A DNA stretch of 64,000 bases from Kosmotogaceae bacterium UBA1373 (GTDB taxonomy: Bacteria; Thermotogota; Thermotogae; Petrotogales; Kosmotogaceae), in NCBI GenBank assembly GCA_002305955.1, contig DBRH01000012.1, positions 27,870 through 91,869 on the forward strand. The letters are read 5' to 3'. Numbering within the stretch: position 1 is the first letter of the stretch; each line of letters opens with the position of its first letter. The position numbers and the translations under genes are program-made. The notes beneath the pieces were generated by a model. It made no database searches and was not told the origin of the DNA. It saw only the letters and a program-made list of their open reading frames with translations. This document shows positions 1 through 64,000 of the stretch, one piece after another.

Positions 1-348
1 ACCGGTAGCGGTGGCACCAGAACTGTGACTACCACGAAGTACTTCGGCAACGATGTTACCAGAAGCGAAGTTGTGGAATACGGTGGTTTTTATCTGGATT
101 ACGTCCCGTCGTACTCGCTGATAATGGAAAGCGATTACCAGAGATACCTTCAAGAAGGCTATACATTCAACAAAGTTTACAATGCCAACGCCTTCAGTTT
201 GGGTCGGTTCGTTTCGGATGTTTTCCAGGGTATAGGACCGGTAATAGTGCTTAAGGAAGGCGCGAGTCTTTCGGAGCGATTCTTCGATGTAATAGAACGT
301 TATTCGATACCTTTCATGCCGGTGAGATACTTCTTGAGAAAGGCATGA
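1..348 (+). CDS. C-terminal fragment of an uncharacterised protein (ORF open to the window edge)
   Basis: Frame 1 is open from nt 1 (TGSGGTRTVTTTKYF...) to the stop at 346-348. The tracked Met at 25 is probably internal. No family recognised. Confidence 0.35.
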   Translation, partial: TGSGGTRTVTTTKYFGNDVTRSEVVEYGGFYLDYVPSYSLIMESDYQRYLQEGYTFNKVYNANAFSLGRFVSDVFQGIGPVIVLKEGASLSERFFDVIERYSIPFMPVRYFLRKA

Positions 349-435
349 AACTCTTTAGCATACAAATCAAAAGAGGCCACTGTACTCTGAAGTGGATTTA
401 CGATAGTATATAAGAGAATTCGGCCAGGACGATTC

Positions 436-2862
436 ATGAGTGGTGATAGCGTGGACAGACTCAGTGAGTTCATAATTCGGCATCGGGCGGCTGTGGTAGT
501 TTTTTTTGGAATTCTGGGGATTTTTGGAGCTTTCCTCTCTTCCAAACTCAGTATTGATTCCGATCTGATGAAGATACTTCCCGAAGACGATCCAGTCATA
601 AGGCAATATGAGAGTTTCATAGAGGGCAACTCCTCCAGAGATGTGACTTATATCGTTATCAAAAGCGACGACAAGTCTCCCGGGGGAATCGACAACCTGA
701 TGGCCGCTGCACGGGAAATCTTTGACAGTGTCGACCAGTTAAACAGTATAGAGGCTTTCGTAAGGTTCGATGTAATTTCGGACCTCGGACCGCTCGGCTT
801 TGTGCTTATAGATTCCTCTGAACTTGAATCGTTGAGCGGTTCCAATCAGGATATGGTCAGAAACGTACAGAGACTCGTCAATTACGACTTTTCGGCCATA
901 CACAGCATCGGCGAGATGCTGGCCGGGTTCGATGGATTCAAAGATATGCTGAAAGAGGATGAGAGCGCGGGGCGTTTTGAGAATTTCATCAGGCTCCCGG
1001 AAAGTATCCCTCAGAAAGACCCGATGATCCTGGTCATGGGTTTCAAGCTCGACGGTCCCTCGTCAGATGTGGCGTACGTGGCCCGTGTAATTCCGGCTCT
1101 CCGGAAATGGATAAGCGAAAAACTCGAACCGTACGACCTTACCTACGGAATGGCCGGCGATCATTTCGGCACTTACGATTCCCACAGACAGGCAACTGAC
1201 GATTTCATGCTAACAACCGTGATCTCTTTGACCGGTATATCGCTGCTCTTCCTGCTCGCCTACTCGAGCTTTAAAATCACTCTCTTCGTGTTTTCATCAC
1301 TGGCGGTTTCTATGTTCATAACTCTGGGAGCGGCTTACCTTATTTTTGGATCGCTGAACATAATTACCTCTTTCGTAACCTCCATAACTCTGGGCCTCGG
1401 TATCGATTACGGAATTCATATGATCACCTGGCTTTCCGACGGCGCAAAGAAAGAGAGAAATTCGCAGAGACTCCTCAGGGAGGCTTACAAATCTCTTTTG
1501 AAGCCTTTGATGGCAAGCATGCTAACGACGGCCGCCGTTTTCGTGATACTCGCGTTGATCGATTCCCCGGCAGTCAGGGAGCTTGGAATACTCACTTCTT
1601 TCGGCATAGTTATATTTTTCATCGTTATGATTACGTTTTTACCCGCGCTGAGTATAAAAACCGTCATGAAACAAGGAAGATCGGCAAACATCCACCTTTT
1701 AGATCGATTTTTTTTACGGCTGGCGAGGTTGATAAGGAAACTCGGTGTGGTTTCCGGTGGTATCGTCTTCATACTTATACTTTCTCTAGGTTATCTCGGT
1801 TATATAAGCATTACCAATTTTTCCTACACTCCGCCGGGATTGATGGCCACCGATTCCGAACAGATAGCCGTTCCGGCGTTGATCGAAAGAACGTTCGGAG
1901 GAAGTATCCTGAACTCAGTTCCATTCATGGTCGGTGACGTTGAATCTTTGAGACGCGCACATGAAAATCTAAACAACAATCCGAACATAAGGAGTGTATT
2001 CTCCGTGCTCTCGATTCTGGAAGATGGAAGTCAGGATCAGGTGAACAGAATACAATCGATCACGAGACAGATAAATTCGATGCGCAACTCGCCGCTTGTG
2101 GAGGCACTGCTCAAGAAAGCACAGTACTACGATTTCATGATTGAACTTCTCGATAAGGCCGAAGGTGTGAAAAGCTCCGACGAACTCATCGACTTAATTG
2201 CAGAGGTCATACCAGACAGTCTAAAGGAGAGGGTTCTTTACGAAGATGGCCAGGGAAAGAGATACTTCGTTATCAACGCCGAGCCGACATCTATTATCTA
2301 CAGAAACAACGTGATCAAAATCCTTTTCGACAGTGTGGGTGAAGAGCTCAGGGAAGCCGCCGGTGGTTACCCGAAAGTCTTTTATTACCTGATGGATGTT
2401 GTACGGAAGATATCGATTCCAGTTACACTCTTCGCGTTTGTAATAGTTTTTTTGATAGTGACCATCGAAAGGAAGAGCCTGTTCGACGGGTTGAAACTCT
2501 TCGCCTTGATGGTTGGCATTCTGATGACGATGTTCGGATTGATGGAAATTTCAGGTATCGAGACAACGTTCATAACGGTCATCTCGGCCCCGCTCATAAT
2601 AGGTATTGGGGTCGATGCGCTGGTGTATGTTGTCCACAGTTCGGGAAAGAGAGACGAGAAGGAACTCGCCAGGACGCTGAAATCCATAACGATGTCATCT
2701 GCCACAACGATGCTGGCCTTCTTTTCCTTTGCCTTCGCGGAAGGTAAGCTCTTGAGCAGTTTCGGGCTCAGTCTGGCTTCGGGTGTTCTTATGTCACTTG
2801 TTGTTGCAACTTTTCTCGTTCCCGTGCTACCATGGAACAGCAAAGAACGAAATGGAGGTTAA
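436..2862 (+). CDS. RND-superfamily (MMPL/HAE3-type) membrane exporter
   Basis: 808 aa. Two hydrophobic multi-TM blocks, each preceded by a large soluble loop. GLGIDYGIHM and GIGVDALVYVVH motifs are typical of MMPL/RND permeases. Confidence 0.7.
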   Translation: MSGDSVDRLSEFIIRHRAAVVVFFGILGIFGAFLSSKLSIDSDLMKILPEDDPVIRQYESFIEGNSSRDVTYIVIKSDDKSPGGIDNLMAAAREIFDSVDQLNSIEAFVRFDVISDLGPLGFVLIDSSELESLSGSNQDMVRNVQRLVNYDFSAIHSIGEMLAGFDGFKDMLKEDESAGRFENFIRLPESIPQKDPMILVMGFKLDGPSSDVAYVARVIPALRKWISEKLEPYDLTYGMAGDHFGTYDSHRQATDDFMLTTVISLTGISLLFLLAYSSFKITLFVFSSLAVSMFITLGAAYLIFGSLNIITSFVTSITLGLGIDYGIHMITWLSDGAKKERNSQRLLREAYKSLLKPLMASMLTTAAVFVILALIDSPAVRELGILTSFGIVIFFIVMITFLPALSIKTVMKQGRSANIHLLDRFFLRLARLIRKLGVVSGGIVFILILSLGYLGYISITNFSYTPPGLMATDSEQIAVPALIERTFGGSILNSVPFMVGDVESLRRAHENLNNNPNIRSVFSVLSILEDGSQDQVNRIQSITRQINSMRNSPLVEALLKKAQYYDFMIELLDKAEGVKSSDELIDLIAEVIPDSLKERVLYEDGQGKRYFVINAEPTSIIYRNNVIKILFDSVGEELREAAGGYPKVFYYLMDVVRKISIPVTLFAFVIVFLIVTIERKSLFDGLKLFALMVGILMTMFGLMEISGIETTFITVISAPLIIGIGVDALVYVVHSSGKRDEKELARTLKSITMSSATTMLAFFSFAFAEGKLLSSFGLSLASGVLMSLVVATFLVPVLPWNSKERNGG

Positions 2863-2865
2863 GAC

Positions 2866-3483
2866 ATGCCTTTTCATCTTTTGGTCGCGTATTACGTTGT
2901 TGATCATGCCTTTGTGAACAACACCAAACTTTCGAAAATGGACGACAAGAAGCTTTGGACACATTTCATCTGGGTGGTTCTGGTCTTTCTTGCCTTCACT
3001 TTCGACGTGTTCCTTTCCAACCCCCTTGGCATTCTGTTGCTTATACTCTCTATCGGCGTGACGGTAACTCTGGACATGGGAAGGAAAAAGCTCTCCAACC
3101 ATTTGATAGAGATAATCGCCTTCTTCATCTTTCTGTTTTTTACGCTTCTCGGTAAGAGTTATCTGAGCAGGTCCTTTGTGACCATAGAATTTTCCTGGTA
3201 TCTTTTGGGGATGCTTGCCACAACCGTGGGCGTCACGTATTTTCTGAGAGGGCGGATTTTGGCGGAAAATGCGACCGATTCCATAGGCATAGCCGAACGT
3301 ATGTCCATATTCATATTCGTTCTTGCAGGACACTGGGAGTGGACTCTAATAGCTATCGGCGCCGCGCTAACCTTCAGAGTGGTTTTCTCGAAAGATGGAA
3401 AAATCGAATGGTTAATAAGTCCCGTAGCAGGTGTCGGACTGTCATTCCTCTGGCAACTGCTGATGAGGAGCATGCTGGGTTGA
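2866..3483 (+). CDS. small polytopic membrane protein (possibly DUF3307-like)
   Basis: 205 aa, about 6 hydrophobic segments, starts 4 nt after the exporter stop. The N-terminal HLLVAYYVVDH resembles the DUF3307 signature, but the family call is tentative. Confidence 0.45.
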   Translation: MPFHLLVAYYVVDHAFVNNTKLSKMDDKKLWTHFIWVVLVFLAFTFDVFLSNPLGILLLILSIGVTVTLDMGRKKLSNHLIEIIAFFIFLFFTLLGKSYLSRSFVTIEFSWYLLGMLATTVGVTYFLRGRILAENATDSIGIAERMSIFIFVLAGHWEWTLIAIGAALTFRVVFSKDGKIEWLISPVAGVGLSFLWQLLMRSMLG

Positions 3484-4097
3484 CCTATGCTGTAGGAGAC
3501 ATCCACGGTTGCCTCGACGTTTTGAGAAGACTTGTACAGTCTCTGGAGGCAAAGAGTTCCGATGTCTTCGTTTTTATCGGTGACTACGTTGACAGAGGGC
3601 CCGATTCGAAAGGTGTCATCGACTATCTGATAGCCCTTTCGGAAAGATACGAATGTCATTTCATTAGAGGCAACCATGAACAGATGTTTCTTGATTATCT
3701 AAGGCGAGAACCGGGTGCAATGATCTGGGCATACAACGGTATGGAGAGAACCTTAATGAGTTATGGAAGTTTGAGGGCCGTTCCCGACTGTCACATCGAT
3801 TTTCTCAACAGAACTGTCTACAGCTACACGATAAAGAAGTTCGTTTTTGTTCATGCCGGTGTCAGGCCGGGGATACCGCTCGAAGAGCAAGAAGAGCGAG
3901 ACTTGCTGTGGATTAGAGAGCCTTTTCTAAGCAATCGCAACCCGATCAAGGGTAAGACAGTAATCTTCGGACACACACCACAATTCGGCGGGCCGTTGAT
4001 CGAAAAAAGTAAAATAGGAATAGACACCGGCTGTGTCTATGGAGGTTACCTTACGGCGTACAGGATCGAAGATAGACACTGGGTGTGCGAGAAATGA
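3480..4097 (+). CDS. PPP-family metallophosphoesterase (Ser/Thr phosphatase / ApaH-like)
   Basis: GDIHG, GDYVDRGPDS and RGNHE motifs. The tracked ORF starts at 3339 but overlaps the upstream gene by 145 nt. A TTG at 3480 overlaps that gene's TGA (TTGA) and gives MTYAVGDIHG, the usual N-terminus for this family. Confidence 0.8.
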   Translation: MTYAVGDIHGCLDVLRRLVQSLEAKSSDVFVFIGDYVDRGPDSKGVIDYLIALSERYECHFIRGNHEQMFLDYLRREPGAMIWAYNGMERTLMSYGSLRAVPDCHIDFLNRTVYSYTIKKFVFVHAGVRPGIPLEEQEERDLLWIREPFLSNRNPIKGKTVIFGHTPQFGGPLIEKSKIGIDTGCVYGGYLTAYRIEDRHWVCEK

Positions 4098-4129
4098 AAA
4101 CGGGCGGAAGGTCTTCCGCCCGTTTTTCT
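4097..4129. terminator. bidirectional intrinsic terminator between convergent phosphatase and gdhA
   Basis: AAAACGGGCGGAAG-GTC-CTTCCGCCCGTTTTT: perfect GC-rich stem flanked by an A-run and a T-run. Confidence 0.8.
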
Positions 4130-4144
4130 TGATGGATCGATATA

Positions 4145-5398
4145 TCAGGGGTAGATGCCTCTCAGTTTAGTCGCGAGTGCAACTTTCTCTATAGCATCTA
4201 CGTAGGCTGCAGACCTCATATCGATGTCGTACTTGTTCGCCGTTGAGGCTACGGAGTTGAAGGCTTCCTTCATGATCTTGTGGAGAGCCCTTCTCACATC
4301 TTCGATATCCCAGAAGTAATGCTGCAGACCCTGGACCCATTCGAAGTAAGAGACTGTGACTCCACCGGCGTTTGCAAGGAAATCCGGAACGATGAAGATG
4401 TTCTTGGAGAGTATTATTTCATCCGCTTCGGGCGTTATCGGGCCGTTGGCTCCTTCGACTATTATCTTGGCCTTGATATCGCCGGCATTATTCGCCGTTA
4501 TGGCATTTTCGAGTGCCGCGGGGACGAGAATATCGACATCCAGAGTCAACAGATCGTTGTTGCTGATTTTCTGACCCTTTGGATAACCTTCGATGACACC
4601 CTTGTTCTGGTCTCTGTAGGCTATCACTTCATCGATATCAAAACCGGCAGGATTGTACAGACCACCGGAAACGTCGCTAAGGGCAACCACTTTAGAGCCT
4701 ATCTCTTCGCTTATCAGTTTCGCCGCGAAAGAACCGACGTTTCCGAAACCCTGAACCGCGAAGGTGGCGTTTTTCGGATCCATGCCCTTGTACTTTGCAG
4801 CCTCTTCGGCGATGACTCTGACTCCTCTTCCAGTAGCTTCCGGTCTTCCCTTCGAACCGCCAATTTCCAGCGGTTTACCGGTGACTATGCCGAGAACGGA
4901 GTGGCCAACGTTCATCGAATAAGTGTCCATGTACCAGGACATTATCTGTGCGTTGGTGTTAACGTCCGGTGCGGGTATATCCTCGTTCTCTCCAATGATT
5001 ATCTGTATCTCCGAAAAGTAGCGTCTGGAAAGCCTTTCCAATTCACCCATCGAGAGTTCCTGAGGATTTACGCAGACTCCACCCTTGCCTCCGCCGTAAG
5101 GAATACCGACTACGGCACACTTCCAGGTCATCCAAAAAGCCAGTGCCTTTACTTCGTCCAGGGTGACGTTTTGATGGTATCTGATTCCGCCCTTCGCCGG
5201 ACCTCTTGCAACGTTGTGCTGAACTCTATGGCCGGTGAATACTTTTATCTCGCCGTTATCCATTCTCACCGGGAAATTCACCGTGAGTTCCCGCTTCGTT
5301 GAAGTGAGAACCTGTCGCATACTGCTGCTCAGTTTCATTACATCAGCAGCTTTGTTGAACTGCTTCAGTGCATTTTCAAACAAACTTATCTCGGCCAC
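4145..5398 (-). CDS. gdhA: NAD(P)-dependent glutamate dehydrogenase
   Basis: 417 aa. Catalytic IPYGGGKGG box and GFGNVG Rossmann motif, with full-length Glu/Leu/Phe/Val dehydrogenase architecture. GTG start with GGAGGT 7 nt upstream. Confidence 0.95.
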   Translation of the reverse strand: MAEISLFENALKQFNKAADVMKLSSSMRQVLTSTKRELTVNFPVRMDNGEIKVFTGHRVQHNVARGPAKGGIRYHQNVTLDEVKALAFWMTWKCAVVGIPYGGGKGGVCVNPQELSMGELERLSRRYFSEIQIIIGENEDIPAPDVNTNAQIMSWYMDTYSMNVGHSVLGIVTGKPLEIGGSKGRPEATGRGVRVIAEEAAKYKGMDPKNATFAVQGFGNVGSFAAKLISEEIGSKVVALSDVSGGLYNPAGFDIDEVIAYRDQNKGVIEGYPKGQKISNNDLLTLDVDILVPAALENAITANNAGDIKAKIIVEGANGPITPEADEIILSKNIFIVPDFLANAGGVTVSYFEWVQGLQHYFWDIEDVRRALHKIMKEAFNSVASTANKYDIDMRSAAYVDAIEKVALATKLRGIYP

Positions 5399-5562
5399 GA
5401 AAATACCTCCTGCTCCTTGTTTTTGGTGTCATACCATTTGAATTTTATGATTATATTCAGAGCTTCACAAATCCATGTACGGTCGAAAGGAGTCGCTTAA
5501 AGTCAATTAAAGACTCCTAGGTGTTATTTTCAAGGTGAGTTTTCTCTATGCTAGCAACTATC

Positions 5563-5589
5563 AAAAAAAAGCGAGGAGAAAACCTCGCT
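5563..5589 (-). terminator. intrinsic terminator downstream of tRNA-Arg
   Basis: On the minus strand: AGCGAGG-TTTTCT-CCTCGCT followed by TTTTTTT. Confidence 0.7.
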
Positions 5590-5590
5590 C

Positions 5591-5665
5591 TGGTACCCCC
5601 AGAAGGAATCGAACCTTCATCTGCGGATTAGGAATCCGCCATTCTATCCGTTGAACTATAGGGGC
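5591..5665 (-). tRNA. tRNA-Arg (anticodon CCT)
   Basis: 75 nt cloverleaf folded by hand. Acceptor GCCCCTA/TGGGGGT, D arm GTTC/GAAT, anticodon arm GCGGA-TTCCTAA-TCCGC, T arm GAAGG-TTCGATT-CCTTC, encoded CCA. Confidence 0.9.
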
Positions 5666-5676
5666 GCAACGTGGAG

Positions 5677-5705
5677 ATTATAGCATCACGTTCAAGCCTT
5701 TTCAA
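5677..5705 (-). promoter_or_regulatory. sigma70-type promoter of tRNA-Arg
   Basis: Minus strand: TTGAAA, 17 nt, TGcTATAAT (extended -10), ending about 11 nt before the mature tRNA 5' end. Confidence 0.6.
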
Positions 5706-5742
5706 CAGCTTCTCTGCTACAATTGGAAAGTGCTGATCTAGA

Positions 5743-6645
5743 TTGATCGACGGGATTTTGTACAGATCCAGAGAGAGGTGGACACATTTGGAAAGAATTG
5801 TGGCTCTTGAATCTACGGTTATCGCTCACGGACTTCCCTTTCCCGAGAACGTCAACACCGCACTCGAAATGGAAAGAGCGGTGAGAGAGAATGGAGGTCT
5901 GCCAAAAACCATAGGCATAATCGATGGAGATGTAAGGATCGGTCTTCAAAAAGAAGAGATACTTTCACTCGCGAAAGCGAGCGACGTGATGAAGGTCGGG
6001 ACGGCCGAGGTAGCCTACGCGACGGCACTCAAGAGAAAGGCCGCGACGACAGTCAGCGCGACTATGTTTCTGGCAAGACTTCACGGTATCTCCGTCTTCT
6101 CCACCGGAGGGATAGGTGGTGTACACAGAGATATCGACTGGGATGTTTCACAGGATATCATCGAGCTGTCCAGAAACGATATCATAGTTGTATCGGCGGG
6201 TGTCAAGAGCATCCTCGATGTTCAAAAGACCCTGGAGTTTCTAGAGACGTTTCAGGTGACGGTTCTGGGCTACAGAACCGACTATTTTCCGCTTTTCCAT
6301 TGTAGAGACAGTCAGTACAAGCTCAATCTACGGGTGGACTCACCAGAAGAAGTGGTGGAAGTTCTGAAGGAGAAGAGGCGTCTTGGAATAAAAGGCGGAA
6401 TTCTGGTCGCCAATCCGATACCCGAAGAGTCGGCAATAGGTTTGGACGAAATCAACCACCTGGTCGATCAGGCCGTGTCCTTGGCCAGAAAAGAGGGGGT
6501 AGGCGGCAAGGCCCTGACTCCCTACCTTTTGAGCAAAATCGGTTTTCTCTCGGATGGAAAAACTCTCCGTGCAAATATATCCCTTCTGATAAACAACGCC
6601 GCTCTCGGCGGGAAAATAGCGGCCTCTCAGGCGTGGGTCGTATGA
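5743..6645 (+). CDS. psuG: pseudouridine-5'-phosphate glycosidase
   Basis: 300 aa, colinear with E. coli YeiN/PsuG as I recall it (VALESTVIAHGLPFP, STGGIGGVHR, VVSAGVKSILD, VANPIP). TTG start; exact start uncertain. Confidence 0.9.
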   Translation: MIDGILYRSRERWTHLERIVALESTVIAHGLPFPENVNTALEMERAVRENGGLPKTIGIIDGDVRIGLQKEEILSLAKASDVMKVGTAEVAYATALKRKAATTVSATMFLARLHGISVFSTGGIGGVHRDIDWDVSQDIIELSRNDIIVVSAGVKSILDVQKTLEFLETFQVTVLGYRTDYFPLFHCRDSQYKLNLRVDSPEEVVEVLKEKRRLGIKGGILVANPIPEESAIGLDEINHLVDQAVSLARKEGVGGKALTPYLLSKIGFLSDGKTLRANISLLINNAALGGKIAASQAWVV

Positions 6646-8093
6646 ATTATATACTTAAGAATTCACGGGTCTATTCCGTTGATACTGGTGAGTTTAGCGA
6701 CAGGGATCTGTACATAACCGACGGTAGAATTTCAGATAGAGCCGGTCCGGAATCCCTAACCATGGACCTGTCCGGTAAATTCATATATCCGGGATTCGTT
6801 GATTCTCACGCTCACCTGATCGGGACGGGGCTGGAGAAGATGGCAGTTGATCTGCGAAATTGCAGATCGATGGAGGATCTTCGCTCGCGGCTGCAGATAG
6901 AAAGTCATCTCGTCAGGGCCAGAGGCTGGGATCAGGAGACTCTGGGCTTTTTACCGGAACGTCGGATTCTGGACAGGATCACTTCGCAGCCGGCCGTTCT
7001 CGTCAGAAGATGCGGTCATGTGGCCACTGTCAACTCGGCGGTCATAGATCGTTTCTCGCTCGAAGCGCTGGACGGTCTGGATGAAACCGATATCGAGACT
7101 GGTGTGATCAAGGAAAGGGCACTCGAAAGATTGAACTCGATTGTGAAGTTAGCCCCCGAAGAGGTCGAGGAGGCCATACGCAGGGGAAGCGTGGAGTTTC
7201 TGAAGTACGGAGTAACCTGTGTTCACAGTGATGATCTTCATGGTATGGAACTTGAGACGCTGGTTGAGAGTTTGAAGCGAATAGACAACATAAGAGTATT
7301 CGAAAAGATAGCCGTGGAAAGACCTGATCAGCTTTCGATGGTCAGTATGGCCAGAAACGGAGAAACGAGGTTTTTCAAAGTTATCGCCGCGAAGATATAT
7401 CTGGACGGCTCTCTCGGAGCAAGGACAGCGGCTATGAAAGAACCGTATTCCGATTCGCCCCGTGAAACTGGTGTCCTATACATGGATTGCGAAACTCTGA
7501 AAAGTATCGTCGAAAGGGCCGACCGTGAAGGAATTCAACTATGTATCCATGTTATCGGCGATAGATCGCTGGAAGAAGCGTTGAAAGCCTTTCACGGTTC
7601 TAGAGCCCTTGAATTGAAGCACCGACTGATACACGTACAGATAGCATCTCCGGAAGAGATCCACAGAATCGCCGACCTGGGATTGACGGCTTCGATTCAG
7701 CCGGTTTTCTTCGATTCCGACGCACATATCGCTCCCGGCCGTTTTGGAGAGGCACGGATAAAAAATGCTTACCCTTTCAGACGAATGAGGGACGCGGGAA
7801 TCAGAATGGCTCTTTCGACCGATTCGCCAGTTGAAAGTCCTTCTGTACTGCCGAATCTGGTATCGGCCGATAGATTCTTTCAAAGAAGAGACTCGCTGGA
7901 GATGTACACAAAGGCCGGTTACTGTCTGGCAAACAGGGAGGAGAGGGGCTCTCTACTTCCCGGCGACGAGGCAGATTTCTTTGTTTCTTCCGTGAATCTT
8001 CTGGATGGCATGGGGGAGGCGGAATCGGAAATAACCTTCGTAGATGGAAAAATAGTTTACCATACTGCAAATCGGCAATTGTACACAAAATAA
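6633..8093 (+). CDS. metal-dependent amidohydrolase (Amidohydro_3 / YtcJ-like)
   Basis: 486 aa. N-terminal PGFVDSHAHL metal-ligand motif and C-terminal LSTDSPV. Overlaps the psuG end by 13 nt. Confidence 0.8.
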   Translation: MGRMNYILKNSRVYSVDTGEFSDRDLYITDGRISDRAGPESLTMDLSGKFIYPGFVDSHAHLIGTGLEKMAVDLRNCRSMEDLRSRLQIESHLVRARGWDQETLGFLPERRILDRITSQPAVLVRRCGHVATVNSAVIDRFSLEALDGLDETDIETGVIKERALERLNSIVKLAPEEVEEAIRRGSVEFLKYGVTCVHSDDLHGMELETLVESLKRIDNIRVFEKIAVERPDQLSMVSMARNGETRFFKVIAAKIYLDGSLGARTAAMKEPYSDSPRETGVLYMDCETLKSIVERADREGIQLCIHVIGDRSLEEALKAFHGSRALELKHRLIHVQIASPEEIHRIADLGLTASIQPVFFDSDAHIAPGRFGEARIKNAYPFRRMRDAGIRMALSTDSPVESPSVLPNLVSADRFFQRRDSLEMYTKAGYCLANREERGSLLPGDEADFFVSSVNLLDGMGEAESEITFVDGKIVYHTANRQLYTK

Positions 8094-8183
8094 GATTCGG
8101 GGTGGTCTCTTCAGAGTTTCGTTAAAGTTAAATTAAAGAAAACTATCTTGAATAATCCCGATGAAACTGCTAGAATTATAATG

Positions 8184-8208
8184 AAAAAAGGCGGCTTGAT
8201 GCCGCCTT
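8184..8208 (-). terminator. intrinsic terminator downstream of tRNA(CAT)
   Basis: Minus strand: AAGGCGGC-ATCAA-GCCGCCTT followed by TTTTTT. Confidence 0.75.
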
Positions 8209-8209
8209 C

Positions 8210-8287
8210 TGGTGGGCTCGGGTGGAGTCGAACCACCGACCGCCCGGTTATGAGCCGGAAGCTCTAACCAAACTGAGCTACGAGCCC
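8210..8287 (-). tRNA. tRNA-Met (anticodon CAT), elongator type; a lysidine tRNA-Ile2 cannot be excluded
   Basis: 78 nt cloverleaf. Acceptor GGGCTCG/CGAGCCC (G1-C72, so not an initiator), anticodon arm TCCGG-CTCATAA-CCGGG, T arm GGTGG-TTCGACT-CCACC, encoded CCA. Confidence 0.85.
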
Positions 8288-8300
8288 GAACACAGAATTG

Positions 8301-8329
8301 ATTATAATATCCCTCTTGGCTTATGTCAA
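8301..8329 (-). promoter_or_regulatory. consensus sigma70 promoter of tRNA(CAT)
   Basis: Minus strand: TTGACA, 17 nt, TATAAT, ending 13 nt upstream of the tRNA 5' end. Confidence 0.7.
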
Positions 8330-8541
8330 GAGGTTCAGGAGATGATAATATGCTTGATAGCAGTCTTGCAGGACTTCAGACATCTGTCGATCCCGTTCAA
8401 GAGATGACAGTCAGGTATCCAAGAATCCTTGTCATAAAGGCTGCATTCGCTCTTCTCAAAGATGGAAAGTCTATTGAACATAGAGATCTTGAGAAAACTC
8501 TGCAGTTGTTTCTTTCAAAATGATCGTGTATAGAGCGTCTT

Positions 8542-10422
8542 TCATTTTTTCATCCTCAGATGAAACGAGAGGTTCATTATATCCGAAGGAGTGATACCGG
8601 GTATTCTCATCGCCTGCGCGAGAGATTCCGGAGCCGTTTTTTTGAGTTTTTCCCTTCCCTCGGTCGAGAGATTGGCCACTTCATCGTAGTTCAGGGTTCT
8701 AGGAATGGACTCGTTTTCCAGCTCGCCCAGCCTGTTGATCTCCTCTTTCAACCTTTCCACATATCCACCGTACCTGGTTTCTATATCGACCTGTTCGATC
8801 AAATCTTGATCCTTAAGTGGCTGAGGATCGAATTCCTCGAGATCGTTGTATCCGATGCCGGCCCTCCTCAGCAGGGAGATGAACTTTACGGTTGTATCGA
8901 TCGCTGTGCTTCCGGCTTTAACGAGAAGATCGTTGAGTCTTCCCGAAGGTTTTATAGAAATTTTCGAGAGTCTGTCGATCTGCTTCGCGACTTCTTCCTT
9001 CAATCTGCAAATCTTTTCGAAAAACCATTTCGGTATCAGTCCATACCTGTATCCGTACTCGACCAATCTGAGACTGGCGTTGTCGTGTCTCAACAGGAGT
9101 CTGTACTCGGCCCTGGAGGTGAGCAATCTGTAAGGTTCGTCCACTCCCCTGGTGACAAGGTCGTCTATCATGACGCCGATGTAAGCCTCCGATCGCCCCA
9201 CGATCATTTGCCGGAGACCGAGCAGCTTTGCGGAGGCGTTTATCCCTGCCAGAAGTCCCTGGCCGGCGGCCTCTTCGTAGCCGCTCGTCCCGTTGACCTG
9301 ACCGGCGAAGTAGAGATTCTCGACAATCTTGCTTTCAAGCGTCGGGTACAGTTGCGTCGGATCTATGTAATCGTATTCTACGGCGTAGGCCGGCCTGACA
9401 ATCTCGGCCTTTTCAAGACCGGGGATGGTTCTGATCATCTCCAGCTGTGTTTCATAAGGCAGACTCGTGGACAGGCCATTCAGATAATACTCGTTGCTCG
9501 AAGCGCTCTCCGGTTCGACAAAGAGTTGATGGCTGTCTTTCGAGGAAAATTTTATTACCTTGTCCTCTATTGACGGACAGTAACGCGGTCCGCGTGAATT
9601 TATAAGCTTTACGTCTCCATACAGTGGAGAGAAGTGGAGGTCTCTTTTTATTATTTCGTGGGTCTTATCGTTGGTTCTCGTTAGCCAGCAAGGGTGATTG
9701 TTTTCGAGCACAAAGGGCTCGCTGAAGTGTGAAAAGGCCAGCGGAGAGCTTGACGTGTCCTGACGTTCCATCCTTTCGAAATTTATGGACCGGCCGGCGA
9801 TCCTCGCTGGAGTACCTGTTTTGAAGCGTCTTACGTTGAATCCCAGCTTTATAAGCGAACGGGATAATTCTGTCGCGGGGAACTCTCCGAGTCTTCCGGC
9901 CGGAAATTCCCTGGGGCCTATGAAGATCTTCCCTCCCAGGAAGGTCCCGGTGGTGACGATCACAGCTTTAGCCGAGTATTTTAGACCGAAGTGCGTCGTT
10001 ACGGCGACGATCCGCCCGTTTTCGGCTTCGATGTCCGTAACTATTCCGCTCTGGAGCGATAAATCGTTTTGTTCCTCAAGCTTTCTCTTCATTAGTTTAC
10101 TGTATTCGTATTTATCTATCTGTGCCCTCAGGGCCCTGACGGCCGCACCTTTGCTTGTATTCAAAACTCTTATGTTCAAAGATGTTTCGTCTGTATTTTT
10201 GGCCATCTCTCCACCCAGGGCGTCTATCTCTCTAACGACGACCCCCTTTGCGGGGCCGCCGATGGCGGGGTTGCAGGGTGCCCATCCGACCGTATCGAGA
10301 TTTATGTTCAGAACCAGTGTTCTCAGACCCATACGGGAGCTTGAAAGTGCCGCCTCTATACCGGCGTGACCGGCTCCGATGACAACTATGTCAAATTCGT
10401 AATCTCTTTTATTTGAACACAT
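8542..10422 (-). CDS. mnmG: tRNA uridine 5-carboxymethylaminomethyl modification enzyme
   Basis: 626 aa. N-terminal FAD fold [15 protein letters not shown], with full-length GidA/MnmG pattern. Confidence 0.95.
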
Positions 10423-10470
10423 AACATCACTCCTCTATCATAGTATTGTACACAGAGAGGGGGCATCGAT

Positions 10471-11865
10471 TTGAGAAAAGTCTGTTTCGTTGATACTACG
10501 ATGCGAGATGCGCATCAATCTTTACTGGCTACGAGGGTTACGACGGGTGAGCTTCTAGAGGTAGCTGCCCTGGTAGATAGAGTGGGTTACCACGCCGTCG
10601 AGGTCTGGGGAGGCGCGACCTTTGATTCCTGCGTGAGGTATTTGAACGAGAATCCCTGGGAAAGATTGGACGCTCTGAAGGGTGAGTTCAAGAACACAAA
10701 ACTCCAGATGCTTCTCAGGGGTCAAAACCTTCTCGGATACAGGAACTACGCGGATGATGTAGTCGATCTCTTCGTCGAAACGATGTCCAGGCACGGCATA
10801 GATATCGTCAGGGTCTTCGATGCGCTGAACGACTTCAGAAACCTCGAGAAATCGACTCAGGCCATCAAGAAGTACGACATGCATCTCCAGATAGCCATGT
10901 CCTATACCACTAGCCCGGTGCACAGTATCGAGTATTTCGTCGAGCTCTCCGACAGAGCGATCGAATTCGGTGCCGATTCGCTATGTATAAAGGACATGGC
11001 GGGCCTTCTAAAACCCGGTACGGCATACGAGCTCGTCTCGGAGATAAAGAAGCGGCATGCCATTCCCCTTGAAGTGCATTCCCATTTCACTACCGGCCTG
11101 GCCGACATGACTTACCTCAAGAGTGCGGAGGCCGGAGCCGACTATCTAGACACGGCAACCTCCTCTATGGCCTTCGGCACCTCGCAACCCGGTGTTGAGA
11201 GTCTCTGGACGGCACTGGCAGACATCGGGCTGGCAGAAAAGCCGGATTATAGATTGCTGGAAGAGATAAACGGTTACTTTGAAAAGGTTAGGAGAAACCA
11301 TAAAGGTACCGACGCCGGATTCACCATCAACACTTCCGTGCTTGAAAACCAGATCCCCGGAGGGATGTATTCGAACCTGATAAATCAGCTGAAAGCGCAG
11401 AACATGCAGGAAAGATTTCCCGAGGTTCTTGAAGAGGTTCCCAGAGTCAGAGAGGAGCTCGGCTATCCGCCACTGGTTACCCCCACCTCGCAGATCGTCG
11501 GTGTTCAGGCGGTTCTCAACGTTATAACAGGCGAGAGGTACAAGATGATAACCAAAGAGGTGGAGAAATATATCAAAGGACTTTACGGCAAACCACCCGC
11601 AGATGTCTTCTCCGAATTGAAGAAGAGAGTTCTCGGAGATGGTGAACCCATATCTTTCAGACCGGGCGATGCGATAGAACCGGAGGTGGAGAAGGGCAGG
11701 AAAGAACTGGGTCTGCTTGCCAGGAACGACGAGGATCTCTTGATATATCTCCTGCTCGGAGAGGTCGGCAAGAAGTATCTTTACGAGAAGTACAGGGAAG
11801 ACCTGAAGATAGATTTCGATATTGCCAGGGATTATCAGGACGGTATGACGGTTTATCCAGTTTAA
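10471..11865 (+). CDS. oxaloacetate decarboxylase alpha / transcarboxylase 5S-type carboxyltransferase subunit (no biotinyl domain)
   Basis: 464 aa. Begins VCFVDTTMRDAHQSLLATR (HMGL-like carboxyltransferase barrel). Ends without an AMKM biotin domain. TTG start. Confidence 0.85.
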   Translation: MRKVCFVDTTMRDAHQSLLATRVTTGELLEVAALVDRVGYHAVEVWGGATFDSCVRYLNENPWERLDALKGEFKNTKLQMLLRGQNLLGYRNYADDVVDLFVETMSRHGIDIVRVFDALNDFRNLEKSTQAIKKYDMHLQIAMSYTTSPVHSIEYFVELSDRAIEFGADSLCIKDMAGLLKPGTAYELVSEIKKRHAIPLEVHSHFTTGLADMTYLKSAEAGADYLDTATSSMAFGTSQPGVESLWTALADIGLAEKPDYRLLEEINGYFEKVRRNHKGTDAGFTINTSVLENQIPGGMYSNLINQLKAQNMQERFPEVLEEVPRVREELGYPPLVTPTSQIVGVQAVLNVITGERYKMITKEVEKYIKGLYGKPPADVFSELKKRVLGDGEPISFRPGDAIEPEVEKGRKELGLLARNDEDLLIYLLLGEVGKKYLYEKYREDLKIDFDIARDYQDGMTVYPV

Positions 11866-12074
11866 AGTACGGTTTTGAAAGCGAAACAAATGAAACCATA
11901 TTCGATTTTCTAAAGAAGAGAAAACATACAGTATTTCCACTTATACGCCTCTAATTGCCCGTGGGTAAGATTTTTCTCACTGCCACAGTGTGAACATTAA
12001 TAATTAGAAGACTGGATTTCTGGTAAAATTTTTGTAAGGCGATACGCCAATAACCACAAAGGAGGTTCTAAAGA

Positions 12075-13265
12075 ATGAAAAAACTCACGGCAGTTCTTAT
12101 CATTCTGCTTGTAGCTATGTCTTTTGCCAGTGCAAAGCTCGTCATCTGGTCTTCGGAAAATCAGATACCCGCACTCGAAAAACTTGCTGCAGATTTTGAA
12201 AGCGACTACGGTATTCAGGTCGAGATACAACAGGTGAATTTCGGCGACATTAAATCGAAGTTTCTAACGGCCGCTCCGGCCGGAGAGGGACCGGACATAA
12301 TAGTCGGTGCCCACGACTGGGTAGGAGAACTGGCCATCAACGGTCTTATCGAACCGATTCCCTTCCTTCCCGACAGAGAGCAGTATTACGAAGTTGCTCT
12401 GGATGCTTTCAATTACGGCGGGAAACTTTACGGAGTTCCATACACGATCGAAGCCATAGCGATCATTTACAACAAAGACCTGGTTTTCGACGTACCCAAA
12501 ACACTGACAGAGCTAGAACAGCTCGCCCTTGAAGCCAGCGATGACGAAGTGGTCGGCTTTATCTACACAGCCGGAGACTTCTATCACTCGGCTCCCTTCA
12601 TACTGGGAAGAGGCGGATATATATTCAAGGAAACATCTGCCGGACAGGATGTCAAAGATATCGGCCTTAGCAACCAGGGTGCGGTCGCCGGTGGTAATTT
12701 GATTAAGTCCTGGTTCGACAAGGGGCTCATCCCCGGCGGACCGAACTACAACCTCATGGATTCTCTGTTCAAGGATGGACTGGCGGCCTTCATCGTCAAC
12801 GGTATATGGGCTACACCGAGCTACAGAGACGCCGGAATCGACTATGCTATAATTCCTTTCAGCGAAATTGCCTTCGACGACGGCACCACGCCGAGACCCT
12901 TCGTCGGAGTTCAGGGGTTCATGATAAACGCCAAATCTTCGAACAAACTCGAAGCCACAGAATTCGTGGTCAATTACATCGGTAGCTACGAAGGTCAGTA
13001 CGGTATGTTCCTTGGTGAGAGAAGGGGAACGGCCAGAGCCGACGTATTTGCGTTCATTGAAGCGGGCGCCGGTCCGGAGCTTTACGATGTTCTTCAGTTC
13101 TCCAAGAGCGCTTCCGTCGGTACCCCGATGCCGAACGTTCCGGAAATGGCAAGTGTCTGGGGAGCCATGGGTGACGCGCTTGGCCTCATAATCAACGGCC
13201 AGGACACCGTGGAAAACGCGTTGAGCGCAGCAGTTGAAAAGATCAAGACCACTATAGGCAATTGA
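12075..13265 (+). CDS. malE: maltose/maltodextrin-binding periplasmic protein
   Basis: 396 aa. Signal sequence MKKLTAVLIILLVAMSFASA. KLVIWSS..., GPDIIVGAHDWVGEL and GVPY motifs of the MalE family. AAAGGAGG RBS. Confidence 0.85.
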   Translation: MKKLTAVLIILLVAMSFASAKLVIWSSENQIPALEKLAADFESDYGIQVEIQQVNFGDIKSKFLTAAPAGEGPDIIVGAHDWVGELAINGLIEPIPFLPDREQYYEVALDAFNYGGKLYGVPYTIEAIAIIYNKDLVFDVPKTLTELEQLALEASDDEVVGFIYTAGDFYHSAPFILGRGGYIFKETSAGQDVKDIGLSNQGAVAGGNLIKSWFDKGLIPGGPNYNLMDSLFKDGLAAFIVNGIWATPSYRDAGIDYAIIPFSEIAFDDGTTPRPFVGVQGFMINAKSSNKLEATEFVVNYIGSYEGQYGMFLGERRGTARADVFAFIEAGAGPELYDVLQFSKSASVGTPMPNVPEMASVWGAMGDALGLIINGQDTVENALSAAVEKIKTTIGN

Positions 13266-13301
13266 TTCTATTCTTATCACATCTCTAAACATGGTTAGGC
13301 T

Positions 13302-13326
13302 GAGCGCGGGGCTATTCCCCGCGCTC
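13302..13326 (+). other. intercistronic GC-rich stem-loop between malE and malF
   Basis: GAGCGCGGGG-CTATT-CCCCGCGCTC, a perfect 10-bp stem with no clear U-run. Confidence 0.6.
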
Positions 13327-13335
13327 TGGTTCTAA

Positions 13336-15096
13336 TTGCCTGGAGGGATTACCTTGAGTGGAAGACGTTTTGCCGCATTTCTCGTTTTTCTGGCTATTTT
13401 AGCCATTTTCAACGGTTTCGCGTTGTGGAGTATCTATCTACTCTATGCAGACGGAAATTTCGGCCTGATGGTTACCATGGTGATTCTTACGCTTCTCATA
13501 GATTTGATCGCGCTTAATCCTAAAGGATACCCGTACAGATACATGATCCCAGCTATGGTTCTCCTTTTCATTCTCACTCTATACCCCATGTATTACACGT
13601 TCAGAACTGCTTTCACCAATTACGGCACCGGGCATCTCTTCACCAGGCAACAGTCTATTCAAAAATTGTTGAGCGACTACTTCTATATTCCTGAAAAACC
13701 GCAAGAGTACGAGTTTTCCATATATATACAGCTCAAAGACTACAACCCGACCGATAACTTCATAACTCTACTCCAGTCGAAAGAAAGCGGAGAGCTTTTT
13801 GCCGCCCCGAGACCGCAGGCGATAAACAGGGATGCGACTGGAAATATAACTCTTGCCACTGCCAAAATGCTTGAAATCAAGGGTGATACATTTTCGATCG
13901 GCGGCGTCAACTATTCACTATCCCGCTCGCCGACGGGGAGTGTCCTGGCTATAAGGTCGGATACAGGGGAGCGTTTCGTCTATTTCTACTCGCCACAGGA
14001 CCAATCGACAAGACCGAACGCATCCTTTTATTTCAGCGAAATAAGGGGTGTCTGGCTTCGCAACGCCGAGTTCACCGATAGCGAAGGCAACCAGGTAAGA
14101 CTCTTTCCAAACTCCCTTTACACCACTTTTGCGACAACGGAAAGAAAATACGCTTTGAGAGCCGAAACGGTTTTCTCAGCCGGCAGGGCTATTCAAGAAA
14201 CGGTTGTGTACAACAGACAGACGGGAAGAAAGCTCGTTGAAGAGGGCGGCTTCTTTTACGATGTCGATGAAAATGGAAACGATATCACTGTAGAAGGTTA
14301 TATATCGGATGTCGGGTTCTGGAACTTCGTCAGGATGTTCCGTGACCCGAAGATCAGCAAGCCCTTCTTTCAGGTGTTCGGCTGGACTTTCACCTGGGCC
14401 GGGCTCAGTGTTTTCTTCTCTTTCACAATCGGTCTGGCTCTTGCAATGACGCTCAACGACCGCAGGTTGAAAGGGAAGAAAATCTACCGAACCCTCATGA
14501 TCATACCGTGGGCGGTTCCGGCGTTCATATCGGCCCTTGTGTGGAGAAACGGTTTCTTCAACGAGACTTACGGTGTTCTCAACAGATTCATAGTACAGGG
14601 GCTTTTCGGTCTGGAACCGATTAAATGGTTAAACGACGCTTTCTGGGCAAAAGTATCCGTTCTCATCGTAAATACCTGGCTGGGTTTCCCGTACATGATG
14701 ACCGTCAGCCTTGGGGCGCTTCAAAGTATTCCCGAGGAGTTTTACGAAGCATCTTCGATCGATGGCGCAACCCGGTTGCAGAGATTTAAAAAGATCACCT
14801 TTCCTCTGCTGATGGTTACGGTGGCTCCTCTGCTGGTCGGGAGTTTCGCCTTCAACTTCAACAACTTCACGGGGATATATCTGGTGACCCAGGGAGGTCC
14901 GGCGATCGTGGGCGCATCCACGCCGGCCGGAGCGACGGATATACTGATCTCTTACACTTTCAAGCTGGCCTTTGAGGGGAGAGGTCAGGACTTCGGCTTT
15001 GCCAGCGCCATTTCGATCATCATTTTCATAATCGTTGCCGGATTCAGCTGGATTAACTTCAAGCTTTCCGGTTCCTTTGAAGAGGTGAGCAGATAA
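13336..15096 (+). CDS. malF: maltose ABC transporter permease MalF
   Basis: 586 aa. EAA loop EASSIDGATRLQRFKKITFPLL. Long periplasmic loop after the third TM, as in MalF. TTG start (a second TTG at 13354 is possible). Confidence 0.85.
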   Translation: MPGGITLSGRRFAAFLVFLAILAIFNGFALWSIYLLYADGNFGLMVTMVILTLLIDLIALNPKGYPYRYMIPAMVLLFILTLYPMYYTFRTAFTNYGTGHLFTRQQSIQKLLSDYFYIPEKPQEYEFSIYIQLKDYNPTDNFITLLQSKESGELFAAPRPQAINRDATGNITLATAKMLEIKGDTFSIGGVNYSLSRSPTGSVLAIRSDTGERFVYFYSPQDQSTRPNASFYFSEIRGVWLRNAEFTDSEGNQVRLFPNSLYTTFATTERKYALRAETVFSAGRAIQETVVYNRQTGRKLVEEGGFFYDVDENGNDITVEGYISDVGFWNFVRMFRDPKISKPFFQVFGWTFTWAGLSVFFSFTIGLALAMTLNDRRLKGKKIYRTLMIIPWAVPAFISALVWRNGFFNETYGVLNRFIVQGLFGLEPIKWLNDAFWAKVSVLIVNTWLGFPYMMTVSLGALQSIPEEFYEASSIDGATRLQRFKKITFPLLMVTVAPLLVGSFAFNFNNFTGIYLVTQGGPAIVGASTPAGATDILISYTFKLAFEGRGQDFGFASAISIIIFIIVAGFSWINFKLSGSFEEVSR

Positions 15097-17867
15097 TGGC
15101 CGTCGAGAGAAGAATTTACTGGTTGAGACATCTAGTACTTATAGCCGTTGTCGTGATAGTTCTCTTTCCGATGGTATGGCTGGTGAGCACATCTATAAGG
15201 CGCGATCAGGCGGCCTTTTCATCGAACCTCTTTTCCAGTAGAGTGACTCTCCAGCATTACAGGAACCTGCTATTACCCGAGAGAAGCGTCGGAAGATTGA
15301 TTTTGGATTTACAGAGTGCCACCTACGCTACAGGAGATTACCGGGGAAAGAGTCAGGAAGAGCTCAAAAAAAACGTTGAGAGTTACCTGGCCAAATTCGA
15401 TTCTCTCATGGAAGAAAGCCAGAGAATGGTGTCGAACATCGAATCGGGTATGGCGGAAATAGAGAAAGACGTCGTAAGCAAAGAGAAGCAGATACTCCTC
15501 GAGATGAACGAGATAAGAATTAAAGACAAAGAGCTTTTCGAAAACCGTTTGAAACAGATCGGTACTTTTGAAGAGCCCCAGATGGCCTATGCTGTCGGCA
15601 GGATTCTCGAGACCACCGTTCCATCTCTGGAAGGAGTTTATCCCTTCTACACCGATCTTCTCGGAGAACGGGCAGCTCCGATAACTGAAGCTATGGAAGG
15701 CTACAGGCAGATGTACGAGAGTACACTGAAATACCGCGATGAGACTCTAAAGGCGCTCGTCGGGTTAGAGTTTGAGAACCGTGAAGAAGTGATAACATCA
15801 CTGAATTCGATAGACAAATACATCTCTCTTTCTTCCGTGGACTACTCCGAGTGGAGGAGGGTGGAATGGTTAAGGGTAATCAACAGGTATTTGCGTGAAG
15901 TGGAGAGTTCTCTTCCGGAAATGGAAGCCTCTGTTCTTAATCAGGCGAGAACAAACCTTTACGAATCTTTCAGGGCGGCCGGAGATTCCTGGGAAGCGGT
16001 TCTAACATCCAACGGGGAAGTTTCACAGGAGCTCTCATCCCTTGCCGGTGAAGCTTTCGGTTCCGGTTATTATAAATACATCGAAGCAAGCGAGGTTCTT
16101 TCAGGCATGGAAAACTCCATAGTGGAACTCAAAAAAACCCTTGCCGTTTCAGAATCTGCCGTTCTGGAACTCGAAGACTCGTTCGAGATAGCTATTCCAA
16201 CTGTGATATCCGAAACCAGGAAACTGTCGGCCTTGATTCCCCCATTTGAGCTAGTGGCCTCAAAAGGTATCGAAAGCAGCGACCCGGTCTCAGGCGCCAA
16301 ACTGACAGGCTCGCTAGATGGGGTTCTGTCGGCCAGGGAAACCATAAATCTAGTGAACGGTCAGCTGGCAGGTATGAAGAATGTTGAGGAACTCTCTTCA
16401 GAGCTTTCCGATCTTTCATCGAAACTCTCCTGGTTCGTCGATAACAGAGAAGTGCTCATGAAAGCCTCGGGCAACTCTGAGATCTCCAAGGGAGCCGATG
16501 TGATCAATATAGCCCTGTCGAATCTTTCGAGAGTCTTGCCGGTTCTCCAGACCAGTGTTTCCGAGTATCTTGAGGTTTCGAAGAGTGCCGAAGAGTCTAA
16601 ATCCAGGCTGCAGACTCTGGAAGGCGAGAAGGAAAAACTGCTAGATACGATTTCAAATCACGAAGAAGAGGCGAGAAAGGCCGAAGAGTCTTACGTGCAT
16701 GCACTGGAAGCTATTAACATAAGGTCGGCGATGCTTTACACGGACCGGGAGATCCTCTCGATAGAAGAGGCCAGAAATTACGTTTTGAATTTAACGAACG
16801 TTCTGAACAGCTATTTCAATATCAAAGCCCCCGTACGCTACCGGACGCTGGTATGGTACGACGACTTCGCCAAGGCCGACACCGAGGCAAGAGATGGCAC
16901 CGTTCTGTTGAAAGAGTTGATATCTTCGATGAGAGTGATGAAGGACGATCTCGCTTCGAAGATAGAGAACTATATAGAACTCAGGTTTCTGGGAACATCG
17001 ATAACGCTCGACGATTTCGGGAAGATGCAGGAAACGTACAACTCTCTCTTCCAGCAGGTCAACGCCAAGTATCAAAGGGCGTCCAGACTGATTTCAGACC
17101 TTATAGAAAAACCCACTTCTTATTCCGAATCGTACGCGGCCGAACTCAGAGAAGCGGATAAAGCCCTTTTCAGGGCGAACCAGATCTGGGTTCAGAAAGA
17201 GAGCACGTACTTCTATTTTGTCAGATGGCTTCTGAACTCCGTCATAGTGGCGCTGGCCGTTGCACTCATAAGTGTTACGGTCGCTGCTCTGGCCGCGTAC
17301 CCATTCAGTAGAATGAGATTCCCAGGCAGGAAACAGGGACTTCTGGCACTGCTTCTGGTTCAAATGTTTCCATCGATCATGTTCATGGTTGCCCTGTACG
17401 CGTTGCTTCAATTCCTGGGAAGCGTTGTTCCCTTCCTGGGGCTCAACACTCTCGGAGGTTTGATATTCGTGTATTCCGGGGGGATCGCATTCAACATATG
17501 GCTCATAAAGGGTTATTACGACACGATATCTAATTCGCTGGAAGAGGCCGCCATGATCGATGGAGCAACGAAATTCCAGGCCTTCACCAAGGTCATTCTA
17601 CCCCTTGCCAGACCCATTCTGGCGGTGGTTGCGATACTGACCTTCATGAATATTTTCAACGAATATCTCATCGCAAGAATAATCCTTCAGGATATGAACA
17701 AATGGACGTATGCCGTCGGCCTCTGGCAGTTTTCCGGTAGGTTTGAAACCAGCTGGGGGCCATTCACAGCGGCCGCCTTGATAGGTGCGGTTCCGATGGT
17801 CATTTTCTTCCTGGTTTTGCAGGATTACATAGTCGGAGGCCTCACACAGGGTGGCGTGAAAGAGTAA
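15096..17867 (+). CDS. malG: maltose ABC transporter permease MalG with about 640-aa periplasmic insertion
   Basis: 923 aa. The first about 60 aa and the last about 220 aa are colinear with E. coli MalG as I recall it (RMRFPGRK, GLNTLGGLIFVY, EEAAMIDGATKFQAF, GGLTQGGVKE). The ATG overlaps the malF stop (ATAATG). Confidence 0.8.
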   Translation: MAVERRIYWLRHLVLIAVVVIVLFPMVWLVSTSIRRDQAAFSSNLFSSRVTLQHYRNLLLPERSVGRLILDLQSATYATGDYRGKSQEELKKNVESYLAKFDSLMEESQRMVSNIESGMAEIEKDVVSKEKQILLEMNEIRIKDKELFENRLKQIGTFEEPQMAYAVGRILETTVPSLEGVYPFYTDLLGERAAPITEAMEGYRQMYESTLKYRDETLKALVGLEFENREEVITSLNSIDKYISLSSVDYSEWRRVEWLRVINRYLREVESSLPEMEASVLNQARTNLYESFRAAGDSWEAVLTSNGEVSQELSSLAGEAFGSGYYKYIEASEVLSGMENSIVELKKTLAVSESAVLELEDSFEIAIPTVISETRKLSALIPPFELVASKGIESSDPVSGAKLTGSLDGVLSARETINLVNGQLAGMKNVEELSSELSDLSSKLSWFVDNREVLMKASGNSEISKGADVINIALSNLSRVLPVLQTSVSEYLEVSKSAEESKSRLQTLEGEKEKLLDTISNHEEEARKAEESYVHALEAINIRSAMLYTDREILSIEEARNYVLNLTNVLNSYFNIKAPVRYRTLVWYDDFAKADTEARDGTVLLKELISSMRVMKDDLASKIENYIELRFLGTSITLDDFGKMQETYNSLFQQVNAKYQRASRLISDLIEKPTSYSESYAAELREADKALFRANQIWVQKESTYFYFVRWLLNSVIVALAVALISVTVAALAAYPFSRMRFPGRKQGLLALLLVQMFPSIMFMVALYALLQFLGSVVPFLGLNTLGGLIFVYSGGIAFNIWLIKGYYDTISNSLEEAAMIDGATKFQAFTKVILPLARPILAVVAILTFMNIFNEYLIARIILQDMNKWTYAVGLWQFSGRFETSWGPFTAAALIGAVPMVIFFLVLQDYIVGGLTQGGVKE

Positions 17868-17876
17868 TTCCAACGA

Positions 17877-17904
17877 CGGGGCGGATCTCTCCGCCCCGCT
17901 TTTA
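17877..17904 (+). terminator. intrinsic terminator after malG
   Basis: CGGGGCGGA-TCTC-TCCGCCCCG followed by CTTTTAT. Confidence 0.75.
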
Positions 17905-17914
17905 TGGAGGTTTT

Positions 17915-19099
17915 ATGGAACTCGTCTTTCCCGACTACGAAGGAAGTTCGATAGTGAATTTCTCGGCTGGCCTTCTGGAACACTTTATGGCCCAGCGCCC
18001 CGATGGTAGCGTTCCCTACTCATTTGAATCCAACAAAATTGACCTTTCAGGATCGGAGAAGGTAGTGGTCTTCGTGATCGATGCGCTAGGGTACTTCAAT
18101 CTCCTGAGGATAATGGAGGAAAACTCTTTCAGACTCTTCTCCAGAGAGGATATCAGAATACTCACATCGGTCTTTCCCTCGACCACCACGGCGGCGTTGA
18201 CATCGATATTCACCGCAAACACCCCATCCAGGCACGGTTTTCTTGGGTATCTGTTGAACATACCCGAGTACGGTGGTCTGGTAAACATGATAGAACTGAC
18301 TCCATACACACAGGACAGAGACAATCTGACCAGACTGGGTTTCGATCCTTTGAAATATATAGAGCGGCAAACCATCTTCGAATCGCTGAAAGAAGCCGGT
18401 GTCAGAGGTTACCACCTCACTTCGAAGAGCTTCGTGAACACAGGATTAACCAGAATGCATACCCGCGGCGGGATCGCCAGGGGAGCGCATGGGATTGGAG
18501 ATATACTCGAGGAACTGAAGATAGTTCTGGATTCTGAGGAAGCCAGCAGTCTCACAATAGTTTACTGGGGCTTGATAGACACCTACGGTCACAGATATGG
18601 CCCGGAATCGCTGGCTTATTCGGTCGAAACGACGGCTTTGATCCGCTCCATAGAAGATTTTTTCGATAGGTATGTGGAGCCGGGAACGAGCTTTTTCATC
18701 ACCGCCGATCACGGCCAGATTCAAACGCCATGGGACAGGGAGATCTGGTGGTCGAAGTTCGATAGATCTTTTGAACACATGTATTCGATGCCCGGTGGTG
18801 AACAGAGAATGGCCTATATATACACCAGCGATCGGGAGAAGACGCAGGAGGTTCTTGAGGAGCTTTACGGCGATTCTCTCCTCGTAATTCCTACGGACAG
18901 CCTCGACTGGAAGAGGTATTTTGGCGGTGAGATGTCGAACACTCTCAAAAAGAGAGTCGGAGAGCTGATCACCATTTCGAAGGAAGATTACTCTTTCTGT
19001 TTCAAATACACCGGCCAGGAACACTCACTAAAAGGCCGTCACGGTGGATTGTCGCCCGAGGAGATGTATGTTCCTCTGATATTTCTCAAAAAGGGCTAA
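17915..19099 (+). CDS. alkaline-phosphatase-superfamily protein (type I phosphodiesterase / nucleotide pyrophosphatase-like)
   Basis: 394 aa. VVFVIDALGY, FPSTTTAALTS (nucleophile region), DTYGHRYGP and ITADHGQ motifs. Confidence 0.7.
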   Translation: MELVFPDYEGSSIVNFSAGLLEHFMAQRPDGSVPYSFESNKIDLSGSEKVVVFVIDALGYFNLLRIMEENSFRLFSREDIRILTSVFPSTTTAALTSIFTANTPSRHGFLGYLLNIPEYGGLVNMIELTPYTQDRDNLTRLGFDPLKYIERQTIFESLKEAGVRGYHLTSKSFVNTGLTRMHTRGGIARGAHGIGDILEELKIVLDSEEASSLTIVYWGLIDTYGHRYGPESLAYSVETTALIRSIEDFFDRYVEPGTSFFITADHGQIQTPWDREIWWSKFDRSFEHMYSMPGGEQRMAYIYTSDREKTQEVLEELYGDSLLVIPTDSLDWKRYFGGEMSNTLKKRVGELITISKEDYSFCFKYTGQEHSLKGRHGGLSPEEMYVPLIFLKKG

Positions 19100-19746
19100 G
19101 TCTTTCGGGGATTTCTCCTGTCCCAGTTGAGTTCGGCAACGGACTTTTGAAGATAGACGGGTTCAAGATCGATGCCGGAAAGTATCTTCCCGCTCCTGAA
19201 AGCCTCCAGCGCGACCTTTTGCATCGAAGTGGGCGACGGTTCCACGAGGAAGGTTCTATATTCTTTAAAATCCGCAAGTTCCTCGGTTCTTTCCGAACAT
19301 ACTATGGTTGACTTATCTAGCTTCCCTTTAATCTCCGCCGTAGAGCTGAAAAGCGTTTCACCGGGTCTCTTCTTGAGATACGCCCGCCAGTAGAAGTGGC
19401 CCTCTCTGCCCTTTCTGCAGATTACGAAGTCATCGAAATCCATCCCTTCGGCCAGCGGACCGAGTGAATTGAAAGGAGCCACGGGGATGTTGTGCGGCAG
19501 GGAGAGCCCCTTTATGGTAGACAACCCCACTCTCAGACCGGTCAACGATCCGGGACCGACGCCCGCTCCGAGAAAGTCCAGATCGGCGGGGGAGATCTCC
19601 AGTAGATCAAGAGACTGCTTGATAACAACGGCCAGCATGGATCCGTGACGGTCCAGATCTTTCAAAGAAAGGTTGATATCGCCTTTGCCGTTGCTGGCCG
19701 AAAGCAGCAGGGTTCTGGATGAGGTATCGACAATCAGATATTTCAT
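19096..19746 (-). CDS. tsaB: tRNA t6A biosynthesis protein TsaB (YeaZ)
   Basis: 216 aa. MKYLIVDTSS start and GVGPGSLTGLRVGLS motif. Confidence 0.85.
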   Translation of the reverse strand: MKYLIVDTSSRTLLLSASNGKGDINLSLKDLDRHGSMLAVVIKQSLDLLEISPADLDFLGAGVGPGSLTGLRVGLSTIKGLSLPHNIPVAPFNSLGPLAEGMDFDDFVICRKGREGHFYWRAYLKKRPGETLFSSTAEIKGKLDKSTIVCSERTEELADFKEYRTFLVEPSPTSMQKVALEAFRSGKILSGIDLEPVYLQKSVAELNWDRRNPRKT

Positions 19747-19753
19747 ACGCAGT

Positions 19754-20617
19754 TCAATTGAGGTTTTTGAAGCCTTCGCCGAAGACTTCGGAGTTGTTGA
19801 CCAGAATGACGAAGGCCTTTTTGTCGATGGCTTTGACTATGTGTCTCAACTGGCCAATTTCGCGCCGTCGTAGCGAAACCATCAGTACGGGCCGCTCTTC
19901 GCCTGTGAATCCACCTGTGGCTTTGATCATCGTGGTTCCCCTTTCCATCTCGCTTATTATCCTGTCCTTTATCTCGGTGCTGTGTACACTCACTACGAAG
20001 GCCGTTCTCGTGTTTCCTATACCCTCGATGATCGCGTCGATAGTTTTGCTGGTCGTGAATATGGTAATTATTCCGTACATGGCAGCTATGGGACCGAAGA
20101 CGACGATCGCGAAGATAGTTATCAACGAGTCGCTTATGAAGAGCCCGGATCCAGTGCTGAAACTGAAGTACTTTGCCAGTATCATGGCAACGATATCCGT
20201 TCCGCCCGTGGAGGCTCCCCTCCAAAGGACCAGTCCCATTCCGACTCCCGCTACCACCCCTCCGTAGATCGCAGCGAGTAGGAAGCCATCCTGAGTGGAA
20301 GCGGCGTCCAGATATGGAAAATGTAGCTTCTGCATTATGTCTACGGTCAGCGACATAAGTATCGCGGAGTATATGGACTTTATTCCGAAGCCGATTCCGA
20401 GAACCACGAAGGCCAGCGCAAACAGGAAAATGTTGTAAACCAGCATTTGGGCGCCAACCCAGAAACCGAAAATTCTGTAAAGGATTATCGCCAGACCGCT
20501 AACCCCGCCGGCGATGATGTTGTTTGGAATCATGAACGAGACGATCGCCACGGACGTCAGAATCGAGCCTATCGTTATAAGCGAATAATCAAGCAGGGTC
20601 TTTCTCAGAGCCGTCAT
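19754..20617 (-). CDS. YitT-family membrane protein (C-terminal DUF2179-like domain)
   Basis: 287 aa. Multi-TM N-terminal part with [10 protein letters not shown], plus a soluble C-terminal domain. Overlaps the dnaJ stop by 4 nt. Confidence 0.75.
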
Positions 20618-21741
20618 TCGACCACCTTGGAGTTTTTCAACTTGGCAATCTGCTGCAACAGCTTCTTTTCTCGGCTTGACGGTTTTCCTATGTTGACCCT
20701 CACCGTGACCAGCAGATCCCCGCGTTTGCTACCCGATATGTTCGGGACCCCGAGATTCTTCATTCTGAAGACGGTGCTCGGACTGGTGCCGGCCGGTATT
20801 TTAAGAGTCTCGCTACCACCCTCGGGAAGTCCGACGTCAACCGAAGTACCCAGGGCGGCCTCAACGTAATCTATTTCTTTACTCACGTAGAGATCGTTAC
20901 CGTTTCTGCGGTATTCGGAAGGCATTTCAACCCTTACGCTCACATAAAGATCGCCCGACGGACCGCCATTTTGACCGGCGTTTCCGTGCCCCCCGATTCT
21001 CAAAGTGGAGCCGTTCTCAACACCGGCGGGAATATTGACGCTTACCTGGTGTCTCTCCTTCTGAGTTCCTCTTCCCCCGCAATCGGGGCAGCGTTTGTCG
21101 GTTATCTTCCCGCTGCCGCCGCAGGTATTGCAGGCGCGTGTGTTGCTGAAGATACCGAAGAAAGATCGGTGCTCTTCCTTTATATAGCCCGTTCCGTTGC
21201 AGTTGGGACAGGTTCTGTAACTGGTGCCGCTCTCCGATCCGTTGCCGTTGCAGCTCTTACAGGTGGTGCTCCTGTCGTACTCAAGGATCACTTTCTTTCC
21301 CAGGATTACATCCTTCAGATCCACAACTACCGAAGCGTGTATATCCTCGCCCCTGATGGCGCGTGGCCCCTGAGTTCGCGAAGCTCCGCCAGATCTGTTA
21401 CTTCCGAAAAAGACGTCGAAGACGTCCTGAAAGTCTCCGAAGATATCGTCGAAGTGACCTCCTTCGGCGCCTGGGGTTCTGCCTGAGCCACGGCTGTAGG
21501 CCGAAGGATCTCCTACGTAACCAAAACGATCGAACATGGCTCGTTTCTCTTGATCGGAAAGAACTTCATAGGCTTCCTGTATCTCCTTGAATTTTGCCTC
21601 GGCCGATTTTCTATCTTCACCCTTGTAAGCATCGGGGTGCCATTCCTTCACCAGCTTTCTGTAAGCCTTTCTTATATCCTCCGGCGTTGCCGTTCTGGGA
21701 ACCCCGAGAATCTCGTAATAGTCCTTCCTCGATGGAGCCAT
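20614..21741 (-). CDS. dnaJ: molecular chaperone DnaJ
   Basis: J domain DYYEILGV...HPD, a G/F-rich linker, and four CxxCxGxG zinc-finger repeats. The ATG at 21741 has an AGGTGA RBS 5 nt upstream. The tracked GTG at 21750 lies inside that RBS. Confidence 0.95.
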
Positions 21742-21763
21742 GAAAATCACCTGCCACAGGTTC

Positions 21764-22327
21764 TCATTCGTCCGCTGGAGAGCTGTTTAGAGCTACCACT
21801 ACCCTTGCCGGTCTGAGAACCTTCCCGTTGAAATTGTAACCGATCGCATTCACCTTATACACTGCCATGTCCGGTACTTCGTTCGTCGATACGGTCTCGT
21901 CCACTTCGTTGGCGAAAGGATCGAAAGGCATTCCGATCTCAGGCTCAATAAAGGAGACCCCCTCGTCCGACATCAGTTTTTCCATCGACTTCGATATCAA
22001 TTCTATACCCAGAAAAAGACCGTCGTCTCGATTTTGACTGTTGGCCAGCGCCCTATTCAGATCCATGTAGATATCTATTATCCTCAGAACCGTTCTCTCT
22101 TTGCTTCTTCTGACCTGTTCTTCCGCTTCCCTGCGTATCGCCGTTTTGAAGTTCTGGAACTCGGCTCTCAACCTTGCGTTTTCTTCTATCAGGTCCTTGA
22201 CCGATGCCTTCAATTCATCTATCTCAACTTTTGAAGCACTTTCCGTTTCAAATGAGTTTTCCTGCACTCCGAAAGGAGTCTCGTTTTGATCCATGTTGTT
22301 GATGGCTTCTTCGCGCTTTTCGTCCAT
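21764..22327 (-). CDS. grpE: nucleotide exchange factor GrpE
   Basis: 187 aa. Coiled-coil N-terminal part and a C-terminal beta domain (PFDPFANEV..., VLRPARVVV). Confidence 0.9.
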
Positions 22328-22345
22328 AAAGTTTCCTCCTGTCTG

Positions 22346-23389
22346 CTATCTGTTCGAAAAAACCTCCGAAAGTCTGTTTATAGAGAATTCGAGATAGCCC
22401 GTTATCTTCTCGTAATACGACAGCTTCGGAGTCACTATATAAACCGTACCTATCTTCTCATCGTTTCTGGTGTAAGGAGAAGCGAATATAGAGTAGTTCT
22501 TCATCTCCTCCCTGCCAATCTCCTGGCCTATGAAAGCCTTTGGAGAATCTACCTCTCCCAGTTCCTTTAGGAGTCCCTCAAGGTTTTTGGGATTCTCTAT
22601 CGCCCTTACAAGATCTGTGACATCTTGAGAGTCAAGATACTCACTGACTATGACGAACTCTAGTCCATACCTAAAATACTTCTCTTCGTTTTCCTTGTCG
22701 AATATACTTTGCAGGAAGTGAAGTATCTCCTGTACTCTCCTGTCGTACCATTGATCCTCTTTTATTTCGACGTTCCTGATGCCCTTTCGTATCTCGCCTA
22801 TGGTCTTTCCGACCACCGCCATGTTGATTTGTCTTTGGAAAGTATCGACGTCAAATTCGCTAAAGCCCGTAAAAACAGTGGTGTTCAAACTCACGCCCAG
22901 ATCGGTGATCACCGAAACGTTCAGGTAACTCTCGGCTATTCTGGATATCGAAATCGACCTCACGACCAGTCTATCTAGTTTCGGCTTCTCGATTATCACG
23001 AAGGCCGAGGCTGCGTGAGCGAGAATCCTGGTCATGCCCTGTAGTAGTCTTTCGGTATCGCCCATGAAGCTGGCCTGGCGGATGGCTATGGCCACGTTGC
23101 TCTCCTGCAAGTCCCTGGAGATGCTCTTTATTGAATCGAGATAAAATCTCAATCCCTTGTCCGTCAGAACCCTACCGGCCGATGTGTGCGGCTGGTTGAT
23201 ATACCCCAGAAACTCGAGCTTTCTCATATCGTTCCTTACCGTCGCCGAGCTGAAATTGAGGTTTGAATGCTCGAGAACCTGTTTCGAACTCACGGGCTTG
23301 CCGGTGGATATGTACTCTCTCGATATACAGTAAAGAACTCTTACCTGTCTGGAGTTTAGATCCGGACCAATCATTCGCCTTCTAGACAT
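22346..23389 (-). CDS. hrcA: heat-inducible transcription repressor HrcA
   Basis: 347 aa. N-terminal winged-helix region (RQVRVLYCISREYISTGKPVSSK, SSATVRNDM). A CIRCE operator lies directly upstream. Confidence 0.9.
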   Translation of the reverse strand: MSRRRMIGPDLNSRQVRVLYCISREYISTGKPVSSKQVLEHSNLNFSSATVRNDMRKLEFLGYINQPHTSAGRVLTDKGLRFYLDSIKSISRDLQESNVAIAIRQASFMGDTERLLQGMTRILAHAASAFVIIEKPKLDRLVVRSISISRIAESYLNVSVITDLGVSLNTTVFTGFSEFDVDTFQRQINMAVVGKTIGEIRKGIRNVEIKEDQWYDRRVQEILHFLQSIFDKENEEKYFRYGLEFVIVSEYLDSQDVTDLVRAIENPKNLEGLLKELGEVDSPKAFIGQEIGREEMKNYSIFASPYTRNDEKIGTVYIVTPKLSYYEKITGYLEFSINRLSEVFSNR

Positions 23390-23416
23390 TTAGCACTCCT
23401 TCCAAAAGACTGCTAA
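23390..23416. promoter_or_regulatory. CIRCE operator (HrcA binding site) of the hrcA operon
   Basis: TTAGCACTC-N9-GACTGCTAA, one mismatch to TTAGCACTC-N9-GAGTGCTAA. It abuts the hrcA start codon and contains its RBS (AAGGAG on the minus strand). Confidence 0.85.
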
Positions 23417-23419
23417 TTA

Positions 23420-23448
23420 ATGTTAGCATACGCCGCCTCAGTTGTCAA
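23420..23448 (-). promoter_or_regulatory. sigma70-type promoter of hrcA
   Basis: Minus strand: TTGACA, 17 nt, TAACAT, followed 3 nt later by CIRCE. Confidence 0.6.
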
Positions 23449-23470
23449 GTTCAGGGAGCGATGATACAAT
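23442..23470 (+). promoter_or_regulatory. sigma70-type promoter of the mur cluster
   Basis: Plus strand: TTGTCA, 17 nt, TACAAT, 26 nt upstream of the murE ATG. Its -35 overlaps the hrcA -35 on the opposite strand. Confidence 0.5.
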
Positions 23471-23496
23471 CTTCTAGAGCGAAAGGGGTGTGATTC

Positions 23497-24993
23497 ATGA
23501 GATTGTCTCAGATCATAGAACTCCTCGGCAACAACGTCCTTCAGGTAGTGAACCCCGGTAATGTTGACCCCGAATTTGAGCATGTGGAGAGCGATTCAAG
23601 AATTCTCAAAGAGAATGTTCTCTTCATATGCATAAAGGGTCAGGCTTTCGACTCGCACCTGATTGCCAAAGAGCTGCAAAAAAAGGGTGCGGTTGCGCTG
23701 ATAGCCGAGACTGTCATTGAAGATGAAGAGTTATTCATTCCCATCGTTTACGTGAAAAGTACCCGTCTCGTAGAGGCTTTGTTGACCATGGAGGAGTACA
23801 ACCACCCCTATCGTAAACTAACGACTATAGGAGTCACCGGTACAAACGGAAAGACGACGATAACCACTCTCATATATCATGTGCTCTCTATTTTTGAGAG
23901 GAAAGCCTCCCTCATCGGGACTGTGAGAAACGTGGTCGGCGAAAACGTATATACGAACCCCAAGAACACCACGCCTGGTCCTTTCGAGCTGGCCAGACTC
24001 CTTCAACTTTCGAACAAATTGAAGTCCGAATACTTCGTCATGGAAGTCTCTTCACATTCGCTTTCCATGAACAGAGTCGAGGGCATGAGGTTCGATGTTG
24101 GTATCATAACCAACGTTACGCGGGACCACCTGGATTTTCACTTCTCCTTTGAAGATTACTACAGGGCTAAGATGCACCTGTTTTCGCTTTTGAAATCCAA
24201 CGGTATAGCCGTAGTGAACGGAGACAAAATAAACATCGCAGACATTCACATATCCAGAAGCCGCATCATAACGTACGGTTTCGGAGACGAGTCGGATTAC
24301 AGGATCGAAGATCTCGATGTTTCCCGCACCGGAATGGATTTTACCATTCACACTCCTTTCGGTTCCTCTCAGAGGGTTTACACCCGCCTGATAGGGGAGC
24401 ACAACGCGTACAACGTGGCGGCCGCCATCGCCGCGCTCAATTCGTTGAATTACGATATGGATCATATAATAAAGGCTATTTCTTCTTTTGGTGGAGTGCC
24501 CGGGAGGTTCGAATTCGTCGAAGAGGCCACCAAGTACGGTTTCGATGTCGTTATAGACTTCGCCCACACGCCAGATGCTCTGGAAAAACTTCTGCGCACC
24601 GCCAGAAGGCTCAGCCCTGGGAGGTTGATCCTCGTCTTTGGAGCAGGTGGATCGGCAGACAAAGGAAAGAGACCTTTGATGTCGGAAGTTTCTTCGCGGT
24701 TCAGCGATGTGGTGATTCTGACCTCCGACGATCCGAAAAACGACGATCCTCTGGAGATACTTCAAGATCTGGAGAGCGGCATCGACAAATTCAAGCCTTA
24801 TCTCGTGATCCCGGATAGGAAAGAGGCCATTTCCGTCGCCCTTACGCTGGCCAACAGGCAGGATATGGTTTTGATAGCCGGCAGGGGGCACGAAGACTTC
24901 CAGATTCTCAAGGACAGGAAAGTGCCTTTCAACGATAAGCAAGTCGTTAAAGATATTTTAGAAACTAAATTCCGGAGGCACATCAAGAAGTGA
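23497..24993 (+). CDS. murE: UDP-N-acetylmuramoyl-L-alanyl-D-glutamate:diamino-acid ligase
   Basis: 498 aa. GVTGTNGKTT P-loop and Mur ligase middle and C-terminal domains. The specificity motif reads DDPK rather than DNPR. Confidence 0.9.
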   Translation: MRLSQIIELLGNNVLQVVNPGNVDPEFEHVESDSRILKENVLFICIKGQAFDSHLIAKELQKKGAVALIAETVIEDEELFIPIVYVKSTRLVEALLTMEEYNHPYRKLTTIGVTGTNGKTTITTLIYHVLSIFERKASLIGTVRNVVGENVYTNPKNTTPGPFELARLLQLSNKLKSEYFVMEVSSHSLSMNRVEGMRFDVGIITNVTRDHLDFHFSFEDYYRAKMHLFSLLKSNGIAVVNGDKINIADIHISRSRIITYGFGDESDYRIEDLDVSRTGMDFTIHTPFGSSQRVYTRLIGEHNAYNVAAAIAALNSLNYDMDHIIKAISSFGGVPGRFEFVEEATKYGFDVVIDFAHTPDALEKLLRTARRLSPGRLILVFGAGGSADKGKRPLMSEVSSRFSDVVILTSDDPKNDDPLEILQDLESGIDKFKPYLVIPDRKEAISVALTLANRQDMVLIAGRGHEDFQILKDRKVPFNDKQVVKDILETKFRRHIKK

Positions 24994-26315
24994 ATTCTAA
25001 TGAAGCGGTCGAAGAGTTTCTGAAGCTCACGGAAAATCGTAAAATCTCCGTCGATTCCAGAGAAATAAAGGAAGGTGACGTTTTTCTGGCCCTTAAGGGA
25101 GAGAAGATCGACGGCAACGATTTCGTGCTCGATGCCCTAAACAGGGGGGCGGCTTCCGCTTTCACTTCACGAAAATTCAACGATAAACGTGCCATATACT
25201 GTCAAGATATAAAGGATCTACTGATGAGGGCCAGCAGGCTGCTACTGGCCGGAGCGCATTTCGAAAAGCTGATCTCGATAACGGGCTCGAATGGCAAAAC
25301 AACGACCAAAGAGATAGTGGCCTTTCTCCTCTCGAAGATCGGCAGGACTTTCAAAACCGAGGGCAATCTGAACACCGAAATCGGGCTGCCGTTATCTCTT
25401 ATAAACGGCAGGAGAGAATTTCTTTTTGCCAGATTCGGTGTCTTTGAGCTTGGCACCAACAACAAGGGCGATCTGGAAAAGCTGGTATCGCTTCTGGAGC
25501 CTCAGGTCTGCGTTCTTCTCAATGTCGGCAGCGCCCATCTGGGCAATTTTGGGAGTCCGGAAGACCTTCTCAAGGAAAAGCTGTCCATTTTCAATTCTAG
25601 ACGCATGACCACCGCGATAACGAACGGTGACGATACGAGAATCAGGGAGTTCGTTCGAAACCTCAAATGCGAGAAGTACTTTTTTGGAACCGGCAGGTAC
25701 GATTTTACTCTCGTTGATTTTTCGTACGACGACCGGAGCACTAAGGTGCATTTCGTGAGCGACGGGGACAAGTTCGTAAGGTTGAACGGTTTGTGGAGCG
25801 CCGGACAGATAATGGATTTCGGTGCGGCATACCTCGTCGCGAAAGGCTGTGGCCTTGAGGAACCGGCCATAGATATCGCCGGTTTAAGCCTCTCCTTCAA
25901 CGACCGTTTCAAAGTCGAAAAAATCCACGGAATGACTCTGATAAGCGATTTCTACAACAGTAGTCTCGAGTCGTGGAGGTCGGCCGTCGATTCTATAAAG
26001 AAAATCGAGTCGAAAAGGAAGATAGCCGTTGTGGGCTCGATACTTGAACAGGGTACTCACAGCGGCGATACACACATGGAACTGGGAAAGATACTCGGAG
26101 CGTTCGACGAAGTCCTCTTCTTCAACACGGACCGTGATATCGAGATGGCTTGCGGAACGGTGAAGCCGGTTCTCATCAGCGATGATGTGAGAGAGCTGGC
26201 TTGGTGGTTGAAGGAGAACGCGAAGAAAGGCGATCTGATTTTCTTCAAGGCCTCGCGCAGCGTTTTTCTGGAGAGAGTCTTCGGAAAGTTCATGGAGTTG
26301 ATTAAAGATGGTTGA
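24990..26315 (+). CDS. murF: UDP-N-acetylmuramoyl-tripeptide:D-Ala-D-Ala ligase
   Basis: 441 aa. ITGSNGKTTTKE P-loop. GTG start overlapping the murE stop. Confidence 0.9.
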   Translation: MNSNEAVEEFLKLTENRKISVDSREIKEGDVFLALKGEKIDGNDFVLDALNRGAASAFTSRKFNDKRAIYCQDIKDLLMRASRLLLAGAHFEKLISITGSNGKTTTKEIVAFLLSKIGRTFKTEGNLNTEIGLPLSLINGRREFLFARFGVFELGTNNKGDLEKLVSLLEPQVCVLLNVGSAHLGNFGSPEDLLKEKLSIFNSRRMTTAITNGDDTRIREFVRNLKCEKYFFGTGRYDFTLVDFSYDDRSTKVHFVSDGDKFVRLNGLWSAGQIMDFGAAYLVAKGCGLEEPAIDIAGLSLSFNDRFKVEKIHGMTLISDFYNSSLESWRSAVDSIKKIESKRKIAVVGSILEQGTHSGDTHMELGKILGAFDEVLFFNTDRDIEMACGTVKPVLISDDVRELAWWLKENAKKGDLIFFKASRSVFLERVFGKFMELIKDG

Positions 26316-27234
26316 TCAGGTTCTCTCGTTTTTAATTCCGCTGGTTGCAACGGCAATCCTTCTGGAACCCTTCAAGCGGTTCCAGAGGAAACACAAGATA
26401 GGCCAGTACATACGGCAGGAGGGACCGGATCTCCACAATTACAAAACCGGTACTCCGACGGCCTCCGGCGTCATCTTCATACCGATCTCGCTGATCGTCA
26501 TGATCCTTTTTTCCCGGCAACCGGAAACGCTCATCGTCGTGTCGGCCGGTATCCTCTTCGGCGCAGTCGGTTTGATCGACGATATTTCGAAGATAGCCAA
26601 GAAGAATGCTGCCGGTTTGAGTGGCAAGAGGAAGTTGCTCCTGCAGTTCGTATTTGCTTCTATCGTGGTACTTATGATTCAGCTTTACAATCCCCATACA
26701 TCTATGAAGATCCCCTTCGGTGGCGAGATAGAATTCGGTTTTCTGTATTACATAATCTCCGCAATAGTTCTTGCTGGCATGAGCAATGCAGTCAATCTTT
26801 CCGACGGGATAGATGGGCTCGCGGGTTCTATGTTCATCTTCTCGCTAATACCTCTCTTTGCCCTTCCATTGTGGCAGAATGGAATAATCGCCCCGATCTG
26901 CGGGGCTCTGGCCGGTTTCTTGTGGCACAACTGGTTTCCGGCATCAGTTTTCATGGGAGATACGGGCGCGCTCGGTTTGGGGGGTATGCTGGCCACGGTT
27001 TTCGCGATCGAAGGTAGAGAGATCTTCCTGATTTTTTTCGGCGTCATGTTCATAATTGAAATGTTCAGTGTGATACTTCAGGTGGGATCCTTCAAGCTCT
27101 TTGGGAGAAGGATATTCAGGATGTCGCCCATTCATCACCACTTTGAACTCAAAGGCTGGAAGGAAACAAAGATCACTTTCAGATTTTCGTTGCTTGCATT
27201 GACCGCGGCCGTCGTTGGTCTGCTGGCCTGGTAG
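26308..27234 (+). CDS. mraY: phospho-N-acetylmuramoyl-pentapeptide transferase
   Basis: 308 aa, about 10 TM. NAVNLSDGIDGLA and MGDTGALGLGG motifs. Confidence 0.95.
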   Translation: MVDQVLSFLIPLVATAILLEPFKRFQRKHKIGQYIRQEGPDLHNYKTGTPTASGVIFIPISLIVMILFSRQPETLIVVSAGILFGAVGLIDDISKIAKKNAAGLSGKRKLLLQFVFASIVVLMIQLYNPHTSMKIPFGGEIEFGFLYYIISAIVLAGMSNAVNLSDGIDGLAGSMFIFSLIPLFALPLWQNGIIAPICGALAGFLWHNWFPASVFMGDTGALGLGGMLATVFAIEGREIFLIFFGVMFIIEMFSVILQVGSFKLFGRRIFRMSPIHHHFELKGWKETKITFRFSLLALTAAVVGLLAW

Positions 27235-28578
27235 GTGGAGGACGTGTTGAAAAGCAAAATGGGTTTTGTGGGGTTTGGAATATCCAACTATAGATTGCTC
27301 AGGGTGCTCGGCAAGGAGTATCCATCTTCTTCTTTCTTCGTATCGGATATGGGATCGATCGAGGGAGAACCCATGGAATTCCTGAAAAAAAACGATATAG
27401 AGTTTGAAGATAACGGTCATACGGAAAGACTTATGGAATGCGACAGCTTCGTGGTATCACCGGGAGTTTCGCCGTTCTCGAAAGTCGGGAGGGCCATTCT
27501 CGAGAGTGAAAAGCTCTTCACTACCGAACTGGAAGTATCCCTGGATATCCTGAAATCGAAACCTCACGGGGTGATAATCGGAATCACAGGAACTAACGGA
27601 AAATCCACCACGGTCACCATGCTCAGCCATGTGCTCGCGGCCAGGGGAAAGACGGTCTTTCAGGGCGGAAATCTGGGCGATCCGCTGGCAGGAATACTGG
27701 GAGAGACCCTTGAGTACTACGTTCTAGAAGTCAGTTCATTCCAGCTGAAGTGGTTCAGCAGAAGCGATCCCCGGTTCCATTTGTCGGCCGTCATCAACAT
27801 CGGCGAGGACCATATAGACTACCATACAACGTACGAAGACTACCGACAGTCAAAACTCCGGCTGGTCGATATGACGGAGGGCTTTTCCCTGCTTCCCGTG
27901 TGCGAGAAGGACTTTTTTAATGGCAAGCCTCAACAGGGTAAGATACTCCCCTTTTCGATGCACGGCAAGACCGATTACTGTTACGATATGGGTAAGTTGA
28001 GAGTAGACGGGGAGTCTTTCGATAGCGGGGAGCTGCCTTATGAGGGAATTCACAATTTTGAAGACACTCTGGTGGTCATGGCTCTTGCAAATCTTCTGGG
28101 TATGCCTATGAGAGGAGTCTTCGAAGATCTCAAAAAGTACGAGTTCCTCTCTCACAGGCTTCAGCTGGTTGGAGAGATAGATGGTGTAAAATATTACGAT
28201 GATTCTAAGGCAACCAACGCACACGCCGTAGTGGCGGCGCTGAAGAACTTCAACCCCGAGAAGACCGTTCTTGTGCTTGGTGGGAAGGAAAAGGATGAGA
28301 CCTACATCGAGCTGCTCCAGGTCTTAAAAGGGTTGAAAGGTATTATCGTACTCGGCAACTCGATGAAATCTCTGATCCAGAAGATGAGAACGTCGGGAAT
28401 AAACTTCCAGCTGGCAGGTTCCATGGAAGAAGCCGTGGAGACAGGTAGACGGAATTCGTGCAGCGGCGACAGTGTCGTTCTCAGCCCGGCCGGTTCCAGC
28501 TACGATCTTTACAGGAATTATAAAGAGAGGGGAGACCATTTCAAGAGCATAGTCAACTCGCTTGCAGTGGGGAAGTAA
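27235..28578 (+). CDS. murD: UDP-N-acetylmuramoylalanine:D-glutamate ligase
   Basis: 447 aa. GITGTNGKSTT P-loop and DDSKATN motif. Start uncertain (GTG 27235, or ATG 27259 giving MGFVGFGISN). Confidence 0.9.
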   Translation: MEDVLKSKMGFVGFGISNYRLLRVLGKEYPSSSFFVSDMGSIEGEPMEFLKKNDIEFEDNGHTERLMECDSFVVSPGVSPFSKVGRAILESEKLFTTELEVSLDILKSKPHGVIIGITGTNGKSTTVTMLSHVLAARGKTVFQGGNLGDPLAGILGETLEYYVLEVSSFQLKWFSRSDPRFHLSAVINIGEDHIDYHTTYEDYRQSKLRLVDMTEGFSLLPVCEKDFFNGKPQQGKILPFSMHGKTDYCYDMGKLRVDGESFDSGELPYEGIHNFEDTLVVMALANLLGMPMRGVFEDLKKYEFLSHRLQLVGEIDGVKYYDDSKATNAHAVVAALKNFNPEKTVLVLGGKEKDETYIELLQVLKGLKGIIVLGNSMKSLIQKMRTSGINFQLAGSMEEAVETGRRNSCSGDSVVLSPAGSSYDLYRNYKERGDHFKSIVNSLAVGK

Positions 28579-29693
28579 TGAAGAAGACTTATTTGATGCT
28601 CGCTCTTTTTACAAGTATCTTCCTGATTTTCGGATTCGTTTTTATCTACAGTGCCGGAATCAGCATGGAGGCAAGGCACCCCGACGTCAGCGCTTCGGAA
28701 TTCCTGGAGAAGCAGCTGATAGCTTTCGCGATAGGTCTGGCCGGCGCGCTCGTTATGATCTATCTGAAGGGCTCCTGGCATTTCAGGAAGGCCTTCACGA
28801 TTTACTATCCCCTCACGCTTATTCTCCTGGTGGCAGTACTCTTTTTTGCCGACAGAGGCGGATCTCACAGGTGGCTGGATATCGGCAGTCTTTCCCTCCA
28901 GATCTCCGAGTTCGCCAAAATATCTCTGCTTATGGTTCTGGCCAGTTATCTGGGCAATATAAAAAAGAGGTCGTTCCTCAACACTTTTCTGATTCCTATC
29001 GGTCTCGTCTTGCCGATAGCCTTTCTTGTTTTCATTGAGCCCGATCTATCGACGACCGGTATTCTCGTCGCCATAACCTTCGTGATGATGATCGTCGGAG
29101 GTATAAAGCTGCGTTATATACTGCTTGCAATAGTACTGGGCGTACTGATCATACTCATCCTTTACAGCGGCGGATTTATAAAGCCCTACCAGCTGGAGCG
29201 AATTACTTTGTTCCTCACATCTATAACCGGAGAGGAACACGAACAGGTTTCATATTCGATCATGGCAATTTCTTCGGGCGGGCTGCTTGGTAAAGGTCTT
29301 GGTATGGGGCTTGTGAAATACTACCTTCCTGTGAGTTACTCGGATTTCATCTTCGCAGTGATCGGTGAAGAACTGGGACTCATAGGGATCTTGGTACTCA
29401 TGCTGGCCTACGTGGGTTTTATCAGGGAGTTGATACTCGCGGGACTCAAGGGGCCGTCGAAACTTGAAGGCAAGCTGTACATAATAGGTTTTGCGCTGTA
29501 TATAATGATTCAGGCCACTATAAACATCGCGGTCAATCTGGGCCTCTTTCCCCCGACGGGGGTCACCCTTCCCTTCGTCAGCTCTGGAGGCTCTTCGATA
29601 ATGTCGCTGATGATCGGTTACGGCCTGGTATTCGCGATTCTTATAGAGAAAGAAGAAGAAAACAAGGCGAGCGAAACACATGAGAAGACTTAA
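28578..29693 (+). CDS. ftsW: SEDS-family peptidoglycan glycosyltransferase FtsW
   Basis: 371 aa polytopic protein with SDFIFAVIGEELG and PFVSSGGSS motifs. Lies inside the mur cluster. Confidence 0.9.
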   Translation: MKKTYLMLALFTSIFLIFGFVFIYSAGISMEARHPDVSASEFLEKQLIAFAIGLAGALVMIYLKGSWHFRKAFTIYYPLTLILLVAVLFFADRGGSHRWLDIGSLSLQISEFAKISLLMVLASYLGNIKKRSFLNTFLIPIGLVLPIAFLVFIEPDLSTTGILVAITFVMMIVGGIKLRYILLAIVLGVLIILILYSGGFIKPYQLERITLFLTSITGEEHEQVSYSIMAISSGGLLGKGLGMGLVKYYLPVSYSDFIFAVIGEELGLIGILVLMLAYVGFIRELILAGLKGPSKLEGKLYIIGFALYIMIQATINIAVNLGLFPPTGVTLPFVSSGGSSIMSLMIGYGLVFAILIEKEEENKASETHEKT

Positions 29694-30750
29694 GATAGCC
29701 TTTTGTGGCGGTGGCACCGGCGGGCATTATTATCCGGCCGTCGCTCTTCTTCAGGAGATAACCAGGCGCACCGACTTCGATTTACTGTACTTCACGGTAA
29801 AGGGAAAGATAGACGACAGGAGTGTGGAAAGAGACTTTCCGGGGGTTTCACGGATACCGCTGGAACTCACGGGACTTTTGAGGCCGCTTTACAGACCGGG
29901 AAACATCCCGATACTCTTCTCTCATATGATGGCCAAAAAACAAGTTATTAGAAGTCTGAGAGATTTTAGACCCGATTTCCTCTTTTCGACTGGCGGTTAC
30001 GTTTCCTTCCCTGTTATAAAAGCGGCTCACGAACTGGAAATTCCGGTATTCATACATGAACAGAATTCGATCGCCGGCATAACCAACAAAAAGATGGCCA
30101 GATACGCTGAATACTTTTTTATCTCTTTCGAAGAGACCGCCGGTGAAGTGAAGCTACCGGCAGCACGCGTTGTACTTTCGGGAAATCCGGTCAGAGAAAG
30201 CACCAAATCGAGAGAGGAGGTACTGGAGGGATTCGGTTTTTCCTGCGAATTTCCCTTCGTCGTCGTCCTCGGGGGCAGTCTCGGATCTTCGGTTATAAAC
30301 GACGCCTGCGAAAAGTTGTATGTCCTGCTTGAAGAGTCAAATACGCGTATGAACTTTCTGCATTCGACGGGAGATGAAGAAAAAGCGAAGGATTTGCTGC
30401 GTTTTTCTTTCGTGAGGTCTTTTGCCTATATAGAGAATCTTTCCGATGCGATAGCTGTTTCGGATCTCGTAATTTCCAGGGCCGGTGCGACCACTATCGC
30501 CGAGCTACAGTATCACGGTAGAAAGGGTATAATAATACCGTGGCCTGGAGCGGCAGAAAATCACCAATTGTACAACGCGATTTCACTGGAGAGACTTGGT
30601 CTCGGTTATGTTATACTCGAAAGTGACCTAACCCCAGAAAAAATTTTCTATGCAACACAAGAGATGTTGAACAGAAATATCGGTTATATGCCTCCAAGAA
30701 GACCTGTTGATATTATTTTGGATTATATACTCCGGGAGGAATCGATTTGA
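29680..30750 (+). CDS. murG: undecaprenyl-PP-MurNAc-pentapeptide GlcNAc transferase
   Basis: 356 aa. G-loop GGGTGGHYYPA and C-terminal RAGATTIAEL. Confidence 0.9.
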   Translation: MRRLKIAFCGGGTGGHYYPAVALLQEITRRTDFDLLYFTVKGKIDDRSVERDFPGVSRIPLELTGLLRPLYRPGNIPILFSHMMAKKQVIRSLRDFRPDFLFSTGGYVSFPVIKAAHELEIPVFIHEQNSIAGITNKKMARYAEYFFISFEETAGEVKLPAARVVLSGNPVRESTKSREEVLEGFGFSCEFPFVVVLGGSLGSSVINDACEKLYVLLEESNTRMNFLHSTGDEEKAKDLLRFSFVRSFAYIENLSDAIAVSDLVISRAGATTIAELQYHGRKGIIIPWPGAAENHQLYNAISLERLGLGYVILESDLTPEKIFYATQEMLNRNIGYMPPRRPVDIILDYILREESI

Positions 30751-32090
30751 AATACCATTTCATTGGCATTGGCGGAATAGGAATGAGCGGTCTGGCAATG
30801 CATTTAGCATCTGAGGGATACCAGGTATACGGTTCGAACTACGAAGAGAACGAGAGGGTAGAATATCTTAGAGCCCGGGGGATAGGTGTTTGTATAGGCC
30901 ATTCTTCCGAGAATTTCGACAGACCAGATCTTGTGATAAGGACTACGGCGATAAAACAGGGAAATCCCGAACTCGTAAGGGCTATCTCCGAAGATGTTCC
31001 CACTATTTACAGAATGGAATTGTTACAAAAGATCCTCGCCGGCAATATATCTACATGCATCACCGGTACCGACGGCAAGACGACCACCACCGCCATGGTT
31101 GCCAAGATACTCTTCGATGACGGGAGGGACCCTACGGTCTTTCTGGGCGGGTTGAATTCCTTTCTCACCGACGGTAATTACAGGAGAGGTGGCAACGTTA
31201 TCGTTAGCGAGCTGGATGAGAGCGACGGCTTTTTCGCCTCTTTCAAACCTGAGAACGCTATAATTACCAACGTCAGAGGCGATCATCTTGAGCACTACGA
31301 TAATTCCTTCGACAACCTGAAAAACCATTTCAGGTACTTCTCCAGGGGGGTAAAGAACCTCCTGGTATTCAACGCCGATGATCCGGTTTCCGAAAGGCTT
31401 TTCAAAGGCGGAATCACCTTTGGCAAAGAAAAAGGGTTGTATCGTTTTTCCAATAGAAAGACCTGTCTGATGAGTCAGACCTTCAGCTGTTGGCGCGGCG
31501 ACAGCCATATGGGACAGATCAAGCTGATGATACCAGGTGAATACAACGCCTACAACGCGACAGCGGCGGTTGCGCTGACCCACGAACTTGGAGTGTCGAT
31601 AGACACGATCAAAGCCTCCCTGGAGTCTTTCAGGTCTGTTGATAGAAGATTCACGTTCAGAGGTATGGACAACAGCAGGAACCTCTTTTTCTTCGACGAT
31701 TACGCCCACACTCCAGACGAGATAAGCAGCACCATAAGGGGTGCCAGGGAGTTCTTTCCAGACAAGAATGTAATCGTGGTTTTTCAGCCGCACAGGTACT
31801 CCCGCCTCGTGAGGGAGAATGGCCGCTTTGCGCTCTCTTTGAGAGATGCAAGCGAGGTCTGTGTCTATAAACTCTACGAAGCTTACGAGAAGGGTCAGTA
31901 CGCGATCGACGAAACCGAGGTCTTGAAGGGACTCAGCAGTTACGGAGTCCCCGCGGTCCACGCGGTTAACTACAACGAGATACTGGACTGGCTGGAAAGA
32001 AAAAGGGATGCCGTTGTCCTCTTTCTGGGTGCGGGAGATATAACAGAAGCATCAAAGCTGAGTGCTCTCAAACTTTGCGCAACACATTAG
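30747..32090 (+). CDS. murC: UDP-N-acetylmuramate:L-alanine ligase
   Basis: 447 aa. FIGIGGIGMSGLA and GTDGKTTTT motifs. TTG start overlapping the murG stop. Confidence 0.9.
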   Translation: MKYHFIGIGGIGMSGLAMHLASEGYQVYGSNYEENERVEYLRARGIGVCIGHSSENFDRPDLVIRTTAIKQGNPELVRAISEDVPTIYRMELLQKILAGNISTCITGTDGKTTTTAMVAKILFDDGRDPTVFLGGLNSFLTDGNYRRGGNVIVSELDESDGFFASFKPENAIITNVRGDHLEHYDNSFDNLKNHFRYFSRGVKNLLVFNADDPVSERLFKGGITFGKEKGLYRFSNRKTCLMSQTFSCWRGDSHMGQIKLMIPGEYNAYNATAAVALTHELGVSIDTIKASLESFRSVDRRFTFRGMDNSRNLFFFDDYAHTPDEISSTIRGAREFFPDKNVIVVFQPHRYSRLVRENGRFALSLRDASEVCVYKLYEAYEKGQYAIDETEVLKGLSSYGVPAVHAVNYNEILDWLERKRDAVVLFLGAGDITEASKLSALKLCATH

Positions 32091-33846
32091 ATATTCCCAG
32101 ATTTCCACATACCGAACAATCCGTGCATCCGGCCCACCTGCAATCAGGTGTAGTCTGTTCTTTCAGTGACCTGAAGTATTCGCTCACCAGATATTTCTTT
32201 GAGACACCCAGCGAGATATGTTCCCAGGGTAGCGTCTCGTCGGTAGAGTAACCCTTGAAGTAACCCTCCGTATCGATCGAGGCGATTTTTAAGGCTTCGT
32301 CCCAGATCCTCCGGTCGAACTGGTCGTCCCATTCATCGAATATCGCTCCAAGTCTGTAGGCCTCGTAAACGGCTCTCCCTACTTTTCTATCGCCGCGACT
32401 CAAAATACCCTCGACCGGCCCGTTCGAGGGATTGTGAACTTTAATGTCTATACCCCTTCCGGAAAAGCCCCTCAAGAATTCGGCCTTCTGACGGGCCTCG
32501 TTTTCGTCTATCTGCCTGTAAAACTGAAACGGCGTGTGCGGTTTTGGTATGAAAACGGCAACAGATACGGCCAGTTCTTTGAATCCGATCGCCTTGACCC
32601 TTCTGCTGAGTTTCACTATCCCTTCGATATCTTCGGAAGTTTCTGTGGGAAGGCCGATCATGAAGTACAGCTTCAACCTCTGCCAGCCTTTTTTCCTGGC
32701 TATCACAGCGCAGTCCAGAAGATCTTTCTCGGTCACGTTCTTGTTTATGACATTTCTCAACCTCTGCGTTCCGGCCTCAGGTGCGAAAGTCAGACCGGTC
32801 TTCCTTACGGAAGCTATTCTGGAAGCGATCTCCACGTCGAAAGCGTCGATTCTAGAACTCGGTAGAGAGAGGGCAATCTTACGGGGTTCCATTAGCGGCA
32901 AAAGAGAGTCGGTAAGTTCGCCTATCTGAGAGTGGTCCATCGTTGAGAGCGAGAGCAAGGAAACCTCGTCATACCCGGTCCCTCTCAATATTTCTCTCAC
33001 TCCTTCCGCGATCTCTTCCTTCACTCTCTCGCGGACTGGCCGGTAAAAGATCCCGGCCTGGCAAAACCTGCAACCCCTGTTACAGCCCCTCATCACTTCG
33101 ACGATCGCCCTGTCGTGTATCACCTTCATGAAAGGCACCACGGGCCTTCCATCTATTCCGTAATCGGAGATGTCGGCAACGGCAGCCTTTACGACGTTTC
33201 TCTTTCCGGCCGAGGGAATATAAACGCCACGAACTTCGGAGATGATCTCCAGAAGCTCCCTCCTTTTCCCCGATCTGAGAAGATCGAGGTTCTTCTCGAT
33301 CAGTCCACACACTTCCAGCATCGCCTCTTCGCCGTCTCCGATAACGAAAGCGTCGAAGAAGTCAGACATCGGTTCGGGATTGGAAGCGCATGGCCCGCCC
33401 CCGAGAACGATAGGCTCGTGCGTTCTATCTCTCTGAAACAGAGGTATCCCCGCCAGTTCGAGAAGCGCAAGAACGTTCGTGTACCCGAGCTCGTACTGGA
33501 GCGTGATACCGACTATGTCGAATTCCAGAGCCGGAGAGTAAGTCTCCAGAGAGAAAAGCGGCACGGAATTCCCTCGCATTTCGTCGATCATATCCTTCCA
33601 GGGAAGATAAGTTCTCTCGGCGAAGGTAGAGTCTCTGGAGTTCAACTCTCTGTAAAGGACTTTGAAACCCAGGTGCGACATTCCCACCTCGTAAGCGTCC
33701 GGAAAGGCCAGCAGGACTCTCAGCTTTCCCATCGTATCTTTGAGGACCGCGTTCAACTCCTTACCAATATACCGGCTGGGCTTTCCTACACGCGTCAGGA
33801 CGCCCGAGGATACCAGCCACTTCCTTATATCTTCAGAGACGGTCAT
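32068..33846 (-). CDS. B12-binding-domain radical SAM protein (TIGR03960-like, function unknown)
   Basis: 592 aa. CNRGCRFCQAG (CxxxCxxC) cluster motif preceded by a Rossmann-like B12-type domain. The 3' end overlaps the murC 3' end by 23 nt. Confidence 0.8.
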   Translation of the reverse strand: MTVSEDIRKWLVSSGVLTRVGKPSRYIGKELNAVLKDTMGKLRVLLAFPDAYEVGMSHLGFKVLYRELNSRDSTFAERTYLPWKDMIDEMRGNSVPLFSLETYSPALEFDIVGITLQYELGYTNVLALLELAGIPLFQRDRTHEPIVLGGGPCASNPEPMSDFFDAFVIGDGEEAMLEVCGLIEKNLDLLRSGKRRELLEIISEVRGVYIPSAGKRNVVKAAVADISDYGIDGRPVVPFMKVIHDRAIVEVMRGCNRGCRFCQAGIFYRPVRERVKEEIAEGVREILRGTGYDEVSLLSLSTMDHSQIGELTDSLLPLMEPRKIALSLPSSRIDAFDVEIASRIASVRKTGLTFAPEAGTQRLRNVINKNVTEKDLLDCAVIARKKGWQRLKLYFMIGLPTETSEDIEGIVKLSRRVKAIGFKELAVSVAVFIPKPHTPFQFYRQIDENEARQKAEFLRGFSGRGIDIKVHNPSNGPVEGILSRGDRKVGRAVYEAYRLGAIFDEWDDQFDRRIWDEALKIASIDTEGYFKGYSTDETLPWEHISLGVSKKYLVSEYFRSLKEQTTPDCRWAGCTDCSVCGNLGISNVLRKV

Positions 33847-34844
33847 GGAATCTGAAACTCTGTGGCTAGAGAGAACATGAGCTTGACGAGGTTGTCATAA
33901 TCTTCCATAGATATGTATTCGGTCTCCGAGTGAAGGTTCTTAACGGCCAGAGAAAGAGGCACCATCTTCACGCCGTGCTGTTGAAAAGGTATTCCATCGG
34001 TTCCGCCGCCGGTAACTCCGACTTGAAGTGGAAGGCCTTTATCCCTGGCGTGTTCCACTATTTTTCTGCCGGTCTGGTAATCGCCCAGAGAAGATGTGTC
34101 CGACATTCGAAGCACAGGCCCGTTGCCCGGCCTGACGTCTCCGGTGAGTCTGGAACAGCAGGCGAAAGAGTCGACGGGAAAGAAGAGCGAAGGTTTGATT
34201 CTCTCGGAGAGGGCCCGTGCACCGATCAATCCTATCTCTTCCTGCACCGTCCAGGAAAACAACACCTTCCTGGGAAGATCGATTTTCACGAGAAGATCTA
34301 GAAGATCCAGAAGCGCGAGACAGCCGAACCTGTCATCGAGAGACCTCACCGCCACAAACTTTTCGTTCAGGATCGATATCTGCTTTCTGAAAACGGCGTA
34401 ATCGAGAACTTCTATGCCCATAGACTCGGCCTCTTCCTTCGAAGAAGCTCCCAAGTCTATCGAGAGACTCTGCCACGACAGGTCCGTCTTCTCCTTAAGG
34501 TGGGGAGGGGTGATGCCTATTACACCGTCTATGGACTCTCCGGAGGAAGTTATCACGTCCATATGTCGCCCCACCAGAAGTTCGTCGGGAACACCGCCTA
34601 GCTTCTTGAAATTGAGTGTCCCGTCGCTGTTAACTCCTGTTATCAGAAGACCTATCTCATCCATGTGCGCTGCGAAGGCGATACTGGAATCGCCCTGACC
34701 TATTTCGATTGTGACGTTTCCCAGATCATCTATTTGCGGTTCTATCTCTTGAGGTATCATTTCGAGAATTTTGGACCTTATCATCTCTTCGCGGCCGGTG
34801 ATTCCCGGAACGAACACCACTTCTGTCAATCTGTCGAGATCCAT
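33843..34844 (-). CDS. M42-family aminopeptidase (FrvX/CelM-like)
   Basis: 333 aa. AAHMDEIG, EEIGLIGA and GGGTDG motifs. AAGGAGG RBS. Confidence 0.85.
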   Translation of the reverse strand: MDLDRLTEVVFVPGITGREEMIRSKILEMIPQEIEPQIDDLGNVTIEIGQGDSSIAFAAHMDEIGLLITGVNSDGTLNFKKLGGVPDELLVGRHMDVITSSGESIDGVIGITPPHLKEKTDLSWQSLSIDLGASSKEEAESMGIEVLDYAVFRKQISILNEKFVAVRSLDDRFGCLALLDLLDLLVKIDLPRKVLFSWTVQEEIGLIGARALSERIKPSLFFPVDSFACCSRLTGDVRPGNGPVLRMSDTSSLGDYQTGRKIVEHARDKGLPLQVGVTGGGTDGIPFQQHGVKMVPLSLAVKNLHSETEYISMEDYDNLVKLMFSLATEFQIP

Positions 34845-35149
34845 GAGATTACCTCCTTGTGGTAGTCAACCATTGCGTCATATTTATAGACCGTCCCGAA
34901 AACGGAACTCTCGCGGGATTGTGGCCGATCCTTCGGCGATGGAAGTCTGAGCGTTTTACCGCGCATATCTTTTCTCCCACTCGTTCGATTTCCTCCCTAT
35001 TATAGCCTACGGAAAAGAAGATATGAACTTGAGTCCACAAAGGAGGTCTGGCCAGTTATAATCGGTATTGATCACAATTGACGGGTGGCTGTATTTGATT
35101 TATCTTGAATATGAAAGATCTATAAAGACTTCGAAATGGAGGATGAGAA

Positions 35150-36820
35150 ATGAACAATCCAGAAAATCTCAAGAAAGTCAAAGAAGAATGGAAGGAAAAG
35201 AAGGTTTTGCCACTGTTGAGGAAATTCCCCGAGAGAAAGAGTCAATTCAAAACGTCGTTCGACGGTGATATCGATATCCTCTATACCCCCGAAGATCTTC
35301 CGCCCGACGGCTACGACCAGGCGCTTGGCTTTCCGGGACAGTATCCGTTCACGCGAGGTGTACAACCGACGATGTACAGGGGAAGGTTCTGGACTATGAG
35401 GCAATACGCCGGATTTGGAACGGCGGAAGAGTCGAACGAAAGGTACAGATATCTCCTCTCTCAAGGTCAGACCGGTCTTTCGGTGGCCTTCGATCTCCCC
35501 ACACAGATCGGTTACGATTCAGACGATCAGATGGCCGAGGGAGAGGTCGGGAAGGTGGGCGTCGCCATCGACTCGCTCGAAGATATGGAGGTTCTTTTCG
35601 AGGGGATACCGCTCGACAAGGTAAGTACGTCTATGACGATAAACTCCACGGCGGCCATACTTCTGGCCATGTACATAGCCGTTGGAGAAAAGCAGGGAGT
35701 CGATCCCTCGAGATTAACGGGAACGATTCAAAACGATATATTGAAGGAATACATCGCCAGAGGAACCTACATCTTTCCGCCAGACGCTTCGATGAGACTG
35801 ATAACCGATATATTCGAATACTGTTCGAAGGCACTACCGGATTTCAACACTATAAGCATTAGCGGGTACCACATAAGAGAGGCAGGCGCAGATGCCGCTC
35901 AGGAAGTGGCTTTCACGCTTGCCGACGGTATAGCCTACGTAGAATCTGCGATAAAAGCCGGTCTGGATCCAAATGTTTTTGGAAAGAGGCTTTCTTTCTT
36001 CTTCAATTCTCACAACAACTTCCTCGAAGAGATCGCCAAATTTCGTGCCGCACGAAGGCTCTGGGCGAAGATAATGAAAGACAGGTTCGGTGTCACCGAC
36101 GAAAAAGCCATGATGCTCAGATTCCACACTCAGACCGGCGGTTCTACCCTCACCGCACAGCAACCGATGAACAATATAATCAGGGTGGCTTTCCAGGCCC
36201 TGGCCGCTGTTCTGGGCGGTACGCAATCCCTTCACACCAACTCCTTCGACGAGGCGCTCGGCCTGCCGACACAGGATTCGGTTACCATAGCCCTCAGAAC
36301 ACAGCAGATAATCGCCTGTGAAACCGGAGTAACGGACACGGTAGATCCGGTAGGAGGATCTTACTACGTTGAAAACCTGACCGACAGGATCGAGAAGCTC
36401 GCGTTGGATTACCTCCAGAAGATCGACGATCTCGGGGGAATGGTCAAGGCCGTCCAGGAAGGTTACATACAGAAGGAGATTCTGAACACCGCTTACAACT
36501 ACCAGCTCAAAGTCGAAAGAGAAGAGCAGGTGATCGTGGGTGTAAACCAGTACCTCTCCGATGAAAATCTGAAGAAGGATATTCTCAAAATCGATCCGGT
36601 CATCGAAGAGAAGCAGAGAAACAAACTGGCTGCGCTCAAACGAAGGCGAAATTCACAGGTGGTCGAAGAGGCCTTGAAGGAACTCAAAAAAGCCGCGCTG
36701 GGCTCTGAAAACCTCTTCCCTATCATACTGAATGCAGTCAAAAGTTATGCGACACTCGGAGAGATTTCAAATACCCTCAGGGATGTCTTCGGAGAGTACA
36801 CCGAAGCCGTCATTCTTTGA
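35150..36820 (+). CDS. methylmalonyl-CoA mutase, catalytic (N-terminal) subunit
   Basis: 556 aa. [24 protein letters not shown] and [10 protein letters not shown] motifs. Ends before the B12 domain. Confidence 0.9.
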
Positions 36821-36834
36821 GATAAAGAGGTGAA

Positions 36835-37230
36835 ATGATGAAAAGAGTAAAGGTACTCGTTGCAAAACCGGGACTCGACGGACACGACAGGGGCGCTAAA
36901 GTAGTGGCGATGGCGCTCAGGGATGCCGGCATGGAAGTGATCTACACCGGCCTCAGGCAATCGGCCGACGAGGTGGTGAAGGCTGCCCTTCAGGAAGACG
37001 TGGATATAATCGGTCTCTCCATCCTTTCTGGTGCACACATGAGGATCTGCGAGAAGGTTCTCAATCTCATGAAGGAAAAGGGGATAGATGAAAAGCCCGT
37101 CTTCGTGGGGGGTATAATACCGGCCGAAGACGCTCTGGAGCTAAAGAAGATGGGGATTCTCGAAGTCTTCGGTCCAGGAACGCCTTTGAAGGCAATAGTC
37201 GATTCGATAAAGGGTGCAGTAGATAAATGA
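36835..37230 (+). CDS. methylmalonyl-CoA mutase, B12-binding subunit
   Basis: 131 aa. [10 protein letters not shown] (DxHxxG) cobalamin-binding motif. Confidence 0.9.
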
Positions 37231-38096
37231 GCGAGAGGCTTTTTTATGCAAATCAACTCGCCATCTCGAGAACTTTGACCAGAATAGAGAACGACAGATC
37301 GGTCGCCAGAGAGATCATAGGTTCGCTGGAAGAGAGAGATTATCACGTTGTGGGTATCACGGGCAGCCCCGGTGCCGGAAAATCTACCCTTACCGACCGG
37401 CTCGCCCTCTTGAGTTCTAAAGAGAAAAGAACTGCGATAATCGCCATCGATCCTTCAAGCCCCTTCACAGGCGGGGCCTTCCTGGGAGACAGGATAAGGA
37501 TGAAGAGCTCCACGAAGAGCGAAGAGATATTCGTGAGATCCATGGCCAGCCGCGGTAAGGTTGGCGGCCTGAGCCCTTCGATCTACGATGCCGTCGAGTT
37601 CCTCGGCCGGAGCGGTTTCGACAGGGTGTTCGTCGAAACGGTCGGAGCCGGCCAGTCCGAAACGGATATTGAGAACCTGGCCGACGTGGTTCTGCTGGTT
37701 TTGGCGCCGGGTTTGGGAGACGATGTTCAGACGATGAAGGCGGGAATAATGGAGATCGGGGATATCTTCGCGGTAAACAAAATGGACCTGCCCGGAGCGT
37801 CACAGCTTGCGACGAGGACAGGTGCCATTCTTGAAATGAGCGGCAGAGAGCTTCCGATAATTCTGACCAATTCGATCAACGGTCAGGGAGTGGAAGAACT
37901 TCACAACCTCATCGAAAAGGCTCTGGGAGAACTCGATATCAGCGGAGCGATCGAAGAGAAGAGGCGCCGGCGTACACTTTACAACAATTTGAACAGCGTG
38001 TACCAAATCATAAAGGAAGACTTCTCGGAAAATGCTAAACTCGAAGAGTTAATGAATTATCTTCTAGAAAACAGGAGGTTATCTGATGAGAGCTGA
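37227..38096 (+). CDS. meaB: methylmalonyl-CoA mutase-associated G-protein chaperone MeaB/ArgK
   Basis: 289 aa. P-loop [19 protein letters not shown] and NKMD motifs. Confidence 0.9.
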
Positions 38097-38493
38097 CAGG
38101 ATAGACCACATCGGGGTCGCCGTTAAATCCATCGAAGAGAGGCTGAAGGTTTACAGAGATCTTCTAAAACTCGACCCGGTGAAGATCGAAGAACTCCCGG
38201 AAAGGGGTCTGAGAGTGGCTTTTGTGAATGTTGGCGACACACGAATCGAACTGCTCGAACCGATCGCGGAGAACAGCCAGGTATCGAAATTCCTGGAGAC
38301 GAGGGGCGAGGGGATACATCATATGGCCTTTCACGTCGATGATATCGAAGCCGCCATCAAAGAGGCCGTTGAGCTGGAGATAGTCCCGCTCACGAAGGAG
38401 GCTCAGCCCGGAGCTTCAGGTACGAGGGTGGTATTTTTGCACCCCAAAAGTGCCGGTGGTGTTTTGATAGAGCTCGTTGAAGGATCCCACTGA
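38086..38493 (+). CDS. methylmalonyl-CoA epimerase (VOC/glyoxalase fold)
   Basis: 135 aa. IDHIGVAV, GIHHMAF and the FLHP...GVLIEL pattern. Confidence 0.85.
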   Translation: MRADRIDHIGVAVKSIEERLKVYRDLLKLDPVKIEELPERGLRVAFVNVGDTRIELLEPIAENSQVSKFLETRGEGIHHMAFHVDDIEAAIKEAVELEIVPLTKEAQPGASGTRVVFLHPKSAGGVLIELVEGSH

Positions 38494-38505
38494 GGGGGTG
38501 TTGAA

Positions 38506-40044
38506 ATGGATGACAAATTGAATAATTTCTTTGAAATGGACAGGAAAGTATCTCTCGGCGGCGGGGAAGACAAGATAGAGAAACAGCATAAAGCCGGTAA
38601 ATTGACGGCCCGCGAACGCATTGAGGTTCTTTGTGACGAGGGCAGCTTCGAAGAGACCGATAAATTCATCAAGCACAGAGCGACCACCTTCGGTCTTGAG
38701 GGAAAGGACTTTCCCGCCGATGGAGTCGTAACAGGTATCTGCTCGGTCAACGGCAAAAAAGTAGCGGTCTTCTCTCAGGATTTTACCGTGCAGGGAGGTT
38801 CTCTAGGTGAAATGCATGCCAAGAAGATCATGAAAGTTCAGGATATGGCCCTGAAGCTCGGGATTCCGATAGTCGGGATAAACGATTCCGGTGGCGCGAG
38901 AATACAGGAGGGCGTTGATTCGCTCTTTGGCTACGGGGGAATATTTCACAGGAATACACTCTCTTCGGGAGTCGTACCTCAGATAACCGTGATCTGTGGA
39001 CCGTGTGCAGGCGGAGCCGTTTACTCGCCGGCCATAACTGATTTTATAATCATGGTTCGCGATAACTCGCAGATGTTCATAACCGGTCCCCAGGTCATCA
39101 AGACCGTTACGGGCGAAGAAACCTCCATGGAGGAGCTCGGTGGCGCCCTCGTTCACAACAGTAAAAGCGGGAACGCCCATTTCATGGCAGATAACGATAA
39201 AGAGGCTATGTCTCTGGTCAGGAAGCTGCTAGACTTCATTCCCCAGAACAACGCCGAAGAACCCGATAGACTACCTTCACCCGGGATGGCCGACGAAGAG
39301 AAGCTGAGGACCATAATACCCGACAACCCGAAGCAATCGTACGATGTAAAGGATATAATATCGCTCCTGGTGGACGGTGGGGAGTTTGTCGAAGTCCACA
39401 GGCATTACGCGAAAAACATGGTGGTCGGTTTTGCAAGGATCGGCGGGAGGGCCCTGGGAATAGTCGCCAACCAACCGGCCGTCTTCGCCGGCTCGCTTGA
39501 TATAAACGCCTCCGATAAGGCGGCGAGGTTCATAAGGTTCCTGGACGCCTTCAATCTTCCCATAATCACGCTCGTCGATACGCCGGGCTTCCTTCCGGGC
39601 GTATCCCAGGAACACGGAGGGATAATAAGGCACGGCGCCAAGCTCCTTTACTCCTATAGCGAAGCCTCGGTGCCAAAGGTGACGCTCATCCTGAGAAAGG
39701 CTTACGGCGGTGCCTACATCGCCATGGGCAGTCAACATCTGGGAGCCGACATGGTTTTCGCCTGGCCCGGTGCCGAGATAGCCGTCATGGGGCCCGAAGG
39801 GGCGGCGAACATCATATTCAGGAAGGAAATCGAAAGCTCTTCGGAGCCCGAGAAGACCAGGGAAGAGAAGATAAACGAGTACAAAGAACTCTTCGCCAAT
39901 CCCTACGTCGCCGCTTCCAGAGGATACATAGAGTCCGTCATAGACCCGGCGAGAAGCAGGGCCGAGATATGCAGGGCTCTGGATATGCTCGAAACAAAGA
40001 CCGAGGGGCGACCGGCCAAAAAGCACGGAAATATACCCCTTTAA
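38506..40044 (+). CDS. methylmalonyl-CoA carboxyltransferase (12S / PccB / MmdA type)
   Basis: 512 aa with two crotonase-like carboxyltransferase halves (GGARIQEG, TGPQVIKTVTGE, DTPGFLPG). Confidence 0.9.
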   Translation: MDDKLNNFFEMDRKVSLGGGEDKIEKQHKAGKLTARERIEVLCDEGSFEETDKFIKHRATTFGLEGKDFPADGVVTGICSVNGKKVAVFSQDFTVQGGSLGEMHAKKIMKVQDMALKLGIPIVGINDSGGARIQEGVDSLFGYGGIFHRNTLSSGVVPQITVICGPCAGGAVYSPAITDFIIMVRDNSQMFITGPQVIKTVTGEETSMEELGGALVHNSKSGNAHFMADNDKEAMSLVRKLLDFIPQNNAEEPDRLPSPGMADEEKLRTIIPDNPKQSYDVKDIISLLVDGGEFVEVHRHYAKNMVVGFARIGGRALGIVANQPAVFAGSLDINASDKAARFIRFLDAFNLPIITLVDTPGFLPGVSQEHGGIIRHGAKLLYSYSEASVPKVTLILRKAYGGAYIAMGSQHLGADMVFAWPGAEIAVMGPEGAANIIFRKEIESSSEPEKTREEKINEYKELFANPYVAASRGYIESVIDPARSRAEICRALDMLETKTEGRPAKKHGNIPL

Positions 40045-40054
40045 GAGGTGAGCG

Positions 40055-40405
40055 ATGGATCAGTATCTTCAGATAACGATCATAGGTATCGTAATTGTCT
40101 TCCTAACGCTTGCGATTCTCTATTTCGTATTCAACATACTGGGTAGACTTTTATCCAGGGACGATAAAAAGAAGATTACACCCAGAGTCGTCGCACCCTC
40201 TCCGTCGGCTGATTCCGGAAGAGTCGGAGAGAGACCTTCGCAGGAAGCCGAAACCGTTGCCGCTATAAGTGCGGCTATATTGGCAACCATCGGACATGGA
40301 AACTTTCAGATAAAATCATTGAAGCCGGTCCCGACCGTTCTGCCATCGGCCTGGAAAAGACGGGACCCTGTGGTTTACTGGAGACTAAGGAGGAGCAAGA
40401 ATTGA
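40055..40405 (+). CDS. OadG-like small membrane subunit of a biotin-dependent decarboxylase
   Basis: 116 aa. A single N-terminal TM (ITIIGIVIVFLTLAILYFVFNILG) followed by an Ala/Pro-rich tail, as in OadG/MmdD. Confidence 0.6.
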   Translation: MDQYLQITIIGIVIVFLTLAILYFVFNILGRLLSRDDKKKITPRVVAPSPSADSGRVGERPSQEAETVAAISAAILATIGHGNFQIKSLKPVPTVLPSAWKRRDPVVYWRLRRSKN

Positions 40406-40827
40406 GAAGGTTCAGGGTTAGGGTTAATGGAAAGGAATACGACGTAGAAATCGAAGAAGTATCTTCGCAGACACAAGTTCAACAGACGGTGAGCGAAGCT
40501 CCGGAGACACCTGTAGCTGCCAGAAAAACGGAACCCGTGAAAAAGGTCGAAGAAGTGAAAAGATCCGAACCGGAGGTCGATGAGAGACCTTCTCAATCGG
40601 GCGACAACGGAGGGACTAACGTTGTCTCGCCGATGTCTGGAACGATCCTCGAGGTTTTTGTCTCCGTTGGAGACAGCGTGAGCGTCGGCCAGAAACTGTT
40701 AATACTGGAGGCCATGAAAATGGAGAACAGCATCCTGGCGGAGAGTTCCGGAATGGTCCAGCAGGTGAAGGTCCGCAAGGGCGACAATATAGATGCCGGA
40801 GAGACTATGATAGTTCTCGGATCATAA
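40402..40827 (+). CDS. biotin carboxyl carrier subunit
   Basis: 141 aa. Pro/Glu-rich linker and a C-terminal biotinyl domain with LEAMKMEN. TTG start overlapping the previous stop. Confidence 0.85.
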   Translation: MRRFRVRVNGKEYDVEIEEVSSQTQVQQTVSEAPETPVAARKTEPVKKVEEVKRSEPEVDERPSQSGDNGGTNVVSPMSGTILEVFVSVGDSVSVGQKLLILEAMKMENSILAESSGMVQQVKVRKGDNIDAGETMIVLGS

Positions 40828-40850
40828 AGGCGGATCTTTCCGCCTTTATG
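40824..40850 (+). terminator. intrinsic terminator after the methylmalonyl-CoA cluster
   Basis: CATAAAGGCGGA-TCTT-TCCGCCTTTATG. The U tract is short. Confidence 0.65.
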
Positions 40851-40873
40851 ATTCGGGAAGTCTTTCAAGCGTT

Positions 40874-41242
40874 ATGAAGTTTCCAGATGACAGAGAACTG
40901 GTCAACCTGTCAAGAATCCTCTCCTTAAAGGTTTTCGGAGTCTTTCCCGATATACCTTTTTCGTTCAACTCGAGACTAAAAAGAGTTCTCGGCAGGCTTG
41001 TTTACCTGAAGGCTGCCGGTCGGTTCAAGCCGTTGAGAATAGAGATAGCCTCCTCGATTTACGAAAACGAAGAGCTTCTCACAGGCACGATACTGCACGA
41101 GCTCTCGCATTATTATCTCATGATAAACGGTAGAGACTTCTCGCATTCCTCGCAAGACTTCAAGAAACTCTCCAGTGAACTGGGTTTCGACATAAGAGTA
41201 TCTGCAAAAGTCGAATCTTCCAGAGGATCGGAAAATAGTTGA
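40874..41242 (+). CDS. SprT-like zinc metalloprotease domain protein
   Basis: 122 aa. HELSHY (HExxH) preceded by RLKRVLGR, typical of SprT-like domains. Confidence 0.6.
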   Translation: MKFPDDRELVNLSRILSLKVFGVFPDIPFSFNSRLKRVLGRLVYLKAAGRFKPLRIEIASSIYENEELLTGTILHELSHYYLMINGRDFSHSSQDFKKLSSELGFDIRVSAKVESSRGSENS

Positions 41243-41268
41243 TTTTTCCGGAAATCATCTGCTATAAT
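41239..41268 (+). promoter_or_regulatory. sigma70-type promoter of the small-ORF/dinB unit
   Basis: TTGATT, 18 nt, TATAAT. The -10 is the first 6 nt of the 36-bp palindrome. Confidence 0.5.
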
Positions 41269-41298
41269 TATTTATACCATTTGGTATAAATAATTATA
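41263..41298. promoter_or_regulatory. perfect 36-bp palindrome (candidate operator)
   Basis: TATAATTATTTATACCA-TT-TGGTATAAATAATTATA. All 17 arm positions were checked pairwise. It ends 14 nt before the ATG at 41313. Confidence 0.6.
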
Positions 41299-41312
41299 AC
41301 GGTGATGGAATT

Positions 41313-41552
41313 ATGGCTCAAAAGAGGCTATCCAAAGCGCTTGTATATTACAATGAAGAATACTTCATACCTATAAGATTCAGCTATGATGGTATAAAAA
41401 TTTTTATAAAGGTCATCACTTCTAACTGGATAGAGTCCGCGGGTAGAGAGAGAATATACCACTTCTCGGTCCTCACCAACATGGGAGCCTACAGTCTGGA
41501 GTTCCACGAAGCACTGAAAAAATGGTACTGTCATCCACCGGAGAACGGTTGA
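41313..41552 (+). CDS. small hypothetical protein (79 aa) translationally coupled to dinB
   Basis: GGTGA RBS 7 nt upstream. The stop at 41550-41552 is 2 nt before the dinB ATG. No family recognised. Confidence 0.45.
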   Translation: MAQKRLSKALVYYNEEYFIPIRFSYDGIKIFIKVITSNWIESAGRERIYHFSVLTNMGAYSLEFHEALKKWYCHPPENG

Positions 41553-41554
41553 AA

Positions 41555-42793
41555 ATGACGGGCATAGAGTACGTGGCTCACATAGATATGGACGCTTTCT
41601 TTGCGAGTATAGAGCAGGCGGCCAACCCTTGCTTGAAAGGCCGGCCGATCGCCGTCACCGGAATCGGCAAACGCCATTCGGTAGTGACTTCGGCCAGTTA
41701 CGAAGCCAAAAGACTCGGAGTGAGATCGGGAATGCCCTTCTTTCAGGCCGTTAAGCTCTGTCCAGGTTTGATGGCGGTGAAAGTGCAATCCAGGAAGTAC
41801 GAATACGTCTCCAGAGAGATCATGAAAATGCTAAGCGGCGTTTCCCCGAGAATAATGGTGGCCAGTATAGACGAGGCTTACGTCGATCTCGGTTTCTATA
41901 CAAAGCTTGAGGAGGCTCTGAAGAGTTTCATAAAATTCAAACACGATTTGAAAGAAAGTTTCGGGATAACCGCCTCTGTGGGGGTCACGGTCAATCCGGT
42001 GCTTTCCAAAATCGCGAGCGATTATTCGAAGCCGAACGGTTTTGTCGTCGTGAAGAAGGGTCTGGAAAGGGCTTTTCTTAAGCATGTACCTTCGGGCGAC
42101 GTCCCCGGCATCGGGAGGCATACGCTTATCAAGCTGGAGTCGATGGGTTACAAAACGGTCGGAGAAGTTCTCGAGGAGTTCGAAAGAAATCCCTTAAGAC
42201 TCTACACCGCTTTCGGGAATAGCTTTCTGGGTCTAATTCAGAGTCTCACAAAAAATAGTTTTTCACGGGAGATCTTTTTCAGAGAGGAACCACCCAAATC
42301 CGTCGGCCATTCCATGACTCTTTCTGTGGATATCACCGGCCGGGAACTGGTGATGAGAGTAGCCAACTTCCTGGCCGCCAGAGTTGTTTACAGACTCGGG
42401 AGGTACTCGATGGAAAGTGCGGGACTCACTGTTCATCTTAGGTACTCCGACGGAAAGTCGCGCAGACTTTCGAAAAGACTCGGTTCCATGATCTCCTCCA
42501 TAAAGGATATGACCGAAATCCTGCCGTGGATGATCGAATCGATCTGGAAGGGAGAGGCCGTCAGGGCCGTCGGCATTACCTGCTGGAACCTCACCAAAAA
42601 GAGGCGCGGACAGCAGCTCTCACTTTTCGAAGCGAAGAGAAACCCGCTGGAAACGGCACTGGAGATCGAAAGAAAGTTTGGAGAGTATTCGATCTTTCCC
42701 GGTAATATACTATTCCTTCCCGAGATCAGAAGAGTCGAGAAACCTTCCGATCTCCATTACCAGGGCTTCTGCCGTCGCCAGGTTAGTTGCTAA
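41555..42793 (+). CDS. dinB: Y-family DNA polymerase IV
   Basis: [29 protein letters not shown] and SVGV..N..LSKIASD motifs. The ATG at 41555 has a GGAGA RBS. The tracked start at 41522 is probably too early. Confidence 0.9.
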
Positions 42794-43117
42794 AGGTTTG
42801 TTGTGAACATCGCAGACTCTGAGCAGGGCGGTCACGTCCGGTTCGTGGGGCTGTGCCGTGAGAGGATCTCTCAGAAAGATAACGAAATCTATCTCGTCGT
42901 TGGCAATTAAAGAACCGATCTGAAGATCTCCGCCGAGTGGACCGGATTTGAAGGAAGTCAGCTCTAGTTTGACTTTCTCTTTCAGAAGGTTTCCGGTCGT
43001 ACTGGTGGCGAAGAGCCGGCAGTTTTTGAAGATATCCAGATGTTCTCTGACGAACATTATGAGATCGATTTTCTTTTTATCGTGGGCTATGAGGGCAACT
43101 CTTGGAATCCTGCTCAT
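42710..43117 (-). CDS. mgsA: methylglyoxal synthase
   Basis: [20 protein letters not shown] and [12 protein letters not shown] motifs. The ATG at 43117 follows AAGGAGGT. The tracked start at 43156 is too early. Confidence 0.9.
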
Positions 43118-43216
43118 AATTACCTCCTTTGATTTCCTGAAAAGATGATACCACAACGCGACCCTTAGCGACCGGGAGGCAGATCGAGTTATCGAGTTGT
43201 TGAATCGAGGTGACCT

Positions 43217-43558
43217 TTGTCTTTATCTTTTAACGAAGTCATCCTTTATGGCATAGCCACGTCCGATCCTGTATCTACAGAGCGCGGCGGCTTTTTCAAT
43301 ATAGGGGTGAAGAGATTCTCTAAAGTCGGGGAGGTTCTGGAGATATTCGAGGTTCGTTTCTTGAAGAAGAGCGCCGGGAGGGTGGTCACGGAAATACATG
43401 CCGGCAGCCTCCTCCTCCTGAAGGGAGCACTGAGAATTTATAAAAGGACCCACCACATCGACCTCGAAGATTTCGTCGTTACCACCGATCTCTTCGACAG
43501 AGACCTGGGTATAGAGATACCCAGAATAGTCACCAAGCTCGGGAGAGATTACTTCTGA
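43217..43558 (+). CDS. hypothetical protein, possibly a divergent SSB-like OB fold
   Basis: 113 aa. [13 protein letters not shown]... and LLLKGALRI resemble the SSB OB-fold pattern, but no acidic tail is recognised. TTG start with a closely spaced GAGGTGA. Confidence 0.35.
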
Positions 43559-44253
43559 AAGGTTTCGTAGAAGCTCTTTCTGAGATCGGAAAACAACTGC
43601 TTGTCGGCTTTCATCTGCAGATCCAAAAATTCGATATACAGATACTCCTTCTCCAGTCTGTCGGTTATCTTCAAGAACTCGAGGTTCGGAAAATAACCCT
43701 CCCTTCTCTTCAACGAAAGATATATGTGCATGAGGTTGGGGAGGTAACCGCCGCCGCCGAGAAGACCGAGTATCCTCATTCTGGATTCCGAAGGGAGTAT
43801 TTTGTAAATACTTCTATCGGAAAGAGTTTCGACTTCCCAGCTGAAATTGGATTGCTCCATGAGACCCCTGAAAAACTGTCCCAGCAGGTTCTCGATCAGT
43901 CCCGTTTCATAACTCCAGCGGTACTGCTTCCATGGAACTCCCTCTACGATACTGAAGATAACCTCTTCCCTCATAAGGTATACGAAAGCTATTTCACTCA
44001 TTTCTTCCGGCTCGAGAAACTCAATGTACAGATCCTCGCCCCCGCTCAGCATTAAACGGGCACCGACCAGAATATCTCGATAACTCGAACCATCGCCGTC
44101 GGAATCGATGATATGAAACTCCATCTTGACGCGTGCATCTATGTCGCCGCTTTCAACTATCTCCCTTATGAAGAGTGTCAGATCGTTGTATTCTTCGGTC
44201 GAAAAGGCGTACAGGGAAATGAGCACAAAGAGAAAAACCAGGATTCGCTTCAA
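43549..44253 (-). CDS. secreted/periplasmic hypothetical protein
   Basis: 234 aa. Signal peptide MKRILVFLFVLISLYAFS. No catalytic motif seen. A LolA-like fold is possible but unverified. Confidence 0.55.
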   Translation of the reverse strand: MKRILVFLFVLISLYAFSTEEYNDLTLFIREIVESGDIDARVKMEFHIIDSDGDGSSYRDILVGARLMLSGGEDLYIEFLEPEEMSEIAFVYLMREEVIFSIVEGVPWKQYRWSYETGLIENLLGQFFRGLMEQSNFSWEVETLSDRSIYKILPSESRMRILGLLGGGGYLPNLMHIYLSLKRREGYFPNLEFLKITDRLEKEYLYIEFLDLQMKADKQLFSDLRKSFYETFQK

Positions 44254-44325
44254 TCGCTTTCACCTCGGCACATTATAACATGTCAATCGGGGGTAAAAAT
44301 GATAAGATCTTTATGAGGTGATACT

Positions 44326-45843
44326 TTGAAAGTTGCATTTCCAGCGCAGATGAGAAGAATAGACGGACTGATCATCGAAAGAGGGGTTCCCTCTATGTTG
44401 CTCATGGAAAATGCTTCGAGGAGCGTACTCGAGGAAGTTCTGAAATACCTCTCGGTCAAGGAGGTTGCGATACTTTGCGGTGGAGGTAACAACGGCGGGG
44501 ACGGTTACGCGGTGGGGAGGTTGCTGCTGAACGCCGGAAAGACTGTCTCTGTAATCGAATGCTATCGTCCTTCCACGCCCGATACGATCTTCAACGCTTC
44601 TCTCTTCGTCTCTTTAGGAGGAAGGATACACCGATTCGAAGAGGGTACGGCAGAGAGCCTCCTTTCGCGTGCCGATATGATAATAGACTCCGTATTCGGG
44701 ACGGGCTTTCACGGAGAGTTGCAGGGAAAAGTCGCCGAATTGGTAGAGTACGGCAACGGACTGAAATCCATAAAGCTGGCGGTGGATATTCCCTCCGGAG
44801 TTTCCGGCTTCGATGGAAGCGTTCGAGGAGTGGCTTTCAGGGCCGATAAAACTGTGACTTTCGGAGCCGGGAAGGTAGGTCATTACCTTCATCCCGGGCG
44901 CGATTACTGCGGCGAGGTGGTTGTGAGGAGCGAAGGCTTCTCCAGAGAGATCCTCGACGGACAACTCGATTCGTCGGTCATAGATGAGGAGCTGGTTCTG
45001 AAACTCCTCCCGGAACGTCCCGTCGATAGTCATAAGGGCACGTACGGGAGCGTGCTGGTTGTGGGCGGAAGTGAAATCTACACGGGTGCACCCTTCCTGA
45101 GTGCTCTCGGCGCCCTGAGATCGGGCTGCGGCATCATCTACACCTACACTCCCCCGGGAGCGGCCGTGGTTATACGTAACAACCTTCCCGAAGCAATTGC
45201 GGTAGTCGGCAAGGGGTCGCACATATTTCGCGACGATCTCGATGCGATAGTCGAACTCGCGAAAAAGGCCGATTCTATCGTTATTGGTCCGGGAATCGGA
45301 AGAGATGAAGAGACGGTAGAAACCGTTCTGGAGTTGATCAAGATCTTCTCAAAAAGCCGGATGGTCCTGGATGCCGATGGTCTGTATGCTCTCTCGAAGG
45401 ATTTGACGGTACTATCGCACACGGAGGACATCCTCCTGACCCCCCACCCCGGCGAGTTCAGGCGTCTGGGCGGAGGCGAAACCGGTCTAAAATCTCTGAT
45501 GGATTTCTGCGAGAAATTCCGGTGTAGAGTTATCTTGAAGGGATCGAGTTCCGTTTTGTGCAACCCCGACGGAAAGTTGAGCATAAACATCGCCGGCACG
45601 ACCGGACTCGCGAAGGGCGGCAGCGGCGATCTTTTGAGCGGTACGATTGGAAGTTTTGCGGCTCAGACCGGAGATCTCGAAAGAGCCGCCATTCTTGGGA
45701 TGTATTTCATGGGGAAAGCGGCGGAATTGAGCGATGAATCTGACGCGTCGAATACCGCTTCCAGTATCGGGAAAGAATACTCCCGGGTATTTTCCTGTCT
45801 GGTTGGAAGAGTAAGGGGAGAGAAACATGGAATTGGGACATGA
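44326..45843 (+). CDS. nnr: bifunctional NAD(P)H-hydrate epimerase / ADP-dependent dehydratase
   Basis: 505 aa. YjeF-N domain (CGGGNNGGDGY) plus a C-terminal kinase-like domain (GTTGLAKGGSGDLLSG). TTG start. Confidence 0.9.
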   Translation: MKVAFPAQMRRIDGLIIERGVPSMLLMENASRSVLEEVLKYLSVKEVAILCGGGNNGGDGYAVGRLLLNAGKTVSVIECYRPSTPDTIFNASLFVSLGGRIHRFEEGTAESLLSRADMIIDSVFGTGFHGELQGKVAELVEYGNGLKSIKLAVDIPSGVSGFDGSVRGVAFRADKTVTFGAGKVGHYLHPGRDYCGEVVVRSEGFSREILDGQLDSSVIDEELVLKLLPERPVDSHKGTYGSVLVVGGSEIYTGAPFLSALGALRSGCGIIYTYTPPGAAVVIRNNLPEAIAVVGKGSHIFRDDLDAIVELAKKADSIVIGPGIGRDEETVETVLELIKIFSKSRMVLDADGLYALSKDLTVLSHTEDILLTPHPGEFRRLGGGETGLKSLMDFCEKFRCRVILKGSSSVLCNPDGKLSINIAGTTGLAKGGSGDLLSGTIGSFAAQTGDLERAAILGMYFMGKAAELSDESDASNTASSIGKEYSRVFSCLVGRVRGEKHGIGT

Positions 45844-47023
45844 AGTATCTCAGAAGCTCGAACAGAGGCAAGGCTTATCCTTAAGATCTCAGCAGGCCCT
45901 GAAGTTGCTGCAGTTGAACTCTCAGGAAATAACCGCGGAGCTGGAGGAGATAGTGCAGGCCAATCCTCTGCTCGAGATCAAGAGGGACGATTACGATCTC
46001 ATCGAAGACAGTGAGGATAAAGAAAGAAGAAACGAAGACGAAGAGAACGTTGAGGATGGAGATCTCTACTCTCAGCCGATACAGTATTCGGTTTACATGA
46101 GAGAAGAGAGTTCAGACAGAGAAGGCTGGGACTTCGACAGGCTCGAGGCGCAACAACCTACTTTCAGAGAGATACTCAAGGATTTTGCTTACTACGTTCT
46201 CGACGATCGACAGTACGGTCTTTTCGAAACGCTCCTGGATAACATGGACGACTACGGTCTCCTCAGCAGGGATCTCGAAGCGGTATCAAAGGAGGGTAAC
46301 TGCAGTCTGGAGGAACTCGACTCGATTATAGGGGTACTCAGGGAGAGCGGTTTCGATGGTGTCTTCGCCAGGGACAGGGAGGAATTGAGCGAACTGATGG
46401 ACGGGGGGCTTTACCCCTCCTCGGGCTACAGCGACGGAACTTATGTCCGGTATGTCGAGCCCGATCTGTACATCGAATTTTTCGACGAGAAATTCATGGT
46501 GACCGTCAGGGACTGTTCACTGATTCTCAACATCGAGGATTCTTACAGAGAGATCCTTGAAAACGGTGAGAAGAGCGCCAGGGATTATTTAGAAGATAAG
46601 CTTGAAGAGGCCCAGTTCTTTGTCAGCGCTCTCGAGAGGAGAAAGACAACGCTTCTGGCCATAGGAAACGAAATAGTGATGAGAAACGCTGTCTTTCTCC
46701 TCAACCGGGGAGATAAGATAAGACCGCTCAAGATGAACGAAATTGCCGACAAACTCGGCGTTGTGGTGTCAACCGTAAGCCGCGCCGTGAAGGGTAAATT
46801 CATCCAGACACCCGCAGGCACTTTTCCTTTGAGGTATTTCTTTGGAAACCTCCAGGAGAAGGAACAGGCTCTGGAGATCATAGCGGAGATCGTAAGAAAT
46901 AACGAAGAGATCTCAGATTCCCGGCTGGTTAACGAGTTGAACAACAGGGGGATATCGATCGCCAGACGCACCGTGAACAAGTACCGTAACCTTCTGGGCC
47001 TCGGAAAGGACAGCCAGTCTTGA
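45827..47023 (+). CDS. rpoN: RNA polymerase sigma-54 factor (short form)
   Basis: 398 aa. Region I: LEQRQGLSLRSQQALKLLQLNSQEITAELEEIVQANPLLE. HTH: VSTVSRAVKGKF. RpoN box: ARRTVNKYR. Confidence 0.8.
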   Translation: MELGHEVSQKLEQRQGLSLRSQQALKLLQLNSQEITAELEEIVQANPLLEIKRDDYDLIEDSEDKERRNEDEENVEDGDLYSQPIQYSVYMREESSDREGWDFDRLEAQQPTFREILKDFAYYVLDDRQYGLFETLLDNMDDYGLLSRDLEAVSKEGNCSLEELDSIIGVLRESGFDGVFARDREELSELMDGGLYPSSGYSDGTYVRYVEPDLYIEFFDEKFMVTVRDCSLILNIEDSYREILENGEKSARDYLEDKLEEAQFFVSALERRKTTLLAIGNEIVMRNAVFLLNRGDKIRPLKMNEIADKLGVVVSTVSRAVKGKFIQTPAGTFPLRYFFGNLQEKEQALEIIAEIVRNNEEISDSRLVNELNNRGISIARRTVNKYRNLLGLGKDSQS

Positions 47024-47670
47024 AGGCCGGACTCTTTCTGGGAGGTCAGTACCCTTCCTCGAATGATTATTACTCGAGAAGGATTTCGAAGATGGGTGTG
47101 ATAGTCGCCGCCGATTCTGGCGCCGAAAAACTCCGCGAACTCGAGAGACCGCCGGAGATACTGGTGGGAGACATGGATTCGATATCTCCCGCGACTCTCG
47201 ACTGGTGCAAAAAAAGTGGCGCCCAGATCCTGATCTTTCCGCCGGAGAAGGACGATACGGACACGACTCTGGCCATAAAGACCCTTTACGAAAGGGGTGC
47301 GCTCGATGTCGATATCTTCGGTGCATCGGGAAGACGTGAGGATCACTTCCTGGCGACGCTTTTCTCTATCTACGGCGCCGATACCGGCATGAAACTCCTC
47401 ATAACCGAGGAGAACTTCCAGGCCGGTCTCATGAAGGATGGTGATTCCTGCACGATCATGGAAGCTATCGAGGGCGAAACCTGGTCTTTTCTACCTTTCG
47501 GTGGTGGCCTTCCGGTCGTGACTCTGGAGGGATTCAAGTATCCTCTAAAAGGGCAGACTCTCGATTACACAAGGCCGCTCGGGGTTTCAAACGTGGCCAC
47601 GGGACCTCTGGTTAAAGTGCTGTGCAGAGGAGGTGCGCTTATCTATTTCAGATGGTTAAAAGAATTCTGA
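47020..47670 (+). CDS. thiN: thiamine pyrophosphokinase
   Basis: 216 aa. ADSGA, GDMDSI and KDDTD motifs. TTG start overlapping the rpoN stop. Confidence 0.8.
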   Translation: MKAGLFLGGQYPSSNDYYSRRISKMGVIVAADSGAEKLRELERPPEILVGDMDSISPATLDWCKKSGAQILIFPPEKDDTDTTLAIKTLYERGALDVDIFGASGRREDHFLATLFSIYGADTGMKLLITEENFQAGLMKDGDSCTIMEAIEGETWSFLPFGGGLPVVTLEGFKYPLKGQTLDYTRPLGVSNVATGPLVKVLCRGGALIYFRWLKEF

Positions 47671-48188
47671 TACTGTCCGATACACACGGGGCTTTTGAAA
47701 TAACAAAAGCGATCATCGATAAATTCGGACCTTTCGAAATGATCCTCCACTGCGGAGATTATCTCTACCACGGTCCGCGCAATCCAATTCCCGCCGATTA
47801 CGACCCTATTTCCCTTTCGACGCTCTTCAAAGATATGGGGGATCGACTGGTGGGTGTTAAGGGGAATTGCGATAGCGAAATAGATCTGACTTTGATCGGT
47901 AAAGACAGACTTCCAGACTCGAGAGTCGTACATATAAACGGGCTCGACATTTACATGTACCACGGGCACAGAAAGGAGAGTTTTCCCTTCGAAAGGGGAT
48001 TAGTGATCAGCGGCCATACCCATTTGCGGAGACTGGTGAGAGAAGGCTCCCTGCTTTTGCTCAATCCGGGAAGCCCTTCACTTCCAAAGGACGCCTCTCC
48101 CGGTTCTTTCGGTACAATTGACTTCAAAAAAAGAGAGATCTCCGTTTTCAATCTCACCGGAGCCAGGTCGGAAGGCGAAACTTTCTGA
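47652..48188 (+). CDS. YfcE/MJ0936-type metallophosphoesterase
   Basis: MVKRILILSDTHG, HCGD, GNCD and GHTH motifs. The ATG at 47652 is preferred over the tracked 47622. Confidence 0.8.
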   Translation: MVKRILILSDTHGAFEITKAIIDKFGPFEMILHCGDYLYHGPRNPIPADYDPISLSTLFKDMGDRLVGVKGNCDSEIDLTLIGKDRLPDSRVVHINGLDIYMYHGHRKESFPFERGLVISGHTHLRRLVREGSLLLLNPGSPSLPKDASPGSFGTIDFKKREISVFNLTGARSEGETF

Positions 48189-48257
48189 CTCTCTGCGACG
48201 GCTTTAGAAAAACATGTTACAGAAGCCATGATATAATAAGTATCTGGGTGAGGTATT

Positions 48258-48884
48258 ATGTTGTTGAAATGGCATGGACATTCATGTTTTTCTGTGGTTT
48301 CCAAAGAGAGGACTCTACTGATAGACCCCTTCGATGAGGGAGTCGGTTATCCGTTGCCTGCGGTAAGGCCGTCCATAATAGTTGAATCTCATCAGCACCA
48401 CGACCACAATTCTCACGACAGATATGCAGGCGAGTACGTTCTGATTAACAGAACCGGGAAGACGCAGGTCCATGGATTCTCTATCGAAGGTCATCCCACC
48501 TTCCACGATGAATTCGGCGGTAAGAAGCGCGGTCCCAACATCGTGTTTGAGATAACCACTCATGACGGTTTCAGGATAGTCCATTGTGGCGATCTCGGTC
48601 ACAGACTCACCGAGGAACTGTCGAGCAGACTCGAGGGGCCGGATGTCTTACTGATCCCGGTTGGTGGTGTCTATACGATCGATGCGGCCGTCGCCAGAGA
48701 GATAACAAAGAGGATCGGTCCCTCGTTCGTGGTCCCCATGCACTACAAGACGAAAGCCCTTAGGTTCGAACTGGGTTCTGTAGATTCGTTCATCGCCGGC
48801 GAACCTTTCGAGAGCTTGAAGGAGCTACGGCTGGAAGCTAAGAGTGCAGATGGGACGAAGATAGTTGTTCTGAGTTACAGCTGA
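48258..48884 (+). CDS. metallo-beta-lactamase-fold hydrolase (UPF0173-like)
   Basis: 208 aa. MLLKWHGHSCF N-terminus, HQHHDH motif, and CGDLGH. Confidence 0.8.
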   Translation: MLLKWHGHSCFSVVSKERTLLIDPFDEGVGYPLPAVRPSIIVESHQHHDHNSHDRYAGEYVLINRTGKTQVHGFSIEGHPTFHDEFGGKKRGPNIVFEITTHDGFRIVHCGDLGHRLTEELSSRLEGPDVLLIPVGGVYTIDAAVAREITKRIGPSFVVPMHYKTKALRFELGSVDSFIAGEPFESLKELRLEAKSADGTKIVVLSYS

Positions 48885-48897
48885 TCGAAGGTGAAGC

Positions 48898-49224
48898 ATG
48901 GACGAAAAGAAGTTGATGTCTCTCCTGGGAATCGGTAGAAAAGCAAACAAGGTTGTGTTTGGCAAGGATCAACTGAGAAGTTATTTGAGGCAGCCGGTTA
49001 AAAACAAAATACTTTTTCTGGCGAGCGATACCAGTGCTTCCATAAAAGAAGACTGGATTTCAAGATGCAAAAGCCACGGTGCCAGGTGCGTCCTCCTCAA
49101 AGAACACGACCGTATCGCTCTGGGAAAAGCCATCGGAAAGAACAACATATCGGCGGTAGCGATATCCGACGGTGGTTTAGCAGAGGAGATTTCAAAGATG
49201 ATGACGCAGGCGGGAGGTGACTGA
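48898..49224 (+). CDS. L7Ae-family RNA-binding protein (YlxQ-like)
   Basis: 108 aa. GIGRKANKVVFG pattern. Its position immediately upstream of infB matches ylxQ. Confidence 0.7.
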   Translation: MDEKKLMSLLGIGRKANKVVFGKDQLRSYLRQPVKNKILFLASDTSASIKEDWISRCKSHGARCVLLKEHDRIALGKAIGKNNISAVAISDGGLAEEISKMMTQAGGD

Positions 49225-49228
49225 GCTT

Positions 49229-51313
49229 ATGCCAAAGGCCAGAGTGTACGAGCTTGCTAAAAGATTAAATATATCGGCAAGAGAACTGCTGGATGAGCTG
49301 GAAGAGCTCGGTGTTACTGTCAAGAACCATATGTCGGTTCTCGACGATGAAACTGTGAATATCATAGTGGGCCTCTATGAAGAAGAGAAAAAAGAAACGG
49401 CGAGAAAGAACGAAAAGGCCAAGATTAAGGTTCAGGAAAAGGAAGTCAAAAAGCTCGAAAAGAAGCTCGTTTCCAAGGAGGAGACGCCCCTGGAGAAAAA
49501 GGCTCCTGTCCAGCAGGCGGCCAGAACGATAAAACTCAAAAGCGATGAATTCAAACTCGATACGCTGGCCAAGAAGATGAATATTCCAATTTCGAAGATA
49601 ATCAAAGACCAGTTCATGAAAGGCATAATCCTGAGACCGGGACAGATACTTTCCATGGACGACACGAGAAACATCGCCTCTCAGTACGAATGGGAAATAG
49701 AACTCGTTCAGGAAGACGAAGTTAATCCCTTCGAGAGGCTCGTAGAGTCCTACCAGAACACCTACCGGGAGGGGGTCAGGCTGGTTCAGAGACCGCCAGT
49801 GGTCACTGTGATGGGTCACGTTGACCACGGAAAGACAACGTTGCTCGACAGGATAAGGAAGGCTAAGGTCGCCGAAGGTGAGATCGGGGGCATAACACAG
49901 TCCATAGGTGCGTACCAGGTAGAGATAAGGGGTAAGAAGATAACCTTCATCGATACGCCCGGCCACGAAGCCTTCACGGAGATGAGGGCGCGCGGTGCAC
50001 AGGCTACGGATATCGTGGTTCTGGTAGTGGCAGCGGACGACGGCGTTATGCCGCAGACCATAGAGGCTTACAATCACGCGAAAACCGCTAACGTACCAAT
50101 AATCGTCGCTATAAATAAGATAGACAAACCCAACGCCAACATCGACCTCACGAAGCAGCAACTGGCTTCGAAGCTGGGCCTGGTTCCGGAAGACTGGGGA
50201 GGCGACACCGTTACCGTTCCCGTATCTGCCAAAACCGGCAAAGGAGTCGAAGACGTCCTCGAGATGATTCTACTGGTCGCCGAGGTGGCCGATATAAAGT
50301 GCATACCTCAGGGTCATGCGCGCGGGATAATCATCGATTCCAGGCTAGACAAAGCTGTGGGGCCTCTGGCCACGCTGGTTGTGAAGGACGGAGTGCTGAA
50401 GGCCGGAGATTACGTAGTCGCCGGTAGTTCGGCCGGAAGGGTCAAGGCGCTGATAAACGAGAACGGCAAGCGGATTAAAGAGGCACATCCCTCTGATCCC
50501 TTACAGATCATCGGTTTCGATGAAGTACCGGACGTCCACAGTATCGTCTACGTTGTGGACGATCTCGATACTTCCAGAGGCCTTTCCCAGTACAGCAAAG
50601 GCCAGCTACAGAAAGAGAAGTCGGTAACCAACAAGCGCCACGTTCGACTGGAGGAGTTCCTCTCGATGACCGGAGAATCGAACGAGAAGAAAGATCTCAA
50701 GCTCATACTCAAAGCCGATTCTTTTGGAACCGTCGAAGCTCTGAAGCAGGCCATGTTGAAACTGGAAAATACAGATGTACGAATAGAAGTTGTGCACTCG
50801 GGGATAGGCTCGGTTAATTCCAGCGACGTTATGCTCGCGTCGGCCTCCGATGCCGTAATAATGGGTTTCAAGGTCAAACCCGACGCTCAAGCCCGTCGCC
50901 AGGCCGAAGTGGAGGGTGTACAGATAAAGGTTTACGAGATCATATTCAATCTTATCGACGATCTGAAGAAAGCGCTAGAAGGCTTGCTGGAACCTGAAGA
51001 GGTTGAAGAAGTGACCGGCCGGGGACATGTAAAGAAGATCTTCAAGATCAGCAAGGTCGGTACGATTGCCGGTGTTCAATTGATCGAAGGACACGTCCTC
51101 AAAAAGGGGAAGATGCGCGTCTATAGAAACAACGAGGAGATCGCCGATACAGATATAGAGTTTCTCAAGCACTACAAAGACGACGCGAGTAGGGTCGATG
51201 CGCCCAAGGAGTGTGGAATAAAGGCCGTAGGATTCGACGAATTCGAAGATGGCGATCAGCTGGAGTTTCACACCAAAAAGAGCGTCAGGAGAACCATAGA
51301 TTTCAACGAATAG
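49229..51313 (+). CDS. infB: translation initiation factor IF-2
   Basis: IF2-N ([13 protein letters not shown]). G domain ([24 protein letters not shown]). C-terminal domains are present. The ATG at 49229 follows GGGAGGTGA by 8 nt. Confidence 0.95.
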
Positions 51314-51332
51314 TGGATCTTGAATTTTGAAT

Positions 51333-51941
51333 TTATTGAGGGCCCTTTTCCTGTACGGAGAGAGCCCTTTTTCTTTTCTTCCTTGAAGTCTCGACTCTGT
51401 CCAGTAGAAGGTGCAGGAAGTACCCGGTAGTCCCCGCAAGCGAAAGGAAACCTATCTCCGTATAAGAGAAGTTCCCGGCAGAAGCCCCCGATCTGGGGAG
51501 CAGAAGAGCAAGAACGATAGCGCCGTAGAGCAGCCCGGCCCATATTGTGTGAAAGAAACCCCTGTGGCTCAGTAAATCTAGAATCTTTGAGGTCACAATT
51601 CCGCAAATTATCGCCATTGAAAAGGAAATGGTCACCGCAACCGGAAGAGAGTAGATCCATGAAAGGAGGATTGGTTGAATCTTTGGTGATATAAGCGAAG
51701 AATATATAATGGATGAGACTACTCCGGCTATCATCACCTCAAGTGTACGTTTTATAAGTGCCTGTTTCGAATCGATGTCCGGCAGATCGCTCCCCAGAAT
51801 GTAGAGGAGGTAACCTGTCCCGATAATCCGACTATCGACGATAATTGGAAGTTTGGCGATCTCTATGATCAACATAGCAACGAGCATATACACCGGATAG
51901 GAGAAGAGCCCCCACGTCACGTGCGTTTTGAAGTCAGGCAT
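51333..51941 (-). CDS. DUF457 / YdjM-like membrane-bound metal-dependent hydrolase
   Basis: MPDFKTHVTWG, GSDLPDIDS and LSHRGFFHT motifs. The ATG at 51941 overlaps the upstream gene by 8 nt. The tracked start at 52022 is too early. Confidence 0.65.
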   Translation of the reverse strand: MPDFKTHVTWGLFSYPVYMLVAMLIIEIAKLPIIVDSRIIGTGYLLYILGSDLPDIDSKQALIKRTLEVMIAGVVSSIIYSSLISPKIQPILLSWIYSLPVAVTISFSMAIICGIVTSKILDLLSHRGFFHTIWAGLLYGAIVLALLLPRSGASAGNFSYTEIGFLSLAGTTGYFLHLLLDRVETSRKKRKRALSVQEKGPQ

Positions 51942-52449
51942 CGCAGATTCCCCCGAACTTCTCGCCGCTGCTGGAAACATCGACGAAGAAGAGAACATCC
52001 TTGAGAGATACACTGAGGCCACATTCGATTTCTTCCGGGACCTCCCGGTCGGTATCGACAGGCGAGAGAACCTTCCTGTTACACAACGAAAAGTTTACCC
52101 TGGAAAAACGCCTGTAGATATCGAACATCTCCTTATCGCTTATATCCAGACCCGCGGTCGCCGTAACGCCGGACATGAAAAGGTATTCTAGATCGTCGGG
52201 ATCGATATCGGCCGGTTCCTGACTCAAACCGGTTTCAACGGACGCACAGAAGAAGAGTATCTCTCTGGAAAGGTTCAGCAGGGGCGTTCCCTCGAGTTTC
52301 TCGTACATCCGGTACTTATCTATCGTATTTTCGTTGGCCAGAAGCACACGGCCGCTGTACTGGATAAGATCGCCAGCCTTGAGCTGCCTTATATTTTTGA
52401 TGGATATCGGGTAGAACATCTTCAGGGTCTGTCTGGCCGTCTCACTCAC
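51934..52449 (-). CDS. hypothetical protein with degenerate Fe-S hydro-lyase beta (Fumerase_C-like) pattern
   Basis: 171 aa. LKAGDLIQYSGRV... follows the spacing of class-I fumarase/tartrate dehydratase beta subunits, but the conserved RDxAH and GP(T)T positions are not kept. No alpha subunit is nearby. Confidence 0.45.
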   Translation of the reverse strand: MSETARQTLKMFYPISIKNIRQLKAGDLIQYSGRVLLANENTIDKYRMYEKLEGTPLLNLSREILFFCASVETGLSQEPADIDPDDLEYLFMSGVTATAGLDISDKEMFDIYRRFSRVNFSLCNRKVLSPVDTDREVPEEIECGLSVSLKDVLFFVDVSSSGEKFGGICDA

Positions 52450-53317
52450 CCCGCTTCTTCAGGGGAAAATAGTTTTCGATCTGATCTACCATACTTGCGA
52501 GGGTTCTTTCTACGCATCCACAGTAGAACTCGTACAGATGCGGCAAAGCCGGCAAGATCTCCCTGGCCCGCACCAGATCTATCTCGAAAACCGTTGCGAC
52601 GGGCCGGTCTATACGCATATCCGGGGTGACGCTGGCTATCCTGAGAGTGCCGTATTTTCTGGTGACTTCGGATCTGAAAAGCCTTGAAAGCTCCATGACC
52701 ACAGATTTATCGATGTTTCTTTCGGACTTCGGCAGACCGAAGGCAATCTTCAAAACGTTTTGAACCGGGAAGATGAAGACCTCGCCGGAAGGGAACTCCA
52801 GCCATCTCCTGTAGTTCTTGATGCAGATATCGATGAGCTCTCCGTCTATGAGTTCCGGGAGCCGGAAATACTCCTTTCCCCTCAGAGAGTCCTTCAGAAT
52901 CTCCCTCTTCAGAAGTCTCTCGTTTCCATAGTAAGAAAGGAAGTAGAGCTTTAGGGGAGTCTGAAAGATCGCTCTCTGGAATGTCAGTTCGGCATCACCG
53001 AAGAAATCCGAGAAAGCCTCCCTCATCTCTTCGGCCTCTTCCTTTCCAAACCTGTAGAGGGCACTGGCGGTTTCGAATGGAGAGGAGTTTGAAAGTCCGC
53101 AGAAGCCCCTGCCCTCGCTATCTACGAAAATCGATAGAACCGGGAAATCCCTCCTCATCGTCTGAACGACCAGAGTCATGAAATGTCCAAAGGCGTTGTC
53201 GAGCTTGTCGGAACGCTCGTTCACAAGGCTTCCGATCTCCATGAACCTTCCACTTATGCTGTTGTAAACTCTCTCAAGCCTGTTTCTGTAACTCTCCGGT
53301 CCTGCATAGTAAATCAA
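52442..53317 (-). CDS. orphan hypothetical protein (about 292 aa)
   Basis: The tracked ORF (start 53545) overlaps the VWA gene by 232 nt. A TTG at 53317 overlaps the VWA stop (TTGA) and is preceded by GGTGGTG. No family recognised. Confidence 0.5.
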   Translation of the reverse strand: MIYYAGPESYRNRLERVYNSISGRFMEIGSLVNERSDKLDNAFGHFMTLVVQTMRRDFPVLSIFVDSEGRGFCGLSNSSPFETASALYRFGKEEAEEMREAFSDFFGDAELTFQRAIFQTPLKLYFLSYYGNERLLKREILKDSLRGKEYFRLPELIDGELIDICIKNYRRWLEFPSGEVFIFPVQNVLKIAFGLPKSERNIDKSVVMELSRLFRSEVTRKYGTLRIASVTPDMRIDRPVATVFEIDLVRAREILPALPHLYEFYCGCVERTLASMVDQIENYFPLKKRGE

Positions 53318-54513
53318 CTCAGAAACACCACCGACGATTTGCCATAAATGGATCTGGCTTCCGAAGCGAAATCGGAATTGTGGCTCTTCGGAAGTACGAA
53401 CAACACCCTTCTGGCAACCGACGGGAGATCCGTATAGCCGTCGGTGAAGATTATCAACCCTTCCGGCCTCAGGTTTTCCTGTGAGTAATCTACGGCCGGT
53501 TGAAGATCGGTCTCTCCCCTGCCCACCAACTTGAGGTCTCTCCACATACCCTTGCCATACTTCATCACGCTCTGGACGGTCTCATCGACCTGTACCAGCC
53601 AGATTCTGGAATCGGTGATTCGGGTCACCGCATCTATTTCACCGAAGAAAGCGTTGAATTCGTCTTCTATGACGCTACCGCTGGTATCGACCACCACAAC
53701 CAGCTTGGCCGCGTAGTCGCTTTTCCAGCCCGGTTGATCATCGTAGCGCCTGTTCGGTCTCATAGGGGTTCTGTATCTACCCACGTAGGTCGATGAACCG
53801 AAAAACCTTCGTATCACGTTCCTCCAGTCGAGCACGGGATTGTCGAGAACCAGTTTCATTACCTCTTCCAGACCTTCAGGCATTCCCGCCCTCGCCTTTT
53901 CCAGCGTTTCGGAGACGACCTGCTTCAAAAGATCTTCGATAAATTCTTTCGGCAGTTCGAAGCTGCCAAAATCTTCGTGAGAATCCACTCTGGAGAGATT
54001 ACCCTCGAGAAGTTCGAGGTCGATGGATCTATTTTTTCTCATAAAGTCCATTGCCCACGAATGGTAGAACTCAGCCGTCTCGCCCGGGTGGGCCATGGGC
54101 GGACCGGCGAAGAATCTCTCGTTGTCGGTGCCACACCCCTCCGAAAGCAGAGAGTCCAGAGGAAGACTGAAGGCGTCCAGCTCAGGTATGTACTGATTCA
54201 CCGCCGCATCCATAGAGAGATCCCATACGACTTTCTCTCTGGACCTGTTCACGGGAATCAATATATGTCCATTCACTATGTGGAGACATTCATGTTTCAA
54301 CAGAGCCTTTGTAAAGGCCAGAGGTTTGTTGCCCAGAACGTCCGGGTTGTAGAGTAACTGAAACCTTCCTCTCGATGTCACGCGCAGCCTGACGGTTCTT
54401 GTGGCTGAGGAAGGTATTCTATCAACGAAAAGGAGCAAGAAGTTGTAGAAAGGGCTTTCCTTCCCCAGTTCAAAAACGGCACGTTCCATCAGTTCTTCAT
54501 TTTGCACTCTCAT
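53314..54513 (-). CDS. VWA-domain protein with N-terminal HExxH putative metallopeptidase domain (DUF2201-type)
   Basis: 399 aa. LLKHECLHIVNGH (HExxH) in the N-terminal half. MIDAS-like VVVVDTSGS plus FTDG in the C-terminal half. Confidence 0.75.
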   Translation of the reverse strand: MRVQNEELMERAVFELGKESPFYNFLLLFVDRIPSSATRTVRLRVTSRGRFQLLYNPDVLGNKPLAFTKALLKHECLHIVNGHILIPVNRSREKVVWDLSMDAAVNQYIPELDAFSLPLDSLLSEGCGTDNERFFAGPPMAHPGETAEFYHSWAMDFMRKNRSIDLELLEGNLSRVDSHEDFGSFELPKEFIEDLLKQVVSETLEKARAGMPEGLEEVMKLVLDNPVLDWRNVIRRFFGSSTYVGRYRTPMRPNRRYDDQPGWKSDYAAKLVVVVDTSGSVIEDEFNAFFGEIDAVTRITDSRIWLVQVDETVQSVMKYGKGMWRDLKLVGRGETDLQPAVDYSQENLRPEGLIIFTDGYTDLPSVARRVLFVLPKSHNSDFASEARSIYGKSSVVFLS

Positions 54514-55600
54514 GGCTCCCCTGAAGGAATTTCATGACGTCGTGATCCATCGCGAGCTCTTCGAGGAGATTTTCGAAGAGAGCACGCTTCAGGCCTTTTT
54601 CTCCTTCCATCTGGTGGACTATATGCCTGATGATCGAGAAGAAAGAGTCTCTCGGGATCACTCTCCCTATTTCGAGAAGGTTTCCCGCGATCCTCGGAAC
54701 CATCTGGAAGTACTCCTGAACCTGCATTTCGTCGAGCTCCGAAAGATGTCTGGTTATTCTCATGACGGAGGCGCTGATCCCGGATATGTCACTCTGGGAG
54801 ATTCTCTTCAAAATACTGTCGTCCAGTTCCATGAGCAGGGTTCTGGGAGAGGGGAGGAGCTGGTTGCCCTGTATCTTGCTCATGAAAGTTCTGGCGGCTT
54901 CTGGTCCGACAATTCCCGCGGCCAGCACGTAGCCGTACTTTTCTATCTCGTCACTTTCGAGGATACCGAAGACCCTTCCGAGTTTGTACCAGCTTCTCGG
55001 ACTTGGCCTGAGTTCCAGTCTCATCGAAACGATTGTATCCCTGGAAAGGAATTCGGGGTACTCTCCGATGAATCTGGTGACACAGTCGGGAACGTTTTGA
55101 GTTTTCGACCATCTCAGCCATTCTTCGGGATCGGGAGTCAATTCTATATGAAAGAACCTTGACATGAAGGCCGGGTCGGTTATGAGTTCAACCTGGTCGT
55201 ACTCCTCGTCTGGCGGGTTGGCGGCAGCGATTATCCAGCTGTCCTCGGGTAGAAAATGGTTGTGTATTCGCTTGTCAATGAGAAGCTGCATTATGGCGTT
55301 CCTGATAGACCTGTGGGCTCTGTTGACCTCGTCGATCATAAGTATCACGTTTCCATCGGTCGGCCACCAGTCCGGTCTCAAAAACAGCGTCCGTTCCCCG
55401 TCTCTGGAAGGCATCCCTATTAGATCTCCCGGTTCCATCTGGGAGATTACAAGTATCACCAGTTTCCTGCCGGTCTCTTCTGCTAGCTCTCTGGCAAGGT
55501 CAGTCTTGCCCACTCCGAAATGCCCCCAAAGGAGCGGTATCTCTCCGGCCTCCATGATCTTCCTGCTAAGATACTTAACGTCTTGAGCTTTCAACAACAT
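54497..55600 (-). CDS. MoxR-like AAA+ ATPase (AAA_5 type)
   Basis: 367 aa. Walker A GHFGVGKT, Walker B ILMIDEVN followed by the RA..S..N..MQLL sensor region, and a helical C-terminal extension of about 150 aa. No GAFTGA loop. Confidence 0.8.
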   Translation of the reverse strand: MLLKAQDVKYLSRKIMEAGEIPLLWGHFGVGKTDLARELAEETGRKLVILVISQMEPGDLIGMPSRDGERTLFLRPDWWPTDGNVILMIDEVNRAHRSIRNAIMQLLIDKRIHNHFLPEDSWIIAAANPPDEEYDQVELITDPAFMSRFFHIELTPDPEEWLRWSKTQNVPDCVTRFIGEYPEFLSRDTIVSMRLELRPSPRSWYKLGRVFGILESDEIEKYGYVLAAGIVGPEAARTFMSKIQGNQLLPSPRTLLMELDDSILKRISQSDISGISASVMRITRHLSELDEMQVQEYFQMVPRIAGNLLEIGRVIPRDSFFSIIRHIVHQMEGEKGLKRALFENLLEELAMDHDVMKFLQGSHESAK

Positions 55601-55617
55601 CCCTCCAAAAACCTCAT

Positions 55618-57249
55618 TCAGACAAAATTATAGCACAGTGACTTTAACGATGCCCAGATGATACCGGCCCACAACAGAAACGGTATGGCCATTCCGAAGA
55701 GCCAGGTCCACGGGTCGGCGGCTGGAAGATTCAAAAAACCCAGAAATGAGGCTATGCCACCGGTAGTGTACATAGCCAGGGGAAGCGTCGTGAAGACTGG
55801 TAGAAGAGTCGATAGAACGAACGAGATCACAGCGCCGGCAAGTGTGAGAGCCTTGAAAACGTTACTCGTATCCCTGGTACCGAAGCTCTTTTCGAGATAG
55901 CCGCCCAGCAGCGACAGCGAGAATATCGTGGGAAGCATGAAGAAGAGAAAAGTGAACATGAAATTCCTGTAAACCGAGGCTTTCGATACCACATAAAGCC
56001 CGACCAGGAATATGATGAGCGAGTAAAGAAATGTGACTATCGAGGCTTTCGATATAACCACACCGACCCTTTTCACCGGGAAGAGAAAGCCATTATCGCC
56101 CAGCTGTCTTTCGAAGGCGAAAAGTGCCGTTGAAGAGACGGTAGAATAGTTACTGAAGAGGAAGACGATCAATCCCAGTAATTGCAGTATTCCGAAACTT
56201 CTCAGGAGTGCGGGGTTGACCATAACGACCACAGGTACGAAGAGAGAGGGATACAGAAAGGCGAAAGTGAGTTTTGGCTCTCTAATCAGAAGGAGAAAAT
56301 CCTTTTTCAAGATTCCGGAGAAGGAATGCGATCGGCCACGACTAGCTCTTCTGAAGTCTTTTGTAGAACCTGTCGGCTGCGTCAGCAGCTTTTGAACGAC
56401 TCCAGGGTATAGAAAAAGCTCAAGAAATTCGAGGATCGCCACTATCGCAAGAGAGTAAAGCAAGAATAGAACCACATCGCCGATCTCTCCTACAATTGCC
56501 CTGACGAAGGGTGTCCAGGGCAGGTAAGGGGCCGTTATCACTCCCTGAAGTGTGCCAAACTGCTCTGCCACACGGTCGGGTCTGGCGAGATCTATGGCCG
56601 AGAAGTCCATGAACCTAAGTGTAAAGATGAACGTGAAGAGTGTCACCATAGTCATTATCGAGGAGAGAACTTTGAGGAATCTGCCCCTGGAGAGGAAAAC
56701 TACCGCGAAAGATATCACGCTTGTAATGCACAGGATATCTATAACGAAGACGAGGAGCAGAACCAACGCCAACCAGAACCGGGACCCGGAAAAACCCAAT
56801 CCGCTCAGGGCTGCCAGAAAGACCGGCACAAACAGCAGAACCGGCAAACCGCCGGTGGTGAGGACTTCGGAAATCTGTACCTTGGCAATGGTCGATTTCT
56901 TGACGGGCATCTGTAGTAGTAGTTTAACTCTGTTGGAAAAGAAGAGATTCGAAATGACTATGGGGAGATCGCTGCCCAGAAGGATCGAGAAGATGATCGC
57001 AGAAAAAAACGTTATGACTATCATTTTCAGATCTATGCCGGTCAGTTCCCTCAACTGATCGGACAGTCCGGCAATCCTCGAAAAGTTGGGGATGAAGTAT
57101 CTCCTCATATAGAAAATGAGCGGAACACTGACCATAACCAAAAAGATAATCGCCAGAGAAGAGACGAGTATGGTTTTCTTTCCCTGGCGGGTGACCAGTC
57201 TAGCGTTTTCTTTGCTTCTCCACTTAACTATGATAAAGAAATCTTTCAT
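55618..57249 (-). CDS. polytopic membrane protein (about 12 TM), family not securely recognised
   Basis: 543 aa, almost entirely hydrophobic segments in two halves. It resembles permease-only exporter-like proteins, but no ABC ATPase is adjacent. The RBS is weak. Confidence 0.65.
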   Translation of the reverse strand: MKDFFIIVKWRSKENARLVTRQGKKTILVSSLAIIFLVMVSVPLIFYMRRYFIPNFSRIAGLSDQLRELTGIDLKMIVITFFSAIIFSILLGSDLPIVISNLFFSNRVKLLLQMPVKKSTIAKVQISEVLTTGGLPVLLFVPVFLAALSGLGFSGSRFWLALVLLLVFVIDILCITSVISFAVVFLSRGRFLKVLSSIMTMVTLFTFIFTLRFMDFSAIDLARPDRVAEQFGTLQGVITAPYLPWTPFVRAIVGEIGDVVLFLLYSLAIVAILEFLELFLYPGVVQKLLTQPTGSTKDFRRASRGRSHSFSGILKKDFLLLIREPKLTFAFLYPSLFVPVVVMVNPALLRSFGILQLLGLIVFLFSNYSTVSSTALFAFERQLGDNGFLFPVKRVGVVISKASIVTFLYSLIIFLVGLYVVSKASVYRNFMFTFLFFMLPTIFSLSLLGGYLEKSFGTRDTSNVFKALTLAGAVISFVLSTLLPVFTTLPLAMYTTGGIASFLGFLNLPAADPWTWLFGMAIPFLLWAGIIWASLKSLCYNFV

Positions 57250-57699
57250 AACTATATTCTGCCATAAATAGGCTCAGCATTTATTTATTGTTCTCAAAAT
57301 TAGTATCGCTCTATGAACTGTTGTGGGTTGTGGGTAAGAGCGAAAATGGTGACTGACGTGCTCCTGGCGTCTGTTGTACCCGATTTTCGGCATCTCTCTC
57401 CTCTTCTCGCACTCCTTAACCAAGAACCTGGACACGCAGCATCGTCGAACAACAGTTCTTTCGCTCTTTCGAAGGATGCCGGATCGGAGTCCGGCATGAC
57501 GGGAAGGGACTATAATCCCGTGAATGCCCAAGCACTGTCATCCCGTAATAGCCTGCCCTGAAATGATCCTATTCAGGGTTCTAATACGGGGGTCTCGCCC
57601 TTCCGTTCTTTCTAAGGACGGGTCCATGATCTGGGACGAAGAACCAAGGACGGCCCCTAACGTGCGGATCATCTCGTGTCTTTTTCTTGAACAAAGGCT
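57250..57699. other. 450-bp noncoding, helix-rich region (candidate structured RNA; strand unresolved, + favoured)
   Basis: No credible ORF or RBS. Hairpins at 57475-57498, 57499-57521 and 57556-57578 (the last enclosed by 57542-57547/57585-57590). Two 10-bp long-range complements: 57315-57324/57449-57458 and 57336-57345/57459-57468. Confidence 0.45.
57600..57623 (-). repeat. 24-nt repeat, inverted copy of 60099-60122 (21/24 identical)
   Basis: Minus strand ACCCGTCCTTAGAAAGAACGGAAG versus plus strand AGCCGTCCTTGGAAAGAACAGAAG at 60099-60122. Confidence 0.7.
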
Positions 57700-58380
57700 T
57701 TACTCGAGCAGTCCGTAAGCTTCATCGACCAGCTGAGTGAAGATGATTCCTTTACCCGGCTCGTCTATTCTGAGAGTCTCTCTTATATTGGCTATGATCT
57801 TTTGAGTTGTGTCTCTCTTTGAAACGATCATAACAATTTCCTTCTCAGGCTCTATTTCCATCGCGAATAACTTGCTTCTTTCGTGAATTCCGGAACCTCT
57901 TGCGTTTACTATCGTTCCACCCTTAGATCCCGCCTCAGTGGCAGCGTCGATAACTTTTTCAGCATTTCCTTTGTCAACTATTACGGTAATCAAGTGACGC
58001 ATTGTCTTTTCTTCACCTCTTTCTTTTTCGGGCAAGGAGAGCTCAAGCTCTCTTGACCCTTCCACGTCGCAGATGCCAGTAGTGAAAGCAATTCCGTGAT
58101 TAGGCCGGTCGAATCTCATTTCGTTATTGAGAGCTTCGAGTGCTGTCTGCGCTGTTTCACCGTCAGCAACCATCATAACGATTTCCTTTCGGCTCTCGTA
58201 AAATGCGAAAAAGTTCAGTGTCCCATTTCTGATGGTACCTCTCCCCAGAAGTATCGTGCCACCGCTTATCCCTTTTTCCTTTGCTATTCGAAGAACATCG
58301 CTTCCCCGGCCGAAGTTCACAACTACGTATATGAGTCTGAAAACATTACGATTCTCGAGAGTCGTCACTGGATTCAACAC
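57700..58380 (-). CDS. tandem P-II-like (GlnB-fold) signal-transduction protein
   Basis: 226 aa with two repeats of about 105 aa (IYVVVNFGRGSDVL...GGTILLGRGT and ITVIVDKGNAEKVI...GGTIVNARGSG). Start uncertain (35-nt overlap with the upstream gene). Confidence 0.7.
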   Translation of the reverse strand: MLNPVTTLENRNVFRLIYVVVNFGRGSDVLRIAKEKGISGGTILLGRGTIRNGTLNFFAFYESRKEIVMMVADGETAQTALEALNNEMRFDRPNHGIAFTTGICDVEGSRELELSLPEKERGEEKTMRHLITVIVDKGNAEKVIDAATEAGSKGGTIVNARGSGIHERSKLFAMEIEPEKEIVMIVSKRDTTQKIIANIRETLRIDEPGKGIIFTQLVDEAYGLLE

Positions 58381-59851
58381 CTCTTTTTCTTATCTTCATC
58401 TTGTATATTAACCCCAGTATCTGTAGAGCGATAATGGGTGTCATTGCAACCATGGATATAAGACCGAAGGCATCCAGGAGAATGTTCGCTCCGTCAACGG
58501 CTCTGACGGCGCCTTGAGCAAAAGCGAGAACAAACGTTCCTATCATCGGACCAGAAGCAACACCTCCCGCATCGAAAGCTATTCCGACGAAAAGCTTCGG
58601 AGAGAAAAATGAGAGGAATATGGAAATCACATAGCCCGGAAGAAGAAAATGCCACAGCTGGATGCCTGGGACCACGATTCTCACCATGGAAAAGCCAACT
58701 GCCAGACTGACGCCCGCCGAAAGGGCGACAAGGACTATTCTTCTCTTCACGGCGCCGCTTGTAACATCCTCTATCTGATGAGTGAGGACGTAAACCGAAG
58801 GTTCTGCGAGGATTGTCACAAGGCCCAGGATGAAGCCGACGATTACAACAAATGCCTTGTTGCCCGTCGATGCTATTCCGTATCCGATTTCTCTGCCAAC
58901 ATCCATGAACCCGGCATTGACCCCGACCAGGAAAATCACCATACCAAGAAAAGTGAAGAACAGTCCGAACGTTATCTGTCTCACCGATCTCCTGGATAAC
59001 CTCAAGGAGGTCAGCTGAAGCAGCAAGAAAGTCAACAGTATGGGCAGCAACGAAAGCAGTACTTCTCTGGCAATACCGGGTACCGGCCCGAAGAAGTATC
59101 CCAGAATCGCAGTTGATTCTGATACGAGGTAATCCGGGGCAGATTCCATGCTGGTATTGTTGGATACTATACCGATAAGCAGTACTGAGATGATCGTTCC
59201 GGCGGAGGCAACTCCCAGGAGTCCAAAGCTGTCGTTTTCAGACGATCTACTGTCTCTTTTGAGTATAGAAATACCTAATGCAAGCGTGAGAATGAAGGGT
59301 ACGGTCATTGCCCCGGTAGTGGCTCCAGAAGCATCAAAGGAGATCGCCAGGAACTCTCCCGAAGAGAAGAGCGAAAGAACGAGTATTATTCCATAAAACA
59401 CAGTCATCAGTTTTTGCAGAGCGACGTTATAGACGATTCTCACAAGTCCAAAAGCGAGAAAGACTGCAATACCAATTGATGCGGTGATCACGATGCTCCC
59501 GCTAGAAAGCAAGCCTGAAGACACTAGCTCGACTTGAGAGGCATGAATGTGTAAGGCCGGTTCGGCAATCGATATGAAGAAGCCAAGTACAAACCCCAAA
59601 GCGGCTATAATCCATACCTTGTTTGTCTTGGCGATGAAATTACCCATGAAGTGCCCGATTGGGCTTATTCCTATGCTGACTCCGAAAAGAAATAAAGACA
59701 TCCCGACAACGATCAAGAAAGAACCTATAACAAATCTAATTATGAGCCACCAACTCAATGAGACGAACAGGAAGTTCAGTACCAGAACCAGTACTGCAAT
59801 CGGGATAACGGAAAACAGAACTTCCTTAAGCTTCTCGGTGAGTAAACTCAA
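58346..59851 (-). CDS. DUF1538-family polytopic membrane protein (duplicated domain)
   Basis: 501 aa, two homologous multi-TM halves. TTG start with an AGGAGA RBS. The family call is from memory of the DUF1538/P-II gene pairing. Confidence 0.65.
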   Translation of the reverse strand: MSLLTEKLKEVLFSVIPIAVLVLVLNFLFVSLSWWLIIRFVIGSFLIVVGMSLFLFGVSIGISPIGHFMGNFIAKTNKVWIIAALGFVLGFFISIAEPALHIHASQVELVSSGLLSSGSIVITASIGIAVFLAFGLVRIVYNVALQKLMTVFYGIILVLSLFSSGEFLAISFDASGATTGAMTVPFILTLALGISILKRDSRSSENDSFGLLGVASAGTIISVLLIGIVSNNTSMESAPDYLVSESTAILGYFFGPVPGIAREVLLSLLPILLTFLLLQLTSLRLSRRSVRQITFGLFFTFLGMVIFLVGVNAGFMDVGREIGYGIASTGNKAFVVIVGFILGLVTILAEPSVYVLTHQIEDVTSGAVKRRIVLVALSAGVSLAVGFSMVRIVVPGIQLWHFLLPGYVISIFLSFFSPKLFVGIAFDAGGVASGPMIGTFVLAFAQGAVRAVDGANILLDAFGLISMVAMTPIIALQILGLIYKMKIRKRGVESSDDSRES

Positions 59852-60001
59852 AGTTAGTCTCCTAATTCTTCGAATACGGTACTATTCTAATTGGGCGGAC
59901 ATTATCCTTCCAAAGACCCGTCCGGCTCTGACGTGTTGTAGGTTTATTCGGGATTCCCGTCATTCGAAAACTAAAGGTTCTTTGTTGAAGTTGTTGGCTC
60001 A

Positions 60002-60030
60002 ATTATACCTTTTCGATCCTTTTTTGTGGA
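60002..60030 (-). promoter_or_regulatory. possible sigma70 promoter of the DUF1538/P-II operon
   Basis: Minus strand: TCCACA, 17 nt, TATAAT. This would give a leader of about 140 nt. Confidence 0.3.
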
Positions 60031-60082
60031 CAGAAATTTCCGATTAACGCATGAAGAGAATTGGCACTTTGACTTAGCAAAA

Positions 60083-60112
60083 GAGCTGTCCTTGGAAGAG
60101 CCGTCCTTGGAA
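60083..60112. repeat. 2 x 15-bp tandem direct repeat
   Basis: GAGCTGTCCTTGGAA / GAGCCGTCCTTGGAA (14/15 identical), between the groEL terminator and the DUF1538 promoter. Confidence 0.8.
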
Positions 60113-60149
60113 AGAACAGAAGAGTGGTTCTTCGAAACGTATAAGTTGG

Positions 60150-60177
60150 AAAAAAAGGGAGAGCAACGCCCTCCCTT
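60150..60177 (-). terminator. intrinsic terminator of groESL
   Basis: Minus strand: AAGGGAG-GGCGTTGCT-CTCCCTT followed by TTTTTTT, 30 nt after the groEL stop. Confidence 0.8.
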
Positions 60178-60206
60178 ATTTTATGAGTATCGCTTTTCTA
60201 TTTCTA

Positions 60207-62112
<1,906 letters not shown>

Positions 62113-62140
62113 CTAAAAAGCCTCCTTCCAATCTGTATAG

Positions 62141-62167
62141 TTAGCACTCGATATATGAGTTTGCTAA
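62141..62167. promoter_or_regulatory. CIRCE operator of groESL
   Basis: TTAGCACTC-N9-GTTTGCTAA (two mismatches in the right arm). Confidence 0.8.
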
Positions 62168-62170
62168 TTA

Positions 62171-62199
62171 ATGATAAAACAACATCACGATTTATTCAA
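62171..62199 (-). promoter_or_regulatory. sigma70-type promoter of groESL
   Basis: Minus strand: TTGAAT, 17 nt, TATCAT, then CIRCE 3 nt later. The geometry is the same as at hrcA. Confidence 0.6.
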
Positions 62200-62291
62200 G
62201 CACCTTTTTTGTTAAATGATGTTGACCAGAGAAGATTATACATCTATAGAGACAATTATTCCAGCAAATCTCGTTATTTCTCGCTTTATAA

Positions 62292-62327
62292 ATAAAAAAT
62301 GGCAGGAAATCTCTAGATCCTGCCATT
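62292..62327 (-). terminator. intrinsic terminator after pyk
   Basis: Minus strand: AATGGCAGGA-TCTAGAGATT-TCCTGCCATT followed by TTTTTA. Confidence 0.8.
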
Positions 62328-62340
62328 CAAAGATTTTCTC

Positions 62341-63759
62341 TCAAGTTTTTTCCAGTTTTAAGATGTTGGTGGATCTGCTGGTTCCAAAGGGAATACCGGC
62401 GGTGAGGATTATAGTATCGCCTTTCTTGACGAGCTTGAGCTTTTTTGCCAGTGGCCCGGCGACCTTTACTAGATCGTCTGTCGATTCTCCCAGGCCCATC
62501 AGCACCGGATGAGCTCCCCAGATCAAGCCCAGTCTGAAGTAAGTTTCTTCATTAGGTGTAATGGCAAGAATATGAGCCCTTGGCCTGAAACCAGATACGT
62601 TTCTCGCGGTATGGCCGGAGAAAGTTGAGCTGACAATAACTTTCACTTTCAGCGCTTCGCTTATGTCCCAGGCGGCCCTGCAGATAGCATCGGTGTGATC
62701 GTCGGTCAGGACTTTTTCGCGCGTCCACCATAGTATGTCGGGATTCTGGTTAAGATATCTCTCCGTTGCCCTGGCGGTAAGATCCATAACCGCGACCGCT
62801 TCGAGCGGATGTTTCCCTATCGATGTCTCCCCCGAAAGCATTACAGCATCGCTTCCATCTACGATAGCGTTGGTTATGTCGGTCGTTTCGGCTCTGGTGG
62901 GCACGGGGTTCTCTATCATCGATTCGAGCATCTGTGTTGCCGTGATCACCGGTATTCTGTTGTAATTTCCGAATTTTATTATCTTTTTCTGAGCGACCGG
63001 TACTTCTTCGACCGGTATTTCGACCCCGAGATCGCCCCTGGCAACCATCAGGCCGTCGGAAACGGCGGCGATTTCTTCGATGCTCTTTAGTGCCTGCGCC
63101 GTTTCTATTTTCGAGATGATCGGTATGGAACCATGGCTATCGGTCACGATTTCACGGGCCAGGATAACGTCCTCCGCCTTTCTTACGAAAGAGAGGGCGA
63201 AGTAATCGACTCCTTCTTCGATGCCCAGCTTTATGAACCTTCTGTCTTTATCTGTGACCGCAGGAATTCCGATGTCGATTCCCGGAAGGTTTATACCTCT
63301 TCTGTGAGTGACGATGCCTCCGTTGACGATCTTCGTTAGAATGTGGTTTTCGTCCGTAGAAAAGACCTTCAGCTTTATTTTGCCGTCGTCCATCAATATC
63401 ATGTGTCCGGGTTTGACTTCACCTGGCAGACGATCGTAGTTTATGCTCACCGCGTTTTCATCGCCCTCGATAGCCGAGGTTGTCAGGAGAAAGTCCCTAC
63501 CGGAAAGGAGCTCGACTCTCTCTCTTTTGAAGGAACCGGTTCTTATCTTGGGTCCGGAAAGATCCAGAAGCAGCGACAGAGGGACTTTCAGAGAGTTGCG
63601 GACCTCCTTGATTCTACGAATCCGCTCTCTGTGTTCCTCCAGGTCTCCGTGTGTCGTGTTCAGTCTGGCAACGTTCATTCCCCTGAAAACGAGTTTTGTC
63701 AGCATCTCCGGGGATTCCGTTGCCGGACCGATTGTACAGACTATCTTCGTTTTTCTCAT
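62341..63759 (-). CDS. pyk: pyruvate kinase
   Basis: 472 aa. MRKTKIVCTIGPA, MVARGDLGVEIP and ATQMLESM motifs. Confidence 0.95.
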   Translation of the reverse strand: MRKTKIVCTIGPATESPEMLTKLVFRGMNVARLNTTHGDLEEHRERIRRIKEVRNSLKVPLSLLLDLSGPKIRTGSFKRERVELLSGRDFLLTTSAIEGDENAVSINYDRLPGEVKPGHMILMDDGKIKLKVFSTDENHILTKIVNGGIVTHRRGINLPGIDIGIPAVTDKDRRFIKLGIEEGVDYFALSFVRKAEDVILAREIVTDSHGSIPIISKIETAQALKSIEEIAAVSDGLMVARGDLGVEIPVEEVPVAQKKIIKFGNYNRIPVITATQMLESMIENPVPTRAETTDITNAIVDGSDAVMLSGETSIGKHPLEAVAVMDLTARATERYLNQNPDILWWTREKVLTDDHTDAICRAAWDISEALKVKVIVSSTFSGHTARNVSGFRPRAHILAITPNEETYFRLGLIWGAHPVLMGLGESTDDLVKVAGPLAKKLKLVKKGDTIILTAGIPFGTSRSTNILKLEKT

Positions 63760-63768
63760 TTCGCACCT

Positions 63769-64000
63769 TTAAGATAGAATTTTGGCCATCTCGACCAGTT
63801 CCATATCGATCGTTTTCTTTTGAGAAAGGATCTTTTCAAGCGAAACTCTGACCATTCTTCCTCCCTGAAGAGCGATCATAGTGCCGGCCTCGCTCTCCTC
63901 CAGAGCCTTTATGGAGGCGTAACCCATTCTAGATGCTAGAACCCTGTCGAAGGCCGTTGGCGATCCCCCGCGCTGGATATGTCCCAGAATGGTAATTCTG
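63769..64000 (-). CDS. pfkA: ATP-dependent 6-phosphofructokinase, C-terminal fragment (5' end outside window)
   Basis: I translated the minus strand by hand: ...[25 protein letters not shown]...MAKILS, with the stop at 63769-63771. It lies 9 nt upstream of the pyk start. Confidence 0.85.

Follow-up and report, generated by a model that had tools for sequence, protein, structure and literature searches.

Genes for a MoxR-class AAA+ ATPase, a protein combining an HExxH motif with a VWA domain, and a DUF4895 protein form a trio that is conserved across the phylum Thermotogota. This trio, rather than the six genes that surround and include it, is the conserved unit of a cluster found in a 64,000-nucleotide stretch of Kosmotogaceae bacterium UBA1373 (contig DBRH01000012.1, positions 27,870 to 91,869), which is called here the window. 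The explanation we favor, though with some hesitation, is that the cluster represents a vertically inherited housekeeping MoxR-VWA remodelling module of Thermotogota and not a machine of six equal partners. The features of the cluster, from upstream to downstream, are as follows.

57250..57699, no strand assigned: presumed promoter region, a 450-nt intergenic region upstream of the first (12-TM) gene
55618..57249, minus strand: 12-TM integral membrane protein, 543 aa, first gene of the cluster (ORF list and hydrophobic peaks)
55627..55656, minus strand: sigma-70-like site TGGGCA-18-TATAAT with TG, within the 3' end of the 12-TM gene (consensus match only)
54497..55600, minus strand: MoxR-class AAA+ ATPase, 367 aa, TM0930 orthologue (AAA_5)
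53314..54513, minus strand: DUF2201 HExxH+VWA protein, 399 aa, TM0929 orthologue (PF09967 and PF13203)
52442..53317, minus strand: DUF4895 protein, 291 aa, TTG start, TM0928 orthologue, third member of the trio (PF16236)
51934..52449, minus strand: Fumerase_C-like protein, 171 aa, GTG start (weak NCBIfam and profile-versus-PDB matches)
51333..51941, minus strand: YdjM/DUF457 membrane protein, 202 aa from its ATG, last gene of the cluster (PF04307)

The TTG start of the DUF4895 gene, which overlaps the VWA gene stop, was chosen to match homologues (the longest ORF is 367 aa), and the YdjM gene was started at an ATG (longest ORF, 229 aa). The YdjM gene is convergent with infB. The ORF list bears out the preliminary description of six co-oriented minus-strand genes, which from 12-TM to YdjM are spaced by a gap of 17 nt and then overlaps of 17, 4, 8 and 8 nt, and the motifs reported there (GHFGVGKT, MIDEVN, HECLH and DTSGS) are all found in ORFs of the window. 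However, such coupling had been taken as a sign of one machine, and tight packing is the norm in this genome. In a crude gene call that kept the longest non-overlapping ORFs (100 aa or more) within the window, 28 of 39 same-strand neighbor pairs lie no more than 20 nt apart, and 19 overlap. Because gene overlap is normal here, the packing proves little. It is compatible with an operon of convenience, wherein only the AAA and VWA proteins, possibly with DUF4895, cooperate, and the 12-TM, Fumerase_C-like and YdjM proteins are unrelated housekeeping products of a shared transcript. We consider this explanation unlikely. What exceeds chance in the cluster is its conserved gene order: the full six-gene arrangement is repeated at four other genome loci and 10 metagenome loci.

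The DUF2201 VWA/HExxH gene is present across Thermotogota, with orthologues of 38-97% identity in Mesotoga, Kosmotoga, Marinitoga, Petrotoga, Thermotoga, Pseudothermotoga, Thermosipho and Fervidobacterium; outside the phylum, identity falls sharply to 29%. The AAA, VWA and DUF4895 genes are adjacent at about 35 of the ~55 distinct genome loci surveyed, and they are likewise adjacent in deep-branching lineages. Petrotoga loci carry the AAA-VWA pair without DUF4895, and in Marinitoga, Thermosipho and Fervidobacterium the VWA gene stands alone at its locus. Its partners were confirmed elsewhere in only one of these genomes, a Fervidobacterium MAG in which one contig (L056) carries the VWA gene without the others and another (L085) carries the AAA and DUF4895 genes, no more than 2 kb apart. 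The loci are flanked by housekeeping genes (infB, groEL, dnaA, lysS and genes for ribosomal proteins), and no copies of the Thermotogota type were found in IMG/VR. Judging from these sequences, the trio has probably been inherited vertically across the phylum.

The three trio proteins are orthologues of Thermotoga maritima TM0930, TM0929 and TM0928, which are encoded in the same order with the same overlaps. TM0930 is the namesake of a MoxR AAA+ subfamily in the classification of Snider & Houry 2006, as cited in PMC9964418. In T. maritima the trio is followed by ferredoxin and dnaA genes, whereas the cluster in the window adds the 12-TM gene upstream and the Fumerase_C-like and YdjM genes downstream. 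These additions are nested. YdjM joins the trio only in Kosmotogales, and 12-TM then joins in Kosmotogaceae; the Fumerase_C-like gene occupies its position only in the Mesotoga clade. All three are missing from the locus in most Thermotogota, as would be expected if they were unrelated to the trio, and elsewhere the trio lies within long mixed housekeeping operons. Thus, the anticipated conserved cluster around the AAA and VWA genes does exist, but only the trio is conserved phylum-wide, and the idea of one six-part machine is not sustained.

Nevertheless, an operon of convenience does not readily account for the behavior of the two membrane-protein genes. The 543-aa protein has about 12 hydrophobic segments, in keeping with its initial assignment. 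It has no match in Pfam, although its orthologues carry the precomputed family PF09847 (12TM_1), and two exceed the PF16949 cut-off. Wherever a contig is long enough, the 12-TM gene is followed by AAA-VWA and then DUF4895; at 13 genome and 16 metagenome loci, with identities down to 43%, it was never found apart from the AAA-VWA pair. The YdjM protein matches PF04307 (YdjM/DUF457; E 9e-10, 38.7 bits versus a cut-off of 29), so the earlier DUF457 call stands, and 14 orthologues strongly conserve H7, SD.PD.D, HRG..H and H...D. Its gene is kept after DUF4895 in Kosmotogales loci while DUF4895 identity drops to 39%. Moreover, in another Thermotogaceae clade a second, unrelated family of polytopic membrane hydrolases (Rce1-like CPBP) holds the same position, overlapping the DUF4895 stop, and a gene for a DtxR-type metal-dependent repressor overlaps the AAA start. 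These data support a stable link of 12-TM and YdjM to AAA-VWA in Kosmotogaceae. Outside Kosmotogales, the neighbors of the trio differ (ferredoxin/dnaA, polysaccharide genes or RNase T), and therefore the membrane link may be either lineage-specific or coincidental.

The Fumerase_C-like gene conforms better to the operon of convenience. The degenerate Fumerase_C-like assignment of the preliminary description holds for the N-terminus, but the likeness is weak: NCBIfam matches have E values of 0.004-0.08 and 13-17 bits, far under cut-offs of 145-269, and Pfam Fumerase_C was matched by one of nine relatives (E 0.15). The family profile aligns with PDB entries 7xky_B and 5dni_A (E 0.035, residues 12-75 on 8-71), a likeness to the fumarate hydratase/TtdB beta subunit restricted to the N-terminal ~65 residues. 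Thus, the N-terminus of the 171-aa protein appears to resemble, distantly, Fe-S hydro-lyase beta subunits (FumA C-terminus/TtdB). The AF2 model is unusable (pLDDT 47). A word-indexed search found homologues in Mesotoga-like sources only. In L031 and L033, two Thermotogaceae MAGs, distant copies are found 3-4 kb downstream, between genes for a Methyltransf_4-family methyltransferase (TrmB-like) and UDP-GlcNAc 2-epimerase, a run of unrelated housekeeping genes. The gene joined the cluster late, in the Mesotoga clade, and it is doubtful that its product works with the trio.

The best-scoring promoter-like match (55627..55656, 10 of 12 positions) is a sigma-70-like site directly ahead of the AAA gene, but counts of promoter-like and terminator-like sequences in the region show no excess over shuffled expectation. 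This site is a possible internal promoter, which would favor the operon of convenience. The last ~20 nt of the intergenic region upstream of the cluster (TTTATGGCAGAATAT) are common to a Mesotoga locus (L002); the region gave no match in Rfam and no excess of RNA structure.

The ATPase matches AAA_5 of Pfam (E 1e-9, 38.7 bits, cut-off 22) and shares 51% identity with TM0930 along its entire length. Invariant in 38 orthologues are the Walker A sequence WGHFGVGKT, the Walker B DE, ANP, TDPAFxSRF and RPSPRSW. A search of NCBIfam produced only weak generic AAA matches, with no specific affinity to NorQ or CbbQ.

Its partner matches PF09967 (DUF2201; E 2e-15, 57.5 bits) and PF13203 (DUF2201_N; E 3e-9, 37.5 bits). 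An N-terminal zincin-like HExxHxxxxH domain is followed by an invariant PNRRY..PGW stretch; the VWA domain at the C-terminus is compact and has a complete MIDAS. The MIDAS residues DxSxS...T...D (D276/S278/S280, T335 and D358) and H74/H78/H83 do not vary among 51 orthologues or in the phage outgroups. As stated previously, no function is assigned to this pairing of domains: literature searches found nothing on the function of DUF2201 or TM0928-TM0930, and no solved relative was found.

FtsH joins an AAA+ ATPase and an M41 zinc protease in one membrane-anchored polypeptide. By similar logic, the module could be a split ATP-dependent metalloprotease, wherein the AAA+ ring unfolds substrates, the HExxH domain degrades or processes them, and DUF4895 is an adaptor, with the assembly at the membrane in Kosmotogaceae. 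HExxHxxxxH is complete in the window protein, in 46 of the 51 orthologues and in phage relatives, and Pfam lists DUF2201_N as a putative metallopeptidase domain. Also, the Rce1-like protease mentioned above follows the trio in one clade, and a Peptidase_M16 gene follows the AAA-DUF2201 pair on jumbo-phage contigs. However, the catalytic E75 has given way to Q or H in five orthologues that are well conserved in other respects (Pseudothermotoga L042-L045 and Thermotogaceae L035), whereas the three histidines are constant. Hydrolysis is thus dispensable in some lineages, which argues for metal or client binding rather than obligatory proteolysis. Furthermore, characterized MoxR ATPases remodel their clients and are not known to feed them to a protease, and a peptidase relative is neither solved nor detectable by sequence. 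The likeness to FtsH is one of functional logic only (AAA+ ATPase, HExxH zinc site and membrane association). Here the ATPase and HExxH are on separate polypeptides with a VWA domain between them as a bridge, the ATPase belongs to the MoxR clade and not the classical AAA clade, the catalytic Glu is not kept in every orthologue, and the two systems have no sequence relationship. We regard a protease as improbable.

The third trio protein, previously called a 292-aa orphan, has 291 aa and belongs to a named family, DUF4895 (PF16236; 80 bits, cut-off 25). Among 1.84 billion proteins, this family forms only 30 representative clusters, and every named one checked is from Thermotogota. Its AF2 model (pLDDT 70, but mostly <60 in the N-terminal half) contains, at medium confidence, two secretion-chaperone-like domains; the top fold matches, with TM-scores <0.5, are to ARPC2/ARPC4 and type III secretion chaperones. 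Orthologues across the phylum share very few invariant residues, almost none of them polar, and no conserved catalytic residues. On this model, DUF4895 looks like an adaptor and not the effector suggested initially.

A remodelling module remains our preferred reading, and it has precedents. In NorQ/NorD, CbbQ/CbbO, RavA/ViaA and CoxD/CoxE, an AAA_5-type ATPase gene likewise lies beside one whose product ends in a VWA/MIDAS domain and has its client-side domain at the N-terminus. NorQ/NorD acts on a membrane protein, with metal insertion as the result; a VWA finger enters the AAA+ pore, and carboxylates on the client are needed (PMC9976466, PMC13036017). RavA/ViaA targets are membrane respiratory complexes (PMC3893208, PMC10585395). 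Unlike these pairs, the module in the window has a zincin-like HExxH domain, a much shorter VWA domain and a dedicated third subunit, and no respiratory, Rubisco or other client operon is nearby.

By analogy with NorQ/NorD, CbbQ/CbbO and RavA/ViaA, the TM0930-type ATPase should assemble into an ATP-hydrolysing hexameric ring onto which the C-terminal VWA domain would dock, with the MIDAS site gripping an acidic group of the client. The zincin-like N-domain would hold a metal ion through its three invariant histidines, and DUF4895, as a non-enzymatic two-domain protein of chaperone-like fold, might serve as an adaptor or client-holding subunit. ATP hydrolysis would then act through the VWA subunit to remodel the client, most plausibly for maturation, metal-loading or regulation rather than degradation alone. 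The membrane partners of such a module would be lineage-specific. In Kosmotogaceae, the trio would be co-expressed with two polytopic membrane proteins, 12-TM and the YdjM-family protein (a putative metal-dependent hydrolase), which are the most likely membrane partners or clients.

A different role for MoxR-VWA pairs is in conflict, as they are cores of described vWA-MoxR ternary systems (Kaur, Burroughs, Iyer & Aravind 2020, PMC7159879). These systems, too, include a third protein that is conserved, and occasionally their vWA protein carries a metallopeptidase domain. In addition, pairs homologous to the AAA and VWA genes of the window are present in N4-like and jumbo phages and on plasmids. 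If the cluster were an anti-phage system of this type, its membrane or unrecognised proteins would be effectors. However, the third protein in the window is DUF4895, and the components by which those systems are defined (VMAP, iSTAND, FtsH and beta-propeller) were not detected in any of the six proteins. The extra domain here precedes the VWA domain, whereas the effector domains of the ternary systems lie C-terminal to it, and those systems are patchy and linked to multicellular lineages (PMC7159879). PADLOC found no defense-system signature, only weak generic AAA matches. This result, together with apparent vertical, phylum-wide inheritance in housekeeping neighborhoods and the lack of viral-contig copies, where defense islands would be patchy, makes a conflict system very improbable.

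The closest relatives outside Thermotogota are jumbo-phage genes, and AAA and VWA relatives occur in many phages. The pair phrog_1297 and phrog_1314 is the same two-gene module (full-length profile matches, E 2e-55 and 7e-44), although identity is only 24-29%. Its genes adjoin and overlap in Schitoviridae, a Moorella phage and IMG/VR jumbo phages, and its DUF2201 proteins keep HExxH and DxSGS. PHROG searches with the DUF4895, 12-TM and YdjM proteins gave no matches, so the phage pair is without these partners; the jumbo-phage version is followed by Peptidase_M16 instead. The annotation of one Sinorhizobium phage ATPase notes a similarity to N4 gp24, and by position and this note the N4-like pair corresponds to N4 gp24/gp25, which are middle transcripts (PMC4193335). 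The phage VWA protein is widely mislabelled "HNH endonuclease."

Six minus-strand ORFs make up the cluster, as the preliminary description proposed, and they are arranged as follows.

Genes of the cluster, from first to last (window coordinates)
55618-57249, minus strand, 12-TM protein, 543 aa
54497-55600, minus strand, AAA+ ATPase, 367 aa
53314-54513, minus strand, VWA/HExxH protein, 399 aa
52442-53317, minus strand, DUF4895 protein, 291 aa, TTG start that overlaps the upstream stop codon as TTGA
51934-52449, minus strand, Fumerase_C-like protein, 171 aa, GTG start
51333-51941, minus strand, YdjM-family protein, 202 aa

Successive genes are separated by a gap of 17 nt and then by overlaps of 17, 4, 8 and 8 nt. 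The convergent infB gene (49217-51313) bounds the cluster downstream, and a 450-nt intergenic region is its upstream limit. The preliminary description took this tight coupling as an argument for a single machine. However, such packing is ordinary for the window: when genes were called crudely, as the longest non-overlapping ORFs of 100 aa or more, 28 of 39 neighbor pairs on one strand were spaced by 20 nt or less, and 19 overlapped. Because dense packing is so common, translational coupling cannot carry the one-machine argument, and conservation of gene order must do so. Promoter-like and terminator-like sites are no more frequent in the cluster region than in shuffled sequence; the top promoter-like site (55656-55627) lies just upstream of the AAA+ gene.

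The 450-nt region contains short inverted repeats. It has no Rfam match even at a lenient threshold, and its folding z-scores are +0.8 and +0.5; thus, the repeats are not evidence for a structured leader. On its plus strand, at 57313-57606, the region also contains an 82-aa ORF of low plausibility and, after it, a hairpin that resembles a terminator and has a T-rich tail (57586-57606). This stretch likewise lacks an Rfam match or excess folding energy; it could give rise to a small transcript, either antisense or divergent, or be nothing. Farther upstream, between groEL and the cluster, the minus strand of 57700-59851 encodes a DUF1538 membrane protein (two repeats, E 1e-126) and a 226-aa P-II-domain protein that overlap by 35 nt. 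Because groEL is directly upstream of the cluster in two Mesotoga loci (L002 and L009), this pair looks like an insertion.

The source organism is a Mesotoga-like member of Kosmotogaceae, and metagenome contigs match the window segment at 100% identity. To survey synteny, we anchored the search on the VWA protein, collected 51 species-level genome loci together with loci from protein look-ups, and annotated them with iterated HMMs of all six proteins. Gene content at these loci (numbered with the prefix L) follows a nested pattern.

Gene content at cluster loci
All six genes in order: the window, L002, L009, L010, L019 and 10 metagenome loci
Five genes, without the Fumerase_C-like gene: six Kosmotoga-type loci
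12TM-AAA-VWA-DUF4895: L011, L012
AAA-VWA-DUF4895-YdjM: L020, L036, L037
AAA-VWA-DUF4895: Thermotoga, Pseudothermotoga and deep-branching lineages
AAA-VWA only: Petrotoga
VWA alone: Marinitoga, Thermosipho, Fervidobacterium

In Thermotoga maritima, the AAA-VWA-DUF4895 trio corresponds to TM0930-TM0929-TM0928, which are followed by genes for ferredoxin and DnaA. A metagenome scan seeded with the 12-TM protein, covering identities of at least 43%, yielded 16 loci, and the trio adjoins the 12-TM gene in every contig that is long enough. The trio is retained even when it is dispersed in the genome. In one Fervidobacterium metagenome-assembled genome (MAG; JBCNVJ01), the VWA gene stands alone beside mutS2 on contig 75 (L056). 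Contig 17 (L085) of the same MAG carries an AAA orthologue (HMM E 2e-170) and a DUF4895 gene 2 kb apart, with only a urocanase gene between them and a TPM-phosphatase gene next.

ORFs of 190-226 aa upstream of the lone VWA genes of Marinitoga and Fervidobacterium were considered as truncated AAA or DUF4895 genes and were rejected, because they have no HMM or Pfam matches. The Fervidobacterium ORF begins with a hydrophobic, signal-like segment. The Marinitoga ORF (L007 and L008, 7441-8013; L023, 9600-10010) is ~190 aa long, overlaps the VWA start by 13 nt and has no Pfam match; its ExExK-like start (MMLEIERKY...) may recall CYTH domains. In Thermosipho (L041, L046 and L059), an ABC-2 family permease gene (PF12698, E 2e-23) lies 13-15 nt after the lone VWA gene, which in L046 is preceded by the gene for a GH114-like protein.

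Most domain assignments of the preliminary description are backed by Pfam: AAA_5, DUF2201_N plus DUF2201, and YdjM (DUF457). The AAA+ protein matches AAA_5 (PF07728) with 38.7 bits, against a gathering score of 22, over residues 23-149. All of 38 orthologues share the motifs GHFGVGKT, DE(V)N, AANP, SRF and SPR without variation; we take the last three to be sensor 1, arginine finger and sensor 2, presumably as in other MoxR proteins. Thus read, Walker A, Walker B, sensor 1, arginine finger and sensor 2 are all intact, and the protein has the appearance of an active, strongly constrained ATPase. Its sequence is 51% identical to that of TM0930 (AAD36011) over 358 residues (E 7e-135), and the T. 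maritima gene adjoins TM_0929 and TM_0928 in an order matching that of the window. The protein is therefore an orthologue of TM0930, the namesake of a MoxR subfamily (subfamily list in PMC9964418).

The VWA protein belongs to DUF2201. Both Pfam domains of this family exceed their cut-offs and occur in N-to-C order: PF13203 at residues 9-122 (37.5 bits versus 23.2) and PF09967 at residues 271-379 (57.5 bits versus 26.4). The MIDAS of the VWA domain (DxSxS, T, D) is complete, and D276, S278, S280, T335 and D358 are invariant, phage outgroups included. Immediately ahead of the VWA domain lies a nearly invariant PNRRY..PGW stretch, and outgroups with 28-30% identity retain its N-R/P-G core as well as the MIDAS residues. 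As a side note, the 620-aa protein of an early GenBank entry (AAA65436.1, "orf1; upstream of ferredoxin") groups with TM0929 and appears to be a fused conceptual translation across TM0929 and TM0928.

The N-terminal domain carries a zincin-like motif, HExxHxxxxH (HECLHIVNGH in the window), which raises the possibility that the cluster encodes a split ATP-dependent metalloprotease. The three histidines are invariant. However, 5 of 51 orthologues (Pseudothermotoga L042-L045 and Thermotogaceae L035) have Q or H instead of the glutamate of HExxH, which weakens this explanation, and we consider it unlikely. Sequence and profile searches of the PDB with the VWA protein detected no peptidase relative and no solved structure. 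Loss of the glutamate with retention of the histidines provides a concrete means of telling a protease from a protein that binds a metal or a client, and, judged from the alignment, this pattern fits conserved metal or client binding better than obligatory proteolysis.

The third gene of the trio, previously regarded as an orphan, belongs to DUF4895 (PF16236, 80 bits versus a cut-off of 25). When 1.84 billion representative proteins were searched exhaustively with a profile, only 30 clusters of this family were found, and all named members that we checked are from Thermotogota. Searches of the PDB by sequence and profile gave no match. In the AF2 model (pLDDT 70), the C-terminal half is predicted with values of 80-93, and the N-terminal half is weak. 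The model matches the Arp2/3 subunits ARPC2 and ARPC4 and type III secretion chaperones, which we take to share one "secretion chaperone-like" alpha/beta fold in SCOP; comparison with viral structures (BFVD) gave nothing significant. Across the phylum, the alignment contains almost no invariant polar residue. Fold and alignment suggest that DUF4895 proteins are more likely adaptors or holders than enzymes.

The remaining three genes are peripheral to the trio. The 543-aa protein has ~12 hydrophobic segments. Its orthologues carry a precomputed annotation as PF09847 (12TM_1), and two exceed the cut-off of PF16949, which is annotated only as "putative ATP-binding cassette." A KKDFLLLIREPK motif suggested fused ABC-2 permease halves, an idea that is not supported, as neither a repeat nor permease similarity was found: none of six orthologues checked has an ABC2_membrane Pfam match, and hhalign gave a probability of 0.1% for the N half versus the C half (a 6+6 duplication) and of 0.1-0.2% for the protein versus the Thermosipho ABC-2 permeases.

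The 202-aa protein, a polytopic membrane protein, belongs to YdjM/DUF457 (PF04307, 38.7 bits versus 29), and a set of 14 orthologues shows strong conservation of its His/Asp motifs H7, SD.PD.D, HRG..H and H...D. We know of no member of this family with established hydrolase activity. Between the YdjM gene and convergent infB, Kosmotoga loci (L001, 9501-9779, with equivalents in L014-L018) contain a conserved ORF of 92-97 aa that is absent from the window and has a weak, below-cut-off match to the Colicin_V family (E 9e-4).

The Fumerase_C likeness noted earlier for the 171-aa protein holds in part. A weak, co-linear match of the N-terminal ~65 residues stands, and family cut-offs are missed. 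NCBIfam models of Fe-S hydro-lyase beta subunits match the N-terminal ~60 residues (E 0.004-0.08; 13-17 bits versus cut-offs of 145-269), the family profile matches PDB chains 7xky_B and 5dni_A over residues 12-75 only (E 0.035), and Pfam Fumerase_C matches one of nine relatives (E 0.15). With so remote and partial a match, assignment as a class I Fe-S hydro-lyase beta subunit (Fumerase_C/TtdB) was rejected. No gene for an alpha (Fe-S) subunit is beside the 171-aa gene, whose neighbors encode the DUF4895 and YdjM proteins; the AF2 model (pLDDT 47) is unusable. The gene occupies this cluster position in the Mesotoga clade only. Distant copies in two Thermotogaceae MAGs (L031 and L033) are flanked by genes for a Methyltransf_4-family methyltransferase (TrmB-like) and UDP-GlcNAc 2-epimerase.

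The three peripheral genes might share an operon of convenience with the trio, an explanation that we regard as doubtful. In one Thermotogaceae clade (L031, L035, L038, L039 and L052), a gene for a DtxR-type metal-dependent repressor (Fe_dep_repr_C) overlaps the start of the AAA gene. An ORF of 194-197 aa overlaps the DUF4895 stop codon in L031, L033, L039 and L052, and Pfam identifies the L031 copy as a membrane protease of the CPBP family, similar to Rce1; the whole arrangement in L031 lies at 8429-12530. The position that YdjM has in Kosmotogales is thus taken here by another membrane hydrolase family, unrelated to the first. These neighbors hint at metal-dependent regulation and a membrane-hydrolase partner.

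To our knowledge, MoxR-VWA pairs are widespread, and clients are known for only a handful. Their mechanism is established mainly for NorQ/NorD, in which an extension of the VWA protein plugs the AAA+ pore, client surface carboxylates are required, and ATP hydrolysis strains the NorD linker, leading to iron insertion into membrane-bound NOR (PMC9976466, PMC13036017). The targets of RavA/ViaA are respiratory complexes of the membrane (PMC3893208, PMC10585395). By analogy, we tentatively propose that the cluster encodes a MoxR-VWA remodeling module. The TM0930-type protein would form a hexameric ring that docks with and drives the DUF2201 subunit, whose MIDAS would grip a client and whose three-histidine site would hold a metal. 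DUF4895 would serve as an adaptor, and the 12-TM and YdjM proteins of Kosmotogaceae may be membrane partners or clients.

A different possibility is that the genes form a conflict system. In vWA-MoxR ternary conflict systems, the third component is VMAP, iSTAND, FtsH or a beta-propeller, the vWA protein has C-terminal effectors, and distribution is patchy (PMC7159879). In contrast, the cluster has none of these third components and its VWA protein lacks C-terminal effector domains; PADLOC returned nothing specific, only weak generic AAA matches; and inheritance is vertical and phylum-wide, in housekeeping neighborhoods. Assignment to the described systems was therefore rejected, and a conflict role of any kind appears very improbable.

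The nearest relatives of the VWA protein beyond Thermotogota (29% identity) are on IMG/VR viral-class contigs of up to 316 kb (L060-L063, L082 and L088-L109), where the gene order is AAA_5-DUF2201-Peptidase_M16; no Thermotogota-type copy was found in IMG/VR. A longer run is conserved on these contigs: PurA, IMPDH-like, AAA_5, DUF2201, Peptidase_M16, PDF or Thy1, HSP20, KH and HU. The AAA and VWA proteins correspond to phrog_1297 and phrog_1314 (E 2e-55 and 7e-44), a pair present in 156 phage records, among them those of N4-like Schitoviridae. The ATPase of Sinorhizobium phage ort11 carries an annotation of similarity to N4 gp24, and its gene is followed by that for DUF2201; N4 gp24 and gp25 are middle transcripts (PMC4193335). 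On plasmids, the pair occurs in either order, or a gene for a hypothetical protein precedes the VWA gene, and neighbors are unrelated. The phage relatives may reflect ancient exchange between phages and an ancestor of Thermotogota.

A broader and speculative reading, to which we assign a low likelihood, is that the trio is a previously undescribed, phylum-wide housekeeping machine that loads or remodels polytopic membrane hydrolases by means of a MoxR ring and a histidine-held metal, and that phages adopted its engine. The metal would sit on the zincin-derived domain, and the hydrolase clients would be YdjM in Kosmotogales and the Rce1-like CPBP protein in some Thermotogaceae. N4-like and jumbo phages would have taken up the AAA-DUF2201 engine for an equivalent step of infection, with the phage pair at the position of N4 gp24/gp25. 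If so, the function of TM0928-TM0930 would extend to the whole MoxR subfamily and to the N4-like phage gene pair.

Our literature search found nothing functional on DUF2201, COG3864, DUF4895, TM0928-0930, PF09847 or PF16949. An apparent match for DUF457 was set aside as irrelevant, because it concerned DUF4579, which shares only the prefix, in a preprint on CRISPR Cap1. New here are the recognition of a phylum-wide trio that includes DUF4895, its enlargement with membrane proteins in Kosmotogaceae, the zincin pattern of retained histidines and lost glutamate, and the affinity with phages. The TM0930 subfamily and its DUF2201 partner are conserved throughout the phylum, with homologous pairs in N4-like and many jumbo phages. 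The cluster is the richest genomic context that we found for this pair: it adds a third, dedicated subunit and two membrane proteins as candidate partners, and an "unknown chaperone" thereby gains a few specific interactions that can be tested.

Phage DUF2201 proteins are widely labeled "HNH endonuclease" or "homing endonuclease" (for example, in NC_027348.2, NC_023719.1 and OR602862.1), and PHROGs gives phrog_1314 the endonuclease label as well. Because phrog_1314 matches the HExxH- and MIDAS-containing protein over its full length, this similarity suggests that the label is a propagated misannotation.
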